Source: Utricularia gibba (lineage: Eukaryota > Plantae > Magnoliophyta). Taken from it: DNA of 64,000 nucleotides. The position numbers and the translations under genes were made by a program. The notes under the pieces were generated by a model. That model was not told the DNA's origin, did no database searches, and saw only the letters and a list, made by a program, of their open reading frames with translations. Shown one piece after another: positions 1 through 64,000 of the stretch. Position 1 is the first letter of the stretch, and each line of letters begins with the position of its first letter. The stretch covers positions 42,101 to 106,100 of the forward strand of contig NEEC01000144.1 in NCBI GenBank assembly GCA_002189035.1. Direction: 5' to 3'.

Positions 1-309
1 GGCAAAAAAAGTGATCCATTTATTAACGTTGGGTTTTCGGCAGCTGCCTACATTGTTTCTGAAGGAAAAGCTTGTCGTTTTTGGGTGGGTGCTTCGTTGG
101 AAGTTCATCCGGACCCAAGGTTCTGTTCGACTCCTGAGCCCAATCGGGTCCTATTCGACGAAAATCGTGATGCATTTTTGAAGTTAGGATGTCATGAGCA
201 CCCCAAATGGTTTTCATCCACAAGCTTTATATTTGAGGAGGCGCTCTCGAGGGGCACTAGGATCGGGCCGGAGTCAGGTCGGGCTCGGGCCCATAGTCAT
301 TTGTAGCCC
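1..309. repeat. Representative monomer made of two homologous ~155-bp subunits (A starts ggcaaaaaaagtgatcc; B starts gacgaaaatcgtgatgc)
   Basis: GTGATCC at 11 and GTGATGC at 167, next GTGATCC at 321. AAGCTT at 68, 222 and 378 (spacings 154 and 156). The halves align colinearly. Confidence 0.9.
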
Positions 310-434
310 GGCAAAAAAAAGTGATCCATTTATTAACGTTGGGTTTTCGGCAGCTGCCTACATGGTTTCTGAAGGAAAAGCTTGTCGTTTTGGGTGGGTG
401 CTGTTGTTGGGAACTTCGTCCGGACCCAAGGTTC

Positions 435-445
435 GGTTCGACTCC
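435..445 (+). promoter_or_regulatory. Pol III B-box-like motif GGTTCGACTCC (example; present in most monomers), function unproven
   Basis: Exact match to the tRNA-gene internal promoter B-box consensus GGTTCGANTCC. No A-box or cloverleaf is recognisable. Confidence 0.4.
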
Positions 446-931
446 TGAGCCCAATGGGTCCTATTCGACGAAAATCGTGATGCATTTTTGAAGTTAGGAT
501 GTCATGAGCACCCCAAATGGTTTTCTTGTCCACAAGCTTTATATTTGAGGAGGCGCTCTCGAGGGGCACTAGGATCTGGCCGGAGGTCGGGTCGAACTCG
601 GGCCCATAGTCATTTGTAGCCCGGCAAAAAAAGTGATCCATTTATTAACGTTGGGTTTTCGGCAGCTGCCTACATTGTTTCTGAAGGAAAAGCTTGTCGT
701 TTTTGGGTGGTGCTTGTTGGAATTCGTCCGGACCCAAGGTTCGGTTCGACTCCTGAGCCCAATCGGGTCCTATTCGACGAAAATCGTGATGCATTTTTGA
801 AGTTAGGATGTCATGAGCACCCCAAATGGTTTTCTCATCCACAAGCTTTATATTTGAGGAGGCGCTCTCGAGGGGCACCAGGATCGGGCCGGAGGTCAGG
901 TCGGGCTCGGGCCCATAGTCATTTGTAGCCC

Positions 932-3900
932 GGCAAAAAAAGTGATCCATTTATTAACGTTGGGTTTTCGGCAGCTGCCTACATGGTTTCTGAAGGAAAA
1001 GCTTGTCGTTTTTGGGTGGGTGCTTTTGTTGGGAACTTCGTCCGGACCCAAGGTTCGGTTCGACTCCTGAGCCCAATGGGTCCTATTCGACGAAAATCGT
1101 GATGCATTTTTTGAAGTTAGGATGTCATGAGCACCCCAAATGGTTTTCTTGTCCACAAGCTTTATATTTGAGGAGGCGCTCTCGAGGGGCACTAGGATCG
1201 GGCCGGAGGTCAGGTCGGCTCGGCCCATAGTCATTTGTAGCCCGGCAAAAAAGTGATCCATTTATTAACGTTGGGTTTTCGGCACCTGCCTACATGGTTT
1301 CTGAAGGAAAAGCTTGTCGTTTTTGGGTGGGTGCTGTTGTTCGGAACTTCGTCCGGACCCAAGTTCGGTTCGACTCCTGAGCCCAATCGGGTCCTATTCG
1401 ACGAAAATCGTGATGCATTTTTTGAAGTTAGGATGTCATGAGCACCCCAAATGGTTTTCTCAACACATGCTTTTTATTTGAGGAGGCGCTCTCGAGGGGC
1501 ACTAGGATCGGGCCGGAGGTCAGTCGCTCGGGCCCATAGTCATTTGTAGCCCGGCAAAAAAAGTGATCCATTATTAACGTTGGGTTTTCGGCAGCTGCCT
1601 ACATGGTTTCTGAAGGAAAAGCTTGTCGTTTTTGGTGGGTGCTTTTCGGAACTTCGTCCGGACCCAAGGTTCGGTTCGACTCCTGAGCCCAATCGGGTCC
1701 TATTCGACGAAAATCGTGATGCATTTTTTGAAGTTAGGATGTCATGAGCACCCCAAATGGTTTCTCAACACAGCTTTTTATTTGAGAGGCGCTCTCGAGG
1801 GGCACTAGGATCTGGCCGGAGGTCGGGTCGAACTCGGGCCCATAGTCATTTGTAGCCGGCAAAAAAAGTGATCCATTTATTAACGTTGGGTTTTCGGCAG
1901 CTGCCTACATGTTTCTGAAGGAAAAGCTTGTCGTTTTTGGGTGGGTGCTTCGTTGGAAGTTCATCCGGACCCAAGGTTCTGTTCGACTCCTGAGCCCAAT
2001 CGGGTCCTATTCGACGAAATCGTGATGCATTTTTTGAAGTTAGGATGTCATGAGCACCCCAAATGGTTTTCTCATCCACAAGCTTTTATTTGAGGAGGCG
2101 CTCTCGAGGGGCACCGGATCGGGCCGGAATCAGGTCGGGCTCGGGCCCATAGTCATTTGTAGCCCGGCAAAAAAAGTGATCCATTTATTAACGTTGGGTT
2201 TTCGGCAGCTGCCTACATGGTTTCTGAAGGAAAAGCTTGTCGTTTTTGGGGGGTGCTTTGTTGGGAACTTCGTCCGGACCCAAGGTTCGGTTCGACTCTT
2301 GAGCCCAATGGGTCCTATTCGACGAAAATCGTGATGCATTTTTTGAAGTTAGGATGTCATGAGCACCCAAATGGTTTCTTGTCCACAAGCTTTATATTTG
2401 AGGAGGCGCTCTCGAGGGGCACTAGGATCTGGCCGGAGGTCGGGTCGAACTCGGCCCATAGTCATTTGTAGCCCGGCAAAAAAAGTGATCCATTTATTAA
2501 CGTTGGGTTTTCGGCAGCTGCCTACATTGTTTCTGAAGGAAAAGCTTGTCGTTTTTTTGGTGGGTGCTTGTTGGAAGTTCATCCGGACCCAAGGTTCTGT
2601 TCGACTCCTGAGCCCAATCGGGTCCTATTCGACGAAAATCGTGATGCATTTTTGAAGTTAGGATGTCATGAGCACCCCAAATGGTTTTCTCATCCACAAG
2701 CTTTATATTTGAGGAGGCGCTCTCGAGGGGCACCAGGATCGGGCCGGAGTCAGGTCGGCTCGGGCCCATAGTCATTTGTAGCCCGGCAAAAAAAGTGATC
2801 CATTTATTAACGTTGGGTTTTCGGCAGCTGCCTACATGGTTTCTGAAGGAAAAGCTTGTCGTTTTTGGGTGGGTGCTGTTGTTGGGAACTTCGTCCGGAC
2901 CCAAGGTTCGGTTCGACTCCTGAGCCCAATGGGTCCTATTCGACGAAAATCGTGATGCATTTTTTGAAGTTAGGATGTCATGGCACCCCAAATGGTTTTC
3001 TTGTCCACAAGCTTTATATTTGAGGAGGCGCTCTCGAGGGCACTAGGATCTGGCCGGAGGTCGGTCGAACTCGGCCCATAGTCATTTGTAGCCCGGCAAA
3101 AAAAGTGATCCATTTATTAACGTTGGGTTTTCGGCAGCTGCCTACATTGTTTCTGAAGGAAAAGCTTGTCGTTTTTGGGTGGTGCTTGTTGGGAAGTTCA
3201 TCCGGACCCAAGGTTCTGTTCGACTCCTGAGCCCAATCGGGTCCTATTCGACGAAAATCGTGATGCATTTGAAGTTAGGATGTCATGAGCACCCCAAATG
3301 GTTTTCTGAACCACAAGCTTTTTTATTTGAGGAGGCGCTCTCGAGGGCACTAGGATCTGGCCGAGGTCATGTCGAACTCGGGCCCATAGTCATTTGTAGC
3401 CCGGCAAAAAAAGTGATCCATTTACTAACGTTGGGTTTTCGGCAGCTGCCTACATGGTTTCTGAAGGAAAAGCTTGTCGTTTTTGGTGGGTGCTGTTGTT
3501 CGGAACTTCGTCCGGACCCAAGGTTCGGTTCGACTCCTGAGCCCAATCGGGTCCTATTCGACGAAAATCGTGATGCATTTTTGAAGTTAGGATGTCATGA
3601 GCACCCCAAATGTTTTCTCAACCACAGCTTTTTATTTGAGAGGCGCTCTCGAGGGGCACTAGGATGGCCGGAGGTCAGTGGCCATCATTTAGCCCGCAAA
3701 AAAAGTGATCCATTTATTAACGTTGGGTTTTCGGCAGCTGCCTACATGGTTTCTGAAGGAAAAGCTTGTCGTTTTTGGGTGGGTGCTGTTGTTCGGAAAT
3801 TCGTCCGGACCCAAGGTTCGGTTCGACTCCTGAGCCCAATCGGGTCCTATTCGACGAAATCGTGATGCATTTTACTAAAGTTAGGATGTCATGAGCACCC

Positions 3901-6900
3901 CAAATGGTTTTCTCATCCACAAGCTTTATATTTGAGGAGGCGCTCTCGAGGGGCACCAGGATCGGGCCGGAGTCGGTCGGCTCGGGCCCATAGTCATTTG
4001 TAGCCCGGCAAAAAAAGTGATCCATTTATTAACGTTGGGTTTTCGGCAGCTGCCTACATGGTTTCTGAAGGAAAAGCTTGTCGTTTTTGGAGGGTGCTTT
4101 GTTGGGAACTTCGTCCGGACCCAAGGTTCGGTTCGACTCTGAGCCCAATGGGGTCCTATTCGACGAAAATCGTGATGCATTTTTTGAAGTTAGGATGTCA
4201 TGAGCACCCCAAATGGTTTCTTGTCCACAAGCTTTATATTTGAGGAGGCGCTCTCGAGGGGCACTAGGATCGGGCCGGAGGTCAGGTCGGGCTCGGCCCA
4301 TAGTCATTTGTAGCCCGGCAAAAAAGTGATCCATTTATTAACGTTGGGTTTTCGGCACCTGCCTACATGGTTTCTGAAGGAAAAGCTTGTCGTTTTTGGG
4401 TGGGTGCTTTGTTCGGAACTTCGTCCGGACCCAAGGTTCGGTTCGACTCCTGAGCCCAATCGGGTCCTATTCGACGAAAATCGTGATGCATTTTTTGAAG
4501 TTAGGATGTCATGAGCACCCCAAATTTTTCTCAACACAGCTTTTTATTTGAGGAGGCGCTCTCGAGGGCACTAGGATCGGGCCGGAGGTCATCGGCTCGG
4601 GCCCATAGTCATTTGTAGCCCGGCAAAAAAAGTGATCCATTTATTAACGTTGGGTTTTCGGCAGCTACATGGTTTCTGAAGGAAAAGCTTGTCGTTTTTG
4701 GTGGGTGCTTTGTTGGGAACTTCGTCCGGACCCAAGGTTCGGTTCGACTCCTGAGCCCAATCCGGTCCTATTCGACGAAAATCGTGATGCATTTTTGAAG
4801 TTAGGATGTCATGAGCACCCCAAATGGTTTTCTCAACCACATGCTTTTATTTGAGGAGGCGCTCTCGAGGGGCACTAGGATCTGGCCGGAGGTCGGGTCG
4901 AACTCGGGCCCATAGTCATTTGTAGCCCGGCAAAAAAGTGATCCATTTATTAACGTTGGGTTTTCGGCAGCTGCCTACATGGTTTCTGAAGGAAAAGCTT
5001 GTCGTTTTTGGGTGGGTGCTTGTTGGAATTCGTCCGGACCCAAGGTTCGTTCGACTCCTGAGCCCAATCGGGTCCTATTCGACGAAATCGTGATGCATTT
5101 TTGAAGTTAGGATGTCATGAGCACCCCAAATGGTTTTCTCATCCACAAGCTTTATATTTGAGGAGGCGCTCTCGAGGGGCACCGGATCGGCCGGAGTCAG
5201 GTCGGCTCGGGCCCATAGTCATTTGTAGCCCGGCAAAAAAAGTGATCCATTTATTAACGTTGGGTTTTCGGCAGCTGCCTACATGGTTTCTGAAGGAAAA
5301 GCTTGTCGTTTTTGGGTGGGTGCTGTTGTTGGGAACTTCGTCCGGACCCAAGGTTCGGTTCGACTCCTGAGCCCAATGGGTCCTATTCGACGAAAATCGT
5401 GATGCATTTTTTGAAGTTAGGATGTCATGAGCACCCCAAATGGTTTTCTTGTCCACAAGCTTTATATTTGAGGAGGCGCTCTCGAGGGGCACTAGGATCT
5501 GGCCGGAGGTCGGGTCGAACTCGGGCCCATAGTCATTTGTAGCCCGGCAAAAAAGTGATCCATTTATTAACGTTGGGTTTTCGGCAGCTGCCTACATGGT
5601 TTCTGAAGGAAAAGCTTGTCGTTTTGGTGGGTGCTTGTTGGAATTCGTCCGGACCCAAGGTTCGTTCGACTCCTGAGCCCAATCGGGTCCTATTCGACGA
5701 AAATCGTGATGCATTTTTTGAAGTTAGGATGTCATGAGCACCCCAAATGGTTTTCTCATCCACAAGCTTTATATTTGAGGAGGCGCTCTCGAGGGGCACC
5801 GGATCGGGCCGGAGTCAGGTCGGGCTCGGGCCCATAGTCATTTGTAGCCCGGCAAAAAAAAGTGATCCATTTATTAACGTTGGGTTTTCGGCAGCTGCCT
5901 ACATGGTTTCTGAAGGAAAAGCTTGTCGTTTTTTGGGGGTGCTGTTGTTGGGAACTTCGTCCGGACCCAAGGTTCGGTTCGACTCTGAGCCCAATGGGGT
6001 CCTATTCGACGAAAATCGTGATGCATTTTTTGAAGTTAGGATGTCATGAGCACCCCAAATGGTTTTCTGTCCACAAGCTTTATATTTGAGGAGGCGCTCT
6101 CGAGGGGCACTAGGATCTGGCCGGAGGTCGGGTCGAACTCGGGCCCATAGTCATTTGTAGCCCGGCAAAAAAAGTGATCCATTTATTAACGTTGGGTTTT
6201 CGGCAGCTGCCTACATTGTTTCTGAAGGAAAAGCTTGTCGTTTTTGGGTGGGTGCTTTCGTTGGAATTCGTCCGGACCCAAGGTTCTGTTCGACTCCTGA
6301 GCCCAATCGGGTCCTATTCGACGAAAATCGTGATGCATTTTTGAAGTTAGGATGTCATGAGCACCCCAAATGGTTTTCTGTCCACAAGCTTTTATTTTGA
6401 GAGGCGCTCTCGAGGGCACTAGGATCTGGCCGGAGTCGGGTCGAACTCGGGGCCATAGTCATTTGTAGCCCGGCAAAAAAAGTGATCCATTTATTAACGT
6501 TGGGTTTTCGGCAGCTGCCTACATGGTTTCTGAAGGAAAAGCTTGTCGTTTTTGGGTGGGTGCTGTTGTTCGGAACTTCGTCCGGACCCAAGGTTCGGTT
6601 CGACTCCTGAGCCCAATCGGGTCCTATTCGACGAAAATCGTGATGCATTTTTTGAAGTTAGGATGTCATGAGCACCCCAAATGGTTTTCTCAACCACAAG
6701 CTTTTTATTTGAGGAGGCGCTCTCGAGGGGCACTAGGATCTGGCCGGAGGTCAGGTCGAACTCGGCCCATAGTCATTTGTAGCCCGGCAAAAAAAAGTGA
6801 TCCATTTATTAACGTTGGGTTTTCGGCAGCTGCCTACATGGTTTCTGAAGGAAAAGCTTGTCGTTTTTGGGTGGTGCTGTTGTTCGGAAATTCGTCCGAC

Positions 6901-9900
6901 CCAAGGTTCGGTTCGACTCCTGAGCCCAATCGGGTCCTATTCGACGAAAATCGTGATGCATTTTTTGAAGTTAGGATGTCATGAGCACCCCAAATGGTTT
7001 TCTCATCCACAAGCTTTATATTTGAGGAGGCGCTCTCGAGGGGCACCAGGATCGGGCCGGAGTCGGGTCGGGCTCGGGCCCATAGTCATTTGTAGCCCGG
7101 CAAAAAAAGTGATCCATTTATTAACGTTGGGTTTTCGGCAGCTGCCTACATGGTTTCTGAAGGAAAAGCTTGTCGTTTTTGGTGGGTGCTTTTGTTGGGA
7201 ACTTCGTCCGGACCCAAGGTTCGGTTCGACTCCTGAGCCCAATGGGGTCCTATTCGACGAAAATCGTGATGCATTTTTTGAAGTTAGGATGTCATGAGCA
7301 CCCCAAATGGTTTTCTTGTCCACAAGCTTTATATTTGAGGAGGCGCTCTCGAGGGCACTAGGATCGGGCCGAGTCAGGTCGGGCTCGGGCCCATAGTCAT
7401 TTGTAGCCCGGCAAAAAAAGTGATCCATTTATTAACGTTGGGTTTTCGGCAGCTGCCTACATGGTTTCTGAAGGAAAAGCTTGTCGTTTTTGGGTGGGTG
7501 CTGTTGTTCGGAACTTCGTCCGGACCCAAGTTCGGTTCGACTCCTGAGCCCAATCGGGTCCTATTCGACGAAAATCGTGATGCATTTTTTGAAGTTAGGA
7601 TGTCATGAGCACCCCAAATGGTTTTCTCAACACAAGCTTTTTATTTGAGGAGGCGCTCTCGAGGGCACTAGGATCGGGCCGGAGTCAGTCGCTCGGGCCC
7701 ATAGTCATTTGTAGCCCGGCAAAAAAGTGATCCATTTATTAACGTTGGGTTTTCGGCAGCTGCCTACATGGTTTCTGAAGGAAAAGCTTGTCGTTTTTGG
7801 TGGTGCTTTTTTGGAACTTCGTCCGGACCCAAGGTTCGGTTCGACTCCTGAGCCCAATCGGTCCCCGAAAATCGTGATGCATTTTTGAAGTTAGGATGTC
7901 ATGAGCACCCCAAATGGTTTTCTCAACCACAGCTTTTTATTTGAGAGGCGCTCTCGAGGGCACTAGGATCTGGCCGGAGGTCGGGTCGAACTCGGGCCCA
8001 TAGTCATTTGTAGCCCGGCAAAAAAAGTGATCCATTTTATTAACGTTGGGTTTTCGGCAGCTGCCTACATTGTTTCTGAAGGAAAAGCTTGTCGTTTTTG
8101 GTGGGTGCTTGTTGGAAGTTCATCCGGACCCAAGGTTCTGTTCGACTCCTGAGCCAATCGGGTCCTATTCGACGAAAATCGTGATGCATTTTTGAAGTTA
8201 GGATGTCATGAGCACCCCAAATGGTTTTCTCATCCACAAGCTTTATATTTGAGGAGGCGCTCTCGAGGGGCACCAGGATCGGGCCGGAGTCAGGTCGGGC
8301 TCGGGCCCATAGTCATTTGTAGCCCGGCAAAAAAAGTGATCCATTTATTAACGTTGGGTTTTCGGCAGCTGCCTACATGGTTTCTGAAGGAAAAGCTTGT
8401 CGTTTTTGGGGGGTGCTTTGTTGGAACTTCGTCCGGACCCAAGGTTCGGTTCGACTCCTGAGCCCAATGGTCCTATTCGACGAAAATCGTGATGCATTTT
8501 TTGAAGTTAGGATGTCATGAGCACCCCAAATGGTTTTCTTGTCCACAAGCTTTATATTTGAGGAGGCGCTCTCGAGGGGCACTAGGATCTGGCCGGAGGT
8601 CGGGTCGAACTCGGCCCATAGTCATTTGTAGCCCGGCAAAAAAAGTGATCCATTTATTAACGTTGGGTTTTCGGCAGCTGCCTACATGGTTTCTGAAGGA
8701 AAAAGCTTGTTTTTGGGGGTGCTTTGTTGGGAATTCGTCCGGACCAAGGTTCGGTTCGACTCCTGAGCCCAATCGGGTCCTATTCGACGAAAATCGTGAT
8801 GCATTTTTTGAAGTTAGGATGTCATGAGCACCCCAAATGGTTTTCTCAACCACAAGCTTTTTATTTGAGGAGGCGCTCTCGAGGGGCACTAGGATCTGGC
8901 CGGAGGTCGGTCGAACTCGGGCCATAGTCATTTGTAGCCCGGCAAAAAAAGTGATCCATTTACTAACGTTGGGTTTTCGGCAGCTGCCTACATGGTTTCT
9001 GAAGGAAAAGCTTGTCGTTTTTGGGTGGGTGCTGTTGTTCGGAACTTCGTCCGGACCCAAGGTTCGGTTCGACTCCTGAGCCCAATCGGGTCCTATTCGA
9101 CGAAAATCGTGATGCATTTTTTGAAGTTAGGATGTCATGAGCACCCCAAATGGTTTTCTCAACACAGCTTTTTATTTGAGGAAGGCGCTCTCGAGGGCAC
9201 TAGGATCTGGCCGGAGGTCAGTCGAACTCGGCCCATAGTCATTTGTAGCCCGGCAAAAAAAAGTGATCCATTTATTAACGTTGGGTTTTCGGCAGCTGCC
9301 TACATGGTTTCTGAAGGAAAAGCTTGTCGTTTTTGGGTGGGTGCTGTTGTTCGGAAATTCGTCCGGACCCAAGGTTCGGTTCGACTCCTGAGCCCAATCG
9401 GTCCTATTCGACGAAATCGTGATGCATTTTTGAAGTTAGGATGTCATGAGCACCCCAAATGGTTTTCTCTCCACAAGCTTTATATTTGAGGAGGCGCTCT
9501 CGAGGGGCACCAGGATCGGGCCGGAGTCGGGTCGGGCTCGGGCCCATAGTCATTTGTAGCCCGGCAAAAAAAGTGATCCATTTATTAACGTTGGGTTTTC
9601 GGCAGCTGCCTACATGGTTTCTGAAGGAAAAGCTTGTCGTTTTTGGGTGGGTGCTTTGTTGGGAACTTCGTCCGGACCCAAGGTTCGGTTCGACTCTGAG
9701 CCCAATGGGTCCTATTCGACGAAAATCGTGATTTTTTGAAGTTAGGATGTCATGAGCACCCCAAATGGTTTTCTTGTCCACAAGCTTTATATTTGAGGAG
9801 GCGCTCTCGAGGGCACTAGGATCGGGCCGGAGGTCAGGTCGCTCGGCCCATAGTCATTTGTAGCCCGGCAAAAAATGTGATCCATTTATTAACGTTGGGT

Positions 9901-11092
9901 TTTCGGCACCTGCCTACATGGGTGAAGGAAAAGCTTGTCGTTTTTGGGGTGGTGCTGTTGTTCGGAATTCGTCCGGACCCAAGTTCGGTTCGACTCCTGA
10001 GCCCAATCGGTCCTATTCGAAAAATCGTGATGCATTTTTTTGAAGTTAGGATGTCATGAGCACCCCAAATGGTTTTCTCAACACATGCTTTTTATTTGAG
10101 AGGCGCTCTCGAGGGGCACTAGGATCGGCCGGAGGTCTCGACTCGGGCCCATAGTCATTTGTAGCCCGGCAAAAAAAAGTGATCCATTTATTAACGTTGG
10201 GTTTTCGGCAGCTGCCTACATGGTTTCTGAAGGAAAAGCTTGTCGTTTTTGGTGGGTGCTTTGTTGGAACTTCGTCCGGACCCAAGGTTCGGTTCGACTC
10301 CTGAGCCCAATCCGGTCCTATTCGACGAAAATCGTGATGCATTTTTTGAAGTTAGGATGTCATGAGCACCCCAAATGGTTTTCTCAACCACATGCTTTTT
10401 ATTTGAGGAGGCGCTCTCGAGGGGCACTAGGATCGGCCGGAGGTCGGGTCGCTCGGGCCCATAGTCATTTGTAGCCCGGCAAAAAAAGTGATCCATTTAT
10501 TAACGTTGGGTTTTCGGCAGCTGCCTACATTGTTTCTGAAGGAAAAGCTTGTCGTTTTTGTGGGTGCTTGTTTGGAATTCATCCGGACCCAAGGTTCTGT
10601 TCGACTCCTGAGCCCAATCGGGTCCTATTCGACGAAAATCGTGATGCATTTTTGAAGTTAGGATGTCATGAGCACCCCAAATGGTTTTCTCATCCACAAG
10701 CTTTATATTTGAGGAGGCGCTCTCGAGGGGCACCGGATCGGGCCGGAGTCGGTCGGCTCGGGCCCATAGTCATTTGTAGCCCGGCAAAAAAAGTGATCCA
10801 TTTATTAACGTTGGGTTTTCGGCAGCTGCCTACATGGTTTCTGAAGGAAAAGCTTGTCGTTTTTGGGAGGGTGCTGTTGTTGGAACTTCGTCCGGACCCA
10901 AGGTTCGGTTCGACTCTTGAGCCCAATGGGTCCTATTCGACGAAAATCGTGATGCATTTTTTGAAGTTAGGATGTCATGGCACCCCAAATGGTTTTCTTG
11001 TCCACAAGCTTTATATTTGAGGAGGCGCTCTCGAGGGCACTAGGATCTGGCCGGAGGTCGGTCGAACTCGGGCCCATAGTCATTTGTAGCCC
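932..11092. repeat. HOR domain 1: 10-mer, 10-mer and 8-mer units (932-4006, 4007-7098, 7099-9562) plus a partial unit
   Basis: The same order of monomer haplotypes recurs. The gttcggaac then gttcggaaattcg monomer pair starts at about 3403, 6472 and 8941. The 5th-type monomer (tcaacaca, cagtcgctc-like end) starts at about 1244, 4316, 7409 and 9867 (spacings of 10, 10 and 8 monomers). Confidence 0.65.
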
Positions 11093-14000
11093 GGCAAAAA
11101 AAGTGATCCATTTATTAACGTTGGGTTTTCGGCAGCTGCCTACATGGTTTCTGAAGGAAAAGCTTGTCGTTTTTGGGTGGGTGCTGTTGTTGGAACTTCG
11201 TCCGGACCCAAGGTTCGGTTCGACTCCTGAGCCCAATGGGTCCTATTCGACGAAAATCGTGATGCATTTTTTGAAGTTAGGATGTCATGAGCACCCCAAA
11301 TGGTTTTCTCATCCACAAGCTTTATATTTGAGGAGGCGCTCTCGAGGGCACAGGATCGGGCCGGAGGTCGGGTCGGGCTCGGCCCATAGTCATTTGTAGC
11401 CCGGCAAAAAAAGTGATCCATTTATTAACGTTGGGTTTTCGGCAGCTGCCTACATGGTTTCTGAAGGAAAAAGCTTGTCGTTTTTGGGTGGGTGCTTTCG
11501 TTGGGAATTCGTCCGGACCCAAGGTTCGGTTCGACTCCTGAGCCCAATGGGGTCCTATTCGACGAAAATCGTGATGCATTTTTTGAAGTTAGGATGTCAT
11601 GAGCACCCCAAATGGTTTTCTTGTCCACAAGCTTTATATTTGAGGAGGCGCTCTCGAGGGGCACCAGGATCGGCCGGAGGTCGGGTCGCTCGGCCCATAG
11701 TCATTTGTAGCCCGGCAAAAAAAGTGATCCATTTATTAACGTTGGTTTTCGGCAGCTGCCTACATGGTTTCTGAAGGAAAAGCTTGTCGTTTTTGGGAGG
11801 GTGCTTTTGTTTGGGAACTTCGTCCGGACCCAAGGTTCGGTTCGACTCTGAGCCCAATGGGGTCCTATTCGACGAAAATCGTGATGCATTTTTTGAAGTT
11901 AGGATGTCATGGGCACCCCAAATGGTTTTCTTGTCCACAAGCTTTATATTTGAGGAGGCGCTCTCGAGGGGCACTAGGATCTGGCCGGAGGTCGGTCGAA
12001 CTCGGGCCCATAGTCATTTGTAGCCCGGCAAAAAAAGTGATCCATTTATTAACGTTGGGTTTTCGGCAGCTGCCTACATGGTTTCTGAAGGAAAAGCTTG
12101 TCGTTTTTGGTAAGGTGCTTTCATTGGGAACTTCGTTCGGACCAATCGGTCCTATTCGACGAAAATCGTGATGCATTTATTGAAGTTAGGATGTCATGAG
12201 CACCCCAAATGGTTTTCTCATCCACAAGCTTTATATTTGAGGAGGCGCTCTCGAAGGCACCGGGATCGGCCGAGGTCGGGTCGGGCTCGGCCCATAGTCA
12301 TTTGTAGCCCGGCAAAAAAAGTGATCCATTTATTAACGTTGGGTTTTCGGCAGCTGCCTACATGGTTTCTGAAGGAAAAGCTTGTCGTTTTTGGGTGGGT
12401 GCTGTTGTTCGGAACTTCGTCCGGACCCAAGGTTCGGTTCGACTCCTGAGCCCAATCGGGTCCTATTCGACGAAAATCGTGATGCATTTTTTTGAAGTTA
12501 GGATGTCATGAGCACCCCAAATGGTTTTCTTGTCCACAAGCTTTATATTTGAGGAGGCGCTCTCGAGGGGCACTAGATCTGGCCGGAGGTCGGGTCGAAC
12601 TCGGCCCATAGTCATTTGTAGCCCCGGCAAAAAAAGTGATCCATTTATTAACGTTGGGTTTTTTCGGCAGCTGCCTACATTGTTTCTGAAGGAAAAGCTT
12701 GTCGTTTTTGGGTGGGTGCTTTGTTGGGAAGTTCATCCGGACCCAAGGTTCTGTTCGACTCCTGAGCCCAATGGGGTCCTATTCGACGAAAATCGTGATG
12801 CATTTTTTGAAGTTAGGATGTCATGAGCACCCCAAATGGTTTTCTTGTCCACAAGCTTTATATTTGAGGAGGCGCTCTCGAGGGCACTAGGATCTGCCGG
12901 AGGTCGGTCGAACTCGGGCCCATAGTCATTTGTAGCCCGGCAAAAAAAGTGATCCATTTATTAACGTTGGGTTTTCGGCAGCTGCCTACATGGTTTCTGA
13001 AGGAAAAGCTTGTCGTTTTTGGGTGGGTGCTTTTGTTGGAACTTCGTCCGGACCCAAGGTTCGGTTCGACTCCTGAGCCCAATGGGTCCTATTCGACGAA
13101 AATCGTGATGCATTTTTTGAAGTTAGGATGTCATGGCACCCCAAATGGTTTTCTTGTCCACAAGCTTTATATTTGAGGAGGCGCTCTCGAGGGGCACCAG
13201 GATCGGGCCGGAGGTCAGGTCGGGCTCGGCCCCATAGTCATTTGTAGCCCGGCAAAAATGTGATCCATTTATTAACGTTGGGTTTTCGGCACCGCCTACA
13301 GTTTGTGAAGGAAAAGCTTGTCGTTTTTGGGTGGGTGCTGTTGTTCGGAACTTCGTCCGGACCCAAGTTCGGTTCGACTCCTGAGCCCAATCGGTCCTAT
13401 TCGACGAAAATCGTGATGCATTTTTTGAAGTTAGGATGTCATGAGCACCCCAAATGGTTTTCTCAACCACATGCTTTTTATTTGAGGAGGCGCTCTCGAG
13501 GGGCACTAGGATCGGGCCGGAGGTCATATCGATCTCGGGCCCATAGTCATTTGTAGCCCGGCAAAAAAAGTGATCCATTTATTAACGTTGGGTTTTCGGC
13601 AGCTGTGGTTTCTGAAGGAAAAGCTTGTCGTTTTTGGGTGGGTGCTTTTTGGGAACTTCGTCCGGACCCAAGGTTCGGTTCGACTCCTGAGCCCAATGGG
13701 GTCCTATTCGACGAAAATGTGATGCATTTTTTGAAGTTAGGATGTTGGCACCAAATGGTTTTCTCAACCACATGCTTTTATTTGAGGAGGCGCTCTCGAG
13801 GGGCACTAGGATCTGGCCGGAGGTCGGTCGAACTCGGGCCCATAGTCATTTGTAGCCCGGCAAAAAAAGTGATCCATTTATTAACGTTGGGTTTTCGGCA
13901 GCTGCCTACATGGTTTCTGAAGGAAAAGCTTGTCGTTTTTGGGTGGGTGCTGTTGTTTCGGAACTTCGTCCGGACCCAAGGTTCGGTTCGACTCCTGAGC

Positions 14001-17000
14001 CCAATGGGTCCTATTCGACGAAAATCGTGATGCATTTTTTGAAGTTAGGATGTCATGAGCACCCCAAATGGTTTTCTCAACCACAAGCTTTTATTTGAGG
14101 AGGCGCTCTCGAGGGGCACTAGGATCTGGCCGGAGGTCAGGTCGAACTCGGGCCTAGTCATTTTGTAGCCCGGCAAAAAAGTGATCCATTTATTAACGTT
14201 GGGTTTTCGGCAGCTGCCTACATGGTTTCTGAAGGAAAAGCTTGTCGTTTTTGGGTGGGTGCTGTTGTTCGGAACTTCGTCCGGACCCAAGGTTCGGTTC
14301 GACTCCTGAGCCCAATCGGGTCCTATTCGACGAAATCGTGATGCATTTTTAAAGTTAGGATGTCATGAGCACCCCAAATGGTTTTCTCATCCACAAGCTT
14401 TATTTGAGGAGGCGCTCTCGAGGGGCACTAGGATCGGGCCGGAGGTCGGGTCGGGCTCGGCCATAGTCATTTGTAGCCCGGCAAAAAAAGTGATCCATTT
14501 ATTAACGTTGGGTTTTCGGCAGCTGCCTACATGGTTTCTGAAGGAAAAGCTTGTCGTTTTTGGGTGGGTGCTTTTGTTGGGAACTTCGTCCGGACCCAAG
14601 GTTCGGTTCGACTCTGAGCCCAATGGGGTCCTATTCGACGAAAATCGTGATGCATTTTTTGAAGTTAGGATGTCATGGGCACCCAAATGGTTTTCTTGTC
14701 CACAAGCTTTATATTTGAGGAGGCGCTCTCGAGGGGCACTAGGATCGGGCCGGAGGTCGGGTCGAACTCGGGCCCATAGTCATTTGTAGCCGGCAAAAAA
14801 TGTGATCCATTTATTAACGTTGGGTTTTTCGGCAGCCTACATGGTTTGTGAAGGAAAAGCTTGTCGTTTTTGGGTGGGTGCTGTTGTTGGGAACTTCGTC
14901 CGGACCCAAGGTTCGGTTCGACTCCTGAGCCCAATCGGGTCCTATTCGACGAAAATCGTGATGCATTTTTTGAAGTTAGGATGTCATGAGCACCAAATGG
15001 TTTTCTCCACAAGCTTTTTATTTGAGGAGGCGCTCTCGAGGGGCACTAGGATCGGGCCGGAGGTCATATCGATCTCGGCCCATAGTCATTTGTAGCCCGG
15101 CAAAAAAAGTGATCCATTATTAACGTTGGGTTTTCGGCAGCTGCCATGGTTTCTGAAGGAAAAGCTTGTCGTTTTTGGTTGGGTGCTTTCATTGGGAACT
15201 TCGTCCGGACCCAAGGTTCGGTTCGACTCCTGAGCCCAATGGGTCCTATTCGACGAAATCGTGATGCATTTTGAAGTTAGGATGTCATGAGCACCCCAAA
15301 TGGTTTTCTCAACCACATGCTTTTATTTGAGGAGGCGCTCTCGAGGGGCACTAGGATCTGGCCGGAGGTCGGGTCGAACTCGGCCCATAGTCATTTGTAG
15401 CCCGGCAAAAAAAGTGATCCATTTATTAACGTTGGGTTTTCGGCAGCTGCCTACATGGTTTCTGAAGGAAAAGCTTGTCGTTTTTGGGTGGGTGCTGTTG
15501 TTGGAAATTCGTCCGGACCCAAGGTTTCGTTCGACTCCTGAGCCCAATCGGGTCCTATTCGACGAAAATCGTGATGCATTTTTTGAAGTTAGGATGTCAT
15601 GAGCACCCAAATGGTTTTCTCAACCACAAGCTTTATATTTGAGGAGGCGCTCTCGAGGGGCACTAGGATCGGGCCGGAGGTCATTCGAACTCGGGCCCAT
15701 AGTCATTTGTAGCCCGGCAAAAAAAGTGATCCATTTATTAACGTTGGGTTTTCGGCAGCTGCCTACATGGTTTCTGAAGGAAAAGCTTGTCGTTTTTGGG
15801 TGGGTGCTTTGTTGGGAACTTCGTCCGGACCCAAGGTTCGGTTCGACTCCTGAGCCCAATCGGGTCCTATTCGACGAAAATCGTGATGCATTTTTGAAGT
15901 TAGGATGTCATGAGCACCCCAAATGGTTTTCTCACCACAAGCTTTATATTTGAGGAGGCGCTCTCGAGGGCACTAGGATCGGCCGGAGGTCGGTCGGGCT
16001 CGGGCCCATAGTCATTTGTAGCCCGGCAAAAAAAGTGATCCATTTATTAACGTTGGGTTTTCGGCAGCTGCCTACATGGTTTCTGAAGGAAAAGCTTGTC
16101 GTTTTTGGGTGGGTGCTTTGTTGGAAGTTCGTCCGGACCCAAGGTTCGGTTCGACTCCTGAGCCCAATCGGGTCCTATTCGACGAAAATCGTGATGCATT
16201 TTTGAAGTTAGGATGTCATGAGCACCCCAAATGGTTTTCTCATCCACAAGCTTTATATTTGAGGAGGCGCTCTCGAGGGGCACTAGGATCGGGCCGGAGG
16301 TCAGGTCGGGCTCGGGCCCATAGTCATTTGTAGCCCGGCAAAAAAAGTGATCCATTTATAACGTTGGGTTTTCGGCAGCTGCCTACATGGTTTCTGAAGG
16401 AAAAGCTTGTCGTTTTTGGGTGGGTGCTGTTGTTGGGAACTTCGTCCGGACCCAAGGTTCGGTTCGACTCCTGAGCCCAATGGGGTCCTATTCGACGAAA
16501 ATCGTGATGCATTTTTTGAAGTTAGGATGTCATGAGCACCCCAAATGGTTTTCTTGTCCACAAGCTTTATATTTGAGGAGGCGCTCTCGAGGGGCACTAG
16601 GATCGGCCGGAGGTCGGGTCGATCGGGCCCATAGTCATTTGTAGCCCGGCAAAAAAAGTGATCCATTTATTAACGTTGGGTTTTCGGCAGCTGCCTACAT
16701 GGTTTCTGAAGGAAAAGCTTGTCGTTTTTGGGTGGGTGCTTTGTTGGGAAGTTCATCCGGACCCAAGGTTCGTTCGACTCCTGAGCCCAATCGGGTCCTA
16801 TTCGACGAAAATCGTGATGCATTTTTGAAGTTAGGATGTCATGAGCACCCCAAATGGTTTTCTCAACCACAAGCTTTTTATTTGAGGAGGCGCTCTCGAG
16901 GGCACTAGGATCGGCCGGAGGTCGGGTCGAACTCGGGCCCATAGTCATTTGTAGCCCGGCAAAAAAAGTGATCCATTTATTAACGTTGGGTTTTCGGCAG

Positions 17001-20000
17001 CTGCCTACATGGTTTCTGAAGGAAAAGCTTGTCGTTTTTGGGTGGGTGCTTTGTTGGGAACTTCGTCCGGACCCAAGGTTCGGTTCGACTCCTGAGCCCA
17101 ATGGGGTCCTATTCGACGAAAATCGTGATGCATTTTTTGAAGTTAGGATGTCATGAGCACCCCAAATGGTTTTCTCATCCACAAGCTTTATATTTGAGGA
17201 GGCGCTCTCGAGGGCACCGGGATCGGGCCGGAGGTCGGGTCGGGCTCGGCCCCATAGTCATTTGTAGCCCGGCAAAAAAAGTGATCCATTTATTAACGTT
17301 GGGTTTTCGGCAGCTGCCTACATGGTTTCTGAAGGAAAAGCTTGTCGTTTTTGGGTGGGTGCTTTGTTGGAATTCGTCCGGACCCAAGGTTCGGTTCGAC
17401 TCCTGAGCCCAATCGGGTCCTATTCGACGAAAATCGTGATGCATTTTTTGAAGTTAGGATGTCATGAGCACCCAAATGGTTTTCTCATCCACAAGCTTTA
17501 TATTTGAGGAGGCGCTCTCGAGGGGCACCGGGATCGGGCCGGAGGTCGGGTCGGGCTCGGCCCATAGTCATTTGTAGCCCGGCAAAAAAAGTGATCCATT
17601 TATTAACGTTGGGTTTTCGGCAGCTGCCTACATGGTTTCTGAAGGAAAAGCTTGTCGTTTTTGGGTGGGTGCTGTTTTTTGGAATTCGTCCGGACCCAAG
17701 GTTCGGTTCGACTCCTGAGCCCAATCGGGTCCTATTCGACGAAAATCGTGATGCATTTTTGAAGTTAGGATGTCATGAGCACCCCAAATGGTTTTCTTGT
17801 CCACAAGCTTTATATTTGAGGAGGCGCTCTCGAGGGGCACTAGGATCGGCCGGAGGTCGGGTCGAACTCGGGCCCATAGTCATTTGTAGCCCGGCAAAAA
17901 AAGTGATCCATTTATTAACGTTGGGTTTTCGGCAGCTGCCTACATGTTTCTGAAGGAAAAGCTTGTCGTTTTTGGGTGGGTGCTTTGTTGGGAATTCGTC
18001 CGGACCCAAGGTTCGGTTCGACTCCTGAGCCCAATGGGGTCCTATTCGACGAAAATCGTGATGCATTTTTTGAAGTTAGGATGTCATGAGCACCCCAAAT
18101 GGTTTTCTTGTCCACAAGCTTTATATTTGAGGAGGCGCTCTCGAGGGGCACTAGGATCGGGCCGGAGGTCGGTCGGGCTCGGCCCATAGTCATTTGTAGC
18201 CCGGCAAAAAAAGTGATCCATTTATTAACGTTGGGTTTTCGGCACCTGCCTACATGGTTTCTGAAGGAAAAGCTTGTCGTTTTTGGGTGGGTGCTGTTGT
18301 TCGGAAATTCGTCCGGACCCAAGGTTCGGTTCGACTCCTGAGCCCAATCGGGTCCTATTCGACGAAAATCGTGATGCATTTTTTGAAGTTAGGATGTCAT
18401 GAGCACCCCAAATGGTTTTCTCAACCACATGCTTTATTTGAGGAGGCGCTCTCGAGGGGCACTAGGATCGGGCCGGAGGTCATATCGATCTCGGGCCCAT
18501 AGTCATTTGTAGCCCGGCAAAAAAAGTGATCCATTTATTAACGTTGGGTTTTCGGCAGCTGCCTACATGGTTTCTGAAGGAAAAGCTTGTCGTTTTTGGG
18601 TGGGTGCTTTTTTGGGAACTTCGTCCGGACCCAAGGTTCGGTTCGACTCCTGAGCCCAATGGGGTCCTATTCGACGAAAATCGTGATGCATTTTTTGAAG
18701 TTAGGATGTCATGAGCACCCCAAATGGTTTTCTTGTCCACAAGCTTTATATTTGAGGAGGCGCTCTCGAGGGGCACCAGGATCGGGCCGGAGGTCAGGTC
18801 GGGCTCGGCCCCATAGTCATTTGTAGCCCGGCAAAAAAAGTGATCCATTTATTAACGTTGGGTTTTCGGCAGCTGCCTACATGGTTTCTGAAGGAAAAGC
18901 TTGTCGTTTTTGGGTGGGTGCTTTGTTGGAAATTCGTCCGGACCCAAGGTTCGGTTCGACTCCTGAGCCCAATCGGGTCCTATTCGACGAAAATCGTGAT
19001 GCATTTTTGAAGTTAGGATGTCATGAGCACCCCAAATGGTTTTCTCAACCACAAGCTTTATATTTGAGGAGGCGCTCTCGAGGGGCACTAGGATCGGCCG
19101 GAGGTCGGGTCGAACTCGGGCCCATAGTCATTTGTAGCCCGGCAAAAAAAGTGATCCATTTATTAACGTTGGGTTTTCGGCAGCTGCCTACATGGTTTCT
19201 GAAGGAAAAGCTTGTCGTTTTTGGGTGGGTGCTGTTGTTCGGAACTTCGTCCGGACCCAAGGTTCGGTTCGACTCCTGAGCCCAATCGGGTCCTATTCGA
19301 CGAAAATCGTGATGCATTTTTTGAAGTTAGGATGTCATGAGCACCCCAAATGGTTTTCTCAACCACAAGCTTTTTATTTGAGGAGGCGCTCTCGAGGGGC
19401 ACTAGGATCGGGCCGGAGGTCATATCGATCTCGGGCCCATAGTCATTTGTAGCCCGGCAAAAAAAGTGATCCATTTATTAACGTTGGGTTTTCGGCAGCT
19501 GCCTACATGGTTTCTGAAGGAAAAGCTTGTCGTTTTTGGGTGGGTGCTTTGTTGGGAACTCGTCCGGACCCAAGGTTCGGTTCGACTCCTGAGCCCAATG
19601 GGGTCCTATTCGACGAAAATCGTGATGCATTTTTTGAAGTTAGGATGTCATGAGCACCCCAAATGGTTTTCTGTCCACAAGCTTTATATTTGAGGAGGCG
19701 CTCTCGAGGGGCACCAGGATCGGGCCGAGGTCAGGTCGGGCTCGGCCCCATAGTCATTTGTAGCCCGGCAAAAAAGTGATCCATTTATTAACGTTGGGTT
19801 TTCGGCACTGCCTACATGGTTTCTGAAGGAAAAGCTTGTCGTTTTTGGGTGGGTGCTTTGTTCGGAAATTCGTCCGGACCAAGGTTTCGGTTCGACTCCT
19901 GAGCCCCAATCGGGTCCTATTCGACGAAAATCGTGATGCATTTTTGAAGTTAGGATGTCATGAGCACCCCAAAATGGTTTTCTCAACACATGCTTTTTAT

Positions 20001-23000
20001 TTGAGGAGGCGCTCTCGAGGGGCACTAGGATCGGCCGGAGGTCGGGTCGAACTCGGGCCCATAGTCATTTGTAGCCCGGCAAAAAAAGTGATCCATTTAT
20101 TAACGTTGGGTTTTCGGCACCTGCCTACATGTTTCTGAAGGAAAAGCTTGTCGTTTTTGGGTGGGTGCTGTTGTTCGGAACTTCGTCCGGACCCAAGGTT
20201 CGGTTCGACTCCTGAGCCCAATCGGGTCCTATTCGACGAAAATCGTGATGCATTTTTTGAAGTTAGGATGTCATGAGCACCCCAAATGGTTTTCTCAACC
20301 ACATGCTTTTTATTTGAGGAGGCGCTCTCGAGGGGCACTAGGATCGGGCCGGAGGTCATATCGATCTCGGGCCCATAGTCATTTGTAGCCCGGCAAAAAA
20401 AGTGATCCATTTATTAACGTTGGGTTTTCGGCAGCTGCCTACATGGTTTCTGAAAAAGCTTGTCGTTTTTGGGAGGGTGCTGTTGTTGGGAACTTCGTCC
20501 GGACCCAAGGTTCGGTTCGACTCCTGAGCCCAATGGGTCCTATTCGACGAAAATCGTGATGCATTTTTTGAAGTTAGGATGTCATGGCACCCCCAAATGG
20601 TTTTCTTGTCCACAAGCTTTATATTTGAGGAGGCGCTCTCGAGGGCACTAGGATCTGGCCGGAGGTCGGGTCGAACTCGGGCCCATAGTCATTTGTAGCC
20701 CGGCAAAAAAAGTGATCCATTTATTAACGTTGGGTTTTCGGCAGCTGCCTACATGTTTCTGAAGGAAAAGCTTGTCGTTTTTGGGTGGGTGCTTTCGTTG
20801 GGAATTCATCCGGACCCAAGGTTCGTTCGACTCCTGAGCCCAATGGGGTCCTATTCGACGAAAATCGTGATGCATTTTTTGAAGTTAGGATGTCATGAGC
20901 ACCCCAAATGGTTTCTTGTCCACAAGCTTTATATTTGAGGAGGCGCTCTCGAGGGCACCAGGATCGGGCCGGAGGTCAGGTCGGGCTCGGCCCCATAGTC
21001 ATTTGTAGCCCGGCAAAAAAAGTGATCCATTTTAACGTTGGGTTTTCGGCAGCTGCCTACATGGTTTCTGAAGGAAAAGCTTGTCGTTTTTGGGTGGGGT
21101 GCTGTTGTTCGGAACTTCGTCCGGACCCAAGGTTCGGTTCGACTCCTGAGCCCAATCGGGTCCTATTCGACGAAAATCGTGATGCATTTTTTGAAGTTAG
21201 GATGTCATGAGCACCCCAAATGGTTTTCTCAACCACATGCTTTTTATTTGAGGAGGCGCTCTCGAGGGGCACTAGGATCGGGCCGGAGGTCGTCGATCTC
21301 GGCCCATAGTCATTTGTAGCCCGGCAAAAAAGTGATCCATTTATTAACGTTGGGTTTTCGGCAGCTGCCTACATGGTTTCTGAAGGAAAAGCTTGTCGTT
21401 TTTGGTGGTGCTTTTTGGGAACTTCGTTCGGACCCAATCCGGTCCTATTCGACGAAAATCGTGATGCATTTTTGAAGTTAGGATGTCATGAGCACCCCAA
21501 ATGGTTTTCTCATCCACAAGCTTTATATTTGAGGAGGCGCTCTCGAGGGCACCGGGATCGGCCGGAGGTCGGGTCGGGCTCGGGCCCATAGTCATTTGTA
21601 GCCCGGCAAAAAAAGTGATCCATTTATTAACGTTGGGTTTTCGGCAGCTGCCTACATGGTTTCTGAAGGAAAAGCTTGTCGTTTTTGGGTGGGTGCTGTT
21701 GTTCGGAACTTCGTCCGGACCCAAGGTTCGGTTCGACTCCTGAGCCCAATCGGGTCCTATTCGACGAAAATCGTGATGCATTTTTTGAAGTTAGGATGTC
21801 ATGAGCACCCCAAATGGTTTTCTTGTCCACAAGCTTTATATTTGAGGAGGCGCTCTCGAGGGGCACTAGGATCGGCCGGAGGTCGGGTCGAACTCGGGCC
21901 CATAGTCATTTGTAGCCCGGCAAAAAAAGTGATCCATTTATAACGTTGGGTTTTCGGCAGCTGCCTACATGGTTTCTGAAGGAAAAGCTTGTCGTTTTTG
22001 GGTGGGTGCTTTTGTTGGAATTCATCCGGACCCAAGGTTCGGTTCGACTCCTGAGCCAATGGGTCCTATTCGACGAAAATCGTGATGCATTTTTGAAGTT
22101 AGGATGTCATGAGCACCCCAAATGGTTTTCTTGTCCACAAGCTTTATATTTGAGGAGGCGCTCTCGAGGGCACTAGGATCGGGCCGGAGGTCAGGTCGGG
22201 CTCGGCCCCATAGTCATTTGTAGCCCGGCAAAAAAGTGATCCATTTATTAACGTTGGGTTTTCGGCACTGCCTACATGGTTTCTGAAGGAAAAGCTTGTC
22301 GTTTTTGGGTGGGTGCTGTTGTTCGGAAATTCGTCCGGACCAAGGTTCGGTTCGACTCCTGAGCCCAATCGGGTCCTATTCGACGAAAATCGTGATGCAT
22401 TTTTTGAAGTTAGGATGTCATGAGCACCCCAAATGGTTTTCTCAACCACATGCTTTTTATTTGAGGAGGGCGCTCTCGAGGGGCACTAGGATCGGGCCGG
22501 AGGTCATATCGATCTCGGGCCCATAGTCATTTGTAGCCCGGCAAAAAAAGTGATCCATTTTAACGTTGGGTTTTCGGCAGCTGCCTACATGGTTTCTGAA
22601 GGAAAAGCTTGTCGTTTTTGGGTGGGTGCTTTGTTGGGAACTTCGTCCGGACCCAAGGTTCGGTTCGACTCCTGAGCCCAATCGGTCCTATTCGACGAAA
22701 ATCGTGATGCATTTATTGAAGTTAGGATGTCATGAGCACCCCAAATGGTTTTCTCACCACAAGCTTTATATTTGAGAAGGCGCTCTCGAGGGGCACTAGG
22801 ATCTGGCCGGAGTCGGGTCGAACTCGGGCCCATAGTCATTTGTAGCCCGGCAAAAAAAGTGATCCATTTATTAACGTTGGGTTTTCGGCAGCTGCCTACA
22901 TGTTTCTGAAGGAAAAGCTTGTCGTTTTTGGGTGGGTGCTTTGTTGGAAGTTCCCGGACCCAAGGTTCTGTTCGACTCCTGAGCCAATCGGGTCCTATTC

Positions 23001-26000
23001 GACGAAAATCGTGATGCATTTTTAAAGTTAGGATGTCATGAGCACCCCAAATGGTTTTCTCATCCACAAGCTTTATATTTGAGGAGGCGCTCTCGAGGGG
23101 CACCGGGATCGGGCCGGAGGGTCTCGGGCTATAGTCATTTGTAGCCCGGCAAAAAAAGTGATCCATTTATTAACGTTGGGTTTTCGGCAGCTGCCTACAT
23201 GGTTTCTGAAGGAAAAGCTTGTCGTTTTTGGGAGGGTGCTGTTGTTGGGAACTTCGTCCGGACCCAAGGTTCGGTTCGACTCTTGAGCCCAATGGGGTCC
23301 TATTCGACGAAAATCGTGATGCATTTTTTGAAGTTAGGATGTCATGAGCACCCCAAATGGTTTTCTTGTCCACAAGCTTTATATTTGAGGAGGCGCTCTC
23401 GAGGGGCACTAGGATCGGCCGGAGGTCGGGTCGAACTCGGGCCCATAGTCATTTGTAGCCCGGCAAAAAAAGTGATCCATTTATTAACGTTGGGTTTTCG
23501 GCACCTGCCTACATGTTTCTGAAGGAAAAGCTTGTCGTTTTTGGGGGGTGCTTTGTTGGGAAGTTCGTCCGGACCCAAGGTTCGTTCGACTCCTGAGCCC
23601 AATCGGGTCCTATTCGACGAAAATCGTGATGCATTTTTGAAGTTAGGATGTCATGAGCACCCCAAATGGTTTTCTCACACAAGCTTTTTATTTGAGGAGG
23701 CGCTCTCGAGGGGCACTAGGATCGGCCGGAGGTCAGGTCGAACTCGGGCCCATAGTCATTTGTAGCCCGGCAAAAAAAGTGATCCATTTATAACGTTGGG
23801 TTTTCGGCAGCTGCCTACATGGTTTCTGAAGGAAAAGCTTGTCGTTTTTGGGTGGGTGCTGTTGTTCGGAACTTCGTCCGGACCAAGGTTCGGTTCGACT
23901 CCTGAGCCCAATCGGGTCCTATTCGACGAAAATCGTGATGCATTTTTGAAGTTAGGATGTCATGAGCACCCCAAATGGTTTTCTCATCCACAAGCTTTAT
24001 ATTTGAGGAGGCGCTCTCGAGGGGCACCGGGATCGGGCCGGAGGTCGGGTCGGGCTCGGCCCATAGTCATTTGTAGCCCGGCAAAAAAAGTGATCCATTT
24101 ATTAACGTTGGGTTTCGGCAGCTGCCTACATGGTTTCTGAAGGAAAAGCTTGTCGTTTTTGGGTGGGTGCTTTTGTTGGGAATTCATCCGGACCCAAGGT
24201 TCGGTTCGACTCCTGAGCCCAATGGGGTCCTATTCGACGAAAATCGTGATGCATTTTTTTGAAGTTAGGATGTCATGAGCACCCCAAATGGTTTTCTCAA
24301 CCACAAGCTTTTTATTTGAGGAGGCGCTCTCGAGGGGCACTAGGATCTGGCCGGAGGTCGGGTCGAACTCGGGCCCATAGTCATTTGTAGCCCGGCAAAA
24401 AAAGTGATCCATTTATTAACGTTGGGTTTTCGGCAGCTGCCTACATGGTTTCTGAAGGAAAAGCTTGTCGTTTTTGGGTGGGTGCTTTTGTTGGGAATTC
24501 GTCCGGACCCAAGGTTCGGTTCGACTCCTGAGCCCAATCGGGTCCTATTCGACGAAAATCGTGATGCATTTTTAAAGTTAGGATGTCATGAGCACCCCAA
24601 ATGGTTTTCTCATCCACAAGCTTTATATTTGAGGAGGCGCTCTCGAGGGGCACCGGGATCGGGCCGGAGGGGTCGGGCTCGGGCCCATAGTCATTTGTAG
24701 CCGGCAAAAAAAGTGATCCATTTATAACGTTGGGTTTTCGGCAGCTGCCTACATGGTTTCTGAAGGAAAAGCTTGTCGTTTTTGGGTGGGTGCTTTTTTG
24801 GAAATTCGTCCGGACCCAAGGTTCGGTTCGACTCCTGAGCCAATCGGGTCCTATTCGACGAAAATCGTGATGCATTTTTGAAGTTAGGATGTCATGAGCA
24901 CCCCAAATGGTTTTCTTGTCCACAAGCTTTATATTTGAGGAGGCGCTCTCGAGGGGCACTAGGATCGGCCGGAGGTCGGGTCGAACTCGGCCCATAGTCA
25001 TTTGTAGCCCGGCAAAAAAGTGATCCATTTATTAACGTTGGGTTTTCGGCAGCTGCCTACATGGTTTCTTAAGGAAAAGCTTGTCGTTTTTGGTGGTGCT
25101 TTCATTGGGAACTTCGTTCGGACCAATCCGGTCCTATTCGACGAAAATCGTGATGCATTTATTGAAGTTAGGATGTCATGAGCACCCCAAATGGTTTTCT
25201 CTCATCCACAAGCTTTATATTTGAGGAGGCGCTCTCGAGGGCACCGGGATCGGCCGGAGGTCGGGTCGGGCTCGGGCCCATAGTCATTTGTAGCCCGGCA
25301 AAAAAAGTGATCCATTTATTAACGTTGGGTTTTCGGCAGCTGCCTACATGGTTTCTGAAGGAAAAGCTTGTCGTTTTTGGGTGGGTGCTGTTGTTCGGAA
25401 CTTCGTCCGGACCCAAGGTTCGGTTCGACTCCTGAGCCCAATCGGGTCCTATTCGACGAAAATCGTGATGCATTTTTTGAAGTTAGGATGTCATGAGCAC
25501 CCCAAATGGTTTTCTTGTCCACAAGCTTTATATTTGAGGAGGCGCTCTCGAGGGGCACTAGGATCGGCCGGAGGTCGGGTCGAACTCGGGCCCATAGTCA
25601 TTTGTAGCCCGGCAAAAAAAGTGATCCATTTATTAACGTTGGGTTTTCGGCAGCTGCCTACATGTTTCTGAAGGAAAAGCTTGTCGTTTTTGGGTGGGTG
25701 CTTTCGTTGGGAATTCGTCGGACCCAAGGTTCGGTTCGACTCCTGAGCCCAATGGGGTCCTATTCGACGAAAATCGTGATGCATTTTTTGAAGTTAGGAT
25801 GTCATGAGCACCCCAAATGGTTTTCTTGTCCACAAGCTTTATATTTGAGGAGGCGCTCTCGAGGGGCACCAGGATCGGGCCGGAGGTCGGTCGGGCTCGG
25901 CCCCATAGTCATTTGTAGCCCGGCAAAAAAGTGATCCATTTATTAACGTTGGGTTTTTCGGCAGCCTGCCTACATGGTTTTGAAGGAAAAGCTTGTCGTT

Positions 26001-28105
26001 TTTGGGTGGGTGCTGTTGTTCGGAAATTCGTCCGGACCCAAGGTTCGGTTCGACTCCTGAGCCCAATCGGGTCCTATTCGACGAAAATCGTGATGCATTT
26101 TTTGAAGTTAGGATGTCATGAGCACCCCAAATGGTTTTCTCAACCACAGCTTTTTATTTGAGGAGGCGCTCTCGAGGGGCACTAGGATCGGGCCGGAGGT
26201 CATATCGATCTCGGGCCCATAGTCATTTGTAGCCCGGCAAAAAAAGTGATCCATTATTAACGTTGGGTTTTCGGCAGCTGCCAACATGGTTTCTGAAGGA
26301 AAAGCTTGTCGTTTTTGGTTGGGTGCTTTTTGGGAACTTCGTCCGGACCCAAGGTTCGGTTCGACTCCTGAGCCCAATGGGGTCCTATTCGACGAAAATC
26401 GTGATGCATTTTTTGAAGTTAGGATGTCATGAGCACCCCAAATGGTTTTCTTGTCCACAAGCTTTATATTTGAGGAGGCGCTCTCGAGGGGCACCAGGAT
26501 CGGGCCGGAGGTCGGTCGGGCTCGGCCCCATAGTCATTTGTAGCCCGGCAAAAAAAGTGATCCATTTATTAACGTTGGGTTTTCGGCAGCTGCCTACATG
26601 GTTTGAAGGAAAAGCTTGTCGTTTTTGGTGGGTGCTGTTGTTGGAAATTCGTCCGGACCCAAGTTTCGGTTCGACTCCTGAGCCCAATCGGGTCCTATTC
26701 GACGAAAATCGTGATGCATTTATTGAAGTTAGGATGTCATGGCACCAAATGGTTTTCTCAACCACAAGCTTTTTATTTGAGGAGGCGCTCTCGAGGGGCA
26801 CTAGGATCTGGCCGGAGGTCGGGTCGAACTCGGGCCCATAGTCATTTGTAGCCCGGCAAAAAAAGTGATCCATTTATAACGTTGGGTTTTCGGCAGCTGC
26901 CTACATGGTTTCTGAAGGAAAAGCTTGTCGTTTTTGGGTGGGTGCTGTTGTTCGGAACTTCGTCCGGACCCAAGGTTCGGTTCGACTCCTGAGCCCAATC
27001 GGGTCCTATTCGACGAAAATCGTGATGCATTTTTTGAAGTTAGGATGTCATGAGCACCCCAAATGGTTTTCTCAACCACAAGCTTTTTATTTGAGGAGGC
27101 GCTCTCGAGGGGCACTAGGATCGGGCCGGAGGTCCGACTCGGGCCCATAGTCATTTGTAGCCCGGCAAAAAAAGTGATCCATTTATTAACGTTGGGTTTT
27201 CGGCAGCTGCCTACATGGTTTCTGAAGGAAAAGCTTGTCGTTTTTGGTGGGTGCTTTTTGGGAATTCGTCCGGACCCAAGGTTCGGTTCGACTCCTGAGC
27301 CCAATGGGGTCCTATTCGACGAAAATCGTGATGCATTTTTTGAAGTTAGGATGTCATGAGCACCCCAAATGGTTTTCTTGTCCACAAGCTTTATATTTGA
27401 GGAGGCGCTCTCGAGGGGGCACCAGGATCGGGCCGGAGGTCAGGTCGGGCTCGGCCCCATAGTCATTTGTAGCCCGGCAAAAAATGTGATCCATTTATTA
27501 ACGTTGGGTTTTCGGCAGCTGCCTACATGGTTTGTGAAGGAAAAGCTTGTCGTTTTTGGGTGGGTGCTGTTGTTCGGAAATTCGTCCGGACCCAAGGTTC
27601 GGTTCGACTCCTGAGCCCAATCGGGTCCTATTCGACGAAAATCGTGATGCATTTTTTGAAGTTAGGATGTCATGAGCACCCCAAATGGTTTTCTCAACCA
27701 CAAGCTTTTTATTTGAGGAGGCGCTCTCGAGGGGCACTAGGATCTGGCCGGAGGTCGGGTCGAACTCGGCCCATAGTCATTTGTAGCCCGGCAAAAAAAG
27801 TGATCCATTTATTAACGTTGGGTTTTCGGCAGCTGCCTACATGGTTTCTGAAGGAAAAGCTTGTCGTTTTTGGGTGGGTGCTGTTGTTCGGAACTTCGTC
27901 CGGACCCAAGGTTCGGTTCGACTCCTGAGCCCAATCGGGTCCTATTCGACGAAAAATCGTGATGCATTTTTTGAAGTTAGGATGTCATGAGCACCCCAAA
28001 TGGTTTTCTCAACCACATGCTTTTTATTTGAGGAGGCGCTCTCGAGGGGCACTAGGATCGGGCCGGAGGTCATATCGATCTCGGGCCCATAGTCATTTGT
28101 AGCCC
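11093..28105. repeat. Irregular mosaic domain marked by the gtcatATCGATctc (ClaI) monomer variant, with a local 3-mer repeat
   Basis: ATCGAT at 13528, 15068, 18484, 19424, 20360, 22508, 26204 and 28074; spacings of 5, 11, 3, 3, 7, 12 and 6 monomers. Confidence 0.65.
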
Positions 28106-29965
28106 GGCAAAAAAAGTGATCCATTTATTAACGTTGGGTTTTCGGCAGCTGCCTACATGGTTTCTGAAGGAAAAGCTTGTCGTTTTTGGGTGGGTGCTTT
28201 TGTTGGGAATTCGTCCGGACCCAAGTTTCGGTTCGACTCCTGAGCCCAATCGGTCCTATTCGACGAAAATCGTGATGCATTTTTGAAGTTAGGATGTCAT
28301 GAGCACCCCAAATGGTTTTCTCAACCACATGCTTTTTATTTGAGAAGGCGCTCTCGAGGGGCACTAGGATCTGGCGGAGGTCGGGTCGAACTCGGCCCAT
28401 AGTCATTTGTAGCCGGCAAAAAAAGTGATCCATTTATTAACGTTGGGTTTTCGGCAGCTGCCTACATGGTTTCTGAAGGAAAAGCTTGTCGTTTTTGGGT
28501 GGGTGCTTCCGTTGGAAGTTCGTCCGGACCCAAGGTTCTGTTCGACTCCTGAGCCCAATCGGGTCCTATTCGACGAAAATCGTGATGCATTTACTAAAGT
28601 TAGGATGTCATGAGCACCCCAAATGGTTTTCTCATCCACAAGCTTATATTTCAGGAGGCGCTCTCGAGGGGCACCGGGATCGGGCCGGATATCGGGTCGG
28701 GCTCGGGCCCATAGTCATTTGTAGCCCGGCAAAAAAGTGATCCATTTATTTATTGGTTTTTTCGGCAGCTGCCTACATGGTTTCTGAAGGAAAAGCTTGT
28801 CGTTTTTGGGTGCTTTGTTGTTGGGAACTTCGTCCGGACCCAAGGTTCGGTTCGACTCTTGAGCCCAATGGGGTCCTATTCGACGAAAATCGTGATGCAT
28901 TTTTTGAAGTTAGGATGTCATGGGCACCCCAAATGGTTTTCTTGTCCACAAGCTTTATATTTGAGGAGGCGCTCTCGAGGGGCACTAGGATCTGGCCGGA
29001 GGTCGGGTCGAACTCGGGCCCATAGTCATTTGTAGCCCGGAAAAAAAGTGATCCATTTATTAACGTTGGGTTTTCGGCACCTGCCTACATTTTTCTGAAG
29101 GAAAAGCTTGTCGTTTTTGGGTGGGTGCTTTCGTTGGGAAGTTCATCCGGACCCAAGGTTCTGTTCGACTCCTGAGCCCAATGGGGTCCTATTCGACGAA
29201 AATCGTGATGCATTTTTTGAAGTTAGGATGTCATGAGCACCCCAAATGGTTTTCTCCACAAGCTTTATATTTGAGGAGGCGCTCTCGAGGGGCACTAGAA
29301 TCTGGCCGGAGGTCGGGTCGGGCTCGGGCCCATAGTCATTTGTAGCCCGGCAAAAAAAGTGATCCATTTATTAACGTTGGGTTTTCGGCACTGCCTACAT
29401 TGTTTCTGAAGGAAAAGCTTGTCGTTTTTGGGTGGGTGCTTTCGTTGGGAAGTTCATCCGGACCCAAGGTTCTGTTCGACTCCTGAGCCCAATGGGGTCC
29501 TATTCGACGAAAATCGTGATGCATTTTTTGAAGTTAGGATGTCATGAGCACCCCAAATGGTTTTCTTGTCCACAAGCTTTATTTTGAGGAGGCGCTCTCG
29601 AGGGGCACTAGATCGGCCGGAGGTCGGTCGCTCGGGCCCATAGTCATTTGTAGCCCGGCAAAAAAATGATCCATTTATTAACGTTGGGTTTCGGCACCTG
29701 CCTACATGTTTCTGAAGGAAAAGCTTGTCGTTTTTGGGTGGGTGCTTTGTTGGGAACTTCGTCCGGACCCAAGGTTCTGTTCGACTCCTGAGCCCAATGG
29801 GGTCCTATTCGACGAAAATCGTGATGCATTTTTTGAAGTTAGGATGTCATGAGCACCCCAAATGGTTTTCTCAACCACATGCTTTTTATTTGAGAAGCGC
29901 TCTCGAGGGGCACTAGGATCGGCCGGAGGTCGGGTCGAACTCGGGCCCATAGTCATTTGTAGCCC

Positions 29966-32900
29966 GGCAAAAAAAGTGATCCATTTATAACGTTGGGTTT
30001 TCGGCAGCTGCCTACATGTTTCTGAAGGAAAAGCTTGTCGTTTTTGGGGGTGCTGTTGTTCGGAACTTCGTCCGGACCCAAGGTTCGGTTCGACTCTGAG
30101 CCCAATCGGGTCCTATTCGACGAAAATCGTGATGCATTTTTGAAGTTAGGATGTCATGAGCACCCCAAATGGTTTTCTCAACCACATGCTTTTTATTTGA
30201 GAAGGCGCTCTCGAGGGGCACTAGGATCTGGCCGGAGGTCACGTCGAACTCGGGCCCATAGTCATTTGTAGCCCGGCAAAAAAGTGATCCATTTATTAAC
30301 GTTGGGTTTTCGGCAGCTGCCTACATGGTTTCTGAAGGAAAAGCTTGTCGTTTTTGGTGGGTGCTGTTGTTCGGAAATTCGTCCGGACCCAAGGTTCGGT
30401 TCGACTCCTGAGCCCAATCGGGTCCTATTCGACGAAAATCGTGATGCATTTTAAAGTTAGGATGTCATGAGCACCCCAAATGGTTTTCTCATCCACAAGC
30501 TTTATATTTGAGGAGGCGCTCTCGAGGGGCACCGGGATCGGGCCGGAGATCGGGTCGGGCTCGGGCCCATAGTCATTTGTAGCCCGGCAAAAAAAAGTGA
30601 TCCATTTATTAACGTTGGGTTTTCGGCAGCTGCCTACATGTTTCTGAAGGAAAAGCTTGTCGTTTTTGGGTGGGTGCTGTGTTGGGAACTTCGTCCGGAC
30701 CCAAGTTTCGGTTCGACTCCTGAGCCAAATCGGTCCTATTCGACGAAAATCGTGATGCATTTATTGAAGTTAGGATGTCATGAGCACCCCAAATGGTTTC
30801 TCATCCACAAGCTTTATATTTGAGGAGGGCTCTCGAGCACCAGGATCGGCCGGAGGTCAGGTCGGCTCGGCCCATAGTCATTTGTAGCCCGGCAAAAAAA
30901 GTGATCCATTTATTAACGTTGGGTTTTCGGCAGCTGCCTACATGGTTTTGAAGGAAAAGCTTGTCGTTTTTGGGAGGGTGCTTTTGTTGGGAACTTCGTC
31001 CGGACCCAAGGTTCGGTTCGACTCTTGAGCCCAATGGGTCCTATTCGACGAAAATCGTGATGCATTTTTTGAAGTTAGGATGTCATGGGCACCCAAATGG
31101 TTTTCTTGTCCACAAGCTTTATATTTGAGGAGGCGCTCTCGAGGGGCACTAGGATCTGGCCGGAGGTCGGGTCGAACTCGGGCCCATAGTCATTTGTAGC
31201 CCGGCAAAAAAAGTGATCCATTTATTAACGTTGGGTTTTCGGCAGCTGCCTACATGGTTTCTTAAGGAAAAGCTTGTCGTTTTTGGTAAGGTGCTTTCAT
31301 TGGGAACTTCGTTCGGACCAATCGGTCCTATTCGACGAAAATCGTGATGCATTTATTGAAGTTAGGATGTCATGAGCACCCAAATGGTTTTCTCATCCAC
31401 AAGCTTTATATTTGAGGAGGCGCTCTCGAGGGCACTAGGATCGGGCCGGAGGTCGGGTCGGGCTCGGGCCCATAGTCATTTGTAGCCCGGCAAAAAAGTG
31501 ATCCATTTATTAACGTTGGGTTTTCGGCAGCTGCTTACATGGTTTCTTAAGGAAAAACTTGTCGTTTTTGGGTGGGTGCTGTTGTTGGAACTTCGTCCGG
31601 ACCCAAGGTTCGATTCGACTCCTGAGCCCAATCGGGTCCTATTCGACGAAAATCGTGATGCATTTTTTGAAGTTAGGATGTCATGAGCACCCCAAATGGT
31701 TTTCTTGTCCACAAGCTTTATATTTGAGGAGGCGCTCTCGAGGGGCACTAGAATCTGGCCGGAGGTCGGGTCGAACTCGGGCCCATAGTCATTTGTAGCC
31801 CGGCAAAAAAAATGATCCATTTATTAACGTTGGGTTTTCGGCAGCTGCCTACATGTTTCTGAAGGAAAAGCTTGTCGTTTTTGGGTGGGTGCTTTCGTTG
31901 GGAAGTTCATCCGGACCCAAGGTTCGTTCGACTCCTGAGCCCAATGGGGTCCTATTCGACGAAAATCGTGATGCATTTTTTGAAGTTAGGATGTCATGAG
32001 CACCCCAAATGGTTTTCTTGTCCACAAGCTTTATATTTGAGGAGGCGCTCTCGAGGGGCACTAGAATCTGGCCGGAGGTCGGGTCGAACTCGGCCCATAG
32101 TCATTTGTAGCCCGGCAAAAAAACTGATCCATTTATTAACGTTGGGTTTCGGCACCTGCCTACATTGTTTCTGAAGGAAAAGCTTGTCGTTTTTGGGTGG
32201 GTGCTTTCGTTGGGAAGTTCATCCGGACCCAAGGTTCTGTTCGACTCCTGAGCCCAATGGGGTCCTATTCGACGAAAATCGTGATGCATTTTTTGAAGTT
32301 AGGATGTCATGAGCACCCCAAATGGTTTTCTTGTCCACAAGCTTTTATATTGAGGAGGCGCTCTCGAGGGGCACCAGGATCGGGCCGGAGGTCAGGTCGG
32401 GCTCGGCCCCATAGTCATTTGTAGCCGGCAAAAAATGTGATCCATTTATTAACGTTGGGTTTTCGGCACTGCCTACATGGTTTCTGAAGGAAAAGCTTGT
32501 CGTTTTTGGGTGGGTGCTGTTGTTCGGAACTTCGTCCGGACCCAAGGTTCGGTTCGACTCCTGAGCCCAATCGGGTCCTATTCGACGAAAATCGTGATGC
32601 ATTTTTTGAAGTTAGGATGTCATGAGCACCCCAAATGGTTTTCTCAACCACATGCTTTTATTTGAGAAGGCGCTCTCGAGGGGCACTAGGATCTGGCCGG
32701 AGGTCGGGTCGAACTCGGGCCCATAGTCATTTGTAGCCCGGCAAAAAAAGTGATCCATTTATTAACGTTGGGTTTTCGGCAGCTGCCTACATGGTTTCTG
32801 AAGGAAAAGCTTGTCGTTTTTGGGTGGGTGCTTTGTTGGAACTTCGTCACCCCAAGGTTCGGTTCGACTCTTGAGCCCAATCGGGTCCTATTCGACGAAA

Positions 32901-35900
32901 ATCGTGATGCATTTTTTGAAGTTAGGATGTCATGAGCACCCCAAATGGTTTTCTCACCACATGCTTTTTATTTGAGAAGGCGCTCTCGAGGGGCACTAGG
33001 ATCTGGCCGGAGGTCACGTCGAACTCGGCCCATAGTCATTTGAAGCCCGGTAAAAAAAAGTGATCCATTTATTAACGTTGGGTTTTCGGCAGCTGCCTAC
33101 ATGGTTTCTGAAGGAAAAGCTTGTCGTTTTTGGTGGGTGCTTTGTTCGGAAATTCGTCCGGACCCAAGGTTCGGTTCGACTCCTGAGCCCAATCGGGTCC
33201 TATTCGACGAAATCGTGATGCATTTTAAAGTTAGGATGTCATGAGCACCCCAAATGGTTTCTTCCACAAGCTTTATATTTGAGGAGGCGCTCTCGAGGGC
33301 ACCGGATCGGGCCGGAGGTCGGGTCGGCTCGGCCCATAGTCATTTGTAGCCCGGCAAAAAAAGTGATCCATTTATTAACGTTGGGTTTTCGGCAGCTGCC
33401 TACATTGTTTCTGAAGGAAAAGCTTGTCGTTTTTGGGTGGGTGCTTTCGTTGGGAATTCGTCCGGACCCAAGGTTCGGTTCGACTCCTGAGCCCAATCGG
33501 TCCTATTCGACGAAAATCGTGATGCATTTATTGAAGTTAGGATGTCATGAGCACCCCAAATGGTTTTCTCATCCACAAGCTTTATTTGAGGAGGCTCTCG
33601 AGGGGCACTAGGATCGGGCCGGAGGTCGGTCGGCTCGGGCCCATAGTCATTTGTAGCCCGGCAAAAAAAGTGATCCATTTATTAACGTTGGGTTTTCGGC
33701 AGCTGCCTACATGGTTTCTGAAGGAAAAGCTTGTCGTTTTTTGGAGGGTGCTTTTGTTGGGAACTTCGTCCGGACCCAAGGTTCGGTTCGACTCCTGAGC
33801 CAATGGGGTCCTATTCGACGAAAATCGTGATGCATTTTTTGAAGTTAGGATGTCATGAGCACCCCAAATGGTTTTCTTGTCCACAAGCTTTATATTTGAG
33901 GAGGCGCTCTCGAGGGGCACTAGGATCTGGCCGGAGGTCGGTCGAACTCGGGCCCATAGTCATTTGTAGCCCGGCAAAAAAGTGATCCATTTATTAACGT
34001 TGGGTTTTCGGCAGCTGCCTACATGGTTTCTGAAGGAAAAGCTTGTCGTTTTGGTGGTGCTTTCATTGGGAATTCGTTCGGACCCAATCCGGTCCTATTC
34101 GACGAAAATCGTGATGCATTTATTGAAGTTAGGATGTCATGAGCACCCCAAATGGTTTTCTCATCCACAAGCTTTATATTTGAGGAGGCGCTCTCGAGGG
34201 GCACCGGGATCGGGCCGGAGGTCGGGTCGGGCTCGGGCCCATAGTCATTTGTAGCCCGGCAAAAAAAAGTGATCCATTTATTAACGTTGGGTTTTCGGCA
34301 GCTGCTTACATGGTTTCTGAAGGAAAAGCTTGTCGTTTTTGGGTGGGTGCTGTTGTTCGGAACTTCGTCCGGACCCAAGGTTCGGTTCGACTCTGAGCCC
34401 AATCGGGTCCTATTCGACGAAAATCGTGATGCATTTTTTGAAGTTAGGATGTCATGAGCACCCCAAATGGTTTTCTTGTCCACAAGCTTTTATTTGAGGA
34501 GGCGCTCTCGAGGGGCACTAGGATCTGGCCGGAGGTCGGTCGAACTCGGGCCCATAGTCATTTGTAGCCCGGCAAAAAATGATCCATTTATTAACGTTGG
34601 GTTTTCGGCAGCTGCCTACATTGTTTCTGAAGGAAAAGCTTGTCGTTTTTGGGTGGGTGCTTTCGTTGGAAGTTCATCCGGACCCAAGGTTCTGTTCGAC
34701 TCCTGAGCCCAATGGGTCCTATTCGACGAAAATCGTGATGCATTTTTTGAAGTAGGATGTCATGAGCACCCCAAATGGTTTTCTCATCCACAAGCTTTAT
34801 ATTTGAGGAGGCGCTCTCGAGGGGCACTAGAATCGGCCGGAGGTCGGGTCGAACTCGGGCCCATAGTCATTTGTAGCCCGGCAAAAAAATGATCCATTTA
34901 TTAACGTTGGGTTTTCGGCAGCTGCCTACATTGTTTCTGAAGGAAAAGCTTGTCGTTTTTGGTGGGTGCTTCGTTGGGAACTTCATCCGGACCCAAGGTT
35001 CGGTTCGACTCCTGAGCCCAATGGGGTCCTATTCGACGAAAATCGTGATGCATTTTTTGAAGTTAGGATGTCATGAGCACCCCAAATGGTTTTCTTGTCC
35101 ACAGCTTTATATTTGAGGAGGGCTCTCGAGGGGCACCAGGATCGGGCCGGAGGTCAGGTCGGGCTCGGGCCCATAGTCATTTGTAGCCCGGCAAAAAAAG
35201 TGATCCATTTATTAACGTTGGGTTTTCGGCACTGCCTACATGGTTTCTGAAGGAAAAGCTTGTCGTTTTTGGGTGGGTGCTGTTGTTGGGAAACTTCGTC
35301 CGGACCCAAGGTTCGGTTCGACTCCTGAGCCCAATCGGGTCCTATTCGACGAAAATCGTGATGCATTTTTTGAAGTTAGGATGTCATGAGCACCCCAAAT
35401 GGTTTTCTCAACCACAAGCTTTTATTTAGAAGGCGCTCTCGAGGGGCACTAGGATCTGGCCGGAGGTCGGGTCGAACTCGGGCCCATAGTCATTTGTAGC
35501 CCGGCAAAAAAAGTGATCCATTTATTAACGTTGGGTTTTCGGCAGCTGCCTACATGGTTTCTGAAGGAAAAGCTTGTCGTTTTTGGTGGTGCTTTCATTG
35601 GGAACTTCGTTCGGACCAATCCGGTCCTATTCGACGAAAATCGTGATGCATTTATTGAAGTTAGGATGTCATGAGCACCCAAATGGTTTTCTCATCCACA
35701 AGCTTTATATTTGAGGAGGCGCTCTCGAGGGCACCGGATCGGGCCGGAGGTCGGGTCGGGCTCGGGCCCATAGTCATTTGTAGCCCGGCAAAAAAAGTGA
35801 TCCATTTATTAACGTTGGGTTTTCGGCAGCTGCCTACATGTTTCTGAAGGAAAAGCTTGTCGTTTTTGGGTGGGTGCTGTTGTTCGGAACTTCGTCCGGA

Positions 35901-38900
35901 CCCAAGGTTCGGTTCGACTCCTGAGCCCAATCGGGTCCTATTCGACGAAAAATCGTGATGCATTTTTTGAAGTTAGGATGTCATGAGCACCCCAAATGGT
36001 TTTCTGTCCACAAGCTTTATATTTGAGGAGGCGCTCTCGAGGGGCACTAGGATCGGCCGGAGGTCGGGTCGAACTCGGGCCCATAGTCATTTGTAGCCCG
36101 GCAAAAAAAGTGATCCATTTATTAACGTTGGGTTTTCGGCAGCTGCCTACATGTTTCTGAAGGAAAAGCTTGTCGTTTTTGGTGGGTGCTTTTGGGAAGT
36201 TCGTCCGGACCCAAGGTTCGGTTCGACTCCTGAGCCCAATGGGGTCCTATTCGACGAAAATCGTGATGCATTTTTTGAAGTTAGGATGTCATGAGCACCC
36301 CAAATGGTTTTCTGTCCACAAGCTTTATATTTGAGGAGGCGCTCTCGAGGGCACTAGGATCTGGCCGGAGGTCGGGTCGAACTCGGGCCCATAGTCATTT
36401 GTAGCCCGGCAAAAAAAGTGATCCATTTATTAACGTTGGTTTTCGGCAGCTGCCTACATTGTTTCTGAAGGAAAAGCTTGTCGTTTTTGGTGGGTGCTTT
36501 CGTTGGGAAGTTCATCCGGACCCAAGGTTCTGTTCGACTCCTGAGCCCAATGGGGTCCTATTCGACGAAAATCGTGATGCATTTTTTGAAGTTAGGATGT
36601 CATGAGCACCCCAAATGGTTTTCTTGTCCACAAGCTTTATATTTGAGGAGGCGCTCTCGAGGGGCACCAGGATCGGGCCGGAGGTCAGGTCGGGCTCGGC
36701 CCATAGTCATTTGTAGCCCGGCAAAAAAGTGATCCATTTTAACGTTGGGTTTTCGGCACTGCCTACATGGTTTCTGAAGGAAAAGCTTGTCGTTTTTGGG
36801 TGGGTGCTGTTGTTCGGAACTTCGTCCGGACCCAAGGTTCGGTTCGACTCCTGAGCCCAATCGGGTCCTATTCGACGAAAATCGTGATGCATTTTTTGAA
36901 GTTAGGATGTCATGAGCACCCAAATGGTTTTCTCAACCACATGCTTTTTATTGAGAAGGCGCTCTCGAGGGGCACTAGGATCTGGCCGGAGGTCGGGTCG
37001 AACTCGGGCCCATAGTCATTTGTAGCCCGGCAAAAAAAGTGATCCATTTATAACGTTGGGTTTTCGGCTGCCTACATGGTTTCTGAAGGAAAAGCTTGTC
37101 GTTTTTGGGTGGGTGCTGTTGTTCGGAACTTCGTCCGGACCCAAGGTTCGGTTCGACTCTTGAGCCCAATCGGGTCCTATTCGACGAAAATCGTGATGCA
37201 TTTTTTGAAGTTAGGATGTCATGAGCACCCCAAATGGTTTTCTCACCACATGCTTTTATTTGAGAAGGCGCTCTCGAGGGGCACTAGGATCTGGCCGGAG
37301 GTCACGTCGAACTCGGGCCATAGTCATTTGTAGCCCGGCAAAAAAGTGATCCATTTACTAACGTTGGGTTTTCGGCAGCTGCCTACATGGTTTCTGAAGG
37401 AAAAGCTTGTCGTTTTTTGGTGGGTGCTGTTTTCGGAAATTCGTCCGGACCCAAGGTTCGGTTCGACTCCTGAGCCCAATCGGGTCCTATTCGACGAAAT
37501 CGTGATGCATTTACTAAAGTTAGGATGTCATGAGCACCCCAAATGGTTTCTCATCCACAAGCTTTATATTTAAGGAGGCGCTCTCGAGGGGCACCGGGAT
37601 CGGGCCGGAGATCGGGTCGGGCTCGGCCCATAGTCATTTGTAGCCCGGCAAAAAAAAGTGATCCATTTATTAACGTTGGGTTTTCGGCAGCTGCCTACAT
37701 TGTTTCTGAAGGAAAAGCTTGTCTTTTTGGGTGGGTGTCGTTGGGAACTTCGTCCGACCCAAGTTTCGGTTCGACTCCTGAGCCCAATCGGTCTATTTGA
37801 CGAAAATCGTGATGCATTTATTGAAGTTAGGATGTCATGAGCACCCCAAATGGTTTTCTCATCCACAAGCTTTATATTTGAGGAGGGCTCTCGAGGGGCA
37901 CCAGGATCGGGCCGGAGGTCAGGTCGGCTCGGCCCATAGTCATTTGTAGCCCGGCAAAAAAAGTGATCCATTTATTAACGTTGGGTTTTCGGCAGCTGCC
38001 TACATGGTTTCTGAAGGAAAAGCTTGTCGTTTTTGGGGGTGCTTTTGTTGGGAACTTCGTCCGGACCCAAGGTTCGGTCGACTCTTGAGCCCAATGGGGT
38101 CCTATTCGACGAAAATCGTGATGCATTTTTTGAAGTTAGGATGTCATGGGCACCCCAAATGGTTTTCTTGTCCACAAGCTTTATATTTGAGGAGGCGCTC
38201 TCGAGGGGCACTAGGATCTGGCCGGAGGTCGGGTCGAACTCGGGCCCATAGTCATTTGTAGCCCGGCAAAAAAAGTGATCCATTTATTAACGTTGGGTTT
38301 TCGGCAGCTGCCTACATGGTTTCTGAAGGAAAAGCTTGTCGTTTTTGGTGGGTGCTTTCATTGGGAACTTCGTTCGGACCAATCGGTCCTATTCGACGAA
38401 AATCGTGATGCATTTATTGAAGTTAGGATGTCATGAGCACCCCAAATGGTTTTCTCATCCACAAGCTTTATATTTGAGGAGGCGCTCTCGAGGGCACCGG
38501 GATCGGGCCGGAGGTCGGTCGGGCTCGGGCCCATAGTCATTTGTAGCCCGGCAAAAAAAGTGATCCATTTATTAACGTTGGGTTTTCGGCAGCTGCTTAC
38601 ATGGTTTCTTAAGGAAAAGCTTGTCGTTTTTGGGTGGTGCTGTTGTTGGAACTTCGTCCGGACCCAAGGTTCGTTCGACTCCTGAGCCCAATCGGGTCCT
38701 ATTCGACGAAAATCGTGATGCATTTTTTGAAGTTAGGATGTCATGAGCACCCCAAATGGTTTCTCATCCACAAGCTTTATATTTGAGGAGGCGCTCTCGA
38801 GGGGCACCGGATCGGGCCGGAGGTCGGTCGGTCGGGCCATAGTCATTTGTAGCCCGGCAAAAAAAGTGATCCATTTATTAACGTTGGGTTTTCGGCAGCT

Positions 38901-41900
38901 GCCTACATTGTTTCTGAAGGAAAAGCTTGTCGTTTTTGGTGGGTGCTTTCGTTGGGAATTCATCCGGACCCAAGGTTCTGTTCGACTCCTGAGCCCAATG
39001 GGTCCTATTCGACGAAAATCGTGATGCATTTTTTGAAGTTAGGATGTCATGAGCACCCCAAATGGTTTTCTTGTCCACAAGCTTTATATTTGAGGAGGCG
39101 CTCTCGAGGGGCACTAGGATCTGGCCGGAGGTCGGGTCGGGCTCGGGCCCATAGTCATTTGTAGCCCGGCAAAAAAAGTGATCCATTTATTAACGTTGGG
39201 TTTTCGGCACCTGCCTACATGGTTTCTGAAGGAAAAGCTTGTCGTTTTTGGGTGGGTGCTTTGTTGGGAAGTTCATCCGGACCCAAGGTTCGGTTCGACT
39301 CCTGAGCCCAATGGGGTCCTATTCGACGAAAATCGTGATGCATTTTTTGAAGTTAGGATGTCATGAGCACCCCAAATGGTTTTCTTGTCCACAAGCTTTA
39401 TATTTGAGGAGGCGCTCTCGAGGGGCACTAGGATCTGGCCGGAGGTCGGTCGGCTCGGCCCATAGTCATTTGTAGCCCGGCAAAAAAAGTGATCCATTTA
39501 TTAACGTTGGGTTTTCGGCACCTGCCTACATGGTTTCTGAAGGAAAAGCTTGTCGTTTTTGGGTGGGTGCTTTGTTGGGAAATTCGTCCGGACCCAAGGT
39601 TCGGTTCGACTCCTGAGCCCAATGGGGTCCTATTCGACGAAAATCGTGATGCATTTTTTGAAGTTAGGATGTCATGAGCACCCAAATGGTTTTCAACCAC
39701 AAGCTTTATATTTGAGGAGGCGCTCTCGAGGGGCACTAGGATCGGGCCGGAGGTCAGGTCGGGCTCGGCCCATAGTCATTTGTAGCCGGCAAAAAAAGTG
39801 ATCCATTTATTAACGTTGGGTTTTCGGCAGCTGCCTACATGGTTTCTGAAGGAAAAGCTTGTCGTTTTTGGGTGGGTGCTGTTGTTCGGAACTTCGTCCG
39901 GACCCAAGGTTCGGTTCGACTCCTGAGCCCAATCGGGTCCTATTCGACGAAAATCGTGATGCATTTTTTGAAGTTAGGATGTCATGAGCACCCCAAATGG
40001 TTTTCTCAACCACATGCTTTTTATTTGAGAGGCGCTCTCGAGGGGCACTAGGATCTGGCCGGAGGTCGGGTCGAACTCGGGCCCATAGTCATTTGTAGCC
40101 CGGCAAAAAAAGTGATCCATTTATTAACGTTGGGTTTTCGGCAGCTGCCTACATGGTTTCTGAAGGAAAAGCTTGTCGTTTTTGGGTGGGTGCTGTTGTT
40201 GGGAACTTCGTCCGGACCCAAGGTTCGGTTCGACTCCTGAGCCCAATCGGGTCCTATTCGACGAAAATCGTGATGCATTTTTTGAAGTTAGGATGTCATG
40301 AGCACCCCAAATGGTTTTCTCCCACAAGCTTTATATTTGAGGAGGCGCTCTCGAGGGCACTAGGATCTGGCCGAGGTCAGGTCGAACTCGGCCCATAGTC
40401 ATTTGTAGCCCGGCAAAAAAAGTGATCCATTTATTAACGTTGGGTTTCGGCAGCTGCCTACATGGTTTCTGAAGGAAAAGCTTGTCGTTTTTTGGTGGGT
40501 GCTGTTGTTCGGAAATTCGTCCGGACCCAAGGTTCGGTTCGACTCCTGAGCCCAATCGGGTCCTATTCGACGAAAATCGTGATGCATTTTTTGAAGTTAG
40601 GATGTCATGAGCACCCCAAATGGTTTCTCATCCACAAGCTTTATATTTGAGGAGGCGCTCTCGAGGGGCAGGATCGGGCCGGAGGTCGGGTCGGCTCGGG
40701 CCCATAGTCATTTGTAGCCCGGCAAAAAAAGTGATCCATTTATTAACGTTGGGTTTTCGGCAGCTGCCTACATGGTTTCTGAAGGAAAAGCTTGTCTTTT
40801 TTGGGTGGGTGCTGTCGTTGGGAACTTCGTCCGGACCCAAGTTCGGTTCGACTCCTGAGCCAATCGGGTCCTATTCGACGAAAATCGTGATGCATTTATT
40901 GAAGTTAGGATGTCATGAGCACCCCAAATGGTTTTCTCATCCACAAGCTTTATATTTGAGGAGGCTCTCGAGGGCACCAGGATCGGGCCGGAGGTCAGGT
41001 CGGCTCGGGCCCATAGTCATTTGTAGCCCGGCAAAAAAAGTGATCCATTTATTAACGTTGGGTTTTCGGCAGCTGCCTACATGGTTTCTGAAGGAAAAGC
41101 TTGTCGTTTTGGGTGGGTGCTTTTGTTGGGAACTTCGTCCGGACCCAAGGTTCGGTTCGACTCCTGAGCCCAATGGGTCCTATTCGACGAAAATCGTGAT
41201 GCATTTTTTGAAGTTAGGATGTCATGAGCACCCCAAATGGTTTTCTTGTCCACAAGCTTTATATTTGAGGAGGCGCTCTCGAGGGGCACTAGGATCGGGC
41301 CGGAGGTCGGGTCGAACTCGGGCCCATAGTCATTTGTAGCCCGGCAAAAAAAGTGATCCATTTATTAACGTTGGGTTTTCGGCAGCTGCCTACATGGTTT
41401 CTGAAGGAAAAGCTTGTCGTTTTTGGGGGTGCTTTTGTTGGGAACTTCGTCCGGACCCAAGGTTCGGTTCGACTCTGAGCCCAATGGGTCCTATTCGACG
41501 AAATCGTGTGATGCATTTTTTGAAGTTAGGATGTCATGAGCACCCCAAATGGTTTTCTCCACAAGCTTTATATTTGAGGAGGCGCTCTCGAGGGCACTAG
41601 GATCGGGCCGGAGGTCGGTCGAACTCGGCCCATAGTCATTTGTAGCCCGGCAAAAAAAAGTGATCCATTTATTAACGTTGGGTTTTCGGCAGCTGCCTAC
41701 ATTGTTTCTGAAGGAAAAGCTTGTCGTTTTTGGGTGGGTGCTTTGTTGGGAATTCGTCCGGACCCAAGGTTCGGTTCGACTCCTGAGCCCAATCGGGTCC
41801 TATTCGACGAAAATCGTGATGCATTTTTTGAAGTTAGGATGTCATGAGCACCCCAAATGGTTTTCTTGTCCACAAGCTTTATATTTGAGGAGGCGCTCTC

Positions 41901-44900
41901 GAGGGGCACTAGGATCTGGCCGGAGGTCGGGTCGAACTCGGGCCCATAGTCATTTGTAGCCCGGCAAAAAAAATGATCCATTTATTAACGTTGGGTTTTC
42001 GGCAGCTGCCTACATTGTTTCTGAAGGAAAAGCTTGTCGTTTTTGGGTGGGTGCTTTCGTTGGAAGTTCATCCGGACCCAAGGTTCGGTTCGACTCCTGA
42101 GCCCAATGGGGTCCTATTCGACGAAAATCGTGATGCATTTTTTGAAGTTAGGATGTCATGAGCACCCCAAATGGTTTTCTTGTCCACAAGCTTTATATTT
42201 GAGGAGGCGCTCTCGAGGGGCACTAGGATCGGGCCGGAGGTCAGGTCGGCTCGGGCCCATAGTCATTTGTAGCCCGGCAAAAAAGTGATCCATTTATTAA
42301 CGTTGGGTTTTCGGCAGCTGCCTACATGGTTTCTGAAGGAAAAGCTTGTCGTTTTTTGGTGGGTGCTGTTGTTGGGAACTTCGTCCGGACCCAAGGTTCG
42401 GTTCGACTCCTGAGCCCAATCGGGTCCTATTCGACGAAAATCGTGATGCATTTTTTGAAGTTAGGATGTCATGAGCACCCCAAATGGTTTTCTCAACCAC
42501 AAGCTTTATATTTGAGGAGGCGCTCTCGAGGGGCACTAGGATCGGCCGGAGGTCAGGTCGGGCTCGGCCCATAGTCATTTGTAGCCCGGCAAAAAAAGTG
42601 ATCCATTTATTAACGTTGGGTTTTCGGCAGCTGCCTACATGGTTTCTGAAGGAAAAGCTTGTCGTTTTTGGGTGGGTGCTGTTGTTCGGAACTTCGTCCG
42701 GACCCAAGGTTCGGTTCGACTCCTGAGCCCAATCGGGTCCTATTCGACGAAAATCGTGATGCATTTTTTGAAGTTAGGATGTCATGAGCACCCCAAATGG
42801 TTTTCTCAACCACATGCTTTTTATTTGAGAGGCGCTCTCGAGGGGCACTAGGATCTGGCCGGAGGTCGGGTCGAACTCGGGCCCATAGTCATTTGTAGCC
42901 CGGCAAAAAAAGTGATCCATTTACTAACGTTGGGTTTTCGGCAGCTGCCTACATGGTTTCTGAAGGAAAAGCTTGTCGTTTTTGGGTGGGTGCTGTTGTT
43001 CGGAACTTCGTCCGGACCCAAGGTTCGGTTCGACTCTGAGCCCAATCGGGTCCTATTCGACGAAAATCGTGATGCATTTTTTTGAGTTAGGATGTCATGA
43101 GCACCCCAAATGGTTTTCTCAACCACAGCTTTTTATTTGAGAGGCGCTCTCGAGGGCACTAGGATCTGGCCGGAGGTCACGTCGAACTCGGCCCATAGTC
43201 ATTTGTAGCCCGGAAAAAAGTGATCCATTTATTAACGTTGGGTTTTCGGCAGCTGCCTACATGGTTTCTGAAGGAAAAGCTTGTCGTTTTTGGTGGGTGC
43301 TGTTGTTCGGAAATTCGTCCGGACCCAAGGTTCGGTTCGACTCCTGAGCCCAATCGGGTCCTATTCGACGAAATCGTGATGCATTTACTGAAGTTAGGAT
43401 GTCATGAGCACCCCAAATGGTTTTCTCATCCACAAGCTTTATATTTAAGGAGGCGCTCTCGAGGGGCACCGGGATCGGGCCGGAGATCGGGTCGGGCTCG
43501 GGCCCATAGTCATTTGTAGCCCGGCAAAAAAAGTGATCCATTTATTAACGTTGGGTTTTCGGCAGCTGCCTACATTGTTTCTGAAGGAAAAGCTTGTCTT
43601 TTTTGGGTGGTGCTGTCGTTGGGAACTTCGTCCGGACCCAAGTTTCGGTTCGACTCCTGAGCCAATCGGGTCTATTCGACGAAAATCGTGATGCATTTTT
43701 GAAGTTAGGATGTCATGAGCACCCCAAATGGTTTTCTCATCCACAAGCTTTATATTTGAGGAGGGCTCTCGAGGGGCACCAGGATCGGGCCGGAGGTCAG
43801 GTCGGCTCGGCCCATAGTCATTTGTAGCCCGGCAAAAAAAGTGATCCATTTATTAACGTTGGGTTTTCGGCAGCTGCCTACATGGTTTCTGAAGGAAAAG
43901 CTTGTCGTTTTTGGGGGTGCTTTTGTTGGAACTTCGTCCGGACCCAAGGTTCGGTTCGACTCTTGAGCCCAATGGGTCCTATTCGACGAAAATCGTGATG
44001 CATTTTTGAAGTTAGGATGTCATGAGCACCCCAAATGGTTTTCTTGTCCACAAGCTTTATATTTGAGGAGGCTCTCGAGGGGCACTAGGATCTGGCCGGA
44101 GGTCGGGTCGAACTCGGGCCCATAGTCATTTGTAGCCCGGCAAAAAAAGTGATCCATTTATTAACGTTGGGTTTTCGGCAGCTGCCTACATGGTTTCTTA
44201 AGGAAAAGCTTGTCGTTTTTGGTAAGGTGCTTTCATTGGGAACTTCGTTCGGACCAATCCGGTCCTATTCGACGAAAATCGTGATGCATTTATTGAAGTT
44301 AGGATGTCATGAGCACCCCAAATGGTTTTCTCATCCACAAGCTTTATATTTGAGGAGGCGCTCTCGAGGTGCACCGGGATCGGGCCGGAGGTCGGGTCGG
44401 CTCGGGCCCATAGTCATTTGTAGCCCGGCAAAAAAAGTGATCCATTTTATTAACGTTGGGTTTTCGGCAGCTGCCTACATGGTTTCTTAAGGAAAAGCTT
44501 GTCGTTTTTGGGTGGTGCTGTTGTTCGGAACTTCGTCCGGACCCAAGGTTCGTTCGACTCCTGAGCCCAATCGGGTCCTATTCGACGAAAATCGTGATGC
44601 ATTTTTTGAAGTTAGGATGTCATGAGCACCCCAAATGGTTTTCTTGTCCACAAGCTTTATATTTGAGGAGGCGCTCTCGAGGGGCACTAGATCTGGCCGG
44701 AGGTCGGGTCGAACTCGGCCCATAGTCATTTGTAGCCCGGCAAAAAAAAGTGATCCATTTATTAACGTTGGGTTTTCGGCAGCTGCCTACATTGTTTCTG
44801 AAGGAAAAGCTTGTCGTTTTTGGGTGGGTGCTTTCGTTGGGAACTTCATCCGGACCCAAGGTTCTGTTCGACTCCTGAGCCCAATGGGTCCTATTCGACG

Positions 44901-47506
44901 AAAATCGTGATGCATTTTTTGAAGTTAGGATGTCATGAGCACCCCAAATGGTTTTCTCCACAAGCTTTATATTTGAGGAGGCGCTCTCGAGGGGCACTAG
45001 ATCGGCCGGAGGTCGGGTCGGGCTCGGGCCCATAGTCATTTGTAGCCCGGCAAAAAAAAGTGATCCATTTATTAACGTTGGGTTTTCGGCAGCTGCCTAC
45101 ATTGTTTCTGAAGGAAAAGCTTGTCGTTTTTGGGTGGGTGCTTTCGTTGGAAGTTCATCCGGACCCAAGGTTCTGTTCGACTCCTGAGCCCAATGGGTCC
45201 TATTCGACGAAAATCGTGATGCATTTTTTGAAGTTAGGATGTCATGAGCACCCCAAATGGTTTTCTGTCCACAAGCTTTATATTTGAGGAGGCGCTCTCG
45301 AGGGGCACTAGGATCTGGCCGGAGGTCGGGTCGAACTCGGGCCCATAGTCATTTGTAGCCCGGCAAAAAAAGTGATCCATTTATTAACGTTGGGTTTTCG
45401 GCAGCTGCCTACATTGTTTCTGAAGGAAAAGCTTGTCGTTTTTGGGTGGGTGCTTTCGTTGGGAATTCATCCGGACCCAAGGTTCGGTTCGACTCCTGAG
45501 CCCAATGGGGTCCTATTCGACGAAAATCGTGATGCATTTTTTGAAGTTAGGATGTCATGAGCACCCCAAATGGTTTTCTCAACCACAGCTTTTTATTTGA
45601 GGAGGCGCTCTCGAGGGCACTAGGATCGGGCCCGGAGGTCGGGTCGAACTCGGGCCCATAGTCATTTGTAGCCCGGCAAAAAAGTGATCCATTTATTAAC
45701 GTTGGGTTTTCGGCAGCTGCCTACATGGTTTCTGAAGGAAAAGCTTGTCGTTTTTGGGTGGGTGCTGTTGTTCGGAACTTCGTCCGGACCCAAGGTTCGG
45801 TTCGACTCTGAGCCCAATCGGGTCCTATTCGACGAAAATCGTGATGCATTTTTTGAAGTTAGGATGTCATGAGCACCCCAAATGGTTTTCTCAACCACAG
45901 CTTTTTATTTGAGAAGCGCTCTCGAGGGGCACTAGGATCTGGCCGGAGGTCAGGTCGAACTCGGGCCCATAGTCATTTGTAGCGCAAAAAAGTGATCCAT
46001 TTATTAACGTTGGGTTTTCGGCAGCTGCCTACATGGTTTCTGAAGGAAAAGCTTGTCGTTTTTTGGTGGGTTGTTGTTCGGAAATTCGTCCGGACCCAAG
46101 GTTCGGTTCGACTCCTGAGCCCAATCGGGTCCTATTCGACGAAAATCGTGATGCATTTTTGAAGTTAGGATGTCATGAGCACCCCAAATGGTTTTCTCAT
46201 CCACAAGCTTTATATTTGAGGAGGCGCTCTCGAGGGGCACCGGATCGGGCCGGAGTCGGGTCGGCTCGGGCCCATAGTCATTTGTAGCCCGGCAAAAAAA
46301 GTGATCCATTTATTAACGTTGGGTTTTCGGCAGCTGCCTACATTGTTTCTGAAGGAAAAGCTTGTCTTTTTTGGGTGGGTGCTGTCGTTGGGAACTTCGT
46401 CCGACCCAAGGTTCGGTTCGACTCCTGAGCCAAATCGGTCCTATTCGACGAAAATCGTGATGCATTTATTGAAGTTAGGATGTCATGAGCACCCCAAATG
46501 GTTTTCTCATCCACAAGCTTTATATTTGAGGAGGGCTCTCGAGGGGCACCAGGATCGGGCCGGAGGTCAGGTCGGGCTCGGGCCCATAGTCATTTGTAGC
46601 CCGGCAAAAAAAGTGATCCATTTATTAACGTTGGGTTTTCGGCAGCTGCCTACATGGTTTCTGAAGGAAAAGCTTGTCGTTTTTGGGGGTGCTTTTGTTT
46701 GGAACTTCGTCCGGACCCAAGGTTCGGTTCGACTCTTGAGCCCAATGGGTCCTATTCGACGAAAATCGTGATGCATTTTTTGAAGTTAGGATGTCATGGC
46801 ACCCCAAATGGTTTTCTTGTCCACAAGCTTTATATTTGAGGAGGCGCTCTCGAGGGGCACTAGGATCTGGCCGGAGGTCGGGTCGAACTCGGCCCATAGT
46901 CATTTGTAGCCCGGCAAAAAAAGTGATCCATTTTTAACGTTGGGTTTTCGGCAGCTGCCTACATGGTTTCTTAAGGAAAAGCTTGTCGTTTTGGTAAGGT
47001 GCTTTCATTGGGAACTTCGTTCGGACCAATCCGGTCCTATTCGACGAAAATCGTGATGCATTTATTGAAGTTAGGATGTCATGAGCACCCCAAATGGTTT
47101 TCTCATCCACAAGCTTTACATTTGAGGAGGCGCTCTCGAGGGCACCGGGATCGGGCCGGAGGTCGGGTCGGGCTCGGGCCATAGTCATTTGTAGCCCGGC
47201 AAAAAAGTGATCCATTTATTAACGTTGGGTTTTCGGCAGCTGCTTACATGGTTTCTTAAGGAAAACTTGTCGTTTTGGGTGGGTGCTGTTGTTCGGAACT
47301 TCGTCCGGACCCAAGGTTCGATTCGACTCCTGAGCCCAATCGGGTCCTATTCGACGAAAATCGTGATGCATTTTTTGAAGTTAGGATGTCATGAGCACCC
47401 CAAATGGTTTTCTCACCACAAGCTTTTATTTGAGGAGGCGCTCTCGAGGGGCACTAGGATCGGGCCGGAGGTCGGTCGGGCTCGGGCCCATAGTCATTTG
47501 TAGCCC
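29966..47506. repeat. HOR domain 2: ~2.77-kb 9-mer containing a 25-bp-deleted monomer, with a 5-mer truncation and a 10-mer variant
   Basis: The gtcacgtcgaactc marker at 30238, 33013, 37301 and 43176 (gtcaggtcgaactc at 45949) lies 960-965 bp before a deleted monomer each time (31203, 33973, 38265, 44139, 46913). The intervening monomers share private variants. Confidence 0.85.
31203..31488. repeat. Short (~285-bp) monomer variant with a 25-bp deletion (example; 9 copies)
   Basis: ttcgttcggac(c)caatc(c)ggtcc replaces ttcgtccggacccaaggttcggttcgactcctgagcccaatcgggtcc. Copies at 12027-12310, 21323-21604, 25011-25296, 31203-31488, 33973-34257, 35503-35786, 38265-38549, 44139-44426 and 46913-47197. 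Confidence 0.92.
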
Positions 47507-48135
47507 GGCAAAAAAAGTGATCCATTTATTAACGTTGGGTTTTCGGCAGCTGCCTACATGGTTTCTGAAGGAAAAGCTTGTCGTTTTTGGGAGGGTGCTG
47601 TTGTTGGGAACTTCGTCCGGACCCAAGGTTCGGTTCGACTCCTGAGCCCAATGGGGTCCTATTCGACGAAAATCGTGATGCATTTTTGAAGTTAGGATGT
47701 CATGGGCACCCCAAATGGTTTTCTTGTCCACAAGCTTTATATTTGAGGAGGCGCTCTCGAGGGGCACTAGGATCGGGCCGGAGGTCGGGTCGAACTCGGG
47801 CCCATAGTCATTTGTAGCCCGGCAAAAAAAGTGATCCATTTATTAACGTTGGGTTTTCGGGCAGCTGCCTACATTGTTTCTGAAGGAAAAGCTTGTCGTT
47901 TTTGGGTGGGTGCTTTCGTTGGGAAGTTCATCCGGACCCAAGGTTCTGTTCGACTCCTGAGCCAATGGGGTCCTATTCGACGAAAATCGTGATGCATTTT
48001 TTGAAGTTAGGATGTCATGAGCACCCCAAATGGTTTTCTTGTCCACAAGCTTTATATTTGAGGAGGCGCTCTCGAGGGGCACCAGGATCGGGCCGGAGGT
48101 CAGGTCGGGCTCGGCCCCATAGTCATTTGTAGCCC

Positions 48136-51100
48136 GGCAAAAAAATGTGATCCATTTATTAACGTTGGGTTTTCGGCAGCTGCCTACATGGTTTGTGAAG
48201 GAAAAGCTTGTCGTTTTTGGGTGGGTGCTTTGTTCGGAAATTCGTCCGGACCCAAGGTTCGGTTCGACTCCTGAGCCCAATCGGGTCCTATTCGACGAAA
48301 ATCGTGATGCATTTTTTGAAGTTAGGATGTCATGAGCACCCCAAATGGTTTTCTCAACCACAAGCTTTTTATTTGAGGAGGCGCTCTCGAGGGGCACTAG
48401 GATCGGGCCGGAGGTCATATCGCTCGGGCCCATAGTCATTTGTAGCCCGGCAAAAAAAGTGATCCATTTATTAACGTTGGGTTTTCGGCAGCTGCCTACA
48501 TGGTTTCTGAAGGAAAAGCTTGTCGTTTTTGGTGGGTGCTTTTGTTGGGAATTCATCCGGACCCAAGGTTCGGTTCGACTCCTGAGCCCAATGGGGTCCT
48601 ATTCGACGAAAATCGTGATGCATTTTTTGAAGTTAGGATGTCATGAGCACCCCAAATGGTTTTCTTGTCCACAAGCTTTATATTTGAGGAGGCGCTCTCG
48701 AGGGCACTAGATCGGGCCGGAGGTCAGGTCGGGCTCGGCCCATAGTCATTTGTAGCCCGGCAAAAAAGTGATCCATTTATTAACGTTGGGTTTTCGGCAC
48801 CTGCCTACATGGTTTCTGAAGGAAAAGCTTGTCGTTTTTGGGTGGTGCTTTGTTCGGAAATTCGTCCGGACCCAAGGTTCGGTTCGACTCCTGAGCCCAA
48901 TGGGGTCCTATTCGACGAAAATCGTGATGCATTTTTTGAAGTTAGGATGTCATGAGCACCCCAAATGGTTTTCTTGTCCACAAGCTTTTATATTTGAGGA
49001 GGCGCTCTCGAGGGGCACCGATCGGGCCGGAGGTCGGTCGGGCTCGGCCCATAGTCATTTGTAGCCCGGCAAAAAAAGTGATCCATTTATTAACGTTGGG
49101 TTTTCGGCACCTGCCTACATGGTTTGAAGGAAAAGCTTGTCGTTTTTGGGTGGGTGCTTTCGTTGGGAAGTTCATCCGGACCCAAGGTTCGGTTCGACTC
49201 CTGAGCCCAATCGGGTCCTATTCGACGAAAATCGTGATGCATTTTTTGAAGTTAGGATGTCATGAGCACCCCAAATGGTTTTCTTGTCCACAAGCTTTAT
49301 ATTTGAGGAGGCGCTCTCGAGGGGCACAGGATCGGGCCGGAGGTCGGGTCGGGCTCGGCCCATAGTCATTTGTAGCCCGGCAAAAAAGTGATCCATTTAT
49401 TAACGTTGGGTTTTCGGCAGCTGCCTACATGGTTTCTGAAGGAAAAGCTTGTCGTTTTTGGGTGGGTGCTTTGTTCGGAAATTCGTCCGGACCCAAGGTT
49501 CGGTTCGACTCCTGAGCCCAATCGGGTCCTATTCGACGAAAATCGTGATGCATTTTTTTGAAGTTAGGATGTCATGAGCACCCCAAATGGTTTTCTCAAC
49601 CACAGCTTTTTATTTGAGGAGGCGCTCTCGAGGGGCACTAGGATCGGGCCGGAGGTCAGGTCGGCTCGGGCCCATAGTCATTTGTAGCCCGGCAAAAAAG
49701 TGATCCATTTATTAACGTTGGGTTTTCGGCAGCTGCCTACATGGTTTCTGAAGGAAAAGCTTGTCGTTTTTGGGTGGGTGCTTTTGTTGGGAATTCGTCC
49801 GGACCCAAGGTTCGGTTCGACTCCTGAGCCCAAGGGTCCTATTCGACGAAAATCGTGATGCATTTTTTGAAGTTAGGATGTCATGAGCACCCCAAATGGT
49901 TTTCTTGTCCACAAGCTTTATATTTGAGGAGGCGCTCTCGAGGGCACTAGGATCGGGCCGGAGGTCAGGTCGGGCTCGGCCCATAGTCATTTGTAGCCCG
50001 GCAAAAAAGTGATCCATTTATTAACGTTGGGTTTTCGGCAGCTGCCTACATGGTTTCTGAAGGAAAAGCTTGTCGTTTTTGGGTGGGTGCTTTGTTGGAA
50101 ATTCGTCCGGACCCAAGGTTCGGTTCGACTCCTGAGCCCAATGGGGTCCTATTCGACGAAAATCGTGATGCATTTTTGAAGTTAGGATGTCATGAGCACC
50201 CAAATGGTTTTCTTGTCCACAAGCTTTATATTTGAGGAGGCGCTCTCGAGGGCACCAGGATCGGGCCGGAGGTCAGGTCGCTCGGCCCATAGTCATTTGT
50301 AGCCCGGCAAAAAAGTGATCCATTTATTAACGTTGGGTTTTCGGCAGCTGCCTACATGGTTTCTGAAGGAAAAGCTTGTCGTTTTTGGGTGGGTGCTTGT
50401 TTGGGAATTCATCCGGACCCAAGGTTCGGTTCGACTCCTGAGCCCAATGGGTCCTATTCGACGAAAATCGTGATGCATTTTTTTGAAGTTAGGATGTCAT
50501 GAGCACCCCAAATGGTTTTCTTGTCCACAAGCTTTATATTTGAGGAGGCGCTCTCGAGGGGCACTAGGATCGGGCCGGAGGTCGGGTCGGGCTCGGCCCA
50601 TAGTCATTTGTAGCCCGGCAAAAAAGTGATCCATTTATTAACGTTGGGTTTTCGGCAGCTGCCTACATGTTTCTGAAGGAAAAGCTTGTCGTTTTTGGGT
50701 GGGTGCTGTTGTTGGAAATTCGTCCGGACCCAAGGTTCGGTTCGACTCCTGAGCCCAATCGGGTCCTATTCGACGAAAATCGTGATGCATTTTTTTTATG
50801 TCATGAGCACCCCAAATGGTTTTCTCAACCACAAGCTTTATTTGAGGAGGCGCTCTCGAGGGCACTAGGATCGGGCCGGAGGTCAGGTCGGCTCGGGCCC
50901 ATAGTCATTTGTAGCCCGGCAAAAAAAGTGATCCATTTATTAACGTTGGGTTTTCGGCAGCTGCCTACATGGTTTCTGAAGGAAAAGCTTGTCGTTTTTG
51001 GGTGGGTGCTTTTGTTGGGAATTCATCCGGACCCAAGGTTCGGTTCGACTCCTGAGCCCAATGGGGTCCTATTCGACGAAAATCGTGATGCATTTTTTGA

Positions 51101-54100
51101 AGTTAGGATGTCATGAGCACCCCAAATGGTTTTCTTGTCCACAAGCTTTATATTTGAGGAGGCGCTCTCGAGGGGCACTAGGATCGGGCCGGAGGTCGGT
51201 CGGCTCGGGCCCATAGTCATTTGTAGCCCGGCAAAAAAGTGATCCATTTATTAACGTTGGGTTTTCGGCAGCTGCCTACATGGTTTCTGAAGGAAAAGCT
51301 TGTCGTTTTTGGGTGGGTGCTTTGTTGGATTCATCCGGACCCAAGGTTCGGTTCGACTCCTGAGCCCAATGGGGTCCTATTCGACGAAAATCGTGATGCA
51401 TTTTTTGAAGTTAGGATGTCATGAGCACCCCAAATGGTTTTCTTGTCCACAAGCTTTATATTTGAGGAGGCGCTCTCGAGGGGCACCAGGATCGGGCCGG
51501 AGGTCAGGTCGGGCTCGGGCCCATAGTCATTTGTAGCCCGGCAAAAAAGTGATCCATTTATTAACGTTGGGTTTTCGGCAGCTGCCTACATGGTTTCTGA
51601 AGGAAAAGCTTGTCGTTTTTGGTGGGTGCTTTGTTGGGAATTCTCCGGACCCAAGGTTCGGTTCGACTCCTGAGCCCAATGGGTCCTATTCGACGAAAAT
51701 CGTGATGCATTTTTTGAAGTTAGGATGTCATGAGCACCCCAAATGGTTTTGTCCACAAGCTTTATATTTGAGGAGCGCTCTCGAGGGGCACCAGGATCGG
51801 GCCGGAGGTCGGTCGGGCTCGGCCCATAGTCATTTGTAGCCCGGCAAAAAAGTGATCCATTTATTAACGTTGGGTTTTCGGCAGCTGCCTACATGGTTTC
51901 TGAAGGAAAAGCTTGTCGTTTTTGGTGGGTGCTTTCGTTGGGAATTCATCCGGACCCAAGGTTCGGTTCGACTCCTGAGCCCAATGGGTCCTATTCGACG
52001 AAAATCGTGATGCATTTTTTGAAGTTAGGATGTCATGAGCACCCCAAATGGTTTTCTGTCCACAAGCTTTATTTGAGGAGGCGCTCTCGAGGGGCACTAG
52101 GATCGGGCGGAGTCAGGTCGGGCTCGGCCCATAGTCATTTGTAGCCCGGCAAAAAAAGTGATCCATTTATTAACGTTGGGTTTTCGGCAGCTGCCTACAT
52201 GGTTTCTGAAGGAAAAGCTTGTCGTTTTGGGTGGGTGCTTGTTGGAAATTCGTCCGGACCCAAGGTTCGGTTCGACTCCTGAGCCCAATCGGGTCCTATT
52301 CGACGAAAATCGTGATGCATTTTTTGAAGTTAGGATGTCATGAGCACCCCAAATGGTTTTCTGTCCACAAGCTTTATATTTGAGGAGGCGCTCTCGAGGG
52401 GCACCAGGATCGGGCCGGAGGTCGGGTCGGGCTCGGGCCCATAGTCATTTGTAGCCCGGCAAAAAAAGTGATCCATTTATTAACGTTGGGTTTTCGGCAG
52501 CTGCCTACATGGTTTCTGAAGGAAAAGCTTGTCGTTTTTGGGTGGGTGCTTTGTTGGGAATTCGTCCGGACCCAAGGTTCGGTTCGACTCCTGAGCCCAA
52601 TGGGTCCTATTCGACGAAAATCGTGATGCATTTTTTGAAGTTAGGATGTCATGAGCACCCCAAATGGTTTTCTTGTCCACAAGCTTTATATTTGAGGAGG
52701 CGCTCTCGAGGGGCACTAGGATCGGGCCGGAGGTCAGGTCGGGCTCGGCCCATAGTCATTTGTAGCCCGGCAAAAAAGTGATCCATTTATTAACGTTGGG
52801 TTTTCGGCACCTGCCTACATGGTTTCTGAAGGAAAAGCTTGTCGTTTTTGGGTGGGTGCTTTCGTTGGAATTCATCCGGACCCAAGGTTCGGTTCGACTC
52901 CTGAGCCCAAGGGTCCTATTCGACGAAAATCGTGATGCATTTTTTGAAGTTAGGATGTCATGAGCACCCCAAATGGTTTCTTGTCCACAAGCTTTATATT
53001 TGAGGAGGCGCTCTCGAGGGGCACTAGGATCGGGCCGGAGGTCAGGTCGGGCTCGGCCCATAGTCATTTGTAGCCCGGAAAAAAGTGATCCATTTATTAA
53101 CGTTGGGTTTTCGGCAGCTGCCTACATGTTTCTGAAGGAAAAGCTTGTCGTTTTTGGGTGGGTGCTTTCGTTGGGAAATTCATCCGGACCCAAGGTTCGG
53201 TTCGACTCCTGAGCCCAATGGGTCCTATTCGACGAAAATCGTGATGCATTTTTTGAAGTTAGGATGTCATGAGCACCCCAAATGGTTTTCTTGTCCACAA
53301 GCTTTATATTTGAGGAGGCGCTCTCGAGGGGCACCAGGATCGGGCCGGAGGTCAGGTCGGCTCGGCCCATAGTCATTTGTAGCCCGGCAAAAAATGTGAT
53401 CCATTTATTAACGTTGGGTTTTCGGCAGCTGCCTACATGGTTTCTGAAGGAAAAGCTTGTCGTTTTTGGGTGGTGCTGTTGTTCGGAAATTCGTCCGGAC
53501 CCAAGGTTCGGTTCGACTCCTGAGCCCAATCGGTCCTATTCGACGAAAATCGTGATGCATTTTTGAAGTTAGGATGTCATGAGCACCCCAAATGGTTTTC
53601 TCAACCACAGCTTTTTATTTGAGGAGGCGCTCTCGAGGGGCACTAGGATCGGGCCGGAGGTCATCGCTCGGGCCCATAGTCATTTGTAGCCCGGCAAAAA
53701 AAGTGATCCATTTATTAACGTTGGGTTTTCGGCAGCTGCCTACATGGTTTCTGAAGGAAAAGCTTGTCGTTTTTGGGTGGGTGCTTTTGTTGGAATTCAT
53801 CCGGACCCAAGGTTCGGTTCGACTCCTGAGCCCAATGGGGTCCTATTCGACGAAAATCGTGATGCATTTTTGAAGTTAGGATGTCATGAGCACCCCAAAT
53901 GGTTTTCTTGTCCACAAGCTTTATATTTGAGGAGGCGCTCTCGAGGGGCACTAGGATCGGGCCGGAGGTCAGGTCGGGCTCGGCCCATAGTCATTTGTAG
54001 CCCGGCAAAAAAAGTGATCCATTTATTAACGTTGGGTTTTCGGCAGCTGCCTACATGGTTTCTGAAGGAAAAGCTTGTCGTTTTTGGGTGGGTGCTTTGT

Positions 54101-57100
54101 TGGGAAATTCGTCCGGACCCAAGGTTCGGTTCGACTCCTGAGCCCAATGGGGTCCTATTCGACGAAAATCGTGATGCATTTTTTGAAGTTAGGATGTCAT
54201 GAGCACCCCAAATGGTTTTCTTGTCCACAAGCTTTATATTTGAGGAGGCGCTCTCGAGGGGCACCAGGATCGGGCCGGAGGTCAGGTCGGGCTCGGCCCA
54301 TAGTCATTTGTAGCCCGGCAAAAAAAGTGATCCATTTATTAACGTTGGGTTTTCGGCAGCTGCCTACATGGTTTCTGAAGGAAAAGCTTGTCGTTTTTGG
54401 GTGGGTGCTTTGTTGGGAATTCGTCCGGACCCAAGGTTCGGTTCGACTCCTGAGCCCAATGGGTCCTATTCGACGAAAATCGTGATGCATTTTTTTGAAG
54501 TTAGGATGTCATGAGCACCCCAAATGGTTTTCTTGTCCACAAGCTTTATATTTGAGGAGGCGCTCTCGAGGGGCACCAGGATCGGGCCGGAGGTCGGGTC
54601 GGGCTCGGCCCATAGTCATTTGTAGCCCGGCAAAAAAAGTGATCCATTTATTAACGTTGGGTTTTCGGCAGCTGCCTACATTGTTTCTGAAGGAAAAGCT
54701 TGTCGTTTTTGGGTGGGTGCTTTGTTGGGAATTCATCCGGACCCAAGGTTCGGTTCGACTCCTGAGCCCAATGGGGTCCTATTCGACGAAAATCGTGATG
54801 CATTTTTTGAAGTTAGGATGTCATGAGCACCCCAAATGGTTTTCTTGTCCACAAGCTTTATATTTGAGGAGGCGCTCTCGAGGGGCACCAGGATCGGGCC
54901 GGAGGTCAGGTCGGCTCGGCCCATAGTCATTTGTAGCCCGGCAAAAAAGTGATCCATTTATTAACGTTGGGTTTTCGGCACCTGCCTACATGGTTTCTGA
55001 AGGAAAAGCTTGTCGTTTTTGGTGGGTGCTTTGTTGGGAAATTCGTCCGGACCCAAGGTTCGGTTCGACTCCTGAGCCCAATCGGGTCCTATTCGACGAA
55101 AATCGTGATGCATTTTTGAAGTTAGGATGTCATGAGCACCCCAAATGGTTTCTCTCCACAAGCTTTATATTTGAGGAGGCGCTCTCGAGGGGCACTAGGA
55201 TCGGGCCGGAGGTCGGTCGGGCTCGGGCCCATAGTCATTTGTAGCCCGGCAAAAAAGTGATCCATTTATTAACGTTGGGTTTTCGGCAGCTGCCTACATG
55301 GTTTCTGAAGGAAAAGCTTGTCGTTTTTGGGTGGTGCTTTGTTGGAATTCATCCGGACCCAAGGTTCGGTTCGACTCCTGAGCCCAATGGGGTCCTATTC
55401 GACGAAAATCGTGATGCATTTTTTGAAGTTAGGATGTCATGAGCACCCCAAATGGTTTTCTTGTCCACAAGCTTTATATTTGAGGAGGCGCTCTCGAGGG
55501 GCACCAGGATCGGCCGGAGGTCAGGTCGGGCTCGGCCCATAGTCATTTGTAGCCCGGCAAAAAAGTGATCCATTTATTAACGTTGGGTTTTCGGCACCTG
55601 CCTACATGGTTTCTGAAGGAAAAGCTTGTCGTTTTTGGGTGGGTGCTTTGTTGGGAATTCATCCGGACCCAAGGTTCGGTTCGACTCCTGAGCCCAATCG
55701 GGTCCTATTCGACGAAAATCGTGATGCATTTTTTGAAGTTAGGATGTCATGAGCACCCCAAATGGTTTTTTGTCCACAAGCTTTATATTTGAGGAGGCGC
55801 TCTCGAGGGGCACTAGGATCGGGCCGGAGGTCAGGTCGGGCTCGGCCCATAGTCATTTGTAGCCCGGCAAAAAAAGTGATCCATTTATTAACGTTGGGTT
55901 TTCGGCAGCTGCCTACATTGTTTCTGAAGGAAAAGCTTGTCGTTTTTGGGTGGGTGCTTTCGTTGGGAATTCATCCGGACCCAAGGTTCGGTTCGACTCC
56001 TGAGCCCAATGGGTCCTATTCGACGAAAATCGTGATGCATTTTTTGAAGTTAGGATGTCATGAGCACCCCAAATGGTTTTCTTGTCCACAAGCTTTATTT
56101 GAGGAGCGCTCTCGAGGGGCACCAGGATCGGCCGGAGGTCGGGTCGCTCGGCCCATAGTCATTTGTAGCCCGGCAAAAAAAGTGATCCATTTTAACGTTG
56201 GGTTTTCGGCAGCTGCCTACATGTTTCTGAAGGAAAAGCTTGTCGTTTTTGGTGGTGCTTGTTGTTCGGAAATTCGTCCGGACCCAAGGTTCGGTTCGAC
56301 TCCTGAGCCCAATCGGGTCCTATTCGACGAAAATCGTGATGCATTTTTTGAAGTTAGGATGTCATGAGCACCCCAAATGGTTTTTCAACCACAGCTTTTT
56401 ATTTGAGGAGGCGCTCTCGAGGGCACTAGGATCGGGCCGGAGGTCAGTCGGCTCGGGCCCATAGTCATTTGTAGCCCGGCAAAAAAAAGTGATCCATTTA
56501 TTAACGTTGGTTTTCGGCAGCTGCCTACATGGTTTCTGAAGGAAAAGCTTGTCGTTTTTGGGTGGGTGCTTTTGTTGGAATTCGTCCGGACCCAAGGTTC
56601 GGTTCGACTCCTGAGCCCAATCGGGTCCTATTCGACGAAAATCGTGATGCATTTTTTGAAGTTAGGATGTCATGAGCACCCCAAATGGTTTCTTGTCCAC
56701 AAGCTTTATATTTGAGGAGGCGCTCTCGAGGGGCACCAGGATCGGGCCGGAGGTCAGGTCGGGCTCGGCCCATAGTCATTTGTAGCCCGGCAAAAAAGTG
56801 ATCCATTTATTAACGTTGGGTTTTCGGCACCTGCCTACATGTTTCTGAAGGAAAAGCTTGTCGTTTTTGGGTGGGTGCTTTCGTTGGAAGTTCATCCGGA
56901 CCCAAGGTTCGGTTCGACTCCTGAGCCCAATGGGTCCTATTCGACGAAAATCGTGATGCATTTTTTGAAGTTAGGATGTCATGAGCACCCCAAATGGTTT
57001 CTTGTCCACAAGCTTTATATTTGAGGAGGCGCTCTCGAGGGGCACCAGGATCGGGCCGGAGGTCAGGTCGGGCTCGGCCCATAGTCATTTGTAGCCCGGC

Positions 57101-60100
57101 AAAAAAGTGATCCATTTATTAACGTTGGGTTTTCGGCAGCTGCCTACATTGTTTCTGAAGGAAAAGCTTGTCGTTTTTGGGTGGGTGCTTTCGTTGGGAA
57201 TTCATCCGGACCCAAGGTTCGGTTCGACTCCTGAGCCCAATGGGGTCCTATTCGACGAAAATCGTGATGCATTTTTTTGAAGTTAGGATGTCATGAGCAC
57301 CCCAAATGGTTTTCTTGTCCACAAGCTTTATATTTGAGGAGGCGCTCTCGAGGGGCACCAGGATCGGGCCGGAGGTCAGGTCGGGCTCGGCCCATAGTCA
57401 TTTGTAGCCCGGCAAAAAAGTGATCCATTTATTAACGTTGGGTTTTCGGCAGCTGCCTACATGGTTTCTGAAGGAAAAGCTTGTCGTTTTTGGGTGGTGC
57501 TTTGTTGGGAAATTCGTCCGGACCCAAGGTTCGGTTCGACTCCTGAGCCCAATCGGGTCCTATTCGACGAAAATCGTGATGCATTTTTGAAGTTAGGATG
57601 TCATGAGCACCCCAAATGGTTTTCTCCACAAGCTTTATATTTGAGGAGGCGCTCTCGAGGGGCACCAGGATCGGGCCGGAGTCGGTCGGGCTCGGGCCCA
57701 TAGTCATTTGTAGCCCGGCAAAAAAGTGATCCATTTATTAACGTTGGGTTTTCGGCAGCTGCCTACATGGTTTCTGAAGGAAAAGCTTGTCGTTTTTGGG
57801 TGGGTGCTGTTGGGAAATTCGTCCGGACCCAAGGTTCGGTTCGACTCCTGAGCCCAATGGGTCCTATTCGACGAAAATCGTGATGCATTTTTTGAAGTTA
57901 GGATGTCATGAGCACCCCAAATGGTTTTCTTGTCCACAAGCTTTATATTTGAGGAGGCGCTCTCGAGGGGCACTAGGATCGGGCCGGAGGTCGGGTCGAA
58001 CTCGGGCCCATAGTCATTTGTAGCCCGGCAAAAAAAGTGATCCATTTATTAACGTTGGGTTTTCGGCAGCTGCCTACATTGTTTCTGAAGGAAAAGCTTG
58101 TCGTTTTTGGTGGGTGCTTTCGTTGGAATTCATCCGGACCCAAGGTTCGGTTCGACTCCTGAGCCCAATGGGGTCCTATTCGACGAAAATCGTGATGCAT
58201 TTTTTGAAGTTAGGATGTCATGAGCACCCCAAATGGTTTTCTTGTCCACAAGCTTTATATTTGAGGAGGCGCTCTCGAGGGGCACCAGGATCGGCCGGAG
58301 GTCGGTCGGCTCGGCCCCATAGTCATTTGTAGCCCGGCAAAAAAGTGATCCATTTATTAACGTTGGGTTTTCGGCACCTGCCTACATGGTTTCTGAAGGA
58401 AAAGCTTGTCGTTTTTGGGTGGGTGCTTTGTTGGGAATTCGTCCGGACCCAAGGTTCGGTTCGACTCCTGAGCCCAATCGGTCCTATTCGACGAAAATCG
58501 TGATGCATTTTTGAAGTTAGGATGTCATGAGCACCCCAAATGGTTTTCTCAACCACAAGCTTTATATTTGAGGAGGCGCTCTCGAGGGGCACTAGGATCG
58601 GGCCGGAGGTCTCGCTCGGGCCCATAGTCATTTGTAGCCCGGCAAAAAAAGTGATCCATTTATTAACGTTGGGTTTTCGGCAGCTGCCTACATGGTTTCT
58701 GAAGGAAAAGCTTGTCGTTTTTGGGTGGGTGCTTTTGTTGGAAATTCATCCGGACCCAAGGTTCGGTTCGACTCCTGAGCCCAATGGGTCCTATTCGACG
58801 AAAATCGTGATGCATTTTTTGAAGTTAGGATGTCATGAGCACCCCAAATGGTTTTCTTGTCCACAAGCTTTATATTTGAGGAGGCGCTCTCGAGGGGCAC
58901 TAGGATCGGGCCGGAGGTCGGTCGGGCTCGGCCCATAGTCATTTGTAGCCCGGCAAAAAAAGTGATCCATTTATTAACGTTGGGTTTTCGGCAGCTGCCT
59001 ACATGGTTTCTGAAGGAAAAGCTTGTCGTTTTTGGGTGGGTGCTTTGTTGGGAAATTCGTCCGGACCCAAGGTTCGGTTCGACTCCTGAGCCCAATGGGT
59101 CCTATTCGACGAAAATCGTGATGCATTTTTTGAAGTTAGGATGTCATGAGCACCCCAAATGGTTTTCTTGTCCACAAGCTTTATATTTGAGGAGGCGCTC
59201 TCGAGGGGCACCAGGATCGGGCCGGAGGTCAGGTCGGGCTCGGCCCATAGTCATTTGTAGCCCGGCAAAAAAGTGATCCATTTATTAACGTTGGGTTTTC
59301 GGCAGCTGCCTACATGGTTTCTGAAGGAAAAGCTTGTCGTTTTTGGGTGGGTGCTGTTGTTGGAATTCGTCCGGACCCAAGGTTCGGTTCGACTCCTGAG
59401 CCCAATGGGGTCCTATTCGACGAAAATCGTGATGCATTTTTGAAGTTAGGATGTCATGAGCACCCCAAATGGTTTTCTTGTCCACAAGCTTTATATTTGA
59501 GGAGGCGCTCTCGAGGGGCACTAGGATCGGGCCGGAGGTCGGGTCGGCTCGGGCCCATAGTCATTTGTAGCCCGGCAAAAAAAGTGATCCATTTATTAAC
59601 GTTGGGTTTTCGGCAGCTGCCTACATGGTTTCTGAAGGAAAAGCTTGTCGTTTTTGGGTGGGTGCTGTTGTTGGAAATTCGTCCGGACCCAAGGTTCGGT
59701 TCGACTCCTGAGCCCAATCGGGTCCTATTCGACGAAAATCGTGATGCATTTTTTGAAGTTAGGATGTCATGAGCACCCCAAATGGTTTTCTCATCCACAA
59801 GCTTTATATTTGAGGAGGCGCTCTCGAGGGGCACTAGGATCGGGCCGGAGGTCGGTCGGCTCGGCCCATAGTCATTTGTAGCCCGGCAAAAAAAGTGATC
59901 CATTTATTAACGTTGGGTTTTCGGCAGCTGCCTACATGGTTTCTGAAGGAAAAGCTTGTCGTTTTTGGGTGGTGCTTTTGTTGGGAATTCATCCGGACCC
60001 AAGGTTCGGTTCGACTCCTGAGCCCAATGGGTCCTATTCGACGAAAATCGTGATGCATTTTTGAAGTTAGGATGTCATGAGCACCCCAAATGGTTTTCTT

Positions 60101-63100
60101 CCACAAGCTTTATATTTGAGGAGGCGCTCTCGAGGGGCACCAGGATCGGGCCGGAGGTCAGGTCGGGCTCGGCCCATAGTCATTTGTAGCCCGGCAAAAA
60201 AGTGATCCATTTATTAACGTTGGGTTTTCGGCAGCTGCCTACATGGTTTCTGAAGGAAAAGCTTGTCGTTTTTGGGTGGGTGCTGTTGTTGGGAAATTCG
60301 TCCGGACCCAAGGTTCGGTTCGACTCCTGAGCCCAATGGGGTCCTATTCGACGAAAATCGTGATGCATTTTTTGAAGTTAGGATGTCATGAGCACCCCAA
60401 ATGGTTTTCTTGTCCACAAGCTTTATATTTGAGGAGGCGCTCTCGAGGGGCACAGGATCGGGCCGGAGGTCAGGTCGGGCTCGGCCCATAGTCATTTGTA
60501 GCCCGGCAAAAAAAGTGATCCATTTTATTAACGTTGGGTTTTCGGCAGCTGCCTACATGGTTTGAAGGAAAAGCTTGTCGTTTTTGGTGGGTGCTTTGTT
60601 GGGAATTCGTCCGGACCCAAGGTTCGGTTCGACTCCTGAGCCCAATGGGTCCTATTCGACGAAAATCGTGATGCATTTTTTTGAAGTTAGGATGTCATGA
60701 GCACCCCAAATGGTTTTCTTGTCCACAAGCTTTATATTTGAGGAGGCGCTCTCGAGGGGCACTAGGATCGGGCCGGAGGTCGGTCGGCTCGGCCCATAGT
60801 CATTTGTAGCCCGGCAAAAAAAGTGATCCATTTATTAACGTTGGGTTTTCGGCAGCTGCCTACATGGTTTCTGAAGGAAAAGCTTGTCGTTTTTGGTGGG
60901 TGCTTTTGTTGGGAATTCATCCGGACCCAAGGTTCGGTTCGACTCCTGAGCCCAAGGGTCCTATTCGACGAAAATCGTGATGCATTTTTTGAAGTTAGGA
61001 TGTCATGAGCACCCCAAATGGTTTTCTTGTCCACAAGCTTTATATTTGAGGAGGCGCTCTCGAGGGGCACAGGATCGGGCCGGAGGTCAGGTCGGGCTCG
61101 GCCCCATAGTCATTTGTAGCCCGGCAAAAAAGTGATCCATTTATTAACGTTGGGTTTTCGGCAGCTGCCTACATGGTTTCTGAAGGAAAAGCTTGTCGTT
61201 TTTTGGGTGGTGCTTTGTTGGGAAGTTCGTCCGGACCCAAGGTTCGTTCGACTCCTGAGCCCAATGGGTCCTATTCGACGAAAATCGTGATGCATTTTTG
61301 AAGTTAGGATGTCATGAGCACCCCAAATGGTTTTCTTGTCCACAAGCTTTATATTTGGCTCTCGAGGGCACTAGGATCGGGCCGGAGTCAGGTCGGGCTC
61401 GGCCCATAGTCATTTGTAGCCCGGCAAAAAAAGTGATCCATTTATTAACGTTGGGTTTTCGGCAGCTGCCTACATGGTTTCTGAAGGAAAAGCTTGTCGT
61501 TTTGGGTGGGTGCTTTCGTTGGGAAGTTCATCCGGACCCAAGGTTCTGTTCGACTCCTGAGCCCAATGGGGTCCTATTCGACGAAAATCGTGATGCATTT
61601 TTTGAAGTTAGGATGTCATGAGCACCCCAAATGGTTTTCTTGTCCACAAGCTATATTTGAGGAGGCGCTCTCGAGGGGCACCAGGATCGGGCCGGAGGTC
61701 GGTCGGGCTCGGCCCATAGTCATTTGTAGCCCGGCAAAAAATGTGATCCATTTATTAACGTTGGGTTTTCGGCACCTGCCTACATGGTTTCTGAAGGAAA
61801 AGCTTGTCGTTTTTGGGTGGGTGCTTTGTTGGAAATTCGTCCGGACCCAAGGTTCGGTTCGACTCCTGAGCCCAATCGGGTCCTATTCGACGAAAATCGT
61901 GATGCATTTTTTGAAGTTAGGATGTCATGAGCACCCCAAATGGTTTTCTCAACCACAAGCTTTTTTATTTGAGGAGGCGCTCTCGAGGGGCACTAGGATC
62001 GGGCCGGAGGTCAGGTCGCTCGGCCCATAGTCATTTGTAGCCCGGCAAAAAAAGTGATCCATTTATTAACGTTGGGTTTTCGGCAGCTGCCTACATGGTT
62101 TCTGAAGGAAAAGCTTGTCGTTTTTGGGTGGGTGCTTTTTGTTGGAAATTCATCCGGACCCAAGGTTCGGTTCGACTCCTGAGCCCAATGGGGTCCTATT
62201 CGACGAAAATCGTGATGCATTTTTTGAAGTTAGGATGTCATGAGCACCCCAAATGGTTTTCTTGTCCACAAGCTTTATATTTGAGGAGGCGCTCTCGAGG
62301 GGCACCAGGATCGGGCCGGAGGTCGGTCGGGCTCGGCCCATAGTCATTTGTAGCCCGGCAAAAAAGTGATCCATTTATTAACGTTGGGTTTTCGGCAGCT
62401 GCCTACATGGTTTCTGAAGGAAAAGCTTGTCGTTTTTGGGTGGTGCTTTGTTGGGAATTCGTCCGGACCCAAGGTTCGGTTCGACTCCTGAGCCCAATGG
62501 GTCCTATTCGACGAAAATCGTGATGCATTTTTTGAAGTTAGGATGTCATGAGCACCCCAAATGGTTTTCTTGTCCACAAGCTTTATATTTGAGGAGGCGC
62601 TCTCGAGGGCACTAGGATCGGCCGGAGGTCGGTCGGGCTCGGCCCATAGTCATTTGTAGCCCGGCAAAAAAGTGATCCATTTATTAACGTTGGGTTTTCG
62701 GCAGCTGCCTACATTGTTTCTGAAGGAAAAGCTTGTCGTTTTTGGGTGGGTGCTTTGTTGGGAATTCATCCGGACCCAAGGTTCGGTTCGACTCCTGAGC
62801 CCAATCGGGTCCTATTCGACGAAAATCGTGATGCATTTTTGAAGTTAGGATGTCATGAGCACCCCAAATGGTTTTCTTGTCCACAAGCTTTATATTTGAG
62901 GAGGCGCTCTCGAGGGCACCAGGATCGGGCCGGAGGTCAGGTCGGGCTCGGCCCATAGTCATTTGTAGCCCGGCAAAAAAGTGATCCATTTATTAACGTT
63001 GGGTTTTCGGCAGCTGCCTACATGGTTTCTGAAGGAAAAGCTTGTCGTTTTGGGTGGGTGCTTTGTTGGAAATTCGTCCGGACCCAAGGTTCGGTTCGAC

Positions 63101-64000
63101 TCCTGAGCCCAATCGGGTCCTATTCGACGAAAATCGTGATGCATTTTTGAAGTTAGGATGTCATGAGCACCCCAAATGGTTTCTCATCCACAAGCTTTAT
63201 ATTTGAGGAGGCGCTCTCGAGGGCACCAGGATCGGGCCGGAGGTCGGGTCGGGCTCGGGCCCATAGTCATTTGTAGCCCGGCAAAAAAGTGATCCATTTA
63301 TTAACGTTGGGTTTTCGGCAGCTGCCTACATGGTTTCTGAAGGAAAAGCTTGTCGTTTTTGGGTGGGTGCTTTCGTTGGAAGTTCATCCGGACCCAAGGT
63401 TCGGTTCGACTCCTGAGCCCAATCGGGTCCTATTCGACGAAAATCGTGATGCATTTTTTGAAGTTAGGATGTCATGAGCACCCCAAATGGTTTTCTTGTC
63501 CACAAGCTTTATATTTGAGGAGGCGCTCTCGAGGGGCACAGGATCGGGCCGGAGGTCGGTCGGCTCGGCCCATAGTCATTTGTAGCCCGGCAAAAAAAGT
63601 GATCCATTTATTAACGTTGGGTTTTCGGCAGCTGCCTACATGTTTCTGAAGGAAAAGCTTGTCGTTTTTGGGTGGGTGCTTTCGTTGGGAAGTTCGTCCG
63701 GACCCAAGGTTCGGTTCGACTCCTGAGCCCAATGGGTCCTATTCGACGAAAATCGTGATGCATTTTTGAAGTTAGGATGTCATGAGCACCCCAAATGGTT
63801 TTCTTTCCACAAGCTTTATATTTGAGGAGGCGCTCTCGAGGGGCACTAGGATCGGGCCGGAGGTCAGGTCGGGCTCGGCCCATAGTCATTTGTAGCCCGG
63901 CAAAAAAAGTGATCCATTTATTAACGTTGGGTTTTCGGCACCTGCCTACATTGTTTCTGAAGGAAAAGCTTGTCGTTTTTGGGTGGGTGCTCGTTGGGAA
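48136..64000. repeat. Homogenised domain dominated by one monomer haplotype, punctuated every ~4-5 monomers by an aatcggg-type monomer
   Basis: The dominant haplotype is aatggg(g) / ttgtccacaagctttatat / ggatcggg / caggtcgggctc. I saw no ggatctgg variant, no 25-bp deletion and no intact ClaI site here; gtcgaactc appears only near 57997. Confidence 0.7.

Follow-up and report, generated by a model that had tools for sequence, protein, structure and literature searches.

The satellite that fills the 64-kb stretch of Utricularia gibba DNA analyzed here (the window) has a repeat unit of about 314 bp, which very probably derives from two adjacent ~157-bp copies that diverged and were then amplified together, an old dimeric higher-order repeat having thereby become a new monomer. 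The genome paper of this species is reportedly that of Lan et al. 2017. TRF finds a single head-to-tail array that occupies the whole window and continues past both of its ends (Table 1), and the array is uninterrupted, with one gap longer than 20 bp in a tiling of the window by the two subunits, called A and B below. A consensus built from 159 clean copies, which were excised and aligned, is 314 bp long with a mean column agreement of 0.96. The 3' half of the unit, B, measures 154 bp in the copy at 1099-1252 and 157 bp in the consensus.

What was found is eukaryotic satellite DNA, that is, a long, head-to-tail, non-coding array whose copies are homogenized. The longest open frames of the consensus comprise 82 and 128 codons, and the longer open reading frames of the window result from 1-bp deletions that shift the frame. 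A protein word search with a consensus-like open reading frame of 121 codons returned no candidate relative, and an exact look-up of two long open reading frames from the window returned no record. The observed/expected ratio of CpG is 0.97, without depletion.

Table 1. Positions of the array, of one representative dimer with its halves, and of shortened A subunits within the 64-kb window
Feature	Position	Strand	Details
Satellite array	1..64000	+	TRF: period 310, 207 copies, 92% matches, 4% indels
One exact A-B dimer	942..1252	+	Tiling boundaries; halves 69.5% identical, z 6.45
Half A, 157 bp, begins GTGATCC	942..1098	+	HindIII 999-1004 (one); GGTTCGACTCC 1057-1067
Half B, begins GTGATGC	1099..1252	+	HindIII 1157-1162 (one); unit's sole XhoI 1181-1186
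Short A variant (130-131 bp), without the 26-bp segment that includes GGTTCGACTCC	12037..12167	+	Tiling
Further short A units	21332-21460, 25020-25149, 31213-31343, 33982-34110, 35513-35642, 38275-38404, 44149-44280, 46923-47052		

Two collinear halves within one repeat unit

A preliminary description of this DNA had read the ~310-bp monomer as a cryptic heterodimer of two related subunits, and this reading holds, as the unit consists of collinear, homologous halves that measure 157 + 157 bp in the consensus. The 34 identities in 48 positions that had been counted between 942-989 and 1099-1146 are exact and stand in an ungapped alignment. Over their full length, the two halves of this copy share 98 of 141 aligned positions (69.5%) in a global alignment, with z = 6.45 against 5000 dinucleotide-preserving shuffles. 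For the consensus halves, a gapped global alignment gives 101 of 146 positions (69%), and a joint alignment of 413 subunits gives 91 of 156 (58%) with three gap columns. Global z values for the consensus range from 6.5 with EDNAFULL-like scoring to 8.1 with +1/-1 scoring, and those of local alignments from 6 to 13 against dinucleotide shuffles. A scheme of +2/-3 with free end gaps, which suits sequences of ~90% identity, produced a null global alignment, and schemes suited to ~65% identity were used instead. The proposed comparison with shuffled controls came out clearly in favor of homology, with the A-B score beyond every shuffle (0/3000 for the consensus, 0/5000 for the copy), and reversed and reverse-complemented versions of the halves scored at background. 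Register 0 outscores every other one of the 157 circular permutations of B. Equal-length, collinear halves whose similarity lies above composition-matched controls mark the unit as dimer-derived. Conservation is highest in the first ~50 bp of both halves, between A and B as well as from copy to copy, and the final ~35 bp align poorly without gaps.

The periodicity of the array agrees with these alignments. Circular autocorrelation of the consensus has its sole peak at a lag of 157 bp, where 52.9% of positions match as compared to a background of 25% (sd 2.9%), and no sub-period shorter than 157 bp was found inside either half. In the raw window, the off-diagonal expected at ~155 bp is present as a peak at a lag of 155-156 bp, blurred by indels, that rises more than 4 sd over background in each 2-kb block. 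The term cryptic is nevertheless apt, since TRF gives a period of 310 only and blastn at E ≤ 1e-5 yields no A-to-B cross hits. The shared AAGCTT that had been pointed out between the halves is real and accounts for 377 HindIII sites spaced 152-159 bp apart. In silico, the predicted HindIII ladder of ~155 bp and XhoI ladder of ~310 bp are both obtained, the latter from 206 sites in the window at intervals of ~307-314 bp, and ApaI, for which a ~310-bp ladder was likewise predicted, cuts at 114 sites, with intervals of ~310 or ~620 bp.

Alternation, divergence, and local variants

Tiling of the window resolved 208 A and 207 B subunits, which alternate strictly in 415/415. Nine apparent AA junctions each proved to be one A unit that a 26-bp deletion had broken in two, and no A-only or B-only monomeric run exists among the 415 subunits. 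The two types are separated by 48 diagnostic columns, each fixed at more than 90% in both A and B, and a search of the units for conversion tracts, seen as runs of bases of the other type, found none. Substitution divergence is 2.9% among A subunits and 3.8% among B subunits as compared to 43% between the types, or 31% when A and B are aligned pairwise with gaps. A and B are thus separate, internally homogeneous types. The divergence between them (31-43%) exceeds the divergence within either (3-4%) more than 10-fold, which implies that A and B separated more than 10 times as long ago as each type was last homogenized.

Local higher-order periods come in whole dimers. From ~25000 to 64000 of the window, the array shows weak higher-order periodicity at 9 dimers (~2.8 kb), and near 49.7-53 kb the substitution distance at an offset of 9 falls to 1.3-1.6% as compared to about 3.5% overall. 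The first 15 kb of the window carry other higher-order periods (10, 4, 8, and 5).

Copies also differ by small indels of a markedly one-sided kind. Relative to the consensus, 1-bp deletions and insertions number 760 and 16 in A and 685 and 29 in B, an excess of deletions of ~25-50 to 1 that is enriched in homopolymer runs. This excess is probably long-read assembly error. It places the true unit nearer to 314 bp (2 x 157) than to the 310 bp given by TRF, and the probable error inflates copy-to-copy differences, which makes the divergence values approximate in their detail. Substitutions that vary from copy to copy are concentrated in a few short stretches. One such cluster precedes the HindIII site of half B (for example, CTTGTCC, CTCATCC, and CTCAACA), and others lie in half B near the GGTCGGGTCGGGCTC segment and in half A around GCTTTGTTGGGAACTTCGTCC.

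The nine shortened A units are spread over 12-47 kb of the window, and the end-points of their 26-bp deletion are identical in 9/9. The missing segment reads CCCAAGG...CTGAGC and is bounded by a CCCAA direct repeat; the deletion looks like slippage. The spacing of the short copies is that of part of a local higher-order repeat.

The deleted segment includes the 11-mer GGTTCGACTCC, which has the form of the Pol III B-box consensus. It occurs exactly in 145 units, in half A only and on the + strand only, one site being at 435-445 of the window and 144 others elsewhere in it. At the homologous place half B has GGGTCGGGCTC, or GGGTCGAACTC in a minority variant. GGTTCGACTCC stands by itself, without an A-box, a tRNA, or an Rfam signal. 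A tRNA origin of the satellite, which this motif brings to mind, was considered and rejected: ARAGORN found no tRNA in the satellite, Rfam gave no match (E ≤ 1 on 3.2 kb and E ≤ 10 on 641 bp), and the nine A units that lack the motif persist in the array. An origin from 5S rDNA was likewise rejected, there being no 5S signal from Rfam even at E ≤ 10, and by-eye resemblances of 6-8 bases were discounted. Given the ARAGORN and Rfam negatives, a tRNA or 5S origin is unsupported.

Possible origins and roles of the dimer

The preliminary description had also proposed a history, in which an ancestral repeat of ~156 bp was duplicated, diverged, and was re-amplified as a fixed A-B dimer. The part that stands is that two diverged ~157-bp copies became fixed as an A-B unit and were amplified in that form, and its basis is the full-length collinearity, the equal halves, the alternation in 415/415, the 48 diagnostic positions, the lack of conversion, and the more than 10-fold excess of A-B over within-type divergence. 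Such a history may be outlined as follows. Two neighboring ~157-bp copies of one sequence would have diverged to about 58-69% identity, after which the A-B pair would have been amplified and homogenized as one unit in a 314-bp register, presumably through unequal crossing-over or conversion. At 30-40% apart, A and B may no longer pair or recombine with each other; with subunits too different to pair, unequal exchange would be confined to the 314-bp register, and such confinement fits both the perfect alternation and the absent conversion. That an array of monomers came before the dimer is suggested by internal evidence and by analogy. This order has no outgroup, as the window contains no monomeric 157-bp array and the metagenome, prokaryotic, and viral scans retrieved no relatives. 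The process by which a two-variant unit becomes a new monomer has been documented by Melters et al. 2013, who reported higher-order structure in 76/171 species (PMC4053949).

An explanation of a different kind is that the dimer is kept by function, the satellite being a centromeric repeat with one nucleosome (a CENH3 nucleosome) on each half in the manner proposed for human alpha-satellite dimers. The 157-bp subunit is of the same size class as CentO and CentC, the long array is homogenized and has higher-order structure, and a passage in PMC4410388 describes alpha-satellite dimers that position pairs of CENP-A nucleosomes, all of which speak for such a role. However, the harmonics of WW and SS dinucleotides at 9.8-11.2 bp do not exceed those of shuffles (p 0.2-0.75), single-strand fold energy shows no excess (z -0.19), dyad symmetry is not notable, and putative centromeric regions of U. 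gibba are described as being without satellite repeats in a passage of PMC8333044 that cites the genome paper. Translational phasing set by unit length stays compatible with the lack of a ~10-bp periodicity. Retention of the dimer by function is therefore considered rather unlikely. The satellite most likely functions as a structural, heterochromatic repeat block, and a centromeric role is possible. It is doubtful that this dimeric, nucleosome-sized satellite is the real centromeric repeat of U. gibba; if it were, the apparent lack of satellites at the centromeres would be an artefact of assembly, with two differently specified nucleosome positions in every 314-bp unit. It is only as a centromeric sequence, in a species reported to be without centromeric satellites, that the repeat would gain weight.

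A further account dispenses with any earlier 157-bp array. Here a single-copy ~157-bp stretch was duplicated just once, or related subrepeats were present as a pair from the outset in a source element such as a transposon or an rDNA spacer, and only the 314-bp pair was later amplified into a satellite. The complete lack of monomeric A-only or B-only runs in 415 subunits is in keeping with this account, as is a plant satellite that has been traced to subrepeats of the rDNA spacer (PMC3212565). Against it, no positive sign of a source element emerged (Rfam at E ≤ 10 and ARAGORN were both negative), 157 bp fits the usual class of plant satellite monomers, and the fixation of dimers from monomer arrays is the route commonly documented (PMC4053949), which together leave amplification from a lone pair with a low probability. 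That A and B resemble each other by chance or through shared base composition has virtually no probability and is refuted: although both halves are AT-rich at the start and GC-rich at the end, and a 157-bp harmonic is present in their WW and SS dinucleotide signals, the dinucleotide shuffles never reach the observed score, register 0 tops the circular permutations, the reversed and reverse-complement controls remain at background, and the 34/48 run is ungapped.

The analysis supplies the correct anatomy, 2 x 157 bp in a fixed dimer, for one of the main satellites of a much-studied minimal plant genome. This is of practical use for repeat annotation, the design of probes, and the reading of restriction ladders, and it adds one more case of dimer fixation as a path to new satellite monomers. 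The dimer by itself settles no open question, and because satellites put together in this way are well known, the observation is right but unremarkable.

Comparison with known satellites

No description of this satellite turned up in a literature search that included six conserved 15-18-mers, and scans of prokaryotic genomes and of viral sequences gave no match to it. A metagenome scan with a 23-mer common to A and B returned six matches of 23-27 bp each, none of which is the satellite; these matches are due to chance. One of the contigs matched in this manner, Ga0126339_10021576, is unrelated to the satellite and is itself rich in tandem repeats (1-1510, 2125-3737, and 3753-4301), both of its ends carrying inverted 19-bp arrays, which enclose a 210/401-bp repeat.

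The centromeric satellites CentO of rice (155 bp) and CentC of maize (156 bp) are bound by CENH3. The U. gibba subunit, at 157 bp, falls into the same size class, the comparison being one of length only. Another plant satellite, the subtelomeric X43.1 of Silene latifolia (313 bp; PMC3212565), is nearly alike in unit length. Identity with X43.1 was rejected, as a search of the window for its published probe core found nothing, even when 3 mismatches were allowed.

Dimeric satellites offer closer parallels in organization. The 343-bp alpha satellite of New World monkeys is a diverged dimer of a 171-bp monomer (PMC4053949) and, like the satellite described here, is a doubled nucleosome-sized unit with weakly related halves in which the dimer is now dominant, although the two have no sequence relationship. 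The 171-bp monomer of the monkeys is still found in related species and can be aligned to both halves, whereas no monomeric relative of the U. gibba satellite was found. Among plants, the centromeric AB dimer of Sorghum bicolor (~280 bp, formed from two ~140-bp variants; PMC4053949, Fig. 6) is alike in the strict alternation of A and B and in the separate clustering of the variants. In Sorghum, however, A and B differ by few SNPs and TRF sees both periods (Fig. 6 legend, PMC4053949), whereas the halves of the U. gibba unit are 31-43% diverged and TRF detects the dimer period alone.
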